DNA of 64,000 bases from Thermodesulfobacteriota bacterium (lineage in GTDB: Bacteria > Desulfobacterota > Desulfobacteria > Desulfobacterales > SURF-7). Positions 1 to 64,000 of the stretch are shown here, one piece after another. A program made the position numbers and the translations under genes. Below the pieces are notes generated by a model. The model made no database searches. It saw only the letters and a list, made by a program, of their open reading frames with translations, and was not told where the DNA came from. The stretch spans positions 288,001-352,000 of the forward strand of contig JBMORA010000009.1 of the NCBI GenBank assembly GCA_049320885.1, in the 5' to 3' direction. How positions within the stretch are numbered: the first letter of the stretch is position 1; each line of letters starts with the position of its first letter.

Positions 1-330
1 CACCCCGTGCCGCCTCCCCGCGGCGTCGATAACCGGCGGGTTGTCCGGTGATCCCTGGAAGACGATGATTGCCCCGGGGGCTCCGGAGCGCGTTATTTCC
101 AGCATGGCGGGGTAAATGCCGCCGCCGATGGTCACGGTGTCGCCGGGCCGGGCCTGCCGGGCGGCCATGGCCGGGGTTTTCCACGGTTCCCGGGCGGTTC
201 CGGGATTGCCGTCATCGCCGTCGGGACTCACATACCAGGTTTGGGCCTCCACCGGCTGAACCAGTACCGGCGCAAGCAAGCCCAGACAGATCAATACTCC
301 CGCAAAACAATGAAGCGCGTTTTTCAGCAC
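1..330 (-). CDS. Secreted right-handed beta-helix (DUF1565/PL9-like) protein, 5' part only; runs off the window
   Basis: Not in the ORF track. Manual translation from GTG at 330 (RBS GAGGTG upstream): MLKNALHCFAGVLICLGLLAPVLVQPVEA-QTWYVSPDGDDGNPGTAREPWKT...ARPGDTVTIGGGIY. This is a signal peptide plus the YVSPxGxDxNxGT...PGDTV...G.Y motif of beta-helix lyase-like proteins. Confidence 0.75.
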   Translation of the reverse strand, partial: MLKNALHCFAGVLICLGLLAPVLVQPVEAQTWYVSPDGDDGNPGTAREPWKTPAMAARQARPGDTVTIGGGIYPAMLEITRSGAPGAIIVFQGSPDNPPVIDAAGRRHGV

Positions 331-408
331 AGGTCACCTCTCTTTTCCGGGATCGGAAGCAATTCCCCGATTCCCGTCAGGCTGTTCGTGTCCGCCGGCT
401 TCGGCGGG

Positions 409-2259
409 TCATAGCAGCAACACATCCGGATGGCGATCCATCACGCTGTCACCGTAAAGTCCCAGCCCCAGCATGGCGAGGGCCGTAAACAGATGGATCA
501 TATGATAGCGGTCGTGCCGGTTTCCCCCGGCGATAATGCGCTGGAGTTGTCCGAAGTCGATCACTTCCCGCAGGATCGGGTGCATTGCCCCTTCGCGGGC
601 CATCATTCCGAAAAGCGGGGCGCCGGCCGGAAGGGCTTCCGCGCCTTTCAGCAGATGCTTCAGGTTCAGGGTCCAGGCCGGACGGATGAATTTGATCCTT
701 TTCTTCCAGTGGTTCAGGCGAAACCGCGCCGATCCGAGAGGCCCCTGATAGCCGCTGTATTCCAGGGCCGCCGTCGCGGGCGACAACCGCTGTAAAAACC
801 GCCGGTACAAATCGAATCCCGACTTCCGGGATTGGGGGCAATGAATTGCATCGGAATAAAAGGGCAGGCTGTAGAAGGGACTCGCGCTCCAGAAATAGCA
901 GCGGTTGCGGTCCTCGGCTTCAAAACAGATTTTGACGCCGATGCCGTAAAATTGCCAGTGGAGCCACTTGGCCTCCAGACTTTTCTCCGGAAGCGCCTCG
1001 AGGTATTCCACCAGGGAATTGAGCAGGGTCGCTTCTGGTATTCCGGTGAGGGCGGTGGTCAATTTCATTCCCAGGCGGCGGCCGCCCAGATAATTGTCCT
1101 GGACGATATAGTCCGCAAGACCCGGCAGACCGGTCATGGGAACCGGCGGGCGCAGGGCCGGGAGACATTGATCGCCGCCGTCACCGGTGAACTGGACGAT
1201 GTCGCCGCCATATCGGCGCCGCAGTTCCCGGAAATATTCCAAAATAAAGGCCATATACAGCGGGCTGAAACCGGCTTTCAGATACAGCAATTCGCGGGCG
1301 TCCCGGCAGCGCAGCGGCTGGAGGGAAATCAGGTTCCATGGTGCCCCGAGGGACTGCGCCACCCGCCGGGCGCAGGCCGTTTCCGAATCGGGGGTATATC
1401 CGGCGCGAAAGAATGTCGCCGTGACGAACGGACTTCCCGCGGCGTGGAGTCCGGCCGCCACCGCACGGGAATCCAGTCCTCCGCTCAGGGAAACGACATG
1501 GCAGGCGTCGCCGCCCGCTCTTGCCTTGCAGGCGGCGATAAAGCCTTCCACAAGCCGATCCGCCTTTCGGTCACCGCTTTCATGCTCCGAATCCCTTTGG
1601 CTGAAGTCAAAGCGGTGCAGCCTCCGCACCGTGACCTGCCGTTCCAATGGATCAACCTGCAACAGGCTGGCCGGTGTCAGCAACCGGATTTCCCGGAAAA
1701 CCGTTTTCTCTTCCAGGGCATGACCCAGCATGAGGAAATGCGCCAGGGAAAGCCGGTCGACGCTCAATCCGTTCCACAGGGAATACAGAAAACGGGCATC
1801 CCGGGACAGGGCGAAACCGGTCTTCCCGCAACGATAGTACAGCGGCAGACGGCCGAACAGGTCATTCAGGACAGCGGTTTTGCCGCTCCGCTTTTCATGC
1901 ATAAAAAGGATGAAATCTCCGTCCATTTCATGCAGCCGGTGTCCCAGGGAGCTATGATCCGGCGGTGCGATGAAAACCTGCCGCACCACGCCCGCCAGGG
2001 TTTTCTGCAGATCACATCGGGGAAGATCGTAAATGCGGCCTTCCAGGACCATGTTAAAATCATCGTCTTCCATGATGGTGACGGGATAGGAATCATAGGA
2101 TTTTGTTCCCAGCACCATCCCGGGCGTCCGTATGCGGATTCGGTGTCTGTCACCCGGAAGCAGGAAAAGGGACCGGCCCGCCCGCTCATAAAGGATTTCG
2201 GGTGGTTGCATGTCGGATGATTCCGGGTTAAAGCATTGGATCACATTGATTCCAGGCAT
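409..2259 (-). CDS. Asparagine synthase-related (AsnB-like) amide ligase, EPS-associated
   Basis: NDLFGRLPLYY and SLSGGLDSR (PP-loop) motifs, TGDGGD; N-terminus MPGI. Confidence 0.8.
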   Translation of the reverse strand: MPGINVIQCFNPESSDMQPPEILYERAGRSLFLLPGDRHRIRIRTPGMVLGTKSYDSYPVTIMEDDDFNMVLEGRIYDLPRCDLQKTLAGVVRQVFIAPPDHSSLGHRLHEMDGDFILFMHEKRSGKTAVLNDLFGRLPLYYRCGKTGFALSRDARFLYSLWNGLSVDRLSLAHFLMLGHALEEKTVFREIRLLTPASLLQVDPLERQVTVRRLHRFDFSQRDSEHESGDRKADRLVEGFIAACKARAGGDACHVVSLSGGLDSRAVAAGLHAAGSPFVTATFFRAGYTPDSETACARRVAQSLGAPWNLISLQPLRCRDARELLYLKAGFSPLYMAFILEYFRELRRRYGGDIVQFTGDGGDQCLPALRPPVPMTGLPGLADYIVQDNYLGGRRLGMKLTTALTGIPEATLLNSLVEYLEALPEKSLEAKWLHWQFYGIGVKICFEAEDRNRCYFWSASPFYSLPFYSDAIHCPQSRKSGFDLYRRFLQRLSPATAALEYSGYQGPLGSARFRLNHWKKRIKFIRPAWTLNLKHLLKGAEALPAGAPLFGMMAREGAMHPILREVIDFGQLQRIIAGGNRHDRYHMIHLFTALAMLGLGLYGDSVMDRHPDVLLL

Positions 2260-2499
2260 GAAATCCTCCGCGGGCCGACGGCTTTCCGATGGCGGCCCGC
2301 CTTACCGGCCGGTGTGATGATGCGCCTTCCCGGCGGAAAAGGAAAAATCGCTCTGTTCCGAATGAAGTGATACCGCATCCGGCCGGTATGTGTCAAGGCG
2401 GCCAGGTGGTTCCTGCGGGCCCGGTGGAAGGCTGGTCTGCCTGAAGCGGCCAAGCCGGAATTCAGGGTGATTCCGCTGTGCTTTTTCCTATAGGGCCTT

Positions 2500-3870
2500 T
2501 CAAAATTGGCGCAGAAAATCCGTTTCAGGCGGTGCGGGGGGATCGAAACCCACAACCCGGAGCCCGCTGCGATCGTCTTCGAAAACCCTGGGAGCCAGGT
2601 CTTGTCCGGCAATCCGGAAGAACACTTCCTGGCCGGCCGGCACATCAAAACAAAGACCGGCTGTTTCCGAACGATCCAAATTCCTGGTGCCGGTGACGGG
2701 ATCGCGGATCGGTCCCAATTCGACCACCAGCCGGTCCTCCTCCCGGAACGCCTGCCAGTCAAGATATTTCGTTACCATCCAGTAATCCAGCAGTTGGGTG
2801 GTGGGAGCGACCCAGATTTTCCCCCGGCGGTGGAGATCGGCCAGATGCCGCAGGGCCGCGAGATCAGCTTCGGGCAAAAGCGCGCCGTCCGCGAAACGGG
2901 GCATGCCGAGGTGGGTATAGAGGATCAGGTATCCCTGCTCGGCCATGAGTTCATCCAGCACCCGGGAAGCCAGGGCGTAGCGCAGTGTGTGCCGGGTGCT
3001 CGGTTCCTTGAACCGGCGCAGATGACGGGTGAAGGCCATGAGCAGGGTGCCGTCCGTGAGTCGCGCCGGCTGACACAGCTCGTTGATCTGGGCGGTGGTA
3101 CGGGTCAACCGCCGGCGTCCGACTATATTTTTCATCAGGTTTTTCATCAGGTTGATATGAGGCTGGATGGCGACACGCATGGTTTTCGGCGGCCGGCGGC
3201 CCGAAAGCGGCCAGTCCACCAGTTCGGACCACCAATAATATTGAATCCCGAGAACCCGTATCAGGTCAAGGGTGAAAAAGGGGGAGGCGGGATTGTCGCC
3301 GGCATATCCCGGCTGGAGCCTGGCCTTGAGATTCTGCCGGTTGTTGGGGTCGCCGTGGTTGATCCAGGTCTTGAGAGACAACCCGTTGCGGGCGAACATG
3401 TCGGTCAGGCGCTGGGCGCTGTCCCTCAGGGCCGCCGGATTCGGCGGGTTGTGGTTAAAATCTCCCCATGAGTGCAGGGAATCGATCAAACCGGCCCGGA
3501 CCGCTTCGATGATCAAGGCAGCGTCGGGTCCCGGACTCCGGCCGTCCGGAAGGAAATAGGCCAGTTGCCCCGGTGTCTGGCCCACGGCAAAGAATGAATC
3601 GGCCACCGGTAGCCCCAGGCCGTCACCCGGATGATTGATGAACCGGTGTAATTCCAGGAAAGTCCGGCGGTCGCAGTCGTCGATGTCGGAGCAGATCGAC
3701 AAGGCGGCCGAATACGGAAACGGCATCGGCCGCAGCCGTACTTGGCCATGGGGGGCGCTCCCGGAAGTACTCCCTGACGCGCCGGCGGCTCCTGCCGCCG
3801 TTTTCCGCCGGTCCTCCTTGGGCTGAAACCGACTGTCGCTCTGATTGCATGACAGGTTATTCCGAATCAT
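2500..3870 (-). CDS. Putative polysaccharide deacetylase / glycoside hydrolase-fold protein
   Basis: Motifs CSDIDD, DSLHSWGDF, WINHG, LYTHLG, KIWVAPT resemble NodB-like metal-dependent barrels; EPS operon context; start uncertain (3870 or 3885). Confidence 0.55.
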   Translation of the reverse strand: MIRNNLSCNQSDSRFQPKEDRRKTAAGAAGASGSTSGSAPHGQVRLRPMPFPYSAALSICSDIDDCDRRTFLELHRFINHPGDGLGLPVADSFFAVGQTPGQLAYFLPDGRSPGPDAALIIEAVRAGLIDSLHSWGDFNHNPPNPAALRDSAQRLTDMFARNGLSLKTWINHGDPNNRQNLKARLQPGYAGDNPASPFFTLDLIRVLGIQYYWWSELVDWPLSGRRPPKTMRVAIQPHINLMKNLMKNIVGRRRLTRTTAQINELCQPARLTDGTLLMAFTRHLRRFKEPSTRHTLRYALASRVLDELMAEQGYLILYTHLGMPRFADGALLPEADLAALRHLADLHRRGKIWVAPTTQLLDYWMVTKYLDWQAFREEDRLVVELGPIRDPVTGTRNLDRSETAGLCFDVPAGQEVFFRIAGQDLAPRVFEDDRSGLRVVGFDPPAPPETDFLRQF

Positions 3871-3892
3871 TCGTTTTTCCCTCACTGGCAGT

Positions 3893-5380
3893 TCAGCGGT
3901 TTTTCCGGAAGGGTATGAGATTTACGACGGCCATGAATTCATCGCGCGACAAGGCCCCGGTAAGCAGCAGCAGTGCCAGCAGCGCCGGGGGCATCACCAG
4001 AAAAGTCACAAACGGATCCACCTCCCAGATCATCATCGCCCGTCCCAGGAGGAACCCCAGGAGACCTGCCAGCACCGGCCGCGCTGCTGTTCCAGCGAGT
4101 TCGAAGCGCACGCTCCGATCCCATCCCAGGGCTTTAAATTGCAGCACGAGCACGATGACCTGGCACAGGAAAGTTGAAATCGCCGCTCCGTTTTGCTGAA
4201 AAGCGGGGATCAGGGCCAGATTGAGCAGGATGTTGGCGATAAGCGCCAGACCGAAGATTCGGAGGCTTTTCCTCTCCTGGTTCATGGCAATGAGGGCGCT
4301 GGCAAAGGACAAGGCGGTGAAATCCAGCACCAGATTCAGGGCCATGAGACCCATGGTCGCAATGGCCGGTCGAAAGGCGGTACCATAGACCACCAGGATG
4401 AAGCTGTTGGCGAGGCCTCCGAGAAGCGCCGCCAGACACAATCCCGTCAGGAGAAGATATTTGAAATAATGCCGAAACGTCCGGGAAAAAGCCGGCCAGC
4501 TCTGGAGCGCGCATTGGCTCAAGACCGGCAGGAAGGCGCCCGTGAACGCATCCGGCAGGAAATCGAAGGCGGATGTCAGCCGCAGGGCCGCGGAATAGAA
4601 CCCGGTTGCGGCGTCGTCCGCCAGGGCCGGCAGCATGAGCATGTTGGCGGAGGCAAGGGCGGACAGGATGACCCGGATCAGCAGAAAGTCCTTCGCCGCT
4701 TTGCCCAGTTCCAGCATTCGGTTCCAGGGGCTTGTTGCCGGTTTCCCTGGCTGCGGGCCGACGGAATCGAAGGGAGGGAGAGGGGCGGCGATTTTTCGTA
4801 AAAACAGCCACCAGGAGAGGCAACAGGCACCTGCCTGGGCGATCAGTTCCAGCAGGACCAGGGTGATCAGACCCCGGCCGGAGAGAATGGCCGCCAGTCC
4901 CGCCATGCCGTATACCAGCCGGAAGCTCATCACCACCAGGGCTTCGTAACCGGCTTTCTGGCAGGCCCGGAAAAAAGCGTTACCGGAGGCGATATTGGCG
5001 CGGAAAAACAGGGAGAGACCGAGGATGATCACCACCCAGCGTTTCATGTCACTGTCCACCATCGTCAGGCCCAGGAGGAGGATCAGGCCGATGGAGATCA
5101 GGAAAACCAGTGCTTTCAGTTGAAAAACCGTGGCATACAGGGCCCCGGCCAATTCCCGCCGCCGGCCGACTTCCCGCTGGATGAAGCGGTCCAGGCCGAA
5201 ATTGATGCCGGTCTCGAAAAGGCCGACAAAGGTCAGCGCGAAGGCATAGATGCCCATCATCTGGGGACCGAGCCGGCGGGCCACGACGATCACCAGCAGC
5301 AGACTGACCATGCGGCTGAGCAGTTCCGTGGCGCTGAGCAAAATGGTGTTGACGGCTATTCTTCGTTCCGCGGCTTTCAT
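3893..5380 (-). CDS. wzx: Oligosaccharide flippase (Wzx/MOP family)
   Basis: 495 aa, many TM helices, ARRLGPQMMGIYAFA, NLALIPAFQQNGAAIST. Confidence 0.88.
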   Translation of the reverse strand: MKAAERRIAVNTILLSATELLSRMVSLLLVIVVARRLGPQMMGIYAFALTFVGLFETGINFGLDRFIQREVGRRRELAGALYATVFQLKALVFLISIGLILLLGLTMVDSDMKRWVVIILGLSLFFRANIASGNAFFRACQKAGYEALVVMSFRLVYGMAGLAAILSGRGLITLVLLELIAQAGACCLSWWLFLRKIAAPLPPFDSVGPQPGKPATSPWNRMLELGKAAKDFLLIRVILSALASANMLMLPALADDAATGFYSAALRLTSAFDFLPDAFTGAFLPVLSQCALQSWPAFSRTFRHYFKYLLLTGLCLAALLGGLANSFILVVYGTAFRPAIATMGLMALNLVLDFTALSFASALIAMNQERKSLRIFGLALIANILLNLALIPAFQQNGAAISTFLCQVIVLVLQFKALGWDRSVRFELAGTAARPVLAGLLGFLLGRAMMIWEVDPFVTFLVMPPALLALLLLTGALSRDEFMAVVNLIPFRKNR

Positions 5381-6525
5381 GGGTTTTTCATGACGGCCAG
5401 AATGTCGGCGGTCACCGCCTTCCAGGTGAGCCTGCGGTTGACGAAATCATGGAGCCGGGCGGCGATCCGTTCGCGCTCGGCGGGATGCCGATGAAGCCGG
5501 ATAATGGCCGCGGCAAGCGCTTCGTCGTCGCCGGGCGGCACCAGCCGGACCGCTTCCCGGATTTCCGGAGGATAGCCGTCCAGTGAGGTTCCGGCGGTGA
5601 CAACCGGCAGGTGGAAGATCCCGTAGACGCCCAACTTGGTGTGGATCGGTCCATGTTCCCGCAGGGCGTCCTTGGTAAGCGTCATGAAGCCGACGTCCAT
5701 GGCCGGCAGCACGCCGGGCAGGGCTTCTTGCGGCAGCCATCCGGTCATGGTGAGGCTCTCCCCAAGTCCCAGCGCCCGGGCTTGCTGCAGGAGACGGGGG
5801 GCTTCCGTGCCGCTGCCGACCACGATCAGTCGAAGTAGCGGAATATGCTCCCGGCAGCGCGCCATGGCCTTCAGCAGGGTGGAAAAGTCATAGCGTTCGG
5901 TCAATGTCCCCACGTAGCCCAGACAGAAGGAATCAAGGGGCAGCCCGAGCGATTCCCGCACGGACTCCCTGGCGGGGACGTCGCCGTTCCATGGTTCGGT
6001 CCCGTTCAGAATCATATGAATTTTGCCTGCCGGGATGCCGAAATCCCGGGCAATCAGCCGGCAACGCGGCACCGAGGGTACGATCAAGCCGGCGGCGGCA
6101 TTATAATCCAGTTGCAAATTGGCCTTGACGATCCTGCGGACGATGGCCGGATAACTGCCTTCGACGGGGCTGTCATCGATTTCCAGAAACAACGGCAGCC
6201 GAAACCAGCGCGAGCAAAGACGCGGCCCGATGAATACATCCATGTCCCGGGCATAGATCGCCTCGTAGCGGTTGCGCAGGCACAGGGCCATCAGCCATAG
6301 CGCGCTGTAGGGAATTTCCCGCAACAGATACCGTCTTTTGCCCCGGTACCGGCTGATATACCGGTATCGAACCCCGGGGAGCTCCGGGAGATCGGAAACC
6401 GGACGGGGAACCACGGCGTCAACCCGGCAGCCGTTGGCGGCGAAGCCGCGCAGAACCCCCAGGGTGTGGGTCTGGCAGGCGCTTGGCGTGTCTAAATCGG
6501 CATACGAAAAATACAGAATCTTCAT
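5377..6525 (-). CDS. Glycosyltransferase family 4 (GT-B)
   Basis: MKILYF start (ATGA overlap with upstream stop), GYVGTL, VVGSG, LVPPGDDEALAAAI. Confidence 0.88.
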   Translation of the reverse strand: MKILYFSYADLDTPSACQTHTLGVLRGFAANGCRVDAVVPRPVSDLPELPGVRYRYISRYRGKRRYLLREIPYSALWLMALCLRNRYEAIYARDMDVFIGPRLCSRWFRLPLFLEIDDSPVEGSYPAIVRRIVKANLQLDYNAAAGLIVPSVPRCRLIARDFGIPAGKIHMILNGTEPWNGDVPARESVRESLGLPLDSFCLGYVGTLTERYDFSTLLKAMARCREHIPLLRLIVVGSGTEAPRLLQQARALGLGESLTMTGWLPQEALPGVLPAMDVGFMTLTKDALREHGPIHTKLGVYGIFHLPVVTAGTSLDGYPPEIREAVRLVPPGDDEALAAAIIRLHRHPAERERIAARLHDFVNRRLTWKAVTADILAVMKNP

Positions 6526-8020
6526 GGGCGGACACAGTCGTTTTCCTGCGGCTGGGAGTCCTGCAGGAGCGTCATGGCCTGAAACAGGCCGAACAGCACC
6601 CAGGTGATTTCCGAAAAGAATACATATTCGTACTCGAACTGATGATGAAGGCACCAGCCCAGCCAGCCACCGAAGAATCCGATGGTCACCCAGGAGCGAA
6701 ACGGGGCGCCCGGCGATCGGGCGGTCCGGAACAGGACGATGAACATCTGCGCCAATATGACGAGAAACAGTCCAAGACCGATCAACCCCTGCTCGGCGGC
6801 GATGAGCAAAAACTCGTTGTGCACCGGCCGGGGAAAGTCATAGCTGACCGCCATGGCGGTGGTGTCGTGCCGTTCGATGACGGCGGTGTAGTTGTTGAGC
6901 CCGACGCCCGTCAGGGGGAAATGGCGGATGATGTTGAGGGCCACGACGCTCATGGGGATTCGCAGGGCCGCGGTGCCGTAGTCGTCCTCGAACAAGCGGC
7001 GCTTGACGGATTGAACGCTGCCGATGACGACTATCAGGAAGATGCCCAGGAAAACAGTCATCAGCACCACAGAAAACAAGCGGTTCCGGCTGTTTTTCGC
7101 AAGGCACCAGTAAAGAACCACGGTTCCGCCCAGGGCCAGTCCCAGCCAGCCGCCCCGCGAATAGGTCAGCAGCATGGTCAATCCCATGAGGGCAAACGGA
7201 ATGCAGAGCGCGAGCTTGACCCTTCTGGAGAGACCAGCGAAAAAAAGCGCAAAATTCATCTGGAGCAGCAGATTCAGAAAAACCGCCAGCTTGTTGGGAT
7301 GTCCCAGGGTTCCCGCCACCCGGCTCACGGTTCCGGCGCCGGCCCGCATTTCAAAAAAGGAGCGCTCCGCCTCACCGAACATGGCCAATCCCAGTTTTCC
7401 GCCGGTGACATACTGGGCGAGTCCGATCAGGGATTGGAGCATGCCCACGACCAGCAGGAGGACCACCACCTGCCGGATGGAGCCGACCACATGGATATTG
7501 TTGGCAATGTAAATAAATACCAGCCAGTTCTTGAAAACCGTCCAGATCACCGAGGCCATGACAATATCCGGCATGGTTGTCCGGAGAACACCCGGAATGG
7601 CGATGATCCAGACCAGCAGGAAGGGAATGGAAATTCCCGGGAACAGACGGATCCGCAGGCGATGATCCAGAACCGCCCGGAGCATCCAGGACCCCATGGC
7701 CAGCAGGAAAAAGACATCAAAGGCGCTGACGCCGAAACCGTTGATGGGTCTTATCCAGACGCCTTCGGTATAGACGAAATGGAAATCGACGCGTATGGGC
7801 AAAAAAAAAGGGTACAGTAAAGGAAAAACCGTTCCCGGTCGGGGATAATGAGGGTGGCGGTAAAGACGAAGATACCGGTCATGGCGAAGATCAGCCATTT
7901 GACGGGCTGCCCGGAGGACAGGATCAGGGCCGCAGCCGCGCCGAACCCCACGAGAAGGGTCAGGAGGACGTCCATGCCGATGGTCCGGCCGCCTATGTGG
8001 ATGCGTGTCGGCTTATACAT
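6522..8020 (-). pseudogene. wzy: O-antigen ligase/polymerase-family (Wzy_C) gene, frameshifted at A9 tract 7801-7809
   Basis: 5' part (ATG 8020, hydrophobic, ...RFFLYCTLFF) and 3' part (FFLPIRVDF...RVAGTLGHPN, TYSRGGW, GVGLNNY, VHNEFL) lie in different frames and join if one T is added to the T9 run. Confidence 0.8.
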
Positions 8021-8762
8021 ACCGGTAGAGCCATTTGGGAATGACGAATCGCCGTCGGTTCAGAAAGCCGCCCAGCAAGTGCGCTCCGTCGCTGCTCAGC
8101 AGGGATCGGGCCGCGCCCACCACCTCCGAGCGTGTCCGGTTTGCTTCAAACACGAGGATGACGCCGTCGGTTTTTGCGGCCATCATCCGTGTCAGGCTGG
8201 AACGCAGAACAGGCGCTGCATCCAGCAGGACGATATCGTATGTTTCCCGGACCGTCGACAGAAAGCGTGTGAAAGCCGTCATGTCGAACGGCAGCGAGGA
8301 CTGGGACGAGCGCCGGCCCACCGGCATCAGATCCAGCCCGGCAAGCTGCGAGCGGTGAACGGTTTCCGCAAGCGGATTCTGGCCCAGCACGCAATCCAGA
8401 AATCCGGGAGTCGCGGGGATTTTGAAAGCCGTATGCAGGGTGGGGCGGTCCAGGTGGGTATCCACCAGGAGGGTTTTTTCACCGGCCAGATCCCATGCCA
8501 GGGTCAGGCCGAGATTGAATGCGGTGGCGGAGGTCCCGACCCCCCTTTCGGTGCCGGTGAGCATGAAGACCCGGAAGGATCGTTCCGCCTGCAACGCCAG
8601 CAGTTTGTTTTTAAAACTCCTGAATTCCTCGGCCACGGAAAGATGACGATCCTGTTCCAGCATCCAGAGGGCCGGTCCGCCCGTCTGCGGCCGGCTCTTC
8701 TTCCCCAGGGTTCCGGGAAAGGTTGTCGGTACGGTTTTTACGTCGCGGTTGTCAGGGTTCAT
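8013..8762 (-). CDS. CpsD/CapB-family BY-kinase-like protein
   Basis: AEEFRS, TLLVD, YDIVLLDAAPVL, DGVILV, RRFVIPKWLY; Walker A reads GVGTS. Confidence 0.85.
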   Translation of the reverse strand: MNPDNRDVKTVPTTFPGTLGKKSRPQTGGPALWMLEQDRHLSVAEEFRSFKNKLLALQAERSFRVFMLTGTERGVGTSATAFNLGLTLAWDLAGEKTLLVDTHLDRPTLHTAFKIPATPGFLDCVLGQNPLAETVHRSQLAGLDLMPVGRRSSQSSLPFDMTAFTRFLSTVRETYDIVLLDAAPVLRSSLTRMMAAKTDGVILVFEANRTRSEVVGAARSLLSSDGAHLLGGFLNRRRFVIPKWLYRYV

Positions 8763-10206
8763 GCTTCTCTTCTTTTTCCTGGGGGATGTCTTCAATGGCT
8801 GCGAAAACCGGAATGTTGAACCAGCGCAGAATGTCCTCCGGCCGTTTGACCGTATGGTCGAGATAATAGGCGGCGAAGGCGCAGCCGATGCCGGCCAGCA
8901 GTCCCGCCAGAATAGACAGGCCGGCCATAAGCAACTTGCGGGGATATACCGGCGTTGAGGGGGCCACGGCGAAGTTGTTCACCGAGATGTTGGCGACGCG
9001 CGACAGATCGCGCTGGGCTTCGATACGGGCCTCTTCCGTCTTGTCGGTATACAGCAGATAGTTTTTCTTGTTCTGATCCACTTCCCGGAGGAGCTGGTTC
9101 AACTCGACTTCTTTCAGGGAAAGGGTTACGGAGTCGGCCGCTATCTGTTGAATTTCCGTTTCCAGCAGTTGTTTCTGGTTCAGCAGGGCCGTCAGCTCCA
9201 GCTGCATCCCGTCCAGCAGCTTTTTCTGTTCGTTACGGATCCGGTGGACGACTTTATCCACCTGGCGTTGGGCGTCCTGATATTCCACGGAGGTTTCCGG
9301 ATACAAGATGGCGATACGCTCCTTTTCCACCAGGATGGGCGTCAGGGCCTTTTCGAGATCCACCATGACTTCGTACATCCGGGCCTCCTCGGTGACCGCC
9401 TGCAATTCGCCGGTTTGTTGAATCGCTTTTTCCATGTTCCGGATTTTCACTTCCGTTGCGGCGATTTTGGCCGCCGTTTCGCTTTCATTTTCCTGCAAGG
9501 TCCGCAGATAGCGGACATTTTGTGTCCGCTGGGCCTCGATTTGAATGATGGCGCCGCTTTTCTGAAACTCCTTCAACTTGTTTTCGGCTTCCAGCAGCTT
9601 CATCCGGGCCGTCTCCGTCTGGCGGCTGTAAAAATCCACCCCACCGCCGGTCCGGTGAACTTCGATGTGGCGGTCGATGTAGCGGTCCAGGAACGTGTTG
9701 ACGATTTCGGTGATCCGGGCCGGGTCCTTGCCTTTCAGGCGCACTTCGATGATGTTGGACATGGTCACCGGCTCGATTTCGAGTTTCTCGCGCAGGTATA
9801 ACACCGCTGCTTCCGTGGGATGAACCTGCCCGGCGATTCCCAGCCGGATCATTGCTTTATGAAAAGCGGAGGGTTGATATTCCGCCTGCAGGTTCAGTTG
9901 CTCCACCACCAGCCGCAAGAGGGTGTCGGAGGTCATGATCTGGATTTCCGAGTTGATATCCTGCTGGGAAACCGGCAGAACCTCGAATCGTTCCAGGGTG
10001 TGGAGCTGCTGACGTGAATCCAGCAGCGGTTTCAGCAAAACGCTGCCTTTCACCTGATATTGGGGGGTGGCGAGAAAGGAATGGCCGACGACCAGCGCCA
10101 CGATGACGGCAAAGGTGCCGACCAGAACGCGCAGTTTTGAAAAGACGATGAATAGAACGTCTCGCAACGAAACGCGCAGGGGTTGCTGTACAGGAGTATC
10201 GATCAT
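8752..10206 (-). CDS. Polysaccharide co-polymerase / chain-length determinant (GumC/Wzc N-terminal type)
   Basis: Two TM helices flanking a long coiled coil; SLRDVL, INSEIQIMTS, PSTPVYPRK, LDHTVKRPED. Confidence 0.88.
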   Translation of the reverse strand: MIDTPVQQPLRVSLRDVLFIVFSKLRVLVGTFAVIVALVVGHSFLATPQYQVKGSVLLKPLLDSRQQLHTLERFEVLPVSQQDINSEIQIMTSDTLLRLVVEQLNLQAEYQPSAFHKAMIRLGIAGQVHPTEAAVLYLREKLEIEPVTMSNIIEVRLKGKDPARITEIVNTFLDRYIDRHIEVHRTGGGVDFYSRQTETARMKLLEAENKLKEFQKSGAIIQIEAQRTQNVRYLRTLQENESETAAKIAATEVKIRNMEKAIQQTGELQAVTEEARMYEVMVDLEKALTPILVEKERIAILYPETSVEYQDAQRQVDKVVHRIRNEQKKLLDGMQLELTALLNQKQLLETEIQQIAADSVTLSLKEVELNQLLREVDQNKKNYLLYTDKTEEARIEAQRDLSRVANISVNNFAVAPSTPVYPRKLLMAGLSILAGLLAGIGCAFAAYYLDHTVKRPEDILRWFNIPVFAAIEDIPQEKEEKHEP

Positions 10207-10217
10207 ATGCTTCCGCC

Positions 10218-11264
10218 TTATTGGGCCGCCTTGCCGCCAAGGGAGTAGACACCCGAAATGTTGAATTCCAACGGTATGATGCGCCACAGGGCGTCGGCCG
10301 TTAAGGCTGCGCTCGCGATGGCGGTTCTGGGAATATAGACCACATCGTATTGCTGGATAAGGGGATCCATGACGGTTTTCCGGTCGATGACTTCACCCAG
10401 GTAAACCATTTGGACATCCGGCTGCCCGTTTTTCTTGCGTCGAATGATGACGACCTGGTCGGTCTCGGCCTCCGGACCCAGGCCCCCGGCCATGGAAATC
10501 AGCTGGGTGAGGGTGATGGGGCCGGGCAGCTCATAAAAGTCCGGACGCTCCACCTGGCCCATGACGTATACCCGGTTGGAGCGGGCTCGCAGCATGACGA
10601 CGGAAAGCGTCAGGTTGTTGATGAGCTTCTGATAGCGTGATTCCAGCCTGTCCCGCAATTCCTGGGTGGTGAGGCCTATAACCCTGATATCGTCGATATA
10701 GGGCAGCGAAATGCGTCCGTCGGGCCTGACCACCGCCAGGCGGGACATGCCCCGTTCCTGGTTGTAGATGGTGCGTTTCAGATCTTCCACCTTGGCGTTG
10801 AACCCGATGACCTCCACCGTGATCACCGGTCGTGTCAGGATCGAGGTGTAGCGCTCACTGATTTCCAGCGCCAGGTCGGTGGGTTTTTTCCTTACGGCGC
10901 GGATGTCCCCGACGGGCGACAGGGTGATTTTTCCGTCCGGCCGGACCCTGACCGTCCGGCTCATCACCGGATAATAATAGAAATCGACCCGCAGCATGTC
11001 TTCGGTGTCGATCGTATACTCCGGCGCCAATGTCCCCGGGTCGATGTGATACAGCACTTCCAGTTCGTCGCCCATGCCGATCAGGTAGGAGGCCGTCACC
11101 ACGGGTTTCGCGCCTTCGGGTTCCGCGGCCAGCGGTTTTGCCGGTTCAGGAGCGGACTTGCATCCTGACAGGGCCAAGACCATGACCGCCAGAACGGTGA
11201 TGATCGGTTGTTGCCTTTTCTCCCTGCAGTAACAGGGACGGGGGTTCCCTTTTTGCAATGCCAT
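10218..11264 (-). CDS. wza: Polysaccharide export (OPX/Wza-family) lipoprotein
   Basis: Lipobox LALSGC, YLIGMGDEL, VRPDGKITL, VRPDGRISLP, SLBB VYVMGQVERP, DVVYIP. Confidence 0.85.
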   Translation of the reverse strand: MALQKGNPRPCYCREKRQQPIITVLAVMVLALSGCKSAPEPAKPLAAEPEGAKPVVTASYLIGMGDELEVLYHIDPGTLAPEYTIDTEDMLRVDFYYYPVMSRTVRVRPDGKITLSPVGDIRAVRKKPTDLALEISERYTSILTRPVITVEVIGFNAKVEDLKRTIYNQERGMSRLAVVRPDGRISLPYIDDIRVIGLTTQELRDRLESRYQKLINNLTLSVVMLRARSNRVYVMGQVERPDFYELPGPITLTQLISMAGGLGPEAETDQVVIIRRKKNGQPDVQMVYLGEVIDRKTVMDPLIQQYDVVYIPRTAIASAALTADALWRIIPLEFNISGVYSLGGKAAQ

Positions 11265-11283
11265 GCTTCGATTCCTGTTGATC

Positions 11284-12060
11284 CTATTGCGGAACTTCCC
11301 TGAGCTGAATTTCCACGCGCCGGTCATGTTCCCATGCGAAGCGTTTGCCCTGATGATCAATGGTATATAGTTTGCCGCGCCCCTCCACCCGCATCCGGCT
11401 TTCCTCCAGACCGAACCCTTTCAGCGCGTCGTACACCGCCTGGGCGCGCTGGAGGGACAGAACCTGGTTGTAGGGGACGTTATGACGTTCATCCGCAAAG
11501 CCGATGATTTCGAGGCTGAAACGGTTGTTCTTCATGAATGCGGCGAACTGCTCGAGTTCCTTCAGGTAGCGCTTTTTCACGTTGTAGCGGTCGGTATCGA
11601 AAAAAACCACCGGCGGCAGAATGTACTTTTCCGTGACGATGGTTTTTTCGATGATTTCGGGTTTGCCGCCGCCGGCATCGGTTCCCTTGCGACTTCCATC
11701 GTCGTAACCGTCCTCGTCCATTTGGTCTTCCAGGGAAGCCGGAGCGTCAAAATTCAGGACGATGATTTTTTCGGGGATGGGCGGCAATTCCACCGTCAGT
11801 TCCTGTTTTAATTCTGGATGGTTGACGGCTACCGCCGTAATGCGCAGCGGGGTTGTTCCCAGATAGGAAACCGGCAGATCCAGGGGGGTGCGGCCGGCTT
11901 CCCGGCCATTGACGGTGATGTCCGCATCAGCGGTGGCGGATTCAATCCGGATATGCCCGCTGACGCCCTCTTCCGAACGTTGCCAGTGGGAAGGATGGCA
12001 TCCGCAAAACATTGTCGCCCAAACGCCCAAGCCAATAACAAGAAACCAGTGTCTCTGCAT
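11284..12060 (-). CDS. OmpA-family peptidoglycan-binding lipoprotein with N-terminal PEGA-like domain
   Basis: Signal ending FCGC; ADITVNGREAGRTP (PEGA-like); FFDTD, GFADE, YNQVLSLQRA, RRVEI (OmpA_C). Confidence 0.85.
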   Translation of the reverse strand: MQRHWFLVIGLGVWATMFCGCHPSHWQRSEEGVSGHIRIESATADADITVNGREAGRTPLDLPVSYLGTTPLRITAVAVNHPELKQELTVELPPIPEKIIVLNFDAPASLEDQMDEDGYDDGSRKGTDAGGGKPEIIEKTIVTEKYILPPVVFFDTDRYNVKKRYLKELEQFAAFMKNNRFSLEIIGFADERHNVPYNQVLSLQRAQAVYDALKGFGLEESRMRVEGRGKLYTIDHQGKRFAWEHDRRVEIQLREVPQ

Positions 12061-12129
12061 GTCGCTTCCATTTCCGGTGGAACTGTCGAACAGTCCTGGA
12101 TCGAACCACCTGATATGGATGTTCTCCTA

Positions 12130-13623
12130 TCATGGTTCTTTTTTTTTCTCAAGCAGTTGTTGCATGAGCCGGCGGGCTTTTTCATCACCCGGATTCCGCT
12201 CGAGGGCCCTTTTGAAGAGATTCCCGGCTTTGTCATAGTCCTTCAACCGGAAGCACAACTCACCGAAGCTCAACAGGAAATCCGGATATCCGACCTGGCG
12301 GTTCAACAGCAAATCGCCGATCTCCAGGGCCGATCGGGATTTACCAGCGGTTTTCAAGGTGTTGAACAGCATGATCCGGGCGCGGGTATAGGTCGGGTTT
12401 AGCTGGAGGGCTTCCCGGAAGGCCGTTTCCGCTTCCGCCAATTTTCCGGCCCGGTAGTGAAGCGAACCGATGCCGAATTGAAAATCCGGATAGCGGGTAT
12501 ACAGATGAGCAGCGCACCGGACCGCCTCAATCACCTGATCCAGCAGCCCGGGCAGGTTTTCATCCTCGATGGGCTCCGTCAGCATCAGCATTTCCACGAC
12601 ATTGGGAGCCGCCGCCAGGTTTTGGCCATAGGTGCCGATGGTTTGATGGAGCAGTGCCTCGGCCGTTCCGTTGTCTCTGGTTTCCGATTCGCGAACCCTA
12701 CCGGTTTTGTCGAAATATTCCAGCAGCAGCCTCAGGGAGCGATCATCGGGATACACCCGGCTTCCTTCCCTCAGGAGCCGGATGCCCTCCGGATGTCTCC
12801 CGCTGGAAAACAAGAGCATCGCCAGCTTGATCCGGGCCGCGGAAAAACCGGGATTTGCGGACAGGGCTTTTTGAAACCATTCCAGGGCCGCGGTTTGATC
12901 CCCACTCGTCGACCCTGAATGGACAGACCCCAGGTGATGGTACAGGTCCACATAATCCGGAAATTTTTCAAGCAGCAGGGAGAATTGAGCCGCAGCCTTA
13001 TCCGGTGCTCCCGTGTTCGCATACGCCGTGCCCAGTTTGATCCTTGCCGGCCAATAATGCGGATTGATGGCGACGGCCTGCTCAAAAGATGGTATGGCCA
13101 GCATGGGTTTTCCCGTGCCCAGATACGTCAATCCCAGGGTATAATGCAGATCTGCGTGATGGGGATATTGCCGGAGTCGCCGCCGGCAGGCATCCTCGAC
13201 CCGGTCCCAGATCCCGAGCCGATGAAACGCCGCGATGATTTTTAGACCCGGCGGGTAGTTATAGGGATTTATTTCCGCAATGCGCCGGTACAGGTCCGGG
13301 CTGTTCTCCCGGGCGCCGATTTTTTCATGGCAATGTCCCATGTATTCGTAGACCCGGCTCCTTTCCGGATCGATCCGCAGGGCCTGTTCGAATTCACTTA
13401 GGGCGCCCAGATAATTGCCCATGGAGAACAGGATTCTTCCCAGATCGTAATGGGCCTGGGCGCAATAAAAGGATGCCAGACGATAGCTCAATCCGCCGCT
13501 AGTGGTGTCCGTGATGATCTTCTGAAACAGCGGGATCGCCTGCCGGTAATGCCCCTGATTGAACAGGCCGATGGCCCGGTCATACAATCTGCGGTTACCT
13601 TTTGACCATATACGTTTGATCAT
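12130..13623 (-). CDS. Tetratricopeptide repeat protein
   Basis: Multiple TPR motifs (ADLHYTLG...FEQAVAINP; AFREALQLNP; FKRALERNP). Confidence 0.85.
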   Translation of the reverse strand: MIKRIWSKGNRRLYDRAIGLFNQGHYRQAIPLFQKIITDTTSGGLSYRLASFYCAQAHYDLGRILFSMGNYLGALSEFEQALRIDPERSRVYEYMGHCHEKIGARENSPDLYRRIAEINPYNYPPGLKIIAAFHRLGIWDRVEDACRRRLRQYPHHADLHYTLGLTYLGTGKPMLAIPSFEQAVAINPHYWPARIKLGTAYANTGAPDKAAAQFSLLLEKFPDYVDLYHHLGSVHSGSTSGDQTAALEWFQKALSANPGFSAARIKLAMLLFSSGRHPEGIRLLREGSRVYPDDRSLRLLLEYFDKTGRVRESETRDNGTAEALLHQTIGTYGQNLAAAPNVVEMLMLTEPIEDENLPGLLDQVIEAVRCAAHLYTRYPDFQFGIGSLHYRAGKLAEAETAFREALQLNPTYTRARIMLFNTLKTAGKSRSALEIGDLLLNRQVGYPDFLLSFGELCFRLKDYDKAGNLFKRALERNPGDEKARRLMQQLLEKKKEP

Positions 13624-13674
13624 CGCATTCCTTTTTCCGGACCGCCCGCGGGATGGATATCCGGAAAGCCCTTC

Positions 13675-15105
13675 CTATTTGGCGCCTTTCCCGGACAATA
13701 CCACGGGGATCGTGTAAAACAGGATTTTCAAATCCAGCAGCAGATTCCAATTTTGTGTGTAGTCGATATCCAGGCCCATCCATTCTTCAAATTTGACGAT
13801 ATTGCGCCCGCTGATCTGCCACAGACCGGTCATGCCGGGTTTGACGCTGAAGCGCAGACGATGCCGGTCATCATAAAAAAGTTCGAAATCCCGCACCGGC
13901 AGGGGGCGCGGTCCCACCAGGCTCATGGAGCCCAGGAGCACATTCAGGAGCTGGGGCAGTTCGTCCAGGCTGGTCCGGCGGAGCCAGTGTCCGCTTCGGA
14001 TCACGCGGGGGTCGTTGGTCATTTTAAAGGCGGCCCCGTCGCTGTATTCATTATGGATTTCCAGGCTTTCCATCATCTGGTCGGCGTTGCGGACCATGGT
14101 GCGGAATTTGAAAATCCGAAATCTACGCTTGTTCAATCCGATTCGCTCCTGGGTGTAAAAAACCGGGAAGCCGTCATCCCATGCAATCCAGATGGAGATG
14201 ATCAGAAAAACCGGCGCCAGCAGGATCAGGCCGACCAATGATCCGACAATGTCGATCCAGCGTTTGATGTCGTACTGCAGTTTGGTGGCGTATCCCCGGG
14301 TGGCGAAATAGAGCAACGGGTGGTCGGCGTCCGGCTGGACCATCTGCCGGACGTTTTTCTGCAAGGTGAAGATATTCGCGGCCAGTTGCACGTTGACGCC
14401 CTGGCGGGCGCAGAGTTCGATGATTTTTTGAATACGGTCGTAATGGCTTCGGATGGGCAGGGCAATGATGACGGTATCCGTGGGCTGATTGGAGATGTCA
14501 TAATTGAAATCCGAAAGGGTTCCCAGTTTCGCCTGGGCGCCGATGGTTTTTGCCTGTTCATATCCGGACGGATTCTCGACAAAATCGAAAAAAGCAACCC
14601 GGGTCTGGGGGTTCAGGAGCGACCGGTACATTTCCAGGGAACGGTCGTTGATGCCGACGATGGTCACCTGGCGGATCATCCGCTTGTCCAGCATGGATTG
14701 AAGACCGAAAACCAGGGAGCGGTACAGGAAGAACGCCGTTATCAGGATGCACCAGGAGACCCATGCCGGCAGAAGCCGAAACGGGATAATGTCAAAAAAA
14801 TGCAATCCGACAATCTGAACGACTGCGCCTGCCGTCACCGCCAGGGGCAGTTTTCTGGTCCATTGAGGCCGTTCCGGAAGCATGTCCCGGGGATACAGCT
14901 CCAGACAGTTGAAAATCGTTATCCAGAAAAGGGCAAGCGCCGTCATGACCAGGAACTGTCCAATGGTTGCCTGCCGTACCAGCAATCCGGCAGGCTCCGG
15001 AATCCCGCTGGTTGAAAAATAGCTCTCGACACCGAAGAAAACATAAAAAATCAGTGTGATATCAACAAGCTGTAATAAAATTTGAACTGGGGCTCGATTT
15101 TTCAA
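13675..15105 (-). CDS. Polyprenyl glycosylphosphotransferase (priming sugar transferase, WcaJ/WbaP family)
   Basis: KRWIDI, FKFRTM, DPRVI, SLDELPQL, SLVGPRP, KPGMTGLWQ; TTG start. Confidence 0.92.
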   Translation of the reverse strand: MKNRAPVQILLQLVDITLIFYVFFGVESYFSTSGIPEPAGLLVRQATIGQFLVMTALALFWITIFNCLELYPRDMLPERPQWTRKLPLAVTAGAVVQIVGLHFFDIIPFRLLPAWVSWCILITAFFLYRSLVFGLQSMLDKRMIRQVTIVGINDRSLEMYRSLLNPQTRVAFFDFVENPSGYEQAKTIGAQAKLGTLSDFNYDISNQPTDTVIIALPIRSHYDRIQKIIELCARQGVNVQLAANIFTLQKNVRQMVQPDADHPLLYFATRGYATKLQYDIKRWIDIVGSLVGLILLAPVFLIISIWIAWDDGFPVFYTQERIGLNKRRFRIFKFRTMVRNADQMMESLEIHNEYSDGAAFKMTNDPRVIRSGHWLRRTSLDELPQLLNVLLGSMSLVGPRPLPVRDFELFYDDRHRLRFSVKPGMTGLWQISGRNIVKFEEWMGLDIDYTQNWNLLLDLKILFYTIPVVLSGKGAK

Positions 15106-15297
15106 GATGATTTGGCATGTTTGATGATAAACTCACCCAAACGGTCCGAAAAACTTCCGCAGGATTTTATATTCATAACAGATCCAAACGGTTTGGTCAA
15201 TTTATGATTTGCGGAATAATCCAAGTTGACGGAAGTGGGTCGCATGTCGTATGAAATTTATTTTATTTGTGAAACGAGATGAAAGAACTGTGGATCC

Positions 15298-16194
15298 ATG
15301 AGAATAGTGACACGACCCGATTTTGACGGCATCGCCTGCGCGGTGCTGCTCCATGAGGCGCTGGCCATTCAGGAACCGGTTACATGGGTTGAACCCAATG
15401 ACATGCAGAAAGGCCGGGTGGTCATTCAACCGGGCGATGTAATCGCCAATTTGCCCTATCATCCCGCATGCTCCTTGTGGTTCGATCATCATTTTTCCAA
15501 TCGGATCGACACCCCGTTCCAGGGAGAGTACCGGATCGCCCCGTCCGCCGCCGGGATTGTTTTTGATTATTATAAGGAAAGATTCAAAAAAGACTTCGGC
15601 GAATTGGCTGCGGCGGCGGATAAAATCGATTCCGCCGATCTTTCCAGCGATGAAGTGCTCCAGCCGGAAAAATATCCATATATCCTGGTTTCCATGACCG
15701 TCAAGGGCCACCAGAAGGAGGACGAACCCTACTGGAACACCCTTGTCGACCTGTTCCGGGAACAGGAACTATCGGATATCTGCGGGCATGGGGAAGTCCA
15801 GGCCCGATGCCAGGCGGTTATCCGCGAGAACCGGCTGTTCGGAGAAATCCTGCAACGGCACACCACGGTGGACCGGCATGTATCCATCACGGATCTGCGA
15901 TCCTTTGACCGGGCGCCGAGCGGCAACCGCTTCCTGGTGTATTCCCTTTTCCCCCAGGCGGTGGTCAGCGTGAAAATCCGGTACGACGATCGGAACCGGG
16001 AAAAAATCATCGTCAGCGTGGGTCACAGCATTTTCAACCGCAATTGCCGGGTGAATGTGGGAAAGATGCTGTCGGCCTTCGAGGGCGGCGGCCACAGGGG
16101 GGCCGGAGCCTGCAGCTTCCATTACAGCAAAGCCGATGATTATATAAATGAAATTGTTGAAATACTGCTGCGGAATGAACCCAATGATCCTTGA
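15298..16194 (+). CDS. DHH/DHHA1-family phosphoesterase (exopolyphosphatase-like/nanoRNase-like)
   Basis: RPDFDG, WFDHH, PSAA, GGGHRGAG. Confidence 0.82.
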   Translation: MRIVTRPDFDGIACAVLLHEALAIQEPVTWVEPNDMQKGRVVIQPGDVIANLPYHPACSLWFDHHFSNRIDTPFQGEYRIAPSAAGIVFDYYKERFKKDFGELAAAADKIDSADLSSDEVLQPEKYPYILVSMTVKGHQKEDEPYWNTLVDLFREQELSDICGHGEVQARCQAVIRENRLFGEILQRHTTVDRHVSITDLRSFDRAPSGNRFLVYSLFPQAVVSVKIRYDDRNREKIIVSVGHSIFNRNCRVNVGKMLSAFEGGGHRGAGACSFHYSKADDYINEIVEILLRNEPNDP

Positions 16195-16207
16195 GCGGGA
16201 GCATCCG

Positions 16208-17449
16208 TCAAGATGATCTGGAAGGGAATTCCACATAAAAGTGCACACCCCGGCCGGGGATGCTTTCACACCGCAGTTCGCCTTTCAGTTTTCGGACAAC
16301 CAATTCATGAACCACGTGCAGTCCCAAGCCGCTGCCGCCTTTGCCGCGCCTGGTCGTGAAAAACGGTTGGAAAATTTTATCTAGATGTTCCCGGGGGATT
16401 CCCCGACCGTTGTCCTGATAATGAATGCGGACGTTACCATTGGCCGGCGCTGCCTGAATTCGGATTTCATTCCCTTGGGTTGTCTCAAAACCATGGACCA
16501 GGGAGTTGGTCACCAGATTGGTGATGATCTGGCACAGGGCGCCCGGGAAGCTGGTGAGCACCATTTTCTCGGGGCATTCGACCCGAATGGCATGGGGAGG
16601 GGTGCGCATACGGGGGGACAGACTGACAAGGATTTCCTCCAAATATTCCTTCAGGTCAAAAGCCCGCGGTTCATCGCTGCATTGGTCGACGGCCACCGTC
16701 TTGAAACTTCTGATCAGCCTGGAAGCGTTGCCGAGATTGAGCTGGAGCATATGGAGCGACTCGAAAACGGTTTTGCAGAACTTGTCGACATCCGCTCGTT
16801 TCAGGGCTCCGTTCAAAAACTCCCGGTGCAGTTTTTGGGTGAGTTCCTGCAAATGGGAGGTGACGGTCAGGCCGATGCCGAGGGGCGTGTTGATTTCATG
16901 GGTCGCACCGGCGACCATGCTCCCCAGGGCCGCCATTTTTTCCGCCAGGATCAGCTGATCCCTGGCCTGTTGGATGGTATCGACGGAATTCCTCAGCTCC
17001 GCGCTTTTTTCGATCAACTCCCGGGTTCTTTCCGCCACCAGTCTTTCCAGATGATCCCGGTGTGATTTCAAATCAAGATGGGTCCGGATTCTCGCCCCGA
17101 TGACGGCGGGCCGGAACGGCTTGGTGATGTAATCCACCGCACCCAGGGAAAATCCCATGGCTTCGTCTTCCGTATCGCTTCGGGTGGTGATGAAGATCAC
17201 CGGAATATCGCGAGCGGCCGGTTCCGATTTGATCCGACGGCAAACCTCATGACCGTTCATTCCGGGCATGACGATATCCAGCAGAATCAAGTCCGGCGGA
17301 TGCTCGGACATGGCGATTTCGACGGCCGTCGATCCGGAGGCGGCGACCCGGATCTCGTAGTCATGGGACAGCATTTCCCCAAGCAGGATCAGGTTCAGGG
17401 GCTCATCGTCCACAATCAGGATTTCCGCTTTTTTATCAGGATCGGTCAT
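16208..17449 (-). CDS. Receiver-histidine kinase hybrid
   Basis: [49 protein letters not shown]. Confidence 0.9.
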
Positions 17450-20267
17450 GGCGCTCTCCATTTGTTCCGGCGATAACAGCTACCCGCCGCGGGGTCTCTT
17501 CCTCGGGTTGGATTTTTTTCATCAGGCCAAGCACCGTGGCGGCTCCTTGCCGGAAATCAAAGCTCTCCACCTGCTGCTGGAGAATCAATAAATCATCGTG
17601 GAACGTGGCCTGTGTCCAAAGCCGTTTCTTGATGGCATTGAAATACGCCAACGAACGATAGTTGTTACCCAGCAGAAAGGTTTTCAGCTGTTCCAGCTCG
17701 GGGATGGTCACCGGCGTCGCCATCATGGATTCCACCTGCGCGGTTCCCGGCTCCTTGGGTAGCAGCGGTCCGATCTTCGATACGGCATCCCCCAGGCGGC
17801 CGATGGCCGTCCGGTAATGTTCCAGGCTTTCCTGAACCCTCGCCGCGGCAAATTCGGGATTCGGTTCGGCCAGGGCGGCCTCGATTTCTTTGACCGCGGT
17901 CCGCACCGCATTCGCTCCCAGATTCGCGCTGACACCGCTGATGGTATGAAGAAGCTCACCGGCCGCCCGGAGGTCCTGATGTTCAATTGCATGCCGGAGG
18001 GTGTCGGCGGAATCCCGGTATTGCTTCAAAAAGGCTTCCAGCAGGCTGCGATAGAGGTCGTTTTTCCTGCCGACCCGTTCCAGGCCGGACCGGAAATCAA
18101 GGACCTCCTCCGAATCAGGCGGCCGGGGCCGCAGATCCACCGAATCCACGGGAAGGGCCCGCAATCCCGGAAGCCATTTTTCAAGGCAGGTGAACAACTG
18201 GTCCGCATTGATGGGTTTGGTGATATAGTCGCTCATTCCCGCGCCCAGACATTTTTCACGGTCGCCGGGGGTGGCGCCAGCTGTCATGGCAATGACTGGA
18301 AGGTTCCGAAGCCGGAGGCGGTTGCGGATCAACCGGACCGCCTCCAAACCGTCCATTTCCGGCATCTGGATGTCCATCAGAACCGCATGGTAGGTGCGCT
18401 CCTTGATCCGGTCAACTGCCTCCCGGCCATTGCCGGCCACATCCACTGAAAAGCCGAGATGTCGCAGCATTTCGGAAGCCACCATCTGATTGACGGGATT
18501 GTCCTCCACCAACAGAAGCTGAAACGTTGCCGTGGGCGTCATTTCGGGACGGGGGCGGTGATCCGGCTGGATATCCGCTGGCGGGGCGGCCGGCATTTTT
18601 GCCGTCATGGCTTGAATGTCGTCGGCCGCGGCTGTTTTGAAAGCGACTGCAAAGGAAAAGGTGCTGCCCTTGCCCGGCTGGCTTTCCACCCGGATGTCGC
18701 CATTCATCATCCGGGTGATCCGGCGGCAGATGGCCAGGCCGAGTCCGGTTCCGCCGTACCGGCGTGTGGTGGTTCCATCCGCCTGGGTGAAGGCTTCAAA
18801 TATCTTTTCAAGTGCCTGGGGTTGAATGCCGATGCCGGTATCCTGAACGTGGAACAGAATCCCGGTTTGTTCCCGGGATTGAAACTCCGGCTGGACCGTG
18901 ATGCGGATGGCACCCGTATCCGTGAATTTCAGGGCATTGGAAACGAGATTGAGCAGCACCTGTTGCAGGCGGAACGGGTCGCCGACGACCACATCAGGAA
19001 GGGCGGGGCTGATGGATACGATAAAGTCCAGTTTTTTTTCAGCTATCTGGGGGCGGTACATCTCGGCGGTGACCTCCACCACCTCCCGGACGGAGAAAGG
19101 GATGGATTCGAAGGCGAGCATCCCGGCCTCGATCTTGGAAATGTCCAGGATGTCGTTCATCAAGGTCAACAGGGATTGCGAGGAAGCGCTGATGATCCTC
19201 AGGTACTCGGCCTGTTTCGGCTGCAGACAGGTGCGCATGACCAGGGAACACATGCCGATGATGGCATTCAGGGGCGTCCGGATTTCATGGCTGATATTTG
19301 CCAGAAAATCGCTTTTGGCCCTGGCCGATGCTTCACTGGCGGCTTTTTCCCGCTGCAGGCGCTGGTGGGTGGCGGATGTAAAGGCCACGATGATTCCAAG
19401 GCCGATGGCGAAAGCCATGATCAGGACGACCACCAGCTGGGTGGCGGCGACATCTTTTTCCACGGCCTTCCGGGCCAGCTGCATTTCCTTCCAGCCGCCG
19501 ATGTAAATTTTGTTGGCCAGGCCTGCGATTTCCGGAGCGATGGGCAAAATCGTGGTATTGACCTCTTCTTCCATTTTCCGGGAAACCGAGACGATTCCCT
19601 CCATATAATCCCGGTAATCCTCCACCGCCAGGATCAGTTTCCGCACGCGGCTGTCCGACAGCGGCGACAGTTCGGCCAGCACTGTGTTCAGGAGTGCCAG
19701 GGTTTCCTCCGCCTGGGCTGGATTGAATTCCGTCAGATATTGCTGGAAGCTGAAACGCGCCTCGTCAAAGCGGTGATGACAGTCGGGCGGTGCCAGGTTT
19801 TCGGCCGCCAGCCGCTGAAGATCGGTGTGGATTTCCTTCCCGAGACGGCACAAGGCCTCCTTATTGCTGTTGCGGGCGCGGTAGCGGATGACGACATTGC
19901 GGTATTTGGAAATGTAGTGTCCGGTCAACGCCCGAATGCGCTCGATGGAATCGCGGATTTTCGGATCGGCAATCCGTTGGGCGGCGCTCCGCAGAATGGT
20001 TTCCGCTTCCCGCATTTTTTTTTCCGCTTCCTGATTGTCCTCTTCCTTGTTGAGGTAGAGGAATTTTTCCACCGCCGTGCGCATGCCCAGGATGACCGTT
20101 TCAATTTCATATGCCAGGCTGAGTTTCGCGAAAACCTCCCTGGTCAGAAAGTTGACGCGGGTCTCGAGGGACTTGGCCTGAAAAATGGAAATGGCGGACA
20201 TCAGCGCAAACAGAAAAACCAGGAGCACATAACCGGTGAACTTCAGTTTTCGGAGGCTGATTTTCAT
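17436..20267 (-). CDS. Membrane hybrid sensor kinase (helical periplasmic sensor-HisKA-HATPase-REC-Hpt)
   Basis: 2 [50 protein letters not shown] (Hpt). Confidence 0.92.
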
Positions 20268-20277
20268 GAGCGGGCGT

Positions 20278-21756
20278 CTAGAACCGGATATCTACCAGCA
20301 GGTAATAATTGGTTGTCTTCATATCGCTCTCCCGGGGCTCGCCGTACAACGGACTGAAATAATCATGGTCCGCCAGAATCGCGCCGGCTCTCAGGAACAT
20401 GGTGTTCTTGTGCAGCGGCTGGATATAGTAGAGTTCCCCGGCATGCCCCCGGGTGGCGAGCTTGTTGAACAGGCTGCCGCTGCCGGAAGAAAGCAGCCCC
20501 AGCCAGTATTCGGAGCCGTAATTGTATTCAAGGCCGACCCTGGGGAAACGGAGAAAAGACAGCGGCAACTGGTAGCGGACGCCGGTGAACACACCGTGGC
20601 CCTGCAGATCATCGCCGATGGTTCCGCTGATGTTGTCGGAATAGATGCTGGCTTCATACCCATTTTCGAAGAGGGTTCCGGAGGGGGCCAGATCCATGCT
20701 GATGTGGGTATAGGCGCCGAACCAGTCCAGACCCGATCCCGCAAGATCATTGAACTGCAGATGCAGCGTGGCCATATCCGCGTAGCCGGTACTTTCGGGA
20801 TAGCTTACTATTCCGGGCAGGTCTTTCAGGGGGGCCAGATCCATGCGGACGTAACTCAGCCAGAGCAGGGAGCTGCGGACGTATGGCACTTCCGTTTCAA
20901 AAGCCGCCCCCATGCCGCGCACATCATCAAAATCCAGCGTGCGGCCCATGTACCGCAGGTAGTGCTGCTGGAATTTGGTGTAGACCAGCCGGAACATGCT
21001 GTTTTTGAGACCGGTCAGGCGGTCCAGCGACAGGGAAGCGATGAGACCGTCGGCCTCCACATCGTTCAGCATCACCGGCCAAGTGGATTTACGGGTGGTG
21101 TTGTCCTTCAATTCATTGGGAGGGCCGTCACTTGCCGGTAACCGGCCGAAGGTGATTGACAGCGGCGTTCCTTCGATAAAATAATCGATGTAAGCCCTTT
21201 CCACATGCAGGTCGCCTTCCGGGTCCGGGAAGCTGGGGTAGCTCCAGTCGGACGGCTCCTGGTCGAAGGTGTATTCGCCAAACAATTTATAGTAGGACAG
21301 CCGGCCGTGAAAAATGATGTTCTCCCGGATGTCCGAGCGAAGGCTGATACGCAGCCGGTTGGACCAGACTTCCTCGGCGCTGCCGTCGACCGTTTCGCCC
21401 GCGAAGGAGAGGTCCTGGTGCCGGATGGTCTCCAGACGGGTGCGGAATTCGCCGGTGAGTTTGATTTTATCCAGAATCGATTTGGTTTCGATGGTGTCGA
21501 GCCGGGAGGACATGTCGTCCAGTTCCTCCTGAAGGATCCCCGCCTGCTCCGTGGAGGACGGCCGGGTTTCCGTCTGGTTGGGTCCTTCCTGTTGCGACGC
21601 CGGGTCAACGGGCGGGGCGCTGGAATCCATCCGGTCCGGACCCGAATCCGGGCTGTTTTCCAAAAGGTCGCCCTTGGCCGGAACGGCGGCGATCAAGATC
21701 AAAAAGGCGAACAGTGGTGTCAGCACCGCCCGAGACGACCATACCCATTTGTGCAT
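20278..21756 (-). CDS. DUF3373-like outer-membrane beta-barrel (porin-like) protein
   Basis: Signal peptide, short coiled coil, [17 protein letters not shown], alternating beta-strands, C-terminal Phe. Confidence 0.7.
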
Positions 21757-21771
21757 ACATGACCTCCGTTA

Positions 21772-22104
21772 CTATTTCATTCCGGCAGCGATGGGGCGGT
21801 CCGAGTCCGCGGCATGTTCCATGAGATATTGTTGAATTTTAGATCGCTCTTCCGGGGTGATCAATTGATGGATATCCTGTTTGCGCTGATGTTTTTCCCG
21901 GGAAAAAAAGCGTTCCCATTGAACCGCGGCGAATTTGACCGGCGCCATCACCGGCGCTTTGCCGCCTTCCGCGTGACAGGCGCCGCATTTGCCGTAAAAC
22001 AACTGTTCGCCGTCCATGGTATCCGCGATGGCATCGGCCGCAAGCAAGGCCGCGGCGACTGTAAGGATGAGGATAGGGATGGTCCTGGGCGCTAATGGAT
22101 TCAT
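21772..22104 (-). CDS. Small periplasmic monohaem cytochrome c
   Basis: Signal peptide, GEQLFYGKCGACH (CxxCH), QWERFF, YLMEHAADS. Confidence 0.8.
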   Translation of the reverse strand: MNPLAPRTIPILILTVAAALLAADAIADTMDGEQLFYGKCGACHAEGGKAPVMAPVKFAAVQWERFFSREKHQRKQDIHQLITPEERSKIQQYLMEHAADSDRPIAAGMK

Positions 22105-22378
22105 GGCGATATCACACCGGTATTCGCTATCGGGGATGAAAACAAACGATCCGGGCTGACGGCGCAACCGCCTGAAAAAATATATTGAAATAAAAAGAAA
22201 TTTAGATGAATCGGTCGGGGCGGTCGTGGCTGCGCAAACGCGTGTGGTGCCTGCCGAATGGATTCATCATACTATTTTTCGGCGAGGATGGCAATCCCAG
22301 AAAGCCGCCCGCGTTCCCCTGTAAGGAAATGTCGGTGAAACGCGGGCGAAGGCAATTTCAGTAGGACGGGGTGCGGGT

Positions 22379-23446
22379 TCAAACCGGCACTTTTTCGATC
22401 CAGCCGTCGGGAGCCGCGGCTTTGCCATACTGGATGTCGGTAATGGCGCTGAAAAATTTTTCCGCCACCGGGCCGACGTTTCCATGACCGATTTCAATCC
22501 GTTTTTCGCCGAATTGGATCAGCCCCACCGGCGAAATGACCGCCGCCGTGCCGGAACCGAACACTTCCTGCAATTTCCCGTTGCGGTGGGCTTCGAATAC
22601 TTCATCGATGGCGATGCGTCTCTCCGAGGCCTTCAGGCCCCATTTTTTGGCCAGCTGCAAGACGGAATCCCGGGTGATGCCGGCCAGGATACTGCCGTTC
22701 AGCATGGGGGTTACCAGTTCGTCGCCGATCACGAAGAAAATGTTCATGGAACCGACTTCCTCCACGTATTTCAGTTCCACGCCGTCCAGCCAGAGAACCT
22801 GGGTGAATCCGTTACGGTGGGCCTCCTCGCCGGCGTACAGACTGGCGGCGTAATTGCCGGCGGTTTTGACATGTCCGACGCCGCCGCGGACCGCGCGCAC
22901 ATGCTCCCGGGTGACCCAGATTTTCACCGGATTGAAGCCTTCCTTGTAATAGGCCCCCACTGGCGACAGGATGATAAAAAACCGATAGGTATGGGAAGCC
23001 CGGACCCCGAGAAACGGGTCCATGGCGATGATGGTGGGGCGGATGTACAGGGAGGTTCCGACGGTCTTCGGGACCCAGTCTTTTTCCAGGCTGACCAATT
23101 GTTTCAAGGCCTCAAGGGCCAGGGATTCGTCGAATTCGGGGATGCATAGCGCCTTGGCCGAGCGGTTGAACCGGCTGAAATTGTCCCGGGGCCGAAACAG
23201 GTTGATATCGCCGTCGACCGCGTGGAAGGCCTTCAGACCCTCGAAGATGGCCTGGCCGTAATGAAACACCATGGTGGACGGATCAGCCTGAATGGGTGCG
23301 TACGGCTCGATGCGCGGGTTATGCCACCCGTTTTTCAAATCATAGTCCATATTGAACATATGGTCGGTGAAGACGGTGCCGAAGGTCAGCTGGGAATCCT
23401 CCGGATGTGGGTTGAGCTGTCTGCTTTTGGTGAGACGGATTTGCAC
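22379..23446 (-). CDS. ilvE: Branched-chain amino acid aminotransferase
   Basis: FHYGQAIFEGLKA, SLYIRP, KTAGNYA, EEVGSMN, ILAGITRDS, FGSGTAAVISP; GTG start with GGAGG. Confidence 0.95.
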   Translation of the reverse strand: MQIRLTKSRQLNPHPEDSQLTFGTVFTDHMFNMDYDLKNGWHNPRIEPYAPIQADPSTMVFHYGQAIFEGLKAFHAVDGDINLFRPRDNFSRFNRSAKALCIPEFDESLALEALKQLVSLEKDWVPKTVGTSLYIRPTIIAMDPFLGVRASHTYRFFIILSPVGAYYKEGFNPVKIWVTREHVRAVRGGVGHVKTAGNYAASLYAGEEAHRNGFTQVLWLDGVELKYVEEVGSMNIFFVIGDELVTPMLNGSILAGITRDSVLQLAKKWGLKASERRIAIDEVFEAHRNGKLQEVFGSGTAAVISPVGLIQFGEKRIEIGHGNVGPVAEKFFSAITDIQYGKAAAPDGWIEKVPV

Positions 23447-23566
23447 GGAAACCTCCAGACTGTTTCGTTATTAGGTTAGATCCGGTATATCGGTTCCAAA
23501 CCTATCGACACCGGAAGCGGAAATCAAGGAATATATTTCGAAGCGCGGGCGGGCGTGATCAAGAGA

Positions 23567-23600
23567 ACGTGCCCGTGGACGCGTCCGTCCACGGGCACGT
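23567..23600 (-). terminator. Perfect 15-bp hairpin, probable intrinsic terminator
   Basis: ACGTGCCCGTGGACG-cgtc-CGTCCACGGGCACGT, 60 bp past the stop of the 23661-24872 gene; the U-tract is weak. Confidence 0.6.
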
Positions 23601-23660
23601 GAAAAAACAACGGGTGGTGGATGGCAACCGGAGATCCGGACCGTTGTTACCGGCGGGATG

Positions 23661-24872
23661 CTAGTAGCGATAGATCGTTCCGATGGTGATCCCGGTTGCT
23701 TCGATTTCATCAAGCTCGAAGGTTTTATTGATGCCCAGGTTGAATTCAAAGGCTTCCGACGGGAAATAGGACGCGGAAAGGCCAGTGTAGGTCTGGGCGC
23801 TCCGGTCGCTGTCGATATCGTCGCTGATGAAATTGGAACGGATCACTTCCATGTTCACGGAAAAGGAATCACCGATGGGAAGGCCGAAATTGAACCCGTA
23901 GGACAAGGTCTGCACCGGATCCAGGTCGTTCAGCCAGTCGATGGCCTCTTCCACGAATTCATTGTCTGTATCCAGCATTCCCGAATCCAGGCTCGCCTTG
24001 GTGATTTTATAATCCAGCCCCAGATTCAGACAGCCCCCGAATCCGAACAACATTTCCACGGAGGTGAAGACGCCGCCGCCGTATTTGTAATTGCCGGATT
24101 GGTCGATCATATCGGATTGCAGATTATAAACATCGCCCATGATATCGGCGCCTATGTTCCAAGTGACCGTCCGGCCCTTGATCACCGGATATTTGGTATA
24201 TAAATCCAGGCCGAGAAAATGGGAGGACGAGTCGATTTCATCATCGACGGACATATATCGGTAGGGCAGCAGAAAGCCGAATTCCAGATCGCTTTCCGCT
24301 GTATGGGTATAGCCCAACATGAGGGAACCGGCCTGGCCGTCGTTGCTGTTGACCTCGAGGACATGGTATTCGAGGGCGCCTTTGAAATCATTGTTCAGTT
24401 TTTCGATCTGGTCCCTTTTGGAGGCAGGAACCGCGGTTTTCAGTATTCGTCCCGAGAACATCCCCTGGGACATGATGGCGTCGTCGGATATGCCCATGGC
24501 CGTAGCTATGCCGCCGGGGAAAATGACATTCAGGATGGCGTCGGCGTTATCCTCGGCCCAGGTTTCCAACTGCGCCCGGGAGGTAACACCCGGAGGGGTT
24601 TGCAGCGCCAGGTTGCCCTTGCGGTCGTAAATCTGGAGAGGCCCCCGCATGAACTCGGTATCATCCCATTTGCCGTCCAGATTCGTGTCATTCCAGCCAG
24701 CGGAGAGCTTGGCGCTGTAAATTGTCGGTGAGACGGATTTTTCTACGCCCGTACCCGACACATTGTAATCGATCAGGTCGAAAAAATCCTCGGCCCCGGC
24801 CGGACCGGCCCAGACGCCCATGAAAACCACTGCCGCAAACAGAATACCCCGCTTTACCAGATTGTTTCTCAT
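23661..24872 (-). CDS. Exported protein with probable C-terminal outer-membrane beta-barrel, function unknown
   Basis: Signal peptide (AGA-E), acidic, alternating strands in the C-terminal half, ends GTIYRY. Confidence 0.6.
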   Translation of the reverse strand: MRNNLVKRGILFAAVVFMGVWAGPAGAEDFFDLIDYNVSGTGVEKSVSPTIYSAKLSAGWNDTNLDGKWDDTEFMRGPLQIYDRKGNLALQTPPGVTSRAQLETWAEDNADAILNVIFPGGIATAMGISDDAIMSQGMFSGRILKTAVPASKRDQIEKLNNDFKGALEYHVLEVNSNDGQAGSLMLGYTHTAESDLEFGFLLPYRYMSVDDEIDSSSHFLGLDLYTKYPVIKGRTVTWNIGADIMGDVYNLQSDMIDQSGNYKYGGGVFTSVEMLFGFGGCLNLGLDYKITKASLDSGMLDTDNEFVEEAIDWLNDLDPVQTLSYGFNFGLPIGDSFSVNMEVIRSNFISDDIDSDRSAQTYTGLSASYFPSEAFEFNLGINKTFELDEIEATGITIGTIYRY

Positions 24873-24981
24873 CGCCCCTCCTAATACTGTTGTCATGGTT
24901 GGTTTTGTTATGATATGGATAACAATCGAAAAATATTATTTACCACGGTTATAATCGGTTGGTACGAATTAAGGATGACAA

Positions 24982-25658
24982 TGATGAACTATAGCATTCG
25001 GCAACTTGCTTTTCAAGAAGAACCTCCCCTGCGCCAACAGACTCTCCTGATGATGTTTTTTTCGGTTTGTTTGCTGGTGTCATGCGCCACGACCACACCC
25101 GAAGTCGCGGAAAACGATCTGGCGAACCCGGCGGGTCAACCCGTTGTCTTTCCCGCCTACACGGGGCCCAAAACCCCCCTGGCTGTTCTGCCCATGGGAC
25201 TGTCGGAAGCAGCGGCCAAGCGGTATCCCCATCTGCTGGAGAAATCAGTGGGGCTCGGCATCCACAACGTGCTGTCGGATACTTTGTATCAGAGCGGCCG
25301 CTTCCGTTTTGTGGAGGACAAGGAATCGGTGATCAAGGACATGCTCGAACGCCAGAAACTGAGCATGACGGGCCTGGTGGACAAGGAATACGCCATCAAT
25401 ATCGGCAAAATGCTGGGCGCCAAGAAGGTGGTGTACGGCGAAGTGTTCGATTATTCGGAAGGTAAGGAAGAAAGCATCTCCGGCTTCAGCAAATCAACGA
25501 CGCCGCGGGTGCGCGTGGGCGTCCAGATCCGGATGGTCGATCTGGAAACCCTGGAATATATCCCGGCTTCGGCCATCAAATACGGAATGGACTGGGGGGA
25601 TGCCAGCCGGGCCGCCATCGAATCCGCCGTCCTAACCATGGTTCAACGGTTGGAATAG
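24982..25658 (+). CDS. CsgG/HfaB-family lipoprotein
   Basis: Lipobox LVSC, YTGPKTPLAV, SGRFRFVE, IGKMLGA, GEVFDY, VQIRMVDLET; start uncertain. Confidence 0.75.
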
Positions 25659-25665
25659 CCGGATT

Positions 25666-26316
25666 CTACCACAGTTGTTCCACCGCGGCGTCAATGGCTT
25701 TCTGGGTGGCGCGCCCCAGAGAGGTCTGGTCGAAATAGATTTTATTGTCCCGGATGTCATAAAACAGCGCCGAGGAGTCGGTGGCCGCCTCTCCTTCTCC
25801 CCGGGCGGTCTTGATCTCCGCGTTCTTTTCCTGCAGATAGATCTCGATCTCAATTCTCACCATGGTGCGCGCCTTGGAAAAAATTCCTATCATCCCTTTG
25901 GAGCGGCTGATGCCGCAATGAATGATTTTGGCGTAGGCCACGGCATCGGAATGCAGTTCCTCCGAGATCCGCGCCGCGTCGGCCGGTGTATGGAACTGAT
26001 CCTTACCCGCCCACTGGCGCTGGATCATGCCATTGATCGCTGCGATGATTTCCGGATTGTTCTCGATGGGAACATATCCGCCCGTGTCGAACAGTTTCTG
26101 CAGCAGCAAGGAGGAGATCCCGTGGCCGATGAGCTGGTTTTCCAATTCCGGCCGGTCGACTTCGTTTTTCACGCCGATAACCACCAGTGATTTCGCTGGT
26201 GATTTCGTTTCCGCGGAAGACAGGGGGGCCGGCGGAAGCAGCAACAGGCTGACAAGGAGTACCGGGAGGAAACCCCGGAAGTGAATGGTCGAAAAGGCGG
26301 CGGAACGGTTCTTCAT
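25666..26316 (-). CDS. Exported protein, CsgG/TolB-N-like fold (putative)
   Basis: Signal peptide; LFDTGGYVPIE, ARGEGEA, SLGRATQKAIDAAVEQL resemble the CsgG-family pattern. Confidence 0.55.
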   Translation of the reverse strand: MKNRSAAFSTIHFRGFLPVLLVSLLLLPPAPLSSAETKSPAKSLVVIGVKNEVDRPELENQLIGHGISSLLLQKLFDTGGYVPIENNPEIIAAINGMIQRQWAGKDQFHTPADAARISEELHSDAVAYAKIIHCGISRSKGMIGIFSKARTMVRIEIEIYLQEKNAEIKTARGEGEAATDSSALFYDIRDNKIYFDQTSLGRATQKAIDAAVEQLW

Positions 26317-26387
26317 GATGGATTCCCTCACGGCATGCTGAAATGATATTCATCGTTGACCACGGGACAAAGCATATGCCGGGACTG

Positions 26388-27284
26388 TCACCGTGTCAAG
26401 CGTCCGTCCGGTTCCAGGAAGGCGGCGATGGCGTCATCACGGACCCGGTTCGGCCGGAACAGAATGGAATAATGATCGGCGTCCTGGATATCGACGCAGG
26501 CGGACCGGGGCATGGCCCGGACCATGGCCCGGGCGGTTTCCTCCGGCAGGAGAATGTCGTCTTCCGTAAGCAGGCCTTTGAGGGCCCTCAGGATCAGAAC
26601 CGGGCAGGTGATCCGGGGGTAAAGCTCCGCCGGATCCGTGGTTTTCATATTCTCGATTTCCTCCAGAATATGGGCGGCATGGATGTTGGAACGCACGCCT
26701 TCCGCCGAGGTCTCGATTTCATAGCGGAAATAGGTCTCGAGCCGGGGCGACCAGGGGTGAAAGAAAGGCGCGGTTTTCAGGCTTGCCAGATAACGCTCAA
26801 CCGATGGAAACAGCTTCCCCAGCCGATCCAGGGACGGTTTGATGCCGGCCAGGACTTTTTCGCGGTGTTCCTCCGGCAGGACTCCGCCGCCGTCCAAAAG
26901 GACGAGTCGGTCCACGCGCCGGGGATGCCGGGCGGCAAACGCCAGCGCGATGAGGGCTCCCAGGGAATGTCCCATGAGTACAGGCCGCGCGAGTTTCCGG
27001 CTTTCCATCAGGGCAAGAAGGTCCCGGCAGTGATGCGCAACGGAATATCCAGCCGGGGGTTTGTCCGAATTCCCCCGGCCCCTCAGATCCGGGGCGATGA
27101 TCCGATGGGGCGGGGCCATGGCCTCGGCCAGGAGATCCCAGCAGCGGCAATTGGCCGTCAAGCCGTGGATGCAGAGGACATCCCTGCCGTCCGCCCCCTG
27201 CCAGACGGCAATCCGCATGTCGATTCCGTCGCCTTTTTCGGTTGTCATTACAGGTTCGGGCATGATCACCTCGAATGCGGGCAT
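26388..27284 (-). CDS. Alpha/beta hydrolase
   Basis: IHGLT, DLRGRGNS, GHSLGA nucleophile elbow, ADHYS; start 27284 or 27263. Confidence 0.88.
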   Translation of the reverse strand: MPAFEVIMPEPVMTTEKGDGIDMRIAVWQGADGRDVLCIHGLTANCRCWDLLAEAMAPPHRIIAPDLRGRGNSDKPPAGYSVAHHCRDLLALMESRKLARPVLMGHSLGALIALAFAARHPRRVDRLVLLDGGGVLPEEHREKVLAGIKPSLDRLGKLFPSVERYLASLKTAPFFHPWSPRLETYFRYEIETSAEGVRSNIHAAHILEEIENMKTTDPAELYPRITCPVLILRALKGLLTEDDILLPEETARAMVRAMPRSACVDIQDADHYSILFRPNRVRDDAIAAFLEPDGRLTR

Positions 27285-27313
27285 GGTGATTCGTGGTTGC
27301 AACACCCGCCGGC

Positions 27314-28780
27314 TCAGAAACCGGGCGGCGGCCGGAAGCCTCCCATGACCTCGGATATCAGTCCGGCGACGTGAATCGTCGTACGGTCCTCCAGATAGGG
27401 GCCGATGATCTGGATACCGACGGGCAGGCCTTCCGGGTTCATGCCCACCGGAGCCACGGTGGCCGGCAGGTACGACACGCCCGCCAGTCCGGCCCAGGCC
27501 ATCAGATCCAGGTAAGGGCGAAGCGAGCCGTTGACCTTCACGGTTCTCTCGTACAGGTATTGGTGGTCGTGGGGAAAGGCGGCCACCGGCGCGGGCGGGC
27601 AAAGCAGCACATCGCAGATTTCAAAAAAATCGGCCCATTTCTGGCGCAGAATCTGACGGATCACGTCATTGCGGATCCAGCTGAGGTGCAACTGGGTGGC
27701 GCCGCGGATGTGACTGGCCAGATAACTCCGGTCGTCCGCATCCAGTTTTTCCGAGGTTTCCAGCCATTTGTTGAACATGGCCTGGGGCACGCCGGAGCCC
27801 ATGACGGCAGCCAGCAGGGACAGAAAAATCTGATGGCTGGTGTGGAAGTCCACCTGGGGCTTTATGTCGCGGATTTGGGCCCCGGTTTTGGAAAGAGCGT
27901 CCACGGCATTCTGGATCACATCGCCGACGCCGGCATCCACCGGACAGACCGGATCATCCAGCCACAATCCGATGCGGTATTTTTTCAGGTTTTTTTTGCG
28001 CGGCGCGGGCAGCCGGATGCGCCAGGCCTTGCGCTCAGCCCTTTCCGGCCCGGCAAGGATGTCCATGGCCACGGCCAGATCCTCGGCGCTGCGGGCCAGG
28101 GGCCCGCTGGCGAGGATGTCCACCGACAGGCTGTGTTTGCCGGTGAAGATGCCGGGGGGCGGCGGGATATGACCGCGGTCCGGTACGATTCCATAGCTGG
28201 GTTTATGGCCGAAGATGCCGCAAAAATGAGCCGGAGTGCGGATCGATCCGCCGATATCGCTGCCGATTTCCAGACCGCAAAGACCGGCGGCCAGGGCCGC
28301 TGCGGCGCCGCCGGAGGACCCGCCCGGCGTGCGGTCCGTTCGCCAGGGGTTGTTGGTCCGGCCGTACACGCTGTTATAGGTCTGAATATCGGCCCCGTAG
28401 AGGGGCATATTGGTTTTACCGAACACGACGGCGCCGGCGTCGATGAGGGACTGGACCGCATCGGCGTTTTCAGCCGGCTGGTGGTGCCGGAGTTCGGGGG
28501 CCCCGGAGGTGCAGGGCATGCCGACGACCTCAAAGGAATCCTTGACCGTCATGGGCAGTCCGTGCAAGGGGCCCCGGATTTGTCCTTTGGAAAGGGCCGC
28601 GTCCGCTTCATCGGCCTGTCTCCTTGCGCCGTCGGCATCCATGGCCACGACGGCATTGATTCCCGGATTCAATCGTGTCACCCGTTCCAGATAGAGGTCG
28701 AGCAGTTCCCGCGAGGTAATGGCGCGGTTTCGGATGGCCCGGATTTGCGTAAGGGCCGGTTGAAATACCAGATCATCCAT
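27314..28780 (-). CDS. Amidase-signature family enzyme
   Basis: GPLHGLPMTVKD, GKTN, PGGSSGG, GSDIGGSIRTPA. Confidence 0.92.
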   Translation of the reverse strand: MDDLVFQPALTQIRAIRNRAITSRELLDLYLERVTRLNPGINAVVAMDADGARRQADEADAALSKGQIRGPLHGLPMTVKDSFEVVGMPCTSGAPELRHHQPAENADAVQSLIDAGAVVFGKTNMPLYGADIQTYNSVYGRTNNPWRTDRTPGGSSGGAAAALAAGLCGLEIGSDIGGSIRTPAHFCGIFGHKPSYGIVPDRGHIPPPPGIFTGKHSLSVDILASGPLARSAEDLAVAMDILAGPERAERKAWRIRLPAPRKKNLKKYRIGLWLDDPVCPVDAGVGDVIQNAVDALSKTGAQIRDIKPQVDFHTSHQIFLSLLAAVMGSGVPQAMFNKWLETSEKLDADDRSYLASHIRGATQLHLSWIRNDVIRQILRQKWADFFEICDVLLCPPAPVAAFPHDHQYLYERTVKVNGSLRPYLDLMAWAGLAGVSYLPATVAPVGMNPEGLPVGIQIIGPYLEDRTTIHVAGLISEVMGGFRPPPGF

Positions 28781-28829
28781 GGGGTCTGTCCTTCCTGGGG
28801 ATGTTGTTGCGGTAAAACCGGTTGCGCGT

Positions 28830-29333
28830 TTATTCGCCCATATGTCTGACCAGATGGGCCAGTTCGGGAAAAATAAGGGCTTTGCATGCCAGCTTGCAGG
28901 CGCCCAGACTGCCCGGGATGCAAAAAACCACCGTGTGTCCGATGATGCCGGCGGTGGCCCGGGAAAGCAGTGCCGCTGAATCGATTTCTTCATAGCTGAG
29001 CTGGGCGAAAATCGGGCCGAAGGCAGTCAATTCCTTTTGGAAACAGGGGCGTACGGCCTCGATGGTCAGATCCTTGGGGCTGATCCCGGTGCCGCCGGTG
29101 AGGATCAGCACCTGGGGGGACAGGACCGCGGTAATATCCTGAACCGTGGCGGCGATGACGCCGCTGTCATCCGGTATGACCCGGTGGACGGCGATGACAT
29201 GGCCTTCCTTTTTGGCGAACTGCTTGATCCATTGGCCGCTGGCGTCGGTTTCAAGCGTTCGGGTGGTGGAAACGGTTAAAATGCCGATGGATAATGCCGC
29301 CGGCGGATTTTGTTTGTGTTCGGCTGTGCCCAT
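28830..29333 (-). CDS. moaB: Molybdopterin adenylyltransferase MoaB/MogA family
   Basis: ILTVS, DASG, TGGTGISPKDLT, ALLSRATAG, PGS. Confidence 0.9.
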   Translation of the reverse strand: MGTAEHKQNPPAALSIGILTVSTTRTLETDASGQWIKQFAKKEGHVIAVHRVIPDDSGVIAATVQDITAVLSPQVLILTGGTGISPKDLTIEAVRPCFQKELTAFGPIFAQLSYEEIDSAALLSRATAGIIGHTVVFCIPGSLGACKLACKALIFPELAHLVRHMGE

Positions 29334-29337
29334 CCCG

Positions 29338-29877
29338 CTATTCTCCCTGGTCGATGACGACCCTGTCTTCCCCGTCGTGCTCGCTGAGCAGTACGTTTAC
29401 GGTTTCGGATCGTTGGGTTTTGACGTATTTACCGATATAATCCGCCTGGATGGGAAGCTCCCGGAAGCCACGATCCACCAGGACCGCCAGTTCGATCCGG
29501 TCCGGTCGGCCGAAATCGATGACCGCATCCATGGCGGCCCGGATGGTGCGTCCGGTAAACAACACGTCATCGATGAGCACGACCTGTTTTCCGTTCACGC
29601 TGAAGGGGATTTCCGTTTTCCGCACCACCGGGTTTATATCGATGCGGGTCCAGTCGTCCCGATACAGGGTGATGTCCATTTCACCGGTGGGAATTTCCGT
29701 TCCTTCGGCCTTCCGGATGCTTTCCTGTATCCTTCTGGCCAGGTATACGCCGCGGGTCTGAATGCCGATGAGCGACAGATTGCTCGTCCCCTTGTGGGTT
29801 TCCAGAATCTCATACGCCATGCGGGTGATGATCCGGCCGATATCCGCGGGTTCCAATATGGTGATGCTGCTTGCCAT
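29338..29877 (-). CDS. pyrR: Bifunctional pyr regulator / uracil phosphoribosyltransferase
   Basis: RMAYEILE, GIQTRG, DITLYRDD, IDDVLFTGRTIRAA, VDRGFRELPI. Confidence 0.93.
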   Translation of the reverse strand: MASSITILEPADIGRIITRMAYEILETHKGTSNLSLIGIQTRGVYLARRIQESIRKAEGTEIPTGEMDITLYRDDWTRIDINPVVRKTEIPFSVNGKQVVLIDDVLFTGRTIRAAMDAVIDFGRPDRIELAVLVDRGFRELPIQADYIGKYVKTQRSETVNVLLSEHDGEDRVVIDQGE

Positions 29878-30126
29878 GATCTGCGCTCCGGTTGGGATGA
29901 TAGGGCTTTCATGCGACGAAGGACCGCCGCGGATGGTTGTTTCCCGCCGCAACGGCAGCTCTCACGGATCGATATATCATGCCCCGGTCTGAGATCAAGC
30001 AGAATATCACAGGGGGATTCCCTTCCCGTAACCAGAATCCCCTTGCTTTCGATTTCTGTTTTTGCCTATATCCCGGCAACGGGGAATTCCGTTTTCCATT
30101 TTAAGGAGGGTACAGGAACGATTCCG

Positions 30127-30750
30127 ATGAAACCATCCTGCAGCGGCATCATTCTCGCCGGCGGCCTCAATTCCCGGTTTTCGGGCCGCAACAAGGCTTT
30201 GATGGCGATCGGCGCCAGGCAGATACTGAGCCGGATTTGCGAGGTTTTTTCCGACCTGTTCGAGGAGGTGATCCTGGTGACCAACGATCCCTTGGCGTAT
30301 GCGGACCGGGATATCCAGGTGGTGACGGATCTGTATGATATCCGCAGCTCATTGACCGGCCTGCATGCCGGCCTCTTCTACGCCAACTGCCCGAACGCTT
30401 TCTTTACAGCCTGCGACACACCGTTTTTACAAAAGGATGTCATCCGGCTGGTTCTGGATCATATCGATTCCCAGAAGGATATCGTTGTCCCCCGGACCCG
30501 TGCCGGTTTTGAGCCGCTGTGCGCCGCCTATTCCACCAGATGCCTTCCGGCAGTGGCGTCCTGCCTGGAAAGCGGATTCTTCAAAATCATGGACCTGTTC
30601 GAAAAAGTGAGGGTCCGGACAGTTGACGAGGCGCTCCTGCGGGAAAAGGACCCGGAGTTGCTCTCGTTTTTCAACGTGAACACGCCCGACGATCGTGCCA
30701 GGGCGGAAGCCCTGTTGGCGGAAAAAGCGGTCCGGGGGCGCCTGCTTTAG
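30127..30750 (+). CDS. mobA: Molybdenum cofactor guanylyltransferase
   Basis: ILAGGLNSRFSGRNKA, ACDTPF, EPLCAAY, FFNVNTPDD. Confidence 0.92.
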   Translation: MKPSCSGIILAGGLNSRFSGRNKALMAIGARQILSRICEVFSDLFEEVILVTNDPLAYADRDIQVVTDLYDIRSSLTGLHAGLFYANCPNAFFTACDTPFLQKDVIRLVLDHIDSQKDIVVPRTRAGFEPLCAAYSTRCLPAVASCLESGFFKIMDLFEKVRVRTVDEALLREKDPELLSFFNVNTPDDRARAEALLAEKAVRGRLL

Positions 30751-31661
30751 TGACCGGTTTTGGCTTCCATGGCGGCCCGGATGTTCGGCAGTTGCTCCCG
30801 CGCGGCTTTTTCGCCGGCTTCCATCAGTCGTTTCTTTTGGGAAAAATCATTGTAGGCCACGTTGCCGATTTCCGGGCGGATCACCACATCGGCGTCTTTG
30901 ACCCCCAGTACCCCGATTTCCGAAGACATGATCGTCACCGCATGATAGGCGATTTCCAGGGGATTCTCGGGTGCCCGGGAGGGGATCGCCGGGTCGATGA
31001 CCACCGCGATCACCACCTCGGCGCCTTTCCGGCGTGCAAAATCCACGGGTATGGGATCGGTGACGCCGCCGTCGACGAAAACACGTCCGCCGATGGTAAC
31101 CGGCACAAAAACACCCGGAATGGCGCAGGAGGCATGGACCGCGCGGGCCACCGGTCCCCGCTCGAGAAGGACCGACTGCCCGGTGCGCAGGTCCACGGCC
31201 ACGGCGCCGTATGGAATTTTCATGTTTTCAATGCGTTTGCTGGAAAGATGGGTGTTCAGGAAGGCTTCCAGTTTCTCCCCCTTGACAAAACCACCTGAAA
31301 AAATGGAAAAAGCGCTGTAGTCGAAAATATCCTCCTCCCGGATGGCGATGGCGATGAACTCGGCGTCCAGGACCCGCCCCGTATCGGCATAGATGGCCCC
31401 GATCAAGCTGCCCACCGAAGTGCCGATCACCAGATCGATGGGGATTTTTTCCTGCTCCAGCACCCGGAGGACGCCGATTTCGGCAAAACCGCGCGCTCCG
31501 CCGCCGCCGAGGGCGATGCCCACCTTCGGCAACCGCTTCTGATCCGCCGCCGGCGGTTTGTCTTCCTGCCGGGTATCCTGGACCGGCCAACAGGCCGTGA
31601 GCGTCACAACAACCGTCAACACAGCCGCCTGGACGAATAAACGCCATTCCCGTGTTCCCAT
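30747..31661 (-). CDS. Patatin-like phospholipase, probable lipoprotein
   Basis: LTAC lipobox, GGGGARG, GTSVG, DGG. Confidence 0.88.
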   Translation of the reverse strand: MGTREWRLFVQAAVLTVVVTLTACWPVQDTRQEDKPPAADQKRLPKVGIALGGGGARGFAEIGVLRVLEQEKIPIDLVIGTSVGSLIGAIYADTGRVLDAEFIAIAIREEDIFDYSAFSIFSGGFVKGEKLEAFLNTHLSSKRIENMKIPYGAVAVDLRTGQSVLLERGPVARAVHASCAIPGVFVPVTIGGRVFVDGGVTDPIPVDFARRKGAEVVIAVVIDPAIPSRAPENPLEIAYHAVTIMSSEIGVLGVKDADVVIRPEIGNVAYNDFSQKKRLMEAGEKAAREQLPNIRAAMEAKTGH

Positions 31662-31889
31662 TGTCCACCCCATGTTAGCCAAATGGATTGTTTGTTCGCA
31701 CCCCGGCTTCTATTTACCGAATCCGGATTCGGTTTTGCAAGATCATAAATGTCCGGGATGGATACCCCCGTGATTCGTCCGGGATTCCAAGATGCTTGAC
31801 ACACCTGCGGGCCTCGGTTAGAGTTTCACCCTACCAATTCGATATAGACGGACTCACCGGTGTTCATCAGTTACTACAGGAGGGGTATC

Positions 31890-33014
31890 ATGAAGAAGCT
31901 ATGGATAATCGCCTTGGTATTGCATGCCGCAGCCATCGCCGTACCGGTCATGGCCGCCGAAACCATTAAAATCGGATTGATGGCGCCCCTGACCGGCTCC
32001 TGGGCCAGTGAGGGCAAGGATATGCAGCAGATTGTCATGCTCCTGGCCGAGGAAACCAACAAGGCCGGCGGTCTGCTGGGCCGGCAGGTGGAAATTATTC
32101 CCGCCGATGACGGCGGCGACCCGAAAACCGCGGCCCTGGCCGCCCAGCGACTGTCCACCCAGGGTGTCTCGGCGGTGATCGGAACCTATGGGTCGTCCAT
32201 CACCGAGGCGTCCCAGAACATTTTCGACGAATCCGAGATCGTCCAGGTGGCCAACGGTTCGACTGCCATCCGTCTGACGGAAAAGGGCCTGAAATATTTT
32301 TTCCGCACCTGTCCGCGGGATGACGAACAGGGCAAGGTGGCGGTGAAGACCATTCTGGGGCTGGGGTTTACCAAGGTCGCCGTTCTGCACGACAACACCA
32401 CCTATGCCAAGGGGCTGGCTGACGAGGCCAAGTCCTTGCTGGAAAAGGAAAAGTGCAGTCCGGTTTTCTTCGACGCCCTGACGCCGGGGGAGCGGGATTA
32501 CAATACCATTCTGACCAAAATCAAGGCCAGCGGGCCGGACGTGGTTTTTTTCACCGGCTACTATCCCGAGGCCGGGCTGCTGCTGCGCCAAAAAATGGAA
32601 ATGGGCTGGAATGTGCCTTTTATCGGCGGTGACGCCACGAATAATCCGGATCTGGTCAAGATCGCCGGCAAGGATGCGGCCAAGGGATTCTATTTCCTCA
32701 GTCCACCGGTTCCCCAGGATCTGCCTTCCCCCGAGGCCAAAGCCTTCATGGCCGCCTATCGGAAAAAATATGACGGCGCACCCGGCAGTGTATGGGCCGT
32801 TCTTTCCGGCGACGGCTTCAATGTTCTGGCCGCCGCCATCAAGGGCGCCAAATCCACGGATTCCAAGGCCGTGGCCGCCTATCTCCATAAGGAACTGAAG
32901 GATCTGCCAGGGCTCACGGGGGCGATTTCCTTTGATGACAAGGGGGACCGGGTGGGCGATCTCTATCGGGTATACACGGTGGACGGCGACGGCAATTTCA
33001 TCCTCAAACCCTAG
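31890..33014 (+). CDS. livK: Branched-chain amino acid ABC transporter substrate-binding protein
   Basis: Signal peptide, IKIGLMAPLTG, DDGGDP, FRTCPRDD; RBS AGGAGG. Confidence 0.9.
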   Translation: MKKLWIIALVLHAAAIAVPVMAAETIKIGLMAPLTGSWASEGKDMQQIVMLLAEETNKAGGLLGRQVEIIPADDGGDPKTAALAAQRLSTQGVSAVIGTYGSSITEASQNIFDESEIVQVANGSTAIRLTEKGLKYFFRTCPRDDEQGKVAVKTILGLGFTKVAVLHDNTTYAKGLADEAKSLLEKEKCSPVFFDALTPGERDYNTILTKIKASGPDVVFFTGYYPEAGLLLRQKMEMGWNVPFIGGDATNNPDLVKIAGKDAAKGFYFLSPPVPQDLPSPEAKAFMAAYRKKYDGAPGSVWAVLSGDGFNVLAAAIKGAKSTDSKAVAAYLHKELKDLPGLTGAISFDDKGDRVGDLYRVYTVDGDGNFILKP

Positions 33015-33023
33015 CGGGAATCC

Positions 33024-33929
33024 ATGGATTTCTTTTTGCAGCAATTGACCAACGGGTTGGCCGTGGGTGGGATCTATGCCCTGATCGCCCTGGGGTATAC
33101 CATGGTGTACGGGGTATTGAAATTGATCAATTTCGCCCACGGCGACCTGTTCACCATCGGCGCGTTCATGGGCCTTTCGTTGTTGACCTCCATGGGGTTG
33201 ACCCACCACATGAATGCGTTCGGCGTGGTGGTTTCCCTGATCGTGATGGTCATGGGGCTGGTGGCCGTGATCGGCGTGATTCTGGACCGGCTGGCCTACA
33301 AACCGCTTCGATCGTCCCACCGCCTGTCCGCCGTGGTATCGGCTCTGGGCGCCTCCATTTTTTTTCAGAACAGCGTCATGCTGATCTACGGAGCCAAATC
33401 GCTGGTGTATCCCCACGACATTCTGCCGAAAGCGGCCGTGGATATTTTCGGTCTCCGCATCCCCATGATCCGGATCCTGATTCTGCTGGCTTCGCTGGTC
33501 ATGATGATCTGCCTGTATGTTTACATCCATAAAACCCGGATCGGCACGGCCATTCGGGCTGCGGCCATTGACCAGGGTGCGGCCAGGCTTATGGGGATCA
33601 ACGTGGACCAGGTCATCATGATCGTCTTCATGATCGGGCCGGGTCTTGGGGGCGCCGCCGGGCTGATGGTGGGGCTGTATTACGGCCAGATCAATTTCAC
33701 CATGGGGTGGATTTACGGTCTGAAAGCGTTTACGGCCGCCATTCTCGGGGGTATCGGCAATATTCCCGGCGCCATGGTGGGCGGGTTGCTGCTGGGGGTA
33801 ATCGAAGCCCTGGGCGCGGCCTATCTTTCCATCGCCTGGAAAGACGCCATTGCCTTTTGCGTCCTGATCGTCATTCTGATCGTCAGACCAACGGGAATTC
33901 TGGGTGAGCAGGTGGCTGAAAAAATTTAG
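33024..33929 (+). CDS. livH: BCAA ABC permease
   Basis: YALIALGYTMVYGVLKLINFAHG, LKAFTAAILGGIG. Confidence 0.93.
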   Translation: MDFFLQQLTNGLAVGGIYALIALGYTMVYGVLKLINFAHGDLFTIGAFMGLSLLTSMGLTHHMNAFGVVVSLIVMVMGLVAVIGVILDRLAYKPLRSSHRLSAVVSALGASIFFQNSVMLIYGAKSLVYPHDILPKAAVDIFGLRIPMIRILILLASLVMMICLYVYIHKTRIGTAIRAAAIDQGAARLMGINVDQVIMIVFMIGPGLGGAAGLMVGLYYGQINFTMGWIYGLKAFTAAILGGIGNIPGAMVGGLLLGVIEALGAAYLSIAWKDAIAFCVLIVILIVRPTGILGEQVAEKI

Positions 33930-33948
33930 ACGGGCCGGTGTGGAACGC

Positions 33949-34911
33949 ATGCAGCAAAGCAGACGAAACATCCTATATGCCGCGGGAGTCATCCTGCTGG
34001 CCCTGTCCCCTATGGTGCTGAATTCGTATTGGGTCGATGTGCTCAACCTTGTCGGACTTTATGCGATTCTCTCCCTGAGCCTCAATATCATCCTCGGGCA
34101 CGCCGGTCTGTTTCACATGGGGCATGCCGCGTTTTATGCCGTGGGCGCTTATACGACGGCGATCCTCAACCAGCGTTTCGGCATTCCGGTCCTTTGGCTC
34201 ATGCCCCTGGCAGGACTCACGGCCGGGCTGACGGCCCTGGTGGTGGCAAGACCCATCATTCACCTCCGGGGCGATTATCTGCTCATCGTCACCATCGGTT
34301 TTGTGGAAATCGTCCGCATCGCCTTGATCAATGACGTGTTCGGAATCACCGGCGGCGCCAACGGCATCTTCGGGATCGACCGGCCCCTGGTCTTCGGTTA
34401 CCGGATTAAAAAACCGCAGGAATTTTTCTACCTGATCTGGACCTTTGCCGGGGTCACCGTCTTGTTGTTCCAGCGGCTGGAAAACTCCCGTTTCGGCAGG
34501 GCGCTCAATTTTCTGCGCGAGGATGATGTGGCTGCCGAGGGCAGCGGCATTCACACCGCCCATTACAAACTGATCGCTTTTGTCATCGGCGCGGTCTGGG
34601 CCGGAATGACCGGGACCCTTTACGCCGCCAAGATGACCATCATTGCACCGGAATCCTTCAATTTCTGGGAATCGGTGGTTATGTTCATGATTGTGCTCCT
34701 GGGCGGCCGCGGCAGCATTCCCGGAACCATCCTGGGCGCGTTCCTGGTGATCGGACTGCCGGAAATCTTTCGGGAATTCGCTTCGGCCCGCATGCTGATT
34801 TTCGGCGCCGTCATGGTGGTCATGATGATTTTCCGCACCGAGGGCATCATTCCCGCATCGCCCCGGCGCTACCCCACCGGCGGATTGCCGGACAGGGGGG
34901 CGCATCCATGA
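33949..34911 (+). CDS. livM: BCAA ABC permease
   Basis: GHAAFYAVGAY, LRGDYLLIVT, SRFGRAL; start uncertain. Confidence 0.9.
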   Translation: MQQSRRNILYAAGVILLALSPMVLNSYWVDVLNLVGLYAILSLSLNIILGHAGLFHMGHAAFYAVGAYTTAILNQRFGIPVLWLMPLAGLTAGLTALVVARPIIHLRGDYLLIVTIGFVEIVRIALINDVFGITGGANGIFGIDRPLVFGYRIKKPQEFFYLIWTFAGVTVLLFQRLENSRFGRALNFLREDDVAAEGSGIHTAHYKLIAFVIGAVWAGMTGTLYAAKMTIIAPESFNFWESVVMFMIVLLGGRGSIPGTILGAFLVIGLPEIFREFASARMLIFGAVMVVMMIFRTEGIIPASPRRYPTGGLPDRGAHP

Positions 34912-35672
34912 GTCTGTTGCAACTGACCGGCGTGACCAAATCCTTCGGCGGCTTGACGGCCGTGGATGGCGTCTCCTGCGACGTTCCGGCTGGCGCCATC
35001 GTGGGACTTATCGGACCCAACGGCGCCGGCAAGACCACCGTTTTCAATCTGATCACCGGCAACTACCGGCCGGATGCAGGGCGGATCGCCTTTGACGGCG
35101 CCTTTATCCACGGCTTCCCGCCCCATCGAATCGTAGGCTTGGGAATCGCCCGCACTTTTCAAACCATCCGGTTGTTCCAGAAGCTCGCGGTGCTCGAAAA
35201 CGTCCTGGCCGGATGCCACTGCCGCATGGCATCCGGTGTAGTGGCCGCCATGCTGCGATCGCGTTCCCAGAAGGAAGAGGAACGCACGGCGCTTGCCACG
35301 GCCATGCGGGAATTGGCCTTTGTCGGCCTGCAAGACAAGGCCGAGCAACCGGCCGCGAACCTGTCCTACGGCAATCAGCGGCTGCTGGAAATAGCGCGGG
35401 CCTTGGCCACGGGGCCGCGGTTGATCATCCTGGACGAGCCGGCCGGCGGCATGAACGATCTGGAAACCGCCGCTTTGATCCAGACCATTTTCAGCATTCG
35501 CGACCGGGGAATTACCGTGCTCCTGATCGAGCATGACATGAATCTGGTGATGCGCGCCTGCGACCATATCGTGGTGCTGGAATACGGCCGGAAGATCGCG
35601 GAAGGCGATCCCCGGACCATACAGCGGGATCCCCGCGTGATCGAGGCCTATCTGGGAGTGGAAGATGATTGA
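34908..35672 (+). CDS. livG: BCAA ABC ATPase
   Basis: GPNGAGKTT, GIARTFQ, LSYGNQR, LDEPAGG. Confidence 0.93.
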   Translation: MSLLQLTGVTKSFGGLTAVDGVSCDVPAGAIVGLIGPNGAGKTTVFNLITGNYRPDAGRIAFDGAFIHGFPPHRIVGLGIARTFQTIRLFQKLAVLENVLAGCHCRMASGVVAAMLRSRSQKEEERTALATAMRELAFVGLQDKAEQPAANLSYGNQRLLEIARALATGPRLIILDEPAGGMNDLETAALIQTIFSIRDRGITVLLIEHDMNLVMRACDHIVVLEYGRKIAEGDPRTIQRDPRVIEAYLGVEDD

Positions 35673-36390
35673 GCCCCTGCTTTCCATCCGGGAACTGCAC
35701 GTGTCCTATGGAAACGTGGAGGCCCTCCACGGAATCAACCTGCACGTGACCGAGGGAGAGATCGTCGCCATTCTCGGCGCCAACGGAGCCGGTAAGTCCA
35801 CCACCCTGATGGCCGTCAGCGGACTGATCAGGCCGAACAGGGGCAGTATCGTTTTTGAAGGCCGCCGGTTACATGAAATGCGCGCCCATGAAATCGTCGG
35901 GTGCGGCATCTCCCAGGCCCCGGAAGGCCGACGGGTGTTCGGAACCCTGACGGTGGGGGAGAATTTGAATCTGGGCGCTTTCACATCCAGGGACAAAATC
36001 CGCAACCGGCAATCCATCGAGTGGATTTACGGACTGTTTCCACGACTGAAGGAACGGGCCGCCCAACTTGCCGGAACGCTTTCCGGCGGCGAACAGCAGA
36101 TGCTGGCCATCGGCCGGGCCCTCATGGCGCGACCGCGGATTCTGCTGCTGGATGAACCCAGTCTGGGGCTGGCGCCGATCCTGGTGAGACAGATCTTTCA
36201 CACCATCCGGGAAATCAACCGATCCGGCGTCACCATTGTTCTGGTGGAACAGAATGCCCGGATCGCCCTGAAAACCGCTCATCGCGGTTATGTCCTGGAG
36301 GTGGGCAGGATCATCCTGGAGGATTCGGCCGCAGCCCTGTTGGCCGACCGGAACGTTCAGAACGCCTATCTTGGAACAAGGACCTCCTGA
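35665..36390 (+). CDS. livF: BCAA ABC ATPase
   Basis: GANGAGKST, PEGRRVF, LSGGEQQM, LDEPSLGLAP. Confidence 0.93.
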   Translation: MIEPLLSIRELHVSYGNVEALHGINLHVTEGEIVAILGANGAGKSTTLMAVSGLIRPNRGSIVFEGRRLHEMRAHEIVGCGISQAPEGRRVFGTLTVGENLNLGAFTSRDKIRNRQSIEWIYGLFPRLKERAAQLAGTLSGGEQQMLAIGRALMARPRILLLDEPSLGLAPILVRQIFHTIREINRSGVTIVLVEQNARIALKTAHRGYVLEVGRIILEDSAAALLADRNVQNAYLGTRTS

Positions 36391-36433
36391 TGGGAAAACA
36401 ACCCCGGGCATTCAGCTATTACAGAAAGGAAAT

Positions 36434-38281
36434 ATGACCATGCCGGATCGGAACACCACCGCGACGCAACAGCCGGATATGAAAAAACTGACCGAAATTC
36501 TGGCCGAGGTGAACGCCAAGAGCCGCAACCTGGTGCAGAAATTTCTTCAGAAGAAGGAAAACGCCAGGGAAATAGATCAAACCGAGGTTCAGGTCATCGC
36601 CAGCAGTTTTCAAGACCTGGCTGCCAGGCTGGCCGCCGACCCGACCCGGCTTTTCAACGCACAGATGTCTTACTGGAACGATTATTGGCAGTTGATCCGG
36701 AGCAGCGCGTTCCACTTTCTCGGCCGGAAACCCGAAAAGACCGCTGCATCCGCCGGAGCGGACAAACGCTTTCGTCATGAGGCCTGGGACGAGAATCCCA
36801 TGTTCCATTTCATCAAGCAGAGCTACCTGTTGTCCGCCCGCGCCATCCGGAACACGGTCCAAAATGTCCAGGGGCTGGACGCGAAGACCCGTCAGCGGGT
36901 GGAATTTTACACCAATCAGTATCTCGATGCCGTGTCGCCATCCAATTTCATCGCCACCAATCCGGAATTGATGCAGCTGACGCTGGCAAGCCGCGGCGAA
37001 AACCTGCTCAAGGGTCTGAACAATTTTCTCGAGGACCTGGATCGCAGTCCCTGCCAGCTTCAAATCCGGATGACCGACATGAACGCCTTCGAGGTGGGTA
37101 AAAACGTGGCGGTGACGCCGGGTAAGATCGTCCATCAGAACGACCTGATTCAGTTGATCCAGTATCAGCCCGCCACGAAGCAGGTATTTCAGCGGCCCCT
37201 GCTGTTCATACCTCCCTGGATCAACAAATATTACATTCTCGATCTGACCGAGAAAAATTCCATGGTCAAATGGATGGTGGATCAAGGCTATACGGTATTC
37301 ATGATTTCGTGGGCCAATCCGGATGAAACCCTGAAGAATAAGGATTTCGAGGACTACATGGCGGAAGGGCCCATCGCGGCCCTGGAAGCCATCGAAGGCA
37401 TCACGGGTCAGCGCGGGGTCAATTGCATCGGCTACTGCATGGGCGGAACCCTGCTGGCCTGCGCCACCGCATATCTGCAGGCCCGGGGCGAAGGTGACCG
37501 GATCACCAGCAACACCTATATGGCTTCCCTCCTGGATTTTTCCATTCCCGGAGATATCGGTGTGTTCATCGACGAAGCCCAGATCGATGCCTTTGAGCGC
37601 AAGATGGATTCCCAGGGCTATCTTGACGGATGCGCCATGTCGAACAGCTTCAGCATGCTGCGGGCCAACGATCTGGTCTGGTCGTATGTGATCAACAACT
37701 ACCTGAAGGGCGAGGCACCCATCGCCTTTGATATCCTGTTCTGGAATTCGGACGCCACGAACATGCCGGCCAGGATGCACAGCTTCTACCTGCGCAACAT
37801 GTATCTGCATAACCGGTTACGGGTGCCAGGGGCGTTGGTTCTGAAGGAAACGCCCATCGATCTTTCCAGGATCACCATTCCCGTTTATTTCATATCCACC
37901 CGTGAAGACCATATTGCCATGTGGCAGGCGACCTACGCCGGAACAAAACTTCACAACGGGCCGGTGAGATTCGTTCTGGGAGCTTCGGGCCATGTGGCCG
38001 GGATCGTCAATCCGCCCCCCCGGATCAAATACGGCCATTGGACCAATCCCGGGCTGCCCGATTCCGCCGGGGACTGGCTTGCGGGCGCGACCTATCACGA
38101 GGCTTCCTGGTGGCTGGACTGGCTGGCCTGGAACCAACCGCATGCCGGCGGCCTCATTCCGGCAAGAGAGGTGGGAAAGGACAGTCCGACGACGCTGGAG
38201 GACGCACCCGGGTGTTATGTGACCAAACGCCTGGATTTGCCTGAAAGCGGGGTGTGCTACCTGCCGAATGCATTGCTGTAG
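36434..38281 (+). CDS. phaC: Class I-type poly(3-hydroxyalkanoate) synthase
   Basis: DKRF, SPSNFIATNP, PPWINKYYILDL, GYCMGG (catalytic Cys), WNSD, EDHIA, SGHVAG, SWW. Confidence 0.95.
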   Translation: MTMPDRNTTATQQPDMKKLTEILAEVNAKSRNLVQKFLQKKENAREIDQTEVQVIASSFQDLAARLAADPTRLFNAQMSYWNDYWQLIRSSAFHFLGRKPEKTAASAGADKRFRHEAWDENPMFHFIKQSYLLSARAIRNTVQNVQGLDAKTRQRVEFYTNQYLDAVSPSNFIATNPELMQLTLASRGENLLKGLNNFLEDLDRSPCQLQIRMTDMNAFEVGKNVAVTPGKIVHQNDLIQLIQYQPATKQVFQRPLLFIPPWINKYYILDLTEKNSMVKWMVDQGYTVFMISWANPDETLKNKDFEDYMAEGPIAALEAIEGITGQRGVNCIGYCMGGTLLACATAYLQARGEGDRITSNTYMASLLDFSIPGDIGVFIDEAQIDAFERKMDSQGYLDGCAMSNSFSMLRANDLVWSYVINNYLKGEAPIAFDILFWNSDATNMPARMHSFYLRNMYLHNRLRVPGALVLKETPIDLSRITIPVYFISTREDHIAMWQATYAGTKLHNGPVRFVLGASGHVAGIVNPPPRIKYGHWTNPGLPDSAGDWLAGATYHEASWWLDWLAWNQPHAGGLIPAREVGKDSPTTLEDAPGCYVTKRLDLPESGVCYLPNALL

Positions 38282-38287
38282 AGTGAT

Positions 38288-38314
38288 GTCGGCCCGGCCC
38301 CAAGCCGGGCCGAC
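38288..38314. terminator. 11-bp GC hairpin between convergent phaC and DUF3141 genes
   Basis: GTCGGCCCGGC-cccaa-GCCGGGCCGAC. Confidence 0.55.
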
Positions 38315-38318
38315 GCGG

Positions 38319-40481
38319 TCAGACCTTCAACACCCGTTTCAGGTGTTCCAGAATCAGGTTTTCCTCATCGTTCATCTGGTGATCCGCCAAGGCTACTTTT
38401 CTGGCGATTTCCAAGGCGGCGATCCTGTCGCCGGCTTCCGGAATCAGTTTGGCGAGAGCTCCCAGGGCCTTGTCCTCATCGGCATCCAGAATGCAGGCCT
38501 GCTGGCGGATCATCTGCCGGAAATCCTCTTCCCGGATATGCCGCAGGCGTTCATCCGCCGCCACGACCTGGTCATAGGTTTTCAGCACCGTTCGACGCAA
38601 TCCTTCGTCTGCATGGGCCATGGCCACCATGATCCGAACCACTCCCTCGGCGAATCCGCCGACGTTTCCGGCCTCCAGCCATTGGGCCGGACAGGCATTC
38701 TCGTCCCGGTCGCCTTCCGAAAGGAGCGACTTGTAGTCCCGGAACAGGACCAACATCCAGGGATTGCCGTAAACGGCCTTGAACCACAATTCCTGGGCCT
38801 GATCCCGCATATCCCGGTACAGGTTGAGGCCATCCGAAAGCATCTGCGCCACCCCCCTTTCCACCTTCACGAAGGGATTGCCGGGGGGCGCCTGCCTGCG
38901 GTTGGCCTTGACCAGCGGAGCCATGTATTTGTATGGCAGCATCCATGGATTGCGATCGGAAAAGGCATAGCGGGAAACCCGCAACGGATGGAGCTGGCGA
39001 ATCCATTCCGCCGACCAGTCATTCATGGCCGACCGTACCCAGGGGCTGATAAACGTGCGGTACAGACGGTCGTTGATCTCCGAGATGGCCGCCACCGGGC
39101 GGAACTCCTCTTCATCCGATGCGCCGTCGTCCAGGGTAAGGATTTCTTGCATTTCGCGTTCCTCGAAACGCACTTGATACTCACCGGGGGTCGCGCCGTC
39201 TTCGATAACCATTTCATACAATCCGGGCGAGAGATAGCCGATCAAATCGATGCTGGCGATGATTTCCTTGTGTTCTTTCTTGGAAACCTTGCCGGAAACG
39301 AAAATTCCCAGATGTCCGATGGTGTCGTGCAACAAATAGACCACCACCTGTTGATGCCGTTTGATCTCCGCAACGGATTTCCACACCTTCGCGATCCAGT
39401 TCAAGGCCTGCTGGGGCGGTGTGATGTTGTCGCCGCTGGACGCAAAGATCAACACCGGGTCCTTGAGGTTTTTTAAATCGATTTTCCGGCCCTCCAGCTC
39501 GAGCTCGCCCATTTCGAGTTTGTTGCCCACAAACAGATTCTGGGTGATGTAATGAATTTCCTCCCTGGTCAGCATGAAATAGGCGTTCCACCAGCGCTCG
39601 AATTCCAGGTAGCGATCCGCCTCCTTATCCACATTGGCGTAGACGTAATACTGCTTGTTCCACCAGGTGTTGGCGGGATTCAGATCCTCGAAGCCGGCCA
39701 CCAGGTTGGCGCCGTCAAAAATCCCGTTTCCCAGATCGCTCATCAGCGATGTCAGCCAGACGCCCCCGGTCAGCCCGCCCCGATAGCGCATGGGGTTTTT
39801 CCCGTCCACGCCGGCCCAGTAAGACAAGGGGGAGCCGTTGAAAACCAGGGGGCCGGCGATGTCGGGCCGGTCGGCGCCCACCAGGGCGGAAGCCCAGCCG
39901 GCCTGGCAATTGCCGATAATCGCGGGTTTCTGGGCCTCCGGGTGGCGTCGAATGACCTCTTCAATGAACCGGATCTGGGCATGGTGTACGTCGGTCAAGG
40001 TTTGGTCAGGGAGCGGATCGGCCTCGAATATCACGAAATATACCGGATGTCCTTCGTTGAGGGCCATGCCGATCTCCGAATCCCGCTTGGAGCCGCCAAT
40101 TCCGGGTCCGTGACCGGCCCGCGGGTCGATGATGATGACCGGCCGTTTTTTAGGGTCCGGCACGCCCCCGCCTTCGGGATTGTGCCGTTTTTCTTTTTCC
40201 GCCGGCGAGGCCTGCTGGACGGAATCGCGCCGGTCATGGATCCGCGCCAGGGAAAAGGCCACGGGCCGTTCCAGCGTCCTGCCGTCCAAAATGATGTCGT
40301 AACCGAAGGTCAATACCGGCGGTTTGCCGTTACGAATCTGTTCATAATAAATATTTCCCCGTTTTCTCAGGGTATCCATGAAAAGCACCGACCGCTGGCC
40401 GGAGTCCAATAGATAATCATAGGCGTCCTTGACAAAATTCGACTGTGCGAACAATTTTTGATGGGAATTCATGAGGTTCAT
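38319..40481 (-). CDS. DUF3141-family alpha/beta-hydrolase-fold protein (PHA synthase/depolymerase-like)
   Basis: DPRAGHGPGIGG, GNCQAGW, NGSPLSYWAG, GDNITPPQQAL, GHLGIFVS; RBS AAGGAGG. Confidence 0.85.
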   Translation of the reverse strand: MNLMNSHQKLFAQSNFVKDAYDYLLDSGQRSVLFMDTLRKRGNIYYEQIRNGKPPVLTFGYDIILDGRTLERPVAFSLARIHDRRDSVQQASPAEKEKRHNPEGGGVPDPKKRPVIIIDPRAGHGPGIGGSKRDSEIGMALNEGHPVYFVIFEADPLPDQTLTDVHHAQIRFIEEVIRRHPEAQKPAIIGNCQAGWASALVGADRPDIAGPLVFNGSPLSYWAGVDGKNPMRYRGGLTGGVWLTSLMSDLGNGIFDGANLVAGFEDLNPANTWWNKQYYVYANVDKEADRYLEFERWWNAYFMLTREEIHYITQNLFVGNKLEMGELELEGRKIDLKNLKDPVLIFASSGDNITPPQQALNWIAKVWKSVAEIKRHQQVVVYLLHDTIGHLGIFVSGKVSKKEHKEIIASIDLIGYLSPGLYEMVIEDGATPGEYQVRFEEREMQEILTLDDGASDEEEFRPVAAISEINDRLYRTFISPWVRSAMNDWSAEWIRQLHPLRVSRYAFSDRNPWMLPYKYMAPLVKANRRQAPPGNPFVKVERGVAQMLSDGLNLYRDMRDQAQELWFKAVYGNPWMLVLFRDYKSLLSEGDRDENACPAQWLEAGNVGGFAEGVVRIMVAMAHADEGLRRTVLKTYDQVVAADERLRHIREEDFRQMIRQQACILDADEDKALGALAKLIPEAGDRIAALEIARKVALADHQMNDEENLILEHLKRVLKV

Positions 40482-40521
40482 TTTCGCCCTCCTTGCGGTT
40501 GATCCTGCGCGTTTGCCCCTT

Positions 40522-40565
40522 TTGTGCTTTGCAACAAAGATATGACCAGCCACCGGGACTGTCAA
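40522..40565 (-). promoter_or_regulatory. Sigma70 promoter of the DUF3141 gene with a putative PhaR operator over the start site
   Basis: Minus strand TTGACA(40565-40560)-N17-TATCTT(40542-40537), directly followed by TTGTTGCAAAGCACAA (40537-40522). Confidence 0.7.
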
Positions 40566-40709
40566 TCCGGGAGTCCCTCCTGACGGCTTCATGTCGGATC
40601 ATCTGGTTGTTTTTACATGAAGTATATTTTGTAGAACCTGGAAATGGACGGGGCCGGGGGGAGGTGTCGGATCGACAACGCCGCCCCCTTCACTGCATCG
40701 GAAAGCGCT

Positions 40710-41231
40710 TCAGGATTCAGGTTCTTCATTGCCATCCGCTTTTTTTTCCGCTGCGGACGCAGGCGGCGCGTTTTCCGGCCGGCCTTTTCCCGGTCCGTAG
40801 GGGAACAAATCGAACAGGTTCCCGAAGGGGGGTGGGGTGGGGCCGGGCTTCGGTGCGCGCATGGAGATATCCATGCCCAGGTCAAGCCATTGTTTCACCT
40901 GGTCATCAAAGGCCTTTTTATAGGTCAGGTAATTCTGGATGGTCCGCTGCAGATATTTTTCCATGAATTCACCCAGGGTGTTGTCGCCGTGGCGGATGAT
41001 CAGGTGCAGAACCGGAACCGGCATCAGGATGTTTTTTTTCTTGGCCTCTTCCGTGATGATCTGGGTCAGAATAAAGGCGGTTACATCCTCTTTGGTTTTG
41101 GCGTCCACAATGGCCACGGTTTTTCCCGTCCGAATCATATCGGCCACCTCCTCCAATGTGACGTAGCAGCTGTTCTCCGTGTCATACAGACGGCGATTGG
41201 TGTATTTTTTCAGCAGGATGGTGTTTGTCAT
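40710..41231 (-). CDS. phaR: PHA synthesis/accumulation regulator (PHB_acc_N domain)
   Basis: KKYTNRRLYDTENSCYVTLE, VDAKTKEDVTAFILTQII, LHLIIR. Confidence 0.9.
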   Translation of the reverse strand: MTNTILLKKYTNRRLYDTENSCYVTLEEVADMIRTGKTVAIVDAKTKEDVTAFILTQIITEEAKKKNILMPVPVLHLIIRHGDNTLGEFMEKYLQRTIQNYLTYKKAFDDQVKQWLDLGMDISMRAPKPGPTPPPFGNLFDLFPYGPGKGRPENAPPASAAEKKADGNEEPES

Positions 41232-41363
41232 GACGCCCCCCTCGGGATGACCGGATCGTGATTTCTGCACAATCGCTTTTACGGTGGATGCGTATTTGTC
41301 ACGTGGACCGGTTTTATTTGGAATAATATACACTATTAAGCGTGGTGGCAATAAAAATAAAAA

Positions 41364-41416
41364 AATTGTGCATTGCAACAATTCGGGGTTGACATCCCTG
41401 CCGGGCGTGCTATCTT
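41364..41416 (+). promoter_or_regulatory. Putative PhaR operator and sigma70 promoter of the phasin-like operon
   Basis: AATTGTGCATTGCAACAATT (41364-41383), then TTGACA(41389)-N16-TATCTT(41411) with an extended -10 TG. Confidence 0.7.
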
Positions 41417-41463
41417 CTGGACAAGAGAAAATGAAGATGAACCGAACTCAAAGGAGGCTTACC

Positions 41464-41760
41464 ATGGAAACTACATTCATCACGCAACAGGTCGTCGATA
41501 TAAACCGTTTGTTTCTGGAGAACGTATGGAACACCCTGACCCTGCTCCATGATCAGGTGGAGAGAACCGGGCGGGCGGTTCTGGATCAACGGAACGCCTT
41601 GCTGGAGGAAGGCAGCCGTCTTGTGGAGGAATGGGCCAAGGAATCCAAAAAGAACCGGATCGCCGCCAAAAAGGCCATGGATGACAATTTCGAGCAGATT
41701 CTGGGGCTCTTCACCCTGCCGGATGCGGAAAAACCGAAACGCGCGAAGGCCGGGAACTGA
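41464..41760 (+). CDS. Small helical phasin-like protein 1
   Basis: RBS AAGGAGG; 98 aa amphipathic helix, paralogous to the next two genes; PHA context. Confidence 0.65.
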   Translation: METTFITQQVVDINRLFLENVWNTLTLLHDQVERTGRAVLDQRNALLEEGSRLVEEWAKESKKNRIAAKKAMDDNFEQILGLFTLPDAEKPKRAKAGN

Positions 41761-41812
41761 CGAACTTCCGGATCAGGGAAAAGACCAAATGACGGGAAGG
41801 GAGGAAATGAAC

Positions 41813-42076
41813 ATGGATCAACAAAAATTCATCAAACAGAGCATCGATTTCAATAAGAATGTTTTCAACAATCTGTTCAACGCCGCGGTGATGTTCCAGG
41901 ATCAGGCCGAAAGGGTGTCCCGGACATTTCTCGATCAGGTGACCTGGATTCCCGAAGAGGGAAAGAGCCTGGTCAACGAGTGGATCGAGGCGTATAAAAA
42001 GGAACGGGAAAATTATAAAACCAAAGCCGAGGCCGGATTTAAACAGATGGAAGCATTTTTCGGCGCGGCCAAATAG
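41813..42076 (+). CDS. Small helical phasin-like protein 2
   Basis: RBS GGAGG; 87 aa; FNK..F.N..NA....QDQ.E...W.PEEG...W...KK.RE pattern. Confidence 0.7.
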   Translation: MDQQKFIKQSIDFNKNVFNNLFNAAVMFQDQAERVSRTFLDQVTWIPEEGKSLVNEWIEAYKKERENYKTKAEAGFKQMEAFFGAAK

Positions 42077-42155
42077 GAATTCGCCGGATTGCGGCAGCCG
42101 CGATCAGCGACGCAGCCGGCGAGAAACGATTGACAAACAAGGAGGAGGTGAACAG

Positions 42156-42419
42156 ATGGATCCGAAACAGGTTTTCAAGCAAATGCTGGAATTCAACAAG
42201 ACTTCTTTTACCAATGCGTACAATGCCATGGTAATGGTGCAGGACCAGTCCGAGACCATGGCCGGTTCCATGATGAGCCAGGCGGCATGGCTGCCGGAGG
42301 AAGGCCGAAAGGCGGTTCAGGATTGGGTCAACGCCTGCAAAAAAGGTCGCGAGGAGTACAAGAAGCTGGTGGACAATGCATTTGAAAAAGTGGAAGCTTT
42401 TTTCAAGAATGCGGGCTGA
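42156..42419 (+). CDS. Small helical phasin-like protein 3
   Basis: RBS AAGGAGGAGG; 87 aa; same pattern as protein 2. Confidence 0.7.
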   Translation: MDPKQVFKQMLEFNKTSFTNAYNAMVMVQDQSETMAGSMMSQAAWLPEEGRKAVQDWVNACKKGREEYKKLVDNAFEKVEAFFKNAG

Positions 42420-42454
42420 CAGGACAAGGATCGACTGAATCCGGGGAGTGCCCA

Positions 42455-42997
42455 ATGAATAAACAGGTACTGGAGTTCTGGGGTAACGCGCTGATCCATA
42501 TGGCCAAAAGCCAGGAACAGCTGGAAGCCATGACGCGGTTGATGGACCAGGGGATGAAAACAGGTCTGGGCGGCATGGAGGCCTGGCCGGCTTTTTTCAC
42601 CGGTTTCTTCGGGCTGGGTTCCAAGGCCGAGGAAAAAAAGAACTCTCCGGCCGGAGAAGCCACCGCCAATCGGATTCCGGGCTGGGGTATCCCCATGGAG
42701 GATCTCCAGGCTTCGATCAACTGGTTCTGCGACCTCATGGGGTTCGTACCCAAGCAGGAGCATGTCCGGGTTTTACAGAAATACGAAGCGCTGAAACAAC
42801 GGTCGGCGGACCAGGAGGAAACCATCCGGCACCTGCGGTTGATGCAGCGCGAGGGGAATGCGGACCAAAGCACGTTGGTCAAGGATTTCCAGCGTATGAT
42901 CGCCGAACAGACCGAGCAGTTTCAGGAACTCATGAAAAACTCGGAGAAGTTTTTCCATTACGCCGCCTCCACATCCAAACCCCCGGACCGGGAATGA
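42455..42997 (+). CDS. Hypothetical coiled-coil protein, possibly granule-associated
   Basis: RBS GGAG; helical, LMGFVPKQEH followed by a coiled coil; last gene of the phasin-like run. Confidence 0.55.
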   Translation: MNKQVLEFWGNALIHMAKSQEQLEAMTRLMDQGMKTGLGGMEAWPAFFTGFFGLGSKAEEKKNSPAGEATANRIPGWGIPMEDLQASINWFCDLMGFVPKQEHVRVLQKYEALKQRSADQEETIRHLRLMQREGNADQSTLVKDFQRMIAEQTEQFQELMKNSEKFFHYAASTSKPPDRE

Positions 42998-43137
42998 ATC
43001 CGGCGGGCCGTCGCGGTCCCGTAATGGACCCGTCGGAATCCGGAAGCCGTGCATCAGTCTGATTCGGTCATGATGGCGGCTTCCGATTCCGTGCGCATGA
43101 GGGACAGGCAGGAAGAGCCTGCTTGAACCGCGGCGGG

Positions 43138-43566
43138 CTATGGTTTGGATGGCCTGGGCGGACTGACCAGCGCCTCGCCGTCGAGTACAATGGTCCCATC
43201 CTGGTTGACACAGGTCGTCTGCAACCTGACCCGGCCTTTTTCCGGAAGTTTTTCCAAAACCGCCACCCGGGCGGTGATGGTGTCGCCCATGCGCACCGGC
43301 GCAAGAAAGCTGAGTGATTGTTTCATGTAAATCGTTCCCGGCCCTGGCAGCATGGTTCCGATGACGGTTGAAATCAACCCCCCCACCAGCATGCCATGGG
43401 CAATTCGGGTCTTGAAAAAGGTTTTACCGGCGTAGACCGCGTTCACATGGGCAGGGTTCAGATCACCGGTTATGCCCGCATAGAGATACACATCCGATTC
43501 CGAAATGGTCTTGCTGAATTCCCGGGTATCACCCACAGACAACTCCTCGTAGCTTTTTCCGATCAT
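43138..43566 (-). CDS. phaJ: MaoC-family (R)-specific enoyl-CoA hydratase
   Basis: YAGITGDLNPAH, RIAHGML, LPGPGTIY, FLAPVRMGDTI; RBS AAGGAGG. Confidence 0.85.
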   Translation of the reverse strand: MIGKSYEELSVGDTREFSKTISESDVYLYAGITGDLNPAHVNAVYAGKTFFKTRIAHGMLVGGLISTVIGTMLPGPGTIYMKQSLSFLAPVRMGDTITARVAVLEKLPEKGRVRLQTTCVNQDGTIVLDGEALVSPPRPSKP

Positions 43567-43678
43567 GGCGGCGCCTCCTTGTTTTTCCATGGTTTGACAG
43601 CGGATGTCTCCTCCTTACCGGTTACCGGGAAGATATGTCAATACGCAATCGGCAGCCAGCGGGGATTGCAGTTACCCA

Positions 43679-43707
43679 TTGACAGGTTTTTAAACCACCG
43701 ATATGTT
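43679..43707 (+). promoter_or_regulatory. Sigma70 promoter of the binding protein-kinase-receiver-DAC operon
   Basis: TTGACA-N17-TATGTT. Confidence 0.55.
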
Positions 43708-43818
43708 GCGGAAAGGGGAGACTTCGGTCTTCTCCGTCCCATTCGGGTTCAACCGAAATCGTCAAACGGGATTACGGCCGCATGGCTGCCACCGGTCAAG
43801 AAGGAGTAGGAACAACCC

Positions 43819-45057
43819 TTGCGCTCGCCAATCCGACCCGTGAGGCATAGCCGCTTTCTGAGCGCGGCCGTTTTGGTTCTGTCGGCTCAGCTCCTTTGGT
43901 GCGCGGCCGCCTGTGAGCGGCCAGACGGCCGGGAAAGAGCTGCCGGGGCGGTCAACGGCGTCACGGATTCCGAGATCCTCATCGGTTCCTCCCTGGCCCT
44001 GGGCGGCCACGCCGGCTACCTGGGTACGCAGACACTCCACGGAGCCCTTGCATATATCAACTCCGTCAATGAATCCGGCGGCATTCACGGGCGGAAAATC
44101 CGGCTGATCGCCTATGACGATGCCTATGATCCAGGGAAGTGCGTGTATTACACCCAGAAATTGATCGTGGAGGACAAGGTTTTCGCCTTGTTCTGCTATG
44201 TGGGCACCCCCACAACAGTCAAAATCATCCCATTGGTTGCGGAGGCCCGGATTCCTCTGGTGGGCATGTTTACCGGCGCGAACGCCTTGCGTGAACCTTT
44301 TCATCGGTATATTATCAATGTGCGCGCTTCCTATTACCAGGAAACCGGGGCCGCGGTGGAATACATGGTGAAAAAACTCGGTATTCGGCGGGTGGCGGTT
44401 TTTTATCAATACGATGCCTATGGCTTCGATGGCCTCAAGGGAACCGAGCTGGCGCTTCAGCGATACGGCTTGGCTCCGGTGGCTACCGGAACCTATATCC
44501 GGGGGACGGTTAATGTGTCGGAAGGGCTGGATAAAATCATCCATTCGGCGGCGGAGGCCGTGGTTCTGATTGGAACGTACGACCCGTGCGCACGGGTCAT
44601 TATCCAGGCCCGGCAGCGGGGATATAGGCCTCTCTTTTACAACGTGTCTTTCGTGGGATCGGATGAATTGGCAAGAAAACTTGCCCCGGAAGATGATGGC
44701 ATCATCGTCACCCAGGTGGTGCCGCCGCCGGAACAGCCGGAAACCGGAGAAATGCTGTGGGGCGCGAAACAGTATACCCTGAATCTGAAACGGTATTTCC
44801 CGGAAGATGAGCCCAGTTTCGTGGGACTGGAAGGATATCTGAACGCCATGGTTTTGGCCGAAGGACTGAAACGGAGCGGAAGAAATCTTCAGCGCGAGGG
44901 TTTTATCGAATCCGTGGAATCCATCACCCGGTTCGACCTGGGAATCGACAATGATCTGAACTTCGGTCCGGCGGATCACCAGGGCCTGGATCGCGTCTAT
45001 TTCACCCGGCTGCGCAACGGGAAATTCCTGCTGATGGATAAGGCAGAAACGAATTGA
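43819..45057 (+). CDS. Periplasmic type I ligand-binding (LivJ-like) lipoprotein, sensor-associated
   Basis: AAC lipobox-like, GVTDSEILIG, YDDAYDP, YVGTPT, NVRASY; no transporter genes adjacent; stop overlaps the kinase ORF. Confidence 0.85.
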   Translation: MRSPIRPVRHSRFLSAAVLVLSAQLLWCAAACERPDGRERAAGAVNGVTDSEILIGSSLALGGHAGYLGTQTLHGALAYINSVNESGGIHGRKIRLIAYDDAYDPGKCVYYTQKLIVEDKVFALFCYVGTPTTVKIIPLVAEARIPLVGMFTGANALREPFHRYIINVRASYYQETGAAVEYMVKKLGIRRVAVFYQYDAYGFDGLKGTELALQRYGLAPVATGTYIRGTVNVSEGLDKIIHSAAEAVVLIGTYDPCARVIIQARQRGYRPLFYNVSFVGSDELARKLAPEDDGIIVTQVVPPPEQPETGEMLWGAKQYTLNLKRYFPEDEPSFVGLEGYLNAMVLAEGLKRSGRNLQREGFIESVESITRFDLGIDNDLNFGPADHQGLDRVYFTRLRNGKFLLMDKAETN

Positions 45058-46964
45058 CGACACCATCCGGTTTCCGACCCCCAATGGCCATGAATCTCGT
45101 CATCCGAAAAATCCGGGAAGCCAGCCTGAAAAACAAGATGTTTTTCTCTTCCCTCACGGTGATTCTGCTCCTCAGTTTTGTCATCGCCCTGTTCACCCGC
45201 TGGGTCCTGATTTCAAGCCTCACGGCGGAACTGGTAATGCGTGGCAGGGGAATCGCCGAAAGAGTGGCGGACAGCAGCCGGGGATATATTCTGACCGAGG
45301 ACATTCCGGAGCTTACCCATTTGATTTTTGACGCCCGGCTGGGGCTTCGGGAGTCTCTAGTCGCCTACATTTTCATTGTCGATGCCCGAAAAAAACTGAT
45401 GGCCCACACCTTCATGGAGGAGTTTCCTGCCGGTCTTCGGAACGCCAACGAGATTCCTCCCCGGGCCTCCTACAGCACCAAACTGGTGACCGTCGCGGGG
45501 ATTTCCGCCTATGACATCGCCATGCCCATCCGGGAAGGGATTTATGAGATCGGCAACGTCCATGTGGGGATCAAAAAGGAACACATCGACCGCCTGATCG
45601 GCAAACTGCGCACCACCTTCGTCGGTTTTCTCTCCTTCATCACCATCTTCTTTTTTGCCATCAGCCATATGCTTTCCCGCTATATCACCCGCCCGATTTC
45701 CCAGCTGACGGAGATTTCCAATGAAATCTGCCGCAGCCAGGCAATGGCGGGATTGGACCGGGACGGCTGCCCGTTGCCGGAACACTATTCCGGGGATGAG
45801 GTCATGCAGTTGGCCCATTCGTTCAACAATATGACCGCTCAGCTGTCCCGCAGTCAGAAGGAGCTGAAGGAGTCCGAGGGGAAATACCGCTCGCTGTTCA
45901 ACAGCGGTCCGATCCCGATTTTTGTTCTGGACCGGAAGACCTTGGAAATATTGGACGCCAATCCCAGCGCCGAGGAGACCTACGGATACCCGAAAGGAGA
46001 ATTGCTCGGTAAGTTCTTTACCGATTTCGGCCAATTCGAGTATGAGGAGAAGAACCTTAGAAAAACCGTGGAGAATGGGTGGCCGGATGGATACACCCTC
46101 ACCGAAAATGTGCGCTATTACCGCAAAGGGGACAGGCGGCCCCAATACATCCGCTTCAAGGCCTGTCCGGCGGAATATAAGGGGCGGGAGGCCCTGATAC
46201 TGGCGGCCACGGATATCACGGAAATGGTGGAAAAGGACGCACAGTTGATCCAGGCCAGTAAAATGAGCACCCTGGGGGAAATGTCCGCCGGTGTGGCCCA
46301 TGAACTGAACCAACCGCTGAATGCCATCAAGCTGGGCAACGAATACCTGAAAACCATGCTTCAGCAGAAACGGGCGATTCCGGAAGAAGACCTGCTGCAG
46401 GTGGCCACGGAGGTCAACAATCAGGTGATGCGCGCCTCGGAGATTATCAGCCGGCTGCGGGCCTTCGGCCGGAAAACCGATTTTGCCAAGGAGCGGGTGG
46501 ATATCAATGCGCCGGTTCAGGGTGTACTGAGAATGATCGGTCGGCAGCTGGAACTGGCAAACATCGCCGTGGAGATGGATCTGAACCGCGATCTGCCGGA
46601 AATCATGGCCCACAACAACCGTCTGGAACAAGTCCTCTTCAACCTGATCACCAATGCCATGGACGCCATCAACCGCGAAAAGGATGCGGCCGACACGAAG
46701 GATAAACGGATCATCCGTATCCGGACGTTCCGGAACGCCAACCGGGTGTCCCTCACGGTGGAGGACAGCGGCATCGGCATTCCCGAAAGCATCCGGGGAA
46801 AAATTTTCGAACCGTTCTTCACCACCAAGGAAGTCGGCAAGGGCATGGGACTCGGCCTCTCCATCATTTACGGCATCGTGAAAGACTACAACGGGGACAT
46901 CTCCGTGGAAAGCAGGGAAGGGTTTGGGACTGTTTTTAACCTGAGTTTTCCGGCCGCCCCTTAA
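45054..46964 (+). CDS. Membrane sensor histidine kinase (2TM-HAMP-PAS-HisKA-HATPase, NtrB-like)
   Basis: [53 protein letters not shown]; start may be ATG 45084 or 45090. Confidence 0.92.
46230..46343 (+). repeat. 114-bp inverted repeat copy A (kinase DHp coding region)
   Basis: 108/114 nt identical to the reverse complement of 49491-49604 by manual alignment. Confidence 0.85.
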
Positions 46965-46981
46965 CCGAAGGAGTTCACAGA

Positions 46982-47353
46982 ATGGAAAGAATTTTGATTA
47001 TCGACGATGAAAAACCGACCCTCGCCATGTCGCGCCTGTTTTTGGGCGCGCTCGGGTATTCCGTGCTGACCGCCGAAAACGGCCCGGCGGGGCTTGAAAT
47101 ATTCGCGCGGGAACGCCCCCGCATCATCCTGACGGACATTAAAATGCCGGGGATGGATGGCTTCGCCGTGCTGAAAAAGATCAAGGAAACCGATCCGTCG
47201 GCCGAAGTCATTGTCATAACGGGACATGGCGACATGGATTTGGCCCGGAAAGCCCTTGATTTACAGGCCAGTGACTTCATTCACAAACCAATTGAAAAAG
47301 AAGCCCTTGAAACCGCCTTGAAAAAAGCCGAGGAACGGCTCCGCTCCGCCTGA
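46982..47353 (+). CDS. Single-domain response regulator
   Basis: ILIIDDE, LTDIKMPGMDG, ITGHG, FIHKP; no output domain. Confidence 0.92.
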   Translation: MERILIIDDEKPTLAMSRLFLGALGYSVLTAENGPAGLEIFARERPRIILTDIKMPGMDGFAVLKKIKETDPSAEVIVITGHGDMDLARKALDLQASDFIHKPIEKEALETALKKAEERLRSA

Positions 47354-47414
47354 TCCGGACATTCGGTCCGCGGCGGGCGTTCCATCCCCGGCGGGAATGG
47401 TGTGACGAGACCTT

Positions 47415-48851
47415 ATGTCGGATCCGATTATTGGAAATATCAGCATTTATCATATCTCGGAAGGACTGCGGGAGGCCCTTTCCCATTTCTCCGGTCCGAG
47501 CCGGGTGGCGATCATCTATGCCGCCGAAGAGAACGATGCCGTGCGCATGTATGATCCCCAGGAGCTGCTGCGCGGTCATGAGCTGAAATTGAAGGAAATC
47601 TACCTGGAGTCGAATGCCTGGCGGGAAACGTCCACCCCGGTCCGTACCCTGGATCGTTTCCGGCAGCCCATCATCGAGACAGGGCTACCGCTGGCCGGGT
47701 TGATCTCCATGGGCGGTCGCTCGCACTCCATGTTTTATCAAATGTGGTTTACCGAACATCACCCGGAAATGTGCTCCACCGGGCCAACGGAGCGATGGCT
47801 GGTCAGGGCCGCCTGGTTGTTGTCCCAGGACATCGCCAGGGATAACGCGGATTACACCGGTGAATCCAGCTATGTCATCCGTGAGTATGCTCCCCATGCG
47901 GTGCGGGATTATCTGGTGAATGAACTGAATCGGCGGATCGGCATGGACATCCAGCTTCGCATCTATCCGATCCTGGATGCGGTGCTGGGAATATCCCGCA
48001 CCATGGAGGAAGGCCTGTGGCCCCGGGGCGAGCTGGTCGTTATGGAACCCCGCACGGTGAGTTTCCTGAAATTTCTGGCCCGCTTCCCGTCAACCGAGCA
48101 ACCCAAGCTGAAAAATTTCAAGCATGTGAGAAAATTGCTGCAAGCCGTGGAAAATTCGGACAGAAAACTGATCTCCGACGGCGACAGCATTGTTGGAATC
48201 AGCGGTAAGGAGTTGCCATCCGTGAGGCTGGTGGCGGATTTCAGGGGCGGGCACGGCTTCCTGAAACTCAACAACGATCCGATTTGCAGCTTTTCCGACG
48301 GGAATTTTCATTCTTTTACCCGCCGGGCCAAAATGGTGCAATTGGAGGAATTCCTACTGGAAGCCGATTTCGATCCGCCTTCCCTGGCCCATGATTTGTT
48401 TCAAATCATCGCCGATATCGTCCATCATGCGGAAGCCCAGAAGTTCGGTTGCACCCTGGTGATCGACATCAATCGGCAACCCATCGAAATCGCCGGTCAG
48501 CACCTGGAAGTCCCCCTGGATCTGCGCGATCCGGTGGTTTTTTCATTGACCACGTCGCTGGCCAAACTGGACGGCGCCCTGCATATCAGTTCCGATCTGA
48601 AACTTCATGGATTCGCCTGTATTCTGGACGGCCATGCCCTCAAGACCGAGGACCGCTCCCGGGGCGCCCGCTATAATTCGGCGCTGCGCTTCACCGCCGA
48701 GCACGACCATATCCTGGTGGTGGTGGTTTCCGCCGACCGTCCGGTTTCCGTGATTCAGGAAGGCCGGGAGTTCACCCTGATCAACGAATGGCGGGCAACC
48801 CCGGCGCGATTGACATCGCCGCCTCTGTTGGAGGAGTGGCTTCGCGGATAA
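47415..48851 (+). CDS. Cytoplasmic protein with C-terminal DisA_N/diadenylate cyclase (DAC) domain
   Basis: GCTLVI, LAKLDGALHI, GFACILDG, RGARYNSALRF, VVVSADRPVS; no TM helices. Confidence 0.8.
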   Translation: MSDPIIGNISIYHISEGLREALSHFSGPSRVAIIYAAEENDAVRMYDPQELLRGHELKLKEIYLESNAWRETSTPVRTLDRFRQPIIETGLPLAGLISMGGRSHSMFYQMWFTEHHPEMCSTGPTERWLVRAAWLLSQDIARDNADYTGESSYVIREYAPHAVRDYLVNELNRRIGMDIQLRIYPILDAVLGISRTMEEGLWPRGELVVMEPRTVSFLKFLARFPSTEQPKLKNFKHVRKLLQAVENSDRKLISDGDSIVGISGKELPSVRLVADFRGGHGFLKLNNDPICSFSDGNFHSFTRRAKMVQLEEFLLEADFDPPSLAHDLFQIIADIVHHAEAQKFGCTLVIDINRQPIEIAGQHLEVPLDLRDPVVFSLTTSLAKLDGALHISSDLKLHGFACILDGHALKTEDRSRGARYNSALRFTAEHDHILVVVVSADRPVSVIQEGREFTLINEWRATPARLTSPPLLEEWLRG

Positions 48852-48863
48852 AACCGAATACGA

Positions 48864-50972
48864 TCACTCCTTTTCTACCCGCGGGAACGAATAGCGGAAA
48901 GTACTGCCTTTTCCCTCTTCACTGCGCAGTTCGATATCACCGCCGTAGTCCCGGATGATTCCATAGATAATGGACAGTCCGAGTCCCATGCCGGCGCCGA
49001 CTTCCTTGGTGGTGAAAAACGGCTCAAAAACCTTGCCGTGGATCGGTTTCGGGATCCCGATGCCGGTGTCGCTGACGGATACCCCCACCCGGTCGTTTTG
49101 ACAGAAGGTGGCGATGGTGATGGTATGAACCGTCGGGGCCGGGTCGGTCTGTCTCTTTTTATTGATGGCGTCGCGGGCGTTGGTGATCAGGTTGAAGAGG
49201 ACCTGCTCCAGACGGTTGTGCTGGGCCAGAATCATCGGCGGGTTCTCCAGCAGATTCAGCACCACCCGGATACTTTCCAGCCGGAGCTGTTCGCCGATCA
49301 TTTTCAGCACGCCCCGGACCGGCTCGTTGATATCCACTTCCTGTTTGCTGTTATCGGTTTTCCGGCCGAAGGCCCGCAGCCGGTTGATGATGTCCGAGGC
49401 CCGTTCCACCTGTTCGTTCACCTCCGCCACGACATGATACAGATCCTGATCCGGAATGGGGATGTTGCGGGCGATCATGGTTTTCAGGAATTCGTTGCCC
49501 AGCTTGATGGCGTTCAGCGGTTGGTTCAGTTCATGGGCGATGCCGGCGGACATTTCCCCCAGGGTGCTCATTTTGCTGGCCTGGATCAACTGGGCGTCCT
49601 TTTCGATCACTTCCGTGATGTCCGTGCCGGCGAGAATGGTGGCTTCCCGCCCTTTGTAAATCGCGGGGCTAACCTTGATTTTGATATAGTGAAGGCGGTC
49701 CGTTTTCGGATCGTGGAGCCGCTGGATCACCATGCCGTTGGCGGGCCAGCCGTCCACATGGATCCGCGCCGGCCTGCGGTCGTCATATTCGAAGGTCCCG
49801 AAGTCGGTGAAAATCCTACCGATCAAATCCTTTTTTTCCTGGGCGAAGGTCTCGGCGGCGCAGGGGTTGGCGTCCAGGATTTCGAAACTGTGCTTATCCA
49901 GAACCACGATGGGATTGGGGCCGGCGTTGAACAGGGAGCGGTATTTTTCCTCGGATTCGAAAAGGGCCTTTTCCGCCAGCTTGCGGGTGGTGATATTCAG
50001 AAAAGCACCGATGACAAAATCGATCTTTCCGGTTTCATCGCAAATGATCTGGCCGCCTTCTTCTATCCAGAAAATTTCCCCGCTTTTGGAACGGATGCGG
50101 TATTCGCGGATGAAGGACTTGTCGGTTTTCAGGGCCTGAAGGAAGGTGTTTTTAACATATTCATGATCCTCGGGTACAACGATATCCATCCATTTTTTTT
50201 GACCGGACAGGAACTCTTCCTTGCCGTAGCCGGTGAGGGCCATGATTTTATCATCGATGAAATCGATATCGCCGTTGGCGTAGCCCTTGAAAACCACGTT
50301 GGGCAGGTTTTTGAGGAGCAGCCGGTGATTGCGTTCGCTCTCGGTGAGGGCTTTTTCGGAGCGTTTCTGTTCGGAAATATCGTTGGCGATGAGCAGGAAT
50401 CCGCTGATGGCGCCTTCCGCATCCCGCAGCGCATGGATGGACATGCGCACCGGGAAAACGCCGCCGTCCTTGCGTACGTGAGTCCATTCGCGCTGGTTGT
50501 CGTCGCCTTGGGCGGCATAGGCGAGCAATACGTCGATTCCGCCGATGGCGCGGCCGGATTGCCGGCTCAATTCCAGGCCGTGGTCGGCGAGCTCCTCCCG
50601 GGACAGAAACAGTTCCGGAGTTACCTTGCCGATAACGTCCCTGGCGCGGTATCCTAGAATATTTTCCGCGCCGGTGTTGAAAACGATGATGATTCCGCTT
50701 TTGTCGGCGGCGACGATGGATATTTGCGAGGCGGAGTCCAGTACGGCCTTGCGCATGGCGTTGGCCATCTGAAACCGGTGCAGGATTTTTTCGGTCTCCT
50801 CGAACTGTTTCACCACCAGGTCGGCGGTGATTTTTGCCGCCTGGCGCGCCACCCGGATTTCCGCTCGCAAGGCATGATTTTCCTCCAGAACGGCGCGAAT
50901 GTCTTCGTCCGTCATGGGGGTTTCCCAGCGTCTTCGATGACGCGTCAGCCGGTAATTGACCGCTTGGGGCAT
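48864..50972 (-). CDS. Cytoplasmic multi-PAS histidine kinase (coiled coil-PAS-PAS-PAS-HisKA-HATPase)
   Basis: [46 protein letters not shown]; start 50972 or 50915. Confidence 0.92.
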   Translation of the reverse strand: MPQAVNYRLTRHRRRWETPMTDEDIRAVLEENHALRAEIRVARQAAKITADLVVKQFEETEKILHRFQMANAMRKAVLDSASQISIVAADKSGIIIVFNTGAENILGYRARDVIGKVTPELFLSREELADHGLELSRQSGRAIGGIDVLLAYAAQGDDNQREWTHVRKDGGVFPVRMSIHALRDAEGAISGFLLIANDISEQKRSEKALTESERNHRLLLKNLPNVVFKGYANGDIDFIDDKIMALTGYGKEEFLSGQKKWMDIVVPEDHEYVKNTFLQALKTDKSFIREYRIRSKSGEIFWIEEGGQIICDETGKIDFVIGAFLNITTRKLAEKALFESEEKYRSLFNAGPNPIVVLDKHSFEILDANPCAAETFAQEKKDLIGRIFTDFGTFEYDDRRPARIHVDGWPANGMVIQRLHDPKTDRLHYIKIKVSPAIYKGREATILAGTDITEVIEKDAQLIQASKMSTLGEMSAGIAHELNQPLNAIKLGNEFLKTMIARNIPIPDQDLYHVVAEVNEQVERASDIINRLRAFGRKTDNSKQEVDINEPVRGVLKMIGEQLRLESIRVVLNLLENPPMILAQHNRLEQVLFNLITNARDAINKKRQTDPAPTVHTITIATFCQNDRVGVSVSDTGIGIPKPIHGKVFEPFFTTKEVGAGMGLGLSIIYGIIRDYGGDIELRSEEGKGSTFRYSFPRVEKE
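49491..49604 (-). repeat. 114-bp inverted repeat copy B
   Basis: See copy A at 46230-46343. Confidence 0.85.
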
Positions 50973-52501
50973 TTCCGCTGTTTCTCCAATCGGACGGCGT
51001 GCACGGTGCAGACCAGACAGGGATCGAAGGATCTCAGAATATGATCCGCCTCAATGGGCTCCTCCGGGTTCTTGATCGGCGCGCCGATCAGGGCCTGTTC
51101 CCATGGGCCCCTTATCCCTCCGGAGTCCCGGGGGGAGGCGTTCCAGGCGCTGGGGGTGATGATCTGGTAGGCGGCAATCTTCCCGTCCCGGATTTTGACC
51201 CAATGCCCCAAGGCGCCCCGCGGTGCTTCGATGAGGCCGAAGCCTTCACCGGTTTCGATCCGGTCATAGGATTGAAAATAGCGTTTCTCCTGAAGGCTGA
51301 TTTCTTTCAGCCATTGCTCCAGCACCGGCATGATCAGGGCCGGCCGGACGAGCCGCGCCAGTTGACGGGAAAAGGCTGTCGGGCCGCCGTTGTTCACCAA
51401 ATCCGTGAACAGCGGATTTCCGGCGATTATCATTTCCGCCAAAGGCCCTGTTTCCGCCGGCTTTCCGTCGTAACGGGGTGCTTTGGCCCAGGAGTATTTT
51501 TCACTCTCGCTACCCGTGGCATACGGGCGGGTCAGGCCCTCCATGGGCTGGCGGGCTCCGGAATACCCGCTGAACCAGGAGTGGGTGATGTCTTCCGCCA
51601 CGTTTTCCGGCCGGAATGGTTCCACCTTCCCGTCGTTGCCTGCAAACCCGGCGGGCAGCAGGTTGGGTCCGCCGTTGGGCGGTTTGACCGCGGTGTTCTG
51701 GGGCATGTCCAGCAACCCGTAACACAAGAAATTTCCATGCCCCCTGCCGATTTGTTCCAGACCGGCCTCCCGGGCAAAACGGATGAAGAAACCGATTTCC
51801 TTTTCCCGGTGGTCGGGATTTTCGTCCAGCCAGGCATCCAAATCGGCCCGGCCGGCGATCTCCTGCCAGCGTTCCAGGCGGCATCCCAGAAATTCCGTTT
51901 CATACCAGGAGCGAAAGCTGCTGAGCAGATACCGGCACTGCATGATTTCGTTGCGACTCGGCAGGGACACGACGCCTCCCGGCACCATAAAGGAGGAATG
52001 CGGCCATTGCCCGCCTAAAATGGCGACGATTTCCAGTATCTTTTTGGTATGATGGATCACCTGCCGGGTAACGCTGCCGGTCAGGAAGGGATAACGGCGC
52101 ACGGCCTCGTCATACAAAGAGTGATTCCGGTAAATCGGGCGGGCGAAGTCGCTCATGAACAACAGACAGCCGTGGCGGATGTCGTTTTGAAGCATTTCCA
52201 CCATGAGCGTGCCGTTGCGGATGCGCCGGGCGCCCCCCGGGACCTTGACGCCGGTGATCATGTCCAGGGCCTTGGCCGCCGCCTTCAGGTGGGCGGTGCT
52301 GCAAACGCCGCAAATCCGGGGTGTGATGACCAATCCGTCCAAGGCTCCGCGGCCCCGGAGGATGTTTTCGAATCCACGATACATGGTTCCGGCGCTCCAG
52401 GCATCCGTCACCACCCCGTCCTGGATTTCAAGCCGAACCTTGAGATCCCCCTCCACCCGGTTCAGCGGATAGATCTGAATATGTTTTCGCTGTGTGCTCA
52501 A
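50945..52501 (-). CDS. [NiFe] hydrogenase large subunit, group 2-like (putatively sensory)
   Basis: NRVEGDL, RGFE, L1 TPRICGVCSTAH, YSWAKAPR, EAPRGALGHW, L2 SFDPCLVCTVH; TTG start overlapping the small-subunit stop. Confidence 0.93.
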   Translation of the reverse strand: MSTQRKHIQIYPLNRVEGDLKVRLEIQDGVVTDAWSAGTMYRGFENILRGRGALDGLVITPRICGVCSTAHLKAAAKALDMITGVKVPGGARRIRNGTLMVEMLQNDIRHGCLLFMSDFARPIYRNHSLYDEAVRRYPFLTGSVTRQVIHHTKKILEIVAILGGQWPHSSFMVPGGVVSLPSRNEIMQCRYLLSSFRSWYETEFLGCRLERWQEIAGRADLDAWLDENPDHREKEIGFFIRFAREAGLEQIGRGHGNFLCYGLLDMPQNTAVKPPNGGPNLLPAGFAGNDGKVEPFRPENVAEDITHSWFSGYSGARQPMEGLTRPYATGSESEKYSWAKAPRYDGKPAETGPLAEMIIAGNPLFTDLVNNGGPTAFSRQLARLVRPALIMPVLEQWLKEISLQEKRYFQSYDRIETGEGFGLIEAPRGALGHWVKIRDGKIAAYQIITPSAWNASPRDSGGIRGPWEQALIGAPIKNPEEPIEADHILRSFDPCLVCTVHAVRLEKQRKCPKRSITG

Positions 52502-53436
52502 ATTTCCGTTTTCCTGGTTTTCAGTCGTTCAGGGGCGGCTGCCGCGGCCATGCCTTTATAAGCCAGATAATGGGCCCGGCTGACCCCGTCGGGCAGCTCG
52601 ATCGGGATCCCCTCGATATTGCGGGTTTCGAAGAAGGAATAATGCTGCGGGAAATCGGGCCGCGTGCAGCCGAAACACGGCACACCCACCCGGGTTTTGG
52701 ACGAACGCCGGTTCCACAAGCGTTTGTTGCAGGGGCCGGTTGCCAGGGGGCCGTGGCAGCCCAGATGAAAAAACATGCAGCCTTTTTCGCCGAACTGCTT
52801 CTCCTCCACGCGGAATTCGTGATATTCATTGCGCGTGCACCCCTGGTGCACCATCATGCCGTACCATTCCAGCGGCGTATGGTAACCGGTCAACACGAGT
52901 TCCTGGCCGGTCACAAGGGCCGCCAGCGTTCCGCAGATGATATCGCAATGGCAGGGGCATCCCGGCAGGTTGATGACCGGCATGCCGCTGCTGCTGCGAA
53001 ATTCCTCCCCCAGGAACCCGCCTTTTTCCCATTTATGAAACTGCATGCCCGTGGCCTCGATCTCACCGTCCGCCCCGATTCCGCCGAAACTGGCGCAGGT
53101 GCCGATGGCCAGGACATGATTGGCTTTTTTGGCCAGGGAGGCCACCAGGTTTTTTTTGGGCGCGCCATAGGCTTCGTCATACATGCCGGTTCCGCCCGGC
53201 CCCCGGATGATCGATCCCTCCACGCACAGAATGTCGAGCTTTTCCTCCTCGGCAATCAGGCGCTCGATCATGTGTTCCTGCTGCCGGACGGACTTGGCGG
53301 AGATCGAGGGATGCCAGAGCACGTCGATGTTCAAGAGCCGGAACAGTTCGATCACATCCGGTGTTTCGGCATTGAACAGGGACCAGGTATCGCCCCCGCA
53401 CCCGCCGCATTGAATCCAGTAAAGAGTGATGGACAT
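52498..53436 (-). CDS. [NiFe] hydrogenase small subunit, cytoplasmic (no Tat signal), HupU/HoxB-like
   Basis: WIQCGGCGGD, LWHPS, VEGS, GTCASFGG, NLPGCPCH, HQGCTRN, GCHGP, PCFGC. Confidence 0.92.
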   Translation of the reverse strand: MSITLYWIQCGGCGGDTWSLFNAETPDVIELFRLLNIDVLWHPSISAKSVRQQEHMIERLIAEEEKLDILCVEGSIIRGPGGTGMYDEAYGAPKKNLVASLAKKANHVLAIGTCASFGGIGADGEIEATGMQFHKWEKGGFLGEEFRSSSGMPVINLPGCPCHCDIICGTLAALVTGQELVLTGYHTPLEWYGMMVHQGCTRNEYHEFRVEEKQFGEKGCMFFHLGCHGPLATGPCNKRLWNRRSSKTRVGVPCFGCTRPDFPQHYSFFETRNIEGIPIELPDGVSRAHYLAYKGMAAAAAPERLKTRKTEI

Positions 53437-53828
53437 GGACCGCCTTTCTGAAAAGCGAACGAGATTGCATGATGGCCGTATTGAAAAATCATACCCTTTC
53501 ATGAGGGTGGATTTCAAGTATTATTCACCGGATAAGGTTGGCGAGGGGAAGAGTCAAGGCTTTCTATCCCGCAATCGAATTCGCCGGGAATCGCTTGAAA
53601 AAGGTCATCGGCCGTTGGGCGGGGTTTCAAGATTTTCAGTTTGGGGGCTCTCCTTGCTGTTCGATTCCTTTCAAATACACGGAATAACCCGCGTTGATCC
53701 ATTTGATCGCCCGGCTCAGGTTCGGATAAGGAGTTACCATCGCAACACTCACAGGCGCCAACTTGTTTGGCTTCCTATGGGGGGCGGCAGCAGTTGATTT
53801 GATAGCGCCATTGCAACCATGTGGATTT

Positions 53829-54038
53829 TCAAAAAGGGATGTCTTCCTCTTCAGAATCCTCATCGAAAGGCATCATTTCAGTTGCGAGCTGTAAAAATAC
53901 CCCCTGTGATTCACACAAATTCTTTATGATTCGGCTATAGGCTTCTTTTTCATTTATGTTTTTTGCTTTGGACATTCCCTTCAGTGCTGAATTGATTTCT
54001 TTGGATAAACCATCCATAATTGTTTCCGGATCCATCAC
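53829..54038 (-). CDS. Small acidic hypothetical protein
   Basis: RBS AAGGAG, 69 aa, acidic tail ending EEEDIPF. Confidence 0.65.
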   Translation of the reverse strand: MMDPETIMDGLSKEINSALKGMSKAKNINEKEAYSRIIKNLCESQGVFLQLATEMMPFDEDSEEEDIPF

Positions 54039-54052
54039 AGCTCCTTTTCTAT
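53963..54052. repeat. 90-bp direct repeat copy 1 (RBS + 5' end of the small gene)
   Basis: 82/90 identical to 54801-54890 by manual alignment. Confidence 0.88.
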
Positions 54053-54197
54053 TTTTGATGCGAACGGTTAGGTTTTTATACAGCGTCCCGCATGTAGGAT
54101 TATCAATAATGATGCAATATCCCAGAAGTCAATTATTCTCCTGTCCTGTCCCAAATTTTCTTTTTGCGCGTCCCACACAAGCGGAATCTCGGTCGGT

Positions 54198-54476
54198 TTA
54201 TTTTTTCACTTCAACCAAATTTCCGTTGATGAATTTGTGGATAATGCTGGATACGTAAGTCTGATACGGCAAGCCTTCAATAACAGCTCTTTTCTGAAGC
54301 TCAAGAAGATCTTTTTCCGAAATCCGTATATTTAACCTCTTATCCTTGCGTAACGTATTACGTGCATAGGCTATTAATTCTTTTTTTCTTTTTGGGAGGT
54401 TTGTAACTGGCACCCACTCATCTTTCTCGAAACTATCGAGTATTTCTTTTTCTTCTTTCGTTAATTTTGTCTTCAT
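54198..54476 (-). CDS. Antitoxin, CopG/BrnA-like ribbon-helix-helix protein
   Basis: EEKEILDSFE, KDKRLNIRISEKDL, GLPYQTYVSSIIHK; RBS GGAGG. Confidence 0.8.
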   Translation of the reverse strand: MKTKLTKEEKEILDSFEKDEWVPVTNLPKRKKELIAYARNTLRKDKRLNIRISEKDLLELQKRAVIEGLPYQTYVSSIIHKFINGNLVEVKK

Positions 54477-54750
54477 TATTTCCTCCAAGATATCTTTGTG
54501 TTGCCTTCCTACAGGGAATAATGGTTTTGAGAAATACTTCTTCATTATTCTCGACATAAGGAATGAGATAGGCATAATTGGAAATATTGATAACCATAAT
54601 TCGCTGTCCGGGGTAATCTTTTTGATTGGGATGCAGGTAGTCATCTAATAAGTCACCTCTTTCAATAAAAAACACCACATCCTCAAAACAGATGCCCCGA
54701 GACGACTTAAGCGCGACGCTCTTTTCTGTGTTCCAGTTTATGTATTTCAT
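54433..54750 (-). CDS. Toxin, BrnT-like RelE-superfamily ribonuclease
   Basis: WNTEK, RGICFEDV, HPNQKDYPGQ, YAYLIPYV, FLKTIIPCRK; lies upstream of and overlaps the antitoxin. Confidence 0.8.
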   Translation of the reverse strand: MKYINWNTEKSVALKSSRGICFEDVVFFIERGDLLDDYLHPNQKDYPGQRIMVINISNYAYLIPYVENNEEVFLKTIIPCRKATQRYLGGNNEDKINERRKRNTR

Positions 54751-54756
54751 GATTAT

Positions 54757-54775
54757 ATATTAGCACAATGTGTGC
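54757..54775 (-). promoter_or_regulatory. Extended -10 promoter and palindromic operator of the TA operon
   Basis: Minus strand TG-c-TAATAT, 6 nt before the toxin ATG; palindrome GCACA-atg-TGTGC (54763-54775). Confidence 0.5.
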
Positions 54776-54876
54776 ATTATGGAAACATATATTTTGCTTG
54801 TTGCTTTGGGCATTGCCTTCAATGCTGAATTGATCTCTTTCGATAAACCATCCATAATTGTTTCCGGATCCGCCAC
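54760..54876 (-). pseudogene. Truncated 5' copy of the 53829-54038 gene (contains most of repeat copy 2, 54801-54890)
   Basis: GTG-ADPETIMDGLSKEINSALKAMPKA, then diverges and stops after 38 codons. Confidence 0.75.
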
Positions 54877-55040
54877 AGCTCCTTCTCTATATATATTGGG
54901 ATTGTAAAGAGGTTGTTCCAGCGGTTTCATCATGCGATTTTCGCTTTCTCGATCAACGCGACGGAAACGATTGACAAGCCGTCGCGATTCATTCAACAAT
55001 GCATCCATGATTCCCCTCACTGGAAAAGGATAGAGGAACC

Positions 55041-56513
55041 ATGACCTTACCCCTGAAAGACAAGAGCCTGTGGAAGGAAGAAGCCTTTGTCAACGGTGCT
55101 TGGCTGCCGGCCGCATCCGGCGACACTATCCCGGTGTTCAATCCGGCCGATGGCCGGGAAATCGGCAAGGTTCCCGATTTGGCGCCTTTGGAAATCCAGG
55201 CAGCCGTCCAGTGCGCCCATGAGGCCTTGGGGAACTGGCGCTCCATGACCGCGAAGAAACGGTCCGGAATTCTACGGCGGTGGTTCGAGCTGATTCTCCG
55301 GAATCAGGACGATCTGGCCGCGATCATGACCGCCGAACAGGGCAAGCCGTTCGCGGAGGCCCGCGGCGAAATCGCCTATGCCGCCGCCTTTGTCGAGTGG
55401 TTCGCCGAGGAGGCCAAACGCGCTTACGGCGACATCATTCCGTCCCCCATGCACGACAGCCGGATTCTGGTGCTCAAGGCGCCGGTGGGGGTCTGCGCCG
55501 CCATCACGCCCTGGAATTTTCCGGCCGCCATGATCACCCGCAAGGCGGCGCCGGCCCTGGCCGCCGGCTGCACCATGATCGTCAAGCCGGCCTCCCAGAC
55601 GCCTTTTTCCGCCCTGGCGCTGGCGGAGTTGGCCGTCCTGGCCGGAATTCCCCCCGGGGTTCTGAATATCGTCACCGGCCGCTCGGAAAGCGTTGGTCCG
55701 GTGTTGACCGGTCATCCACTGGTGCGCAAGCTGAGCTTCACCGGTTCCACCGCAACCGGCAAGCTGCTAATGCAACAGTGCGCCGGGACCGTCAAGAAGG
55801 TTTCCCTGGAATTGGGCGGGCACGCGCCGTTTCTCGTTTTCGCCGACGCCGATCCGGATGAGGCCGTGGCCGGCGCCATGGCTTCGAAATACCGGAATTC
55901 CGGACAAACCTGCATTTGCGCCAACCGGTTTCTGGTTCAGGCGCCGATTTATGAAGCCTTCACCGAGAGGCTCGCGGCAGCGGCGGGACGGCTCAAGGTC
56001 GCCGACGGATTCGAGGAAGGCGCCCAGCAGGGACCGCTGATCGACATGCCGGCGGTTCAAAAAGTGACCGATCAGATCCGGGACGCCGTAGCCAAAGGCG
56101 CCAAAATCCTCCTGGGTGGCAACCGCCATGCCCTGGGCGGGACGTTTTTCGAGCCCACCGTGCTCGGCGAGGTCACGAGCGACATGCGTATCGCCCAGGA
56201 AGAAACCTTCGGGCCGGTGGCCCCGGTTTTCCGCTTTCAAACCGAGGAGGAGGCCGTCCGTCTGGCCAACCTGACGGAATACGGTCTGGCCGCCTATCTG
56301 TATACCCGGGACATGGGCCGCATCTGGCGCGTTGCCGAGGCGCTCGAATACGGAATGGTGGGCATTAATACCGGTTCGATCTCCACGGAATCGGCGCCCT
56401 TCGGCGGCATGAAGCAATCCGGCATCGGCCGGGAGGGTTCCCGGTATGGGATGGACGAATATCTGGAAATCAAATACCTGTGCCTGGGCGGGGTGAGCAA
56501 CCCCCACGCATAG
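55041..56513 (+). CDS. gabD: NAD(P)-dependent succinate-semialdehyde dehydrogenase
   Basis: ITPWNFPAAMITRK, SFTGST, SLELGGHAP, RNSGQTCICANR, EETFGP, GREGS. Confidence 0.92.
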   Translation: MTLPLKDKSLWKEEAFVNGAWLPAASGDTIPVFNPADGREIGKVPDLAPLEIQAAVQCAHEALGNWRSMTAKKRSGILRRWFELILRNQDDLAAIMTAEQGKPFAEARGEIAYAAAFVEWFAEEAKRAYGDIIPSPMHDSRILVLKAPVGVCAAITPWNFPAAMITRKAAPALAAGCTMIVKPASQTPFSALALAELAVLAGIPPGVLNIVTGRSESVGPVLTGHPLVRKLSFTGSTATGKLLMQQCAGTVKKVSLELGGHAPFLVFADADPDEAVAGAMASKYRNSGQTCICANRFLVQAPIYEAFTERLAAAAGRLKVADGFEEGAQQGPLIDMPAVQKVTDQIRDAVAKGAKILLGGNRHALGGTFFEPTVLGEVTSDMRIAQEETFGPVAPVFRFQTEEEAVRLANLTEYGLAAYLYTRDMGRIWRVAEALEYGMVGINTGSISTESAPFGGMKQSGIGREGSRYGMDEYLEIKYLCLGGVSNPHA

Positions 56514-56532
56514 CGGGGGCGGAAATACAGGC

Positions 56533-57165
56533 ATGATTCATTTCTTGATCATCGGAATCGTATTGGGATTATCCGCCGGATGCTCACCGGGGCCGCTATT
56601 GACCCTGGTCATTTCGGAAACGCTTCGGCATGATATCGCCTCCGGCATAAGGGTAGCGGTCGCCCCCCTGGTCACCGATTTGCCCATCATCCTCTTGACA
56701 CTCTTCATTTCGGCACAGCTGGTCAACTTTCATGCCATCCTGGGTTTTATTTCTCTGGCTGGTGGTTTTTTTGTTTTGCGGCTGGGCGTCGCCGGCATCC
56801 GCTCGAAAGGAACGGAACTGCAGATCGTTCAGGAGAAGAAGCCGGCATCCTTGACAAAAGGGATCGTGGCCAATGCCCTCAGCCCGCATCCCTATCTGTT
56901 TTGGCTCAGCGTCGGCGCGCCGACAATGGCCAGCGCGATGAAAGTCGACGGTATGGCGCCGTTGGCTTTCATCGGTGGTTTCTATGTATTTCTGGTGGGC
57001 TCCAAAATGGTGCTGGCCATTCTAGTCGGCAAATCAAAAATGTTTTTGAGCGGCAAGGTGTACCGATACACGCTGCGTTTCCTCGGGTTGTTGCTATGCG
57101 GTTTCGCCGTCGTTCTTTTACACGAGGGGCTCACCTTTTTGGGAATGGCGTGGAAAGCGACTTGA
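56533..57165 (+). CDS. LysE-family translocator
   Basis: SPGP, NALSPHPYLFW, about 6 TM. Confidence 0.85.
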   Translation: MIHFLIIGIVLGLSAGCSPGPLLTLVISETLRHDIASGIRVAVAPLVTDLPIILLTLFISAQLVNFHAILGFISLAGGFFVLRLGVAGIRSKGTELQIVQEKKPASLTKGIVANALSPHPYLFWLSVGAPTMASAMKVDGMAPLAFIGGFYVFLVGSKMVLAILVGKSKMFLSGKVYRYTLRFLGLLLCGFAVVLLHEGLTFLGMAWKAT

Positions 57166-57189
57166 ACCCTCCTGATCCGGTCGCCCGGA

Positions 57190-58470
57190 TTAGATCTTCC
57201 CGGCGGCGGCAGGCCTTTCTTTTTTCGGTGAAAGCCAGGCAAAAGGCCCGCTGTCTTTCCGTGCACCGGTTTTGGGTTTGGCAACGGTCCTGGTAACCGA
57301 GGGCTGGCGCCGGCGCGCCGGGGCAGCGGTCTTTTTTTCCGGTTGGGCGGCCTCGTAATTAAAGTTGGTCAATGTGCGGCGCTCCACATGACAACCGACG
57401 GCCCGGTTAATGGCTTTCACCATCAAAGAATCATCTTCGGTAATCAGGGTGAACGCTTCTCCGCTGCATTCAGCCCGCCCGGTGCGGCCGATGCGATGGA
57501 TATAAGCCTCGGGCGTGGTGGGAATGTCGTAATTGATGACATGGGAAATATTGGAAACATCGATGCCGCGGGCGGCGATATCCGTGGCCACCAGAATTTG
57601 AAATTCACCGGAACGGAAGCCGTCCAGGGCCGCCTGGCGCCGCGCCTGGGACAGGTTGCCCTGCAGCGAGGTCGAACGGTAGCCGGCCTTGGCCAGTTTT
57701 TCACCAAGACTCTTGGCGCGAAACTTGGTGCGGGTGAACACCAGGACCGAACCGGTGCGGGTTTGGCCGATCAGTTTGATCAACAGCGCGGTCTTTAAAT
57801 GCTGGGCGACGGGGTACATGGCGTGGCTGACGGTCTCCGCGGGGGCCGTGGTTCCGATCTGGACCGTAACCGGATTCCGCAGGATGTCCGTTGCCAGGCT
57901 GCGAATCGCTTCCGGCATGGTGGCTGAAAACAGCAGCGTCTGGCGATTTTTGGCCGGCACGTGGGTCAAAATGCGGCGGATATCCGGGAAAAAACCCATA
58001 TCGAACATCTGGTCGGCTTCGTCCAGCACCAGTACTTCCAGCCTGGAAAGATCGACGGTCCGTCTGGCGATATGGTCCAAAAGACGGCCGGGACAAGCTA
58101 CGACGATGTTCGCGCGTTTCAGGTCCTTGATCTGGGGATTGATCCCCACCCCGCCGTACACCACCGCGCTGCGCAAGCGGGTCTGCCGCCCCAGAGTCTC
58201 GATGGCAACATGGATCTGTTCGGCCAATTCGCGGGTGGGGGCAATGATCAGCGCGCCGACATGGTCGCGGGGGCCGTTGATCAGCCGGTGAAGAATCGGT
58301 AAGGCAAAAGCGGCGGTCTTGCCGGTACCGGTCTGGGCCAGCCCCATTACATCGCGGCCTTGCATTACTTCGGGAATGGCCTGTGTCTGAATGGGGGTGG
58401 GAGTGATATATCCGGCTGCCTTGATGCCTTCGGCAACAGCGGAGTTGAATGAAAAATCGTTAAAATTCAA
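57190..58470 (-). CDS. rhlE: DEAD-box RNA helicase (RhlE-like)
   Basis: PTPIQ, AQTGTGKT, PTRELA, DEAD, SAT, ARGID, HRIGRTGRA; TTG start after AAGGA. Confidence 0.9.
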   Translation of the reverse strand: MNFNDFSFNSAVAEGIKAAGYITPTPIQTQAIPEVMQGRDVMGLAQTGTGKTAAFALPILHRLINGPRDHVGALIIAPTRELAEQIHVAIETLGRQTRLRSAVVYGGVGINPQIKDLKRANIVVACPGRLLDHIARRTVDLSRLEVLVLDEADQMFDMGFFPDIRRILTHVPAKNRQTLLFSATMPEAIRSLATDILRNPVTVQIGTTAPAETVSHAMYPVAQHLKTALLIKLIGQTRTGSVLVFTRTKFRAKSLGEKLAKAGYRSTSLQGNLSQARRQAALDGFRSGEFQILVATDIAARGIDVSNISHVINYDIPTTPEAYIHRIGRTGRAECSGEAFTLITEDDSLMVKAINRAVGCHVERRTLTNFNYEAAQPEKKTAAPARRRQPSVTRTVAKPKTGARKDSGPFAWLSPKKERPAAAGKI

Positions 58471-58716
58471 ATGAATATAATCCTTTCTTGAGATCGATGG
58501 TGTCGATCCCGGGTTGTGTCCGCAAGGATTCCGCACGTCCATGCTTCTGGTTGGAAACGCTTCCGGACGAAAGTCGGCATATCCCACGGATCAATTCCGG
58601 GGCTTGCCGCCATGTGGTTTGTTGTATCCTGGAAATTTCGCGGTAGGAGTTTCCAGGGGCACGCCTTCCTGTCGGCAGGCATGCCCCGTTTTCCGTTTTG
58701 GCAGTGAAACGAAACC

Positions 58717-58917
58717 TTAGATTACCTTGACATTGACTGCGGCAGGACCTTTTTTTCCCTGTTCAATGTCAAAGGTTACCCGGTCGCCTTCATTCAGGCT
58801 CTTATAACCGCTTGCGATTATGCCTGAATGATGAACAAACACGTCCGGTCCGTTTTCCTGTTCGATGAAACCGAAACCTTTTTGGCTGTTAAACCATTTT
58901 ACGATGCCATTGGCCAT
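58717..58917 (-). CDS. csp: Cold-shock protein (CspA family)
   Basis: VKWFN, KGFGFI, DVFVH. Confidence 0.95.
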
Positions 58918-59181
58918 GATAACACCCTCCTTTCTTCATGTAGTATTCAAAATTTTAACCTGGAGGATGCTTCATGTAGTTACTGAATGGTTCCTGCAGA
59001 AAAAAATCGCCTCACTGCTTCCCTGATGGTGGAGGCCTGGTTGAATGGCGACATCATAGACCAATTTTCAGTAAAAGCAAGCGATTTGTTGCAAGGTGGG
59101 AAAAAACCCTGCCGGGAGGGGGGCTCCGGCGACCTGGGTGCTTCGATTTATTGGGTCTTATCAGAGCGGTTTGTTACCGGC

Positions 59182-59210
59182 TTGACAAGCGGGCGCCATT
59201 TCATTATATT
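59182..59210 (+). promoter_or_regulatory. Sigma70 promoter of arsR
   Basis: TTGACA-N17-TATATT. Confidence 0.65.
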
Positions 59211-59234
59211 CCGATTTAACGATATGGAGGCAGT

Positions 59235-59585
59235 ATGAGGGATTTTATCAAGGTAATGAAGGCCCTTTCCGATCCGAATCGGGTAAAGATGATCAAGCTG
59301 TTGCAGCGGCGGGTGCTCTGCGTGTGCGAAATCACGGAAGCGCTGGGTCTGGCCCAGTCGACGGCCAGCAAGCATCTGAAGATTCTGGAGGAGGCCGGCC
59401 TAATTACCTATTCAAAAGAAGGGCTGTGGGTCAATTATCGCCAAACGGATGGGTCGAATAGTCCCTATGTGGCCACCCTGCTGGGGAATTTGCGCCACTG
59501 GCTCGAGGAGGATGCGGAAATTGCACAACTGGTGAAGCAGTTGCCCCACATTCGGCGGGAAACCATTTGCGGGAATGGCCTGTAA
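59235..59585 (+). CDS. arsR: ArsR/SmtB metalloregulator
   Basis: KALSDPNR, LCVCEI, QSTASKHLKIL, GLWVNY. Confidence 0.92.
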   Translation: MRDFIKVMKALSDPNRVKMIKLLQRRVLCVCEITEALGLAQSTASKHLKILEEAGLITYSKEGLWVNYRQTDGSNSPYVATLLGNLRHWLEEDAEIAQLVKQLPHIRRETICGNGL

Positions 59586-59600
59586 TGTTTTTGTGACGAG

Positions 59601-59622
59601 TATATCGCCGTATGGCGAAATA
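59601..59622. promoter_or_regulatory. Inverted repeat, putative ArsR operator (or terminator)
   Basis: TATATCGCC-gtat-GGCGAAATA, between arsR and the permease. Confidence 0.55.
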
Positions 59623-59715
59623 TAAACACCGGATCGCGGGGGGACAGGCCCTCCCGGGACATGACGGTTGCGCGTCCCGGTGACCGTAATTCATCTCATC
59701 GGAAGGATTGCAGTG

Positions 59716-60888
59716 ATGAAAGAACGCACCAAATTGTTGTGGATCGTCGGCATTTTTCTGGCCGCCTATTACATTCCCTGGGATCACCCGCTGATCCGTC
59801 AGTCCGGGTTGGAAGCCTTCCTGATGCTCCGGGAATACGCCCGGGAGCATGTGCTTACCTGCCTGATCCCGGCCTTTTTCATCGCCGGGGCCATCGCCGT
59901 GTTCGTTTCCCAGGCGTCGGTCCTGAAATATTTCGGCGCCCAGGCCAACAAGATCCTGTCCTATTCCGTGGCGTCCATTTCCGGAACCATTCTGGCGGTC
60001 TGTTCCTGCACCGTGCTACCGCTGTTTGCCGGTATCTACACCCGCGGGGCGGGCATCGGACCGGCCACGGCGTTTCTGTATTCAGGGCCGGCCATCAATG
60101 TCCTGGCCATCACCTTGACGGCCAAAATCCTGGGCTGGAAGCTGGGTCTGGCCAGGGCCGTCGGGGCGGTGCTTTTCGCCGTGGTTACCGGTCTGCTCAT
60201 GGCCCTGATCTTCCGCAAGGACGACGTGGCGCGGACCGCCGGGCAGATCTATGTGCCGGAGGACGGGGCCAAGGAGCGTACCCTGGTGCAGGACGGCCTG
60301 TATCTTCTCACCATGGTGCTGATTCTGGTGTTCGCGGCCTTCGCCAGACCGGCGGAAGGATCCACCGGCCTGTGGCCGGCCATCTTCGCCGCCAAATGGT
60401 ATATTACCGTTGTCCTGCTCATCGTGCTCGGCATCATGCTTAAAGCCTGGTTCACCCGGGAGGAATGCAAGACCTGGGTGGAATCCACCTGGGGATTCAT
60501 GAAGCAGATTTTTCCCCTTCTGGGCGGCGGGGTCCTGGTGGCGGGTTTCCTGCTGGGACGTCCCGGCCATCCGGCCCTGATTCCCGAGGAGTGGGTGCAA
60601 ACCCTGTTGGGCGGCAACTCCCTGGGGGCCAACCTGATCGCGGCGCTGGCCGGAGCCTTGATGTACTTCGCCACCCTCACCGAGGTGCCCATTATCCAGG
60701 GATTGATCGGATCGGGCATGGGCCAGGGACCGGCCCTGGCGCTGTTGCTGGCCGGACCGGCGCTGTCGCTGCCCAACATGCTGGTAATCGGCAGTGTCAT
60801 GGGCGTCAAAAAAACAGCTACCTTCTGTGGCATCATCGTGATCATGTCCACCATCGCCGGGATGCTGTATGGCGCGTTTTTCGTTTAG
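59716..60888 (+). CDS. arsP: ArsP/DUF318-family permease 1
   Basis: HVLTCLIPAFFIAG, AVCSCTVLP, GPAIN, MYFATLTEVP, GPALSLP. Confidence 0.85.
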   Translation: MKERTKLLWIVGIFLAAYYIPWDHPLIRQSGLEAFLMLREYAREHVLTCLIPAFFIAGAIAVFVSQASVLKYFGAQANKILSYSVASISGTILAVCSCTVLPLFAGIYTRGAGIGPATAFLYSGPAINVLAITLTAKILGWKLGLARAVGAVLFAVVTGLLMALIFRKDDVARTAGQIYVPEDGAKERTLVQDGLYLLTMVLILVFAAFARPAEGSTGLWPAIFAAKWYITVVLLIVLGIMLKAWFTREECKTWVESTWGFMKQIFPLLGGGVLVAGFLLGRPGHPALIPEEWVQTLLGGNSLGANLIAALAGALMYFATLTEVPIIQGLIGSGMGQGPALALLLAGPALSLPNMLVIGSVMGVKKTATFCGIIVIMSTIAGMLYGAFFV

Positions 60889-60906
60889 GGAATAAGGAAT
60901 AAGAAA

Positions 60907-61296
60907 ATGAAACATCTTGAAATTGAATGGCGCCATCTGGACAAGGAGGGGAAAACCTGCGACCGGTGCGCCGATACGGGTGAAACGGTCCGCAGCGCTT
61001 ATGCGGAACTGGTCAAGGAACTGGAACCTGAAGGTTGGAGCGTGACCCTTAAGGAGACGCTTTTGACGGATCAGGAGATTCCCGAATCGAACAGTATTTA
61101 TGTGAACGGGATCGTCATCGAAGCGTTGCTGCCCGACACGCGCCGATCGGAAAACTGCTGCGTCCCGTGCGGCGAGATTCTCGGAGCGCCCACCATGTGC
61201 CGGACGCTTGAACGAAATGGTCAGACCTTCGAGGCGGTACCCACCGCCATGATTCTGGAGGCGGCCCATCGGTTTATCCAAACACAAAACCAATAA
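60907..61296 (+). CDS. DUF2703-like Cys-rich protein
   Basis: IEWRHL, TCDRCADTG, ESNSIYVNG, CCVPC, CR. Confidence 0.75.
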   Translation: MKHLEIEWRHLDKEGKTCDRCADTGETVRSAYAELVKELEPEGWSVTLKETLLTDQEIPESNSIYVNGIVIEALLPDTRRSENCCVPCGEILGAPTMCRTLERNGQTFEAVPTAMILEAAHRFIQTQNQ

Positions 61297-61308
61297 AGGA
61301 GTGTCAGA

Positions 61309-61542
61309 ATGGAAATCAAAGTACTGGGTCCCGGCTGCGCCAAATGCCGGCAGACGGAAAAAGTGGTCAAGGAAGCGGTCGCCGAAGCCGGCGTCGCCGC
61401 CAATGTCGAAAAAGTCACCGACCTGATGAAAATCGCCGGTTATGGCGTGTTCGGCACCCCGGCGGTGGTCGTGGACGGCGAGGTCAAGTCGGTGGGCAAG
61501 ATTCCGAGTAAAGACGATGTCAAATCATGGTTGAAAAAATAA
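61309..61542 (+). CDS. Small redox-active disulfide protein (MTH895/thioredoxin_3 family)
   Basis: IKVLGPGCAKC, YGVFGTPAVVVDG. Confidence 0.9.
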   Translation: MEIKVLGPGCAKCRQTEKVVKEAVAEAGVAANVEKVTDLMKIAGYGVFGTPAVVVDGEVKSVGKIPSKDDVKSWLKK

Positions 61543-61560
61543 GGACGGCACTGCTTGAAA

Positions 61561-62667
61561 ATGATTGATGAAAAAAATAGTGGAATGGTTTCCACAAGGA
61601 GACGGCCATACTTTATAAGGGTTGCGGATGTATTTCGGGGAACTTCCTCTGGATACATCATGGGGAGTGTTATTCTGATCGCAGTGTGGTGGCTGATCTA
61701 CCGGGATCTGGCCGCTTTTGCCGGTTTTTTTACCCAGGCGCTGTCCCGCCTGGCGGGCTTTTCACCAGACAGCCACCTGGGCAGCGCGATTGCTTTTTTC
61801 GTGTTTGAAACTCCGAAAGTCATCATGCTGCTGACCCTGGTGGTTTTCGGGGTCGGGATCGTCCGTTCCTTTTTCACGCCCGAGCGCACCCGCGCCATTC
61901 TTGCAGGGAAACGGGAGTCCACCGGCAATGTGCTGGCGGCGTTGCTGGGAACCGTAACGCCGTTCTGCTCCTGCTCGGCGGTGCCGCTCTTTCTCGGTTT
62001 CGTGACCACCGGCGTACCGCTGGGCGTGACCTTTTCCTTTCTGATTTCAGCTCCCATGGTGAATGAAATCGCCCTGGTACTGCTTTTTGGGCTTTTCGGC
62101 TGGAAAATTGCTGCGATCTATTTCGGGACAGGTCTGGCCATCGCCATCATCGCGGGCTGGACCATCGGCCGTTTGAAAATGGAACGCCATTTAGAGGAGT
62201 GGGTCTATCAGATTCAAGCCGGGAAAATCGATCTGGAAGACGGCCCCAAGAATTGGGCCGAACGGATCCGGTACGGTATTGAGGCCGTACGCGACATTGT
62301 CGGCAAGGTCTGGCTCTATGTCATGCTGGGAATCGCGGTTGGGGCGGGTATTCACGGCTATGTCCCCGAAGGGCTCATGGCCTCCTTCATGGGCAGAGCC
62401 GCCTGGTGGTCGGTGCCTTTATCGGTACTGATCGGAATTCCCATGTATTCCAACGCCGCCGGCATCATCCCCGTCGTCCAGGCGTTGCTTGGAAAAGGCG
62501 CGGCGTTAGGAACGGTGTTGGCTTTCATGATGTCGGTCATCGCCTTGTCCCTGCCGGAAATAATTATTCTGCGCAAGGTGCTGAAGCCGCGCTTGATCGC
62601 CACTTTTGTCGGCGTCGTCGGCACGGGTATCATGCTTGTTGGCTATATTTTTAATTTTATCATGTAA
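61561..62667 (+). CDS. arsP: ArsP/DUF318-family permease 2
   Basis: TPFCSCSAVP, SAPMVNE, GIPMYSN, LSLPE; start uncertain. Confidence 0.85.
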   Translation: MIDEKNSGMVSTRRRPYFIRVADVFRGTSSGYIMGSVILIAVWWLIYRDLAAFAGFFTQALSRLAGFSPDSHLGSAIAFFVFETPKVIMLLTLVVFGVGIVRSFFTPERTRAILAGKRESTGNVLAALLGTVTPFCSCSAVPLFLGFVTTGVPLGVTFSFLISAPMVNEIALVLLFGLFGWKIAAIYFGTGLAIAIIAGWTIGRLKMERHLEEWVYQIQAGKIDLEDGPKNWAERIRYGIEAVRDIVGKVWLYVMLGIAVGAGIHGYVPEGLMASFMGRAAWWSVPLSVLIGIPMYSNAAGIIPVVQALLGKGAALGTVLAFMMSVIALSLPEIIILRKVLKPRLIATFVGVVGTGIMLVGYIFNFIM

Positions 62668-62733
62668 TCCGCGGAAGGCGGTATACCCGGAAGCAGCTAT
62701 TTGAAATCATGGATTAAAAATAAGGAGGATGTG

Positions 62734-63156
62734 ATGATCGATACATGTTGTTCGGGAGGAAAAGAGGTTATGATTCTGGCCTGTTCGGGCGGTTCCAATG
62801 TGGGGCAGCTCTCCAACCAGGCGGCGGTGGAGTTGACCCGTGAGGGGTTCGGCAAAATGTTCTGCCTGGCGGGCATCGGCGGACGGCTGTCCGGATTCGT
62901 GCAGTCAGCGAAGGATGTGCCCATCCTGGTAACCATCGACGGCTGTCCGGTGGGCTGCGCCAAGGCGATTCTAGAGCAAAACCAGGTGCCGTTGCAGCCG
63001 TATGTGGTGATCACCGAAGAAGGGATCGAGAAGAACAAGAATTTCGATCTTCAGCGCGTCGATATCGACCGGGTCAAGGCCGCCGTCAAGAAGGCGGTTG
63101 GGGAATCCAGGCCTTCCGAAGGAAAACCGGCCGCTTGCGGCTGCAGTTCCTGTTGA
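62734..63156 (+). CDS. DGC-domain putative zinc-binding protein
   Basis: ACSGGSNVGQ, MFCLAG, IDGCPVGC; Cys-rich termini. Confidence 0.85.
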   Translation: MIDTCCSGGKEVMILACSGGSNVGQLSNQAAVELTREGFGKMFCLAGIGGRLSGFVQSAKDVPILVTIDGCPVGCAKAILEQNQVPLQPYVVITEEGIEKNKNFDLQRVDIDRVKAAVKKAVGESRPSEGKPAACGCSSC

Positions 63157-63163
63157 GCCGGAA

Positions 63164-63430
63164 ATGGACTGCTTGAACTGTAAGGGGTACACCGAGGATA
63201 TCCGCGAAGCCCCGGACACGGAGATGGTTTGTTATTGTTCCGATGTAACCAAGGGCGGTATCTTGCGTGCCATGGCGCGGGGGGCGACATCCCTTTCGGA
63301 AATAAAAGCCGCCACCACCGCCTGCACCCAGGGGCGCTGCCGGGAAACCAATCCCCGGGGCCGTTGATGTTCGCGGGAAATCCGCCTTCTCCTGGGTCAG
63401 GAGAATGAACAAATTTCCGGGTTGGTATAA
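63164..63430 (+). CDS. BFD-like (2Fe-2S)-binding protein, probable selenoprotein (UGA at 63365-63367)
   Basis: VCYC..VT...I..A...GA.S..EI...T.AC...C...NPRGR-UGA-C-SREIRLLL. The family motif normally ends NPxGxCC; a hairpin follows the UGA. Confidence 0.75.
63368..63411 (+). promoter_or_regulatory. Putative bacterial SECIS element
   Basis: TTCTCCTG-ggt-CAGGAGAA perfect 8-bp stem (63387-63405) with a G-first loop 27 nt after the UGA; outer TGTTC/GAACA pairing. Confidence 0.65.
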
Positions 63431-63458
63431 TGAATAACCATAAGCGAGACAGCTAAAG

Positions 63459-63896
63459 ATGATTGAAAAACCGAGAATCCTGTTTCTATGCACGGGCAAT
63501 TCCTGCCGTAGCCAGATGGCCGAGGGGTGGGCGCGGCAATTGAAAGCCGCTGAAATGCAAGTCTTCTCCGCCGGCATTGAAAAACACGGACTCAATCCTA
63601 CGGCCGTGAAAGTCATGGCCGAAGCCGGGGTGGATATCTCCGACCACGAATCCAAGCGGGTGGAGGAACTGCCGACCATGGAGTACGATTACGTGGTCAC
63701 GGTCTGCGGGCATGCCCACGAAACCTGCCCGTATTTCCCCGGCAGGGCGAAAATCGTGCATGTGGGTTTCGACGATCCGCCCCGGCTGGCGCGGAATGCG
63801 GCCACCGAGGAGGAGGCTCTCGGGCACTACCGTCGCGTGCGGGATGAAATCCGGGCGTTCGTGGAAACATTACCGGAGGCCTTGTCCCGAAAATAG
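63459..63896 (+). CDS. arsC: Thioredoxin-dependent arsenate reductase (LMW-PTP fold)
   Basis: LCTGNSCRSQMAEG, TVC...ETCP, FDDP, VRDEI. Confidence 0.92.
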   Translation: MIEKPRILFLCTGNSCRSQMAEGWARQLKAAEMQVFSAGIEKHGLNPTAVKVMAEAGVDISDHESKRVEELPTMEYDYVVTVCGHAHETCPYFPGRAKIVHVGFDDPPRLARNAATEEEALGHYRRVRDEIRAFVETLPEALSRK

Positions 63897-63909
63897 AAGG
63901 GAACCTTGA

Positions 63910-64000
63910 ATGAAACCATGGTTGATGGGCTGCTGTCTGCTGCTTGCCGCTCCGTTTCTTGCAGCGGCTGGGGATCAGGCCGGCTCGCCGGATAATCCGG
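63910..64000 (+). CDS. Exported protein, 5' end only
   Basis: RBS AAGGG, MKPWLMGCCLLLAAPFLAAA signal-peptide-like; open to the window end. Confidence 0.5.
   Translation, partial: MKPWLMGCCLLLAAPFLAAAGDQAGSPDNP

Follow-up and report, generated by a model that had tools for sequence, protein, structure and literature searches.

A conserved N-terminal kinase helix next to group 2c-type [NiFe] hydrogenases: a candidate docking element in a putative hydrogen-sensing module of a Thermodesulfobacteriota bacterium

The new element described here is a helix of about 60 residues at the N-terminus of a soluble PAS histidine kinase, which is found almost only next to [NiFe] hydrogenases of group 2c. Belonging to no Pfam family, it offers a concrete candidate coupling element for these enzymes. 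The kinase is encoded within a 64,000-nucleotide stretch of a Thermodesulfobacteriota genome (the window), in a set of seven genes for which we consider the following model moderately probable: an H2-sensing 2c-type hydrogenase docks onto the PAS kinase, this kinase and a membrane kinase address one receiver, and a nucleotide cyclase at the same locus is a passenger. The wiring proposed comprises tail-to-helix docking, three paralogous kinases and a single receiver. H2 levels govern competition and syntrophy in anoxic sediments, and the sulfate reducers that live there may commonly sense H2, given that 45 of 301 class genomes hold the hydrogenase.

All seven genes are real coding genes by open reading frame and domain calls, and they form two convergent operons (Table 1). 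The coordinates and domains bear out the layout given in the first-pass annotation: the stop codons lie 12 bp apart, the left operon runs from a binding protein through a transmembrane kinase and an output-less receiver to a DAC protein, and the right operon from the small subunit through the large subunit to a soluble kinase with three PAS domains. It was also right that cytochrome b, diaphorase, protease and hyp genes, as well as any GGDEF protein or DNA-binding regulator, are absent among the seven genes (domain scan), and that a PHA cluster adjoins divergently. Within this cluster it is the MaoC gene that diverges from the binding-protein gene. The binding-protein and membrane-kinase genes overlap by 4 bp, as do the two hydrogenase subunit genes. 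Sigma-70-like sites are in weak excess across the region (9 versus 5.7 +/- 2.5 in shuffles), and its two best matches stand at the heads of the two operons; no terminator-like site was called between the convergent stop codons. HypC, HypD, HypF and a maturation protease are encoded on contig C8 of the source genome, beside a group 1 hydrogenase. The complete arrangement of seven genes lacks wide conservation. Locus tallies were made by tblastn, because the ORF caller missed some small subunits; many loci end at contig ends, and the flank surveyed past the large subunit is 2.5-10 kb.

Table 1. Positions, in the window, of the genes and sequence elements discussed in the text
Feature	Coordinates	Strand	Basis or remark
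Sigma-70-like promoter match, head of left operon	43679..43707	+	Consensus match only, 10/12
Periplasmic binding protein, Peripla_BP_6, branched-chain amino acid/urea-like class	43819..45057	+	Domain match
Membrane histidine kinase, sCache_3_2-HAMP-PAS-HisKA-HATPase	45054..46964	+	Domain matches
Single-domain receiver, 123 aa; STAS-less member of a REC-STAS family	46982..47353	+	Domain match, relatives
DACND-DACNH-DAC nucleotide cyclase-like protein	47415..48851	+	Domain matches
Soluble histidine kinase: N-terminal helix, three PAS, HisKA, HATPase	48864..50972	-	Likely start ATG at 50915
Conserved N-terminal helix of PAS kinase, ~60 residues (res. 20-81); candidate docking adaptor	50730..50915	-	No Pfam family
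[NiFe] hydrogenase large subunit, group 2c-type	50945..52501	-	L2 motif SFDPCLVCTVH, then 17-residue extension
[NiFe] hydrogenase small subunit without Tat leader	52498..53436	-	Asp16, Lys247 at Cys positions of HoxB-like proteins
Small-subunit C-terminal tail	52501..52629	-	Alignable with tail of HoxB-like proteins
Sigma-70-like promoter match, head of hydrogenase operon	53488..53517	-	Consensus match only, 10/12

By its sequence the hydrogenase fits group 2c. Its L2 motif matches the group consensus SFDxCLVCTVH, as quoted in the available text of PMC4853749, and 48 of 76 relatives also match exactly; the L1 motif reads TPRICGVCSTAH. The large subunit clusters with GGDEF-linked enzymes, apart from four HoxB/HoxC-like (2b-like) rows (SH-aLRT 100), in a quick tree of 30 rows that is rooted at its midpoint, holds no HydDB 2c references and lost its group 1 rows to a coverage filter; the enzyme of locus L052 forms a long branch. 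The small subunit was said to have no Tat leader, and indeed its sequence begins with the first metal-binding motif; full-length relatives mostly measure about 312 residues. With neither a Tat signal nor a membrane anchor, the hydrogenase has the character of a cytosolic enzyme. The L2 motif, the missing Tat leader and a sulfate-reducing host group are common to the window and group 2c as defined in HydDB, where the available text (PMC5037454) calls the group 'diguanylate cyclase-linked (putative)' and lists its role as undetermined. Because the diguanylate cyclase link is worded in the papers as 'putative' or 'may be', we file the enzyme as 2c-type, a variant. A literature search on group 2c as sensory or diguanylate-linked gave no relevant paper; Greening 2016 may already cover the neighbourhoods of 2c enzymes and kinases.

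The variant differs from other members of its group in what lies downstream. It shares a clade with a Sulfurimonas enzyme whose next gene encodes a PAS-GGDEF-EAL protein, whereas GGDEF and phosphodiesterase domains are absent from the window locus and from 21 of 21 loci of its subtype, in which a lone receiver comes last and an MMPL-fused kinase is mostly present. The cultured Desulfatibacillum alkenivorans (L044) also carries this subtype. GGDEF does occur in 18 of the 22 same-clade loci without this receiver (18 of all 43 sister loci). Throughout the class sample the partner of the 2c enzyme is a histidine kinase, and the GGDEF protein, where examined, is a REC-GGDEF encoded behind that kinase.

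Set against the group 2b regulatory hydrogenase system HoxBC-HoxJ-HoxA of Cupriavidus necator, as presented in the available parts of PMC10073562 and PMC8229454, the window is alike in the order of small subunit, large subunit and soluble PAS kinase, in the absence of a membrane anchor, and in an alignable small-subunit tail, which in HoxB is the kinase-binding part (PMC8229454, same limits). The tail, highly conserved, can be aligned with those of the HoxB-like proteins of L056-L059. By analogy, the hydrogenase and kinase of the window likely work in the manner of HoxBC and HoxJ. That said, the large subunit is only 38-40% identical to the HoxC-like rows and sits on a separate branch, and it carries a C-terminal extension of 17 residues (0-32 in 76 relatives, none in 11 of them, and 0 in the four 2b-like rows). 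In the small subunit, Asp16 and Lys247 replace two cluster-ligand cysteines of HoxB-like proteins. A sigma-54 (HoxA-type) regulator, found in L059, was detected neither near the window genes nor in any of the 43 sister loci. Moreover, the HoxJ-like kinases of L056-L059 do not have the N-terminal helix.

This helix has a single profile match in the source genome, and a kinase that bears it follows the large subunit in 43 of 43 class loci, whatever the architecture of the kinase. The profile was made from hydrogenase-linked kinases, so that the 45 positive genomes of the class are circular as evidence; a search of metagenomes with the helix alone nonetheless placed a 2c large subunit right upstream in 75 of 75 testable loci (those with at least 400 bp upstream, a large subunit ending within 1.2 kb being counted) and in 78 of all 80. 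Among 256 class genomes without a hydrogenase match in the genome screen, four have the helix, and two of these turn out to have an adjoining hydrogenase after all. A helix without an adjoining hydrogenase is found in G203 and as a second copy in G210, the helix of G149 stands beside only the last 32 residues of a large subunit, and that of L052 scores only E 0.06 against the profile. An ESM Atlas search with the helix returned unnamed clusters only (best 0.93).

Helix proteins of at least 250 residues (n = 89) include 68 with a kinase core, 7 with GGDEF and 1 with SpoIIE, and one helix protein is fused to a hydrogenase-protease-like domain. Since its fusion partners include kinases, diguanylate cyclases and a phosphatase, the helix is likely a hydrogenase-docking adaptor. 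Among six kinases scanned (L012, L031, L036, L045, L049 and L051), none showed a PAS or GAF domain ahead of HisKA, which makes the helix region the only evident input there. Should it prove to be a portable adaptor, H2 biosensors with chosen outputs could be built on it. The helix could also be no more than a dimerisation coil that came along with the operon, since it continues without interruption into PAS1 as one long helix.

Several kinases seem to share the receiver. The PAS kinase and the membrane kinase have paralogous C-terminal halves, with 60% identity across 378 aa that rises to 75% in the DHp region; among the other kinases of the source genome, DHp identity is 56% to an MMPL-fused kinase (on contig C55, and inside the module in most relatives), 51% to a kinase on contig C44 and at most 39% to the rest. 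In 21 of 43 loci from other genera, the hydrogenase is followed by a kinase and a receiver of at least 50% identity. With members in 189 of 301 genomes at E<=1e-33, the receiver family is too common for that level of identity to prove orthology. The MMPL kinase is present in 17 of these 21 loci, and a group 1 hydrogenase or hypF in 13; in all 21, across several families, the receiver is intact at 119-130 aa. Given the similarity of the DHp regions and a kinase-receiver pair that travels with the hydrogenase, the PAS and membrane kinases likely both phosphorylate the one receiver. The same two observations lend support to what had been proposed at first, namely that a sensory hydrogenase acts together with the PAS kinase and that two kinases feed into one receiver. 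The binding protein and membrane kinase are found in only one of the 43 other hydrogenase loci; L175 has the binding protein, the membrane kinase (in pieces), the receiver and the hydrogenase, with no cyclase. Within the genus, the binding protein is not kept in G001, nor the MMPL kinase in G000. No relevant paper, judged by title or abstract start, came from a literature search on MMPL/RND-fused histidine kinases.

The left operon derives from a widespread Desulfobacterota cassette of binding protein, Cache kinase and REC-STAS protein, with which it has three genes and their order in common. In 11 of 12 cassette loci a relative of the binding protein (58-66% identity) is encoded ahead of this kinase, and the protein is likely the ligand receptor of the membrane kinase. 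The receivers are 60-71% identical, but that of the window lacks STAS and is followed by a cyclase gene. L015 ends in a REC-STAS gene; such proteins of the receiver's family are scarce where the module occurs (2 of 24 genomes) and were not found in the source genome. A search on response regulators with STAS in Desulfo- found no description of the cassette, as far as the beginnings of abstracts go.

In the favoured model, Hyp proteins from contig C8 would mature the hydrogenase, which would bind the PAS kinase through its small-subunit tail and the N-terminal helix. H2 oxidation would alter kinase activity, switching it off if the system resembles HoxBC-HoxJ. The near-identical DHp helices and shared synteny suggest that the PAS kinase, the membrane kinase and the MMPL-fused kinase all act on the one receiver, where H2, a periplasmic ligand and a membrane signal would then be summed. 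The receiver, its family's usual STAS lost, might address a partner-switching circuit in trans, with H2-uptake genes as the most plausible ones to be tuned, though we put this last step forward only tentatively. DACND likely gives the cyclase a small-ligand input of its own.

The lone receiver, which has no output of any kind, might instead be a phosphate sink or a trimmed remnant, the kinases signalling mainly to distant regulators. Candidates for these exist on contig C44, where two REC-kinase hybrids with receivers 51% and 48% identical accompany the kinase of related DHp; and with no sigma-54 regulator in 43 loci, any transcriptional output must lie elsewhere. Yet C44 has a kinase of its own, and the intactness of the receiver throughout its 21 loci speaks against decay, if not against a sink, so that we find this explanation unlikely. 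Another reading removes the sensor altogether and makes the hydrogenase a low-level cytoplasmic H2-cycling enzyme, with a co-expressed kinase that reads redox state or a ligand via PAS. The closest solved structure is Huc, a catalytic group 2 enzyme, two cluster-ligand positions depart from the HoxB-like proteins, and in HydDB the role of group 2c stands as undetermined. However, there is no electron-acceptor subunit among the seven genes, the helix-bearing kinase follows the large subunit without exception in the class and in several cases has no PAS domain, and the HoxB-like tail is highly conserved; we regard H2 cycling as improbable.

It had further been proposed that the receiver controls the DAC protein and that the PHA cluster is a target. 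Neither was borne out by synteny: the cyclase is absent from all 43 hydrogenase loci and 12 REC-STAS-type cassette loci, and the module genes from all 36 cyclase loci of other genera; PHA genes occur at none of the former 43 and one of the 36, and PHA as a target was rejected as genus-level synteny. By the refuting test named in the first-pass annotation, linkage in relatives, the cyclase fails (0/43) and the receiver holds (21/43). The cyclase is likely a co-transcribed passenger, and a link from H2 to c-di-AMP has little comparative support. A genus-limited variant would have the STAS-less receiver recruited to regulate the DACND cyclase, so that H2, ligand and MMPL signals set the level of c-di-AMP or a non-canonical cyclic dinucleotide and the helix acts as a general plug through which these hydrogenases drive kinases, cyclases and phosphatases. 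It would be the first hydrogen-to-DAC pathway. In all three examined genomes of the source genus, the only ones with a cyclase beside the hydrogenase, the cyclase gene comes after the receiver gene in the same orientation (76-82% identity), with gaps of 61 bp in the window, about 40 bp, and a start/stop overlap in G001, a constancy that counts against the passenger reading and that the binding protein and the MMPL kinase do not share. The receiver has no output domain, all 23 members of the cyclase family keep the DGA motif intact, and hydrogenase loci without this receiver mostly have GGDEF, itself a second-messenger enzyme. The three genomes are close kin, however, with the PHA cluster also common to them. 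The cyclase family is not enriched with receiver-type modules (15 of 21 genomes, versus 16 of 21 without the receiver), six of the 21 receiver-type genomes (94-99% complete) have no DACND match, and 7 of 36 cyclase loci have a receiver of any kind nearby, compared with 78 of 297 tiles of the source genome. In place of RHR, moreover, all 23 relatives have R-[FY]-N, and both motifs are canonical in a second DAC of the source genome. Both recruitment and the control of dinucleotide levels by the three signals seem to us quite improbable.

The cyclase itself is plausibly active, by analogy with divergent DACs that keep their motifs in part and can be active, and can make cUA. Its product is uncertain because the RHR motif reads R-Y-N (residues 419-421); in the relatives the Arg is invariant and is followed by Phe (17) or Tyr (6) and Asn. 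The available text of bioRxiv 10.64898/2026.08.10.743927 and of PMC13640721 describes DACNG-DACNH-DAC proteins (CdaG / DS-2C) that make c-di-AMP in vitro. The window protein has DACNH and DAC in common with these and differs in having DACND in place of DACNG, R-[FY]-N in place of RHR and, over 36 loci, no conserved neighbourhood; its match to NCBIfam NF053872 is weak (74 bits versus a cut-off of 630), a score that leaves a defence role unsupported. No c-di-AMP riboswitch was found in the source genome, no PDB relative or plasmid match in a sequence search with the DAC domain, and no paper in a literature search on c-di-AMP with hydrogenase or hydrogen sensing; Galperin 2023 may already describe the DACND family and motif. 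DACND resembles GAF/LuxR ligand-binding folds at Z ~6 only in a whole-protein search, which is within the noise of the tool. The DAC domain is clear by sequence (PF02457, 55 bits versus a cut-off of 27), with its DGA motif at residues 386-388, and its fold matches CdaS, CdaM, CdaA and DisA chains at Z 12-15, including 2fb5 at Z 14.9 with an rmsd of 2.5 over 131 residues.

The first-pass annotation is confirmed for all seven genes of the two facing operons, for their order, for the 12 bp between the stop codons and for the lack of accessory genes. The closest named loci have record titles reading Desulfobacterales and carry large subunits 85% and 73% identical to the one in the window. Within the same genome, HypC, HypD, HypF and a protease are encoded on contig C8, adjoining a group 1 hydrogenase. 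Two small ORFs near the right operon may be a toxin-antitoxin pair, and no counterpart was seen at the same place in the two other genomes of the genus.

Features of the window and of related loci (C, contigs of the same genome; L, loci)
Feature	Location	Strand	Description
PHA cluster	window 36290-43590		class I PhaC-like, DUF3141, PhaR-like, small ORFs, presumably PhaE-like, MaoC
Binding protein	window 43819-45057	+	left operon
Membrane kinase	window 45054-46964	+	left operon
Receiver	window 46982-47353	+	left operon
Cyclase	window 47415-48851	+	left operon
PAS kinase	window 48864-50972	-	right operon
N-terminal helix	window 50730-50915	-	part of PAS kinase
Large subunit	window 50945-52501	-	right operon
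Small subunit	window 52498-53436	-	right operon
Small ORFs	window 54198-54750	-	two, overlapping, lower-GC stretch; one with weak NikA-like match
MMPL kinase	L117:9726-12713 (C55)		MMPL/RND-fused histidine kinase, same DHp family, His retained
Kinase cluster	L119:5942-12478 (C44)		PAS kinase, two REC-kinase hybrids, two lone receivers; next closest kin of window receiver
Second DAC	C24:10490-11950		membrane type with long C-terminal region; canonical DGA and RHR motifs
Group 1 large subunit	L118:11359-13032 (C8:13397-15001)	-	in-frame TGA at second Cys of L1, Cys at L2
Broken-up genes	L175:5910-7900 (G077)		within hydrogenase module, fragmented genes for binding protein, membrane kinase and first receiver
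Protease-like gene	L012:11473-12000		between large subunit and kinase
Protease-like gene	L047:4840-5304		between large subunit and kinase

Judged by its sequence, the window enzyme is a 2c-type hydrogenase without a diguanylate cyclase. Its best solved relative is Huc, and its large subunit carries a 17-residue extension and an L2 motif (SFDPCLVCTVH) that agrees with the group 2c consensus quoted in the available part of PMC4853749, where the group is placed mostly in aquatic sulfate reducers and methylotrophs. The HydDB excerpt (PMC5037454) lists group 2c as diguanylate cyclase-linked, putative and of undetermined role. In a quick midpoint-rooted tree of 30 rows, built without HydDB references, the enzyme groups with GGDEF-linked enzymes, and four HoxBC-like rows, one of them (L059) accompanied by a sigma-54 regulator and a PAS kinase, stand separate. 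The C-terminal tail of the small subunit can be aligned with that of HoxB-like proteins, and the corresponding tail of HoxB binds HoxJ according to PMC8229454. Unlike HoxB-like proteins, the small subunit has Asp16 and Lys247 at two cluster-ligand positions, both invariant in 54 sequences. By analogy the system likely works as HoxBC-HoxJ does, yet it falls outside group 2b.

Among 301 evenly drawn genomes of the class, 45 encode the large subunit. Outside the genus, 42 of these genomes contribute 43 loci, all of which were retrieved, with flanks of up to about 9 kb that often ended at contig ends; the loci fall into two groups. PAS kinases and lone receivers, each at least 50% identical to those of the window, mark 21 loci, of which none encodes GGDEF and 13 include a group 1 hydrogenase or hypF; GGDEF is present in 18 of the 22 others, the scanned examples being REC-GGDEF proteins downstream of a hybrid kinase. 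Within these flanks the cyclase, PHA genes and sigma-54 regulators were each found at 0/43 loci. A binding protein with pieces of the membrane kinase occurs once (L175), where the broken-up genes reflect decay or an assembly error. Seven of the 43 loci have a divergent hydrogenase-protease-like gene between large subunit and kinase, and in one protein (P0211) a domain of this type is fused to the helix and GGDEF.

Over 378 residues the two window kinases share 60% identity, and in their DHp regions 75%; elsewhere in the genome the closest DHp regions are those of the MMPL kinase (56%) and of one C44 kinase (51%), no other exceeding 39%. The first DHp helix determines partner choice in two-component systems. 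Because of this DHp identity and of synteny, kinase and receiver accompanying the hydrogenase in 21/43 loci, convergence of both kinases on one receiver, as originally proposed, is likely. The MMPL kinase, likely a third input by the same kind of comparison, lies within the module in both other genomes of the genus and in 17 of the 21 receiver-type loci, and has been relocated in the window's genome. Cross-talk between the C44 cluster and the window receiver is possible.

Kinases downstream of these hydrogenases vary widely in architecture, six of those scanned having no PAS or GAF ahead of HisKA, and share some 60 N-terminal residues, predicted to form a single helix continuing into PAS1. This helix matches no Pfam family at curated cut-offs and one protein in the genome. 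It occurs in 49/301 class genomes, 45 of which served to build the profile and are therefore circular; in the other four the hydrogenase is adjacent (two), reduced to a 32-residue relic (one) or absent nearby (one), and G210 has a second copy without a hydrogenase nearby. An independent test started from nothing but the helix and drew metagenome loci, the best 80 of 165 and mostly close relatives: a large subunit ends within 1.2 kb of the helix in 78/80 overall and in 75/75 of those whose upstream sequence reaches at least 400 bp. Among 1.84 billion representatives 219 match, and in 149 of the best 150 the helix starts within the first 70 residues; the 89 of these 150 that span at least 250 aa comprise 68 kinase cores, seven GGDEF proteins, one SpoIIE and 13 unlabelled by the BLAST set, two GGDEF forms being named diguanylate cyclases of Magnetococcales. 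The simplest reading of these sequences is a docking adaptor; alternatively, the helix may be a dimerisation coil inherited along with the operon.

The left operon, on comparative evidence, has a history separate from that of the hydrogenase operon. Twelve loci were chosen from the best receiver matches outside hydrogenase loci (150 of 343 matches listed), and in 11 a binding protein precedes the membrane kinase as in the window. The receiver is fused to STAS in ten, and the remaining two are lone receivers behind an MMPL kinase; Pfam found STAS in 5/5 examined, four above cut-off. No cyclase or hydrogenase occurs within the retrieved stretches of the twelve, one of which (L189) lies about 13 kb from a hydrogenase. 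Since kin in these loci are mostly REC-STAS and hydrogenase-linked receivers of the class sample measure 119-130 aa (21/21), the window receiver is a STAS-less form. One locus (L015) combines the hydrogenase, both kinases and REC-STAS. The cassette of binding protein, Cache kinase and REC-STAS (L189-L200) is widespread, and a literature search found no description of it; its STAS mostly has Asn where a stand-alone STAS on C32 has Ser.

We consider it somewhat probable that H2 would be sensed by the 2c-type hydrogenase and passed through the helix to the PAS kinase, which would act on the shared receiver, where ligand and membrane inputs would join; the cyclase would be a passenger and the receiver's output would be exerted in trans. 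The direction of H2 control is taken over by analogy from HoxJ, which, according to PMC10073562, phosphorylates HoxA in the absence of H2. That this output is partner switching on H2-uptake genes is a tentative proposal; REC-STAS proteins of the receiver's family occur in 2/24 module-bearing genomes and were not found in the window's own. The receiver may instead be a sink for kinases with distant targets, which seems unlikely, and a hydrogenase that is not the sensor, set against the helix linkage, is improbable. A literature search, with key 2c and DAC-architecture papers outside its reach, found neither the helix nor this module wiring described, and no H2-DAC link.

Control of the cyclase by the receiver, central to the first-pass annotation, is favoured by their neighbourhood in each of the genus's three genomes, where the cyclase directly follows the receiver, close or overlapping. 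Beyond the genus this arrangement was not found in the loci compared, and we regard such control as very doubtful. Module genes were found at 0/36 cyclase loci from other genera, picked for long contigs, and any receiver lies near the cyclase in 7/36 of them vs 78/297 tiles of the window's genome. The family (DACND-DACNH-DAC) occurs in 122/301 class genomes, in 34/45 with the hydrogenase vs 88/256 others, an enrichment confounded by kinship and genome size; its frequency is alike where the hydrogenase has the lone receiver (15/21) and where it lacks it (16/21), and 0.4-1 Mb separate cyclase and hydrogenase in the closed or near-closed genomes G077, G121, G197, G226 and G311. The PHA cluster, once suggested as a target, also adjoins the module in both other genomes of the genus; PHA genes lie at just 1/36 cyclase loci, so that this suggestion did not hold outside the genus. 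That one locus (L135), of another family, has a DACND cyclase adjoining PhaC-, PhaE- and PhaR-like genes.

Related DS-2C proteins make c-di-AMP and other divergent DACs make cUA, according to the accessible part of 10.64898/2026.08.10.743927. Because divergent DACs, cUA makers included, are active, DGA is retained in 23/23 relatives and the RHR site reads R-[FY]-N, activity of the window cyclase is plausible by analogy and its product uncertain. The structure model has a predicted DAC fold (Z 12-15), its DACND part giving only a weak GAF-like match (Z about 6).

In the group 1 large subunit on C8, L1 has an in-frame TGA in place of its second Cys codon, a position that we take to be a bridging ligand, and this TGA likely specifies selenocysteine there, to judge from sequence. 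The genome has tRNA-Sec and SelB. Such large subunits also occur in L158, L143, L149, L150, L155 and L029, and a hairpin with a GGT loop lies shortly 3' of the TGA in 7/7 TGA versions, whereas the five closest TGC versions differ there.
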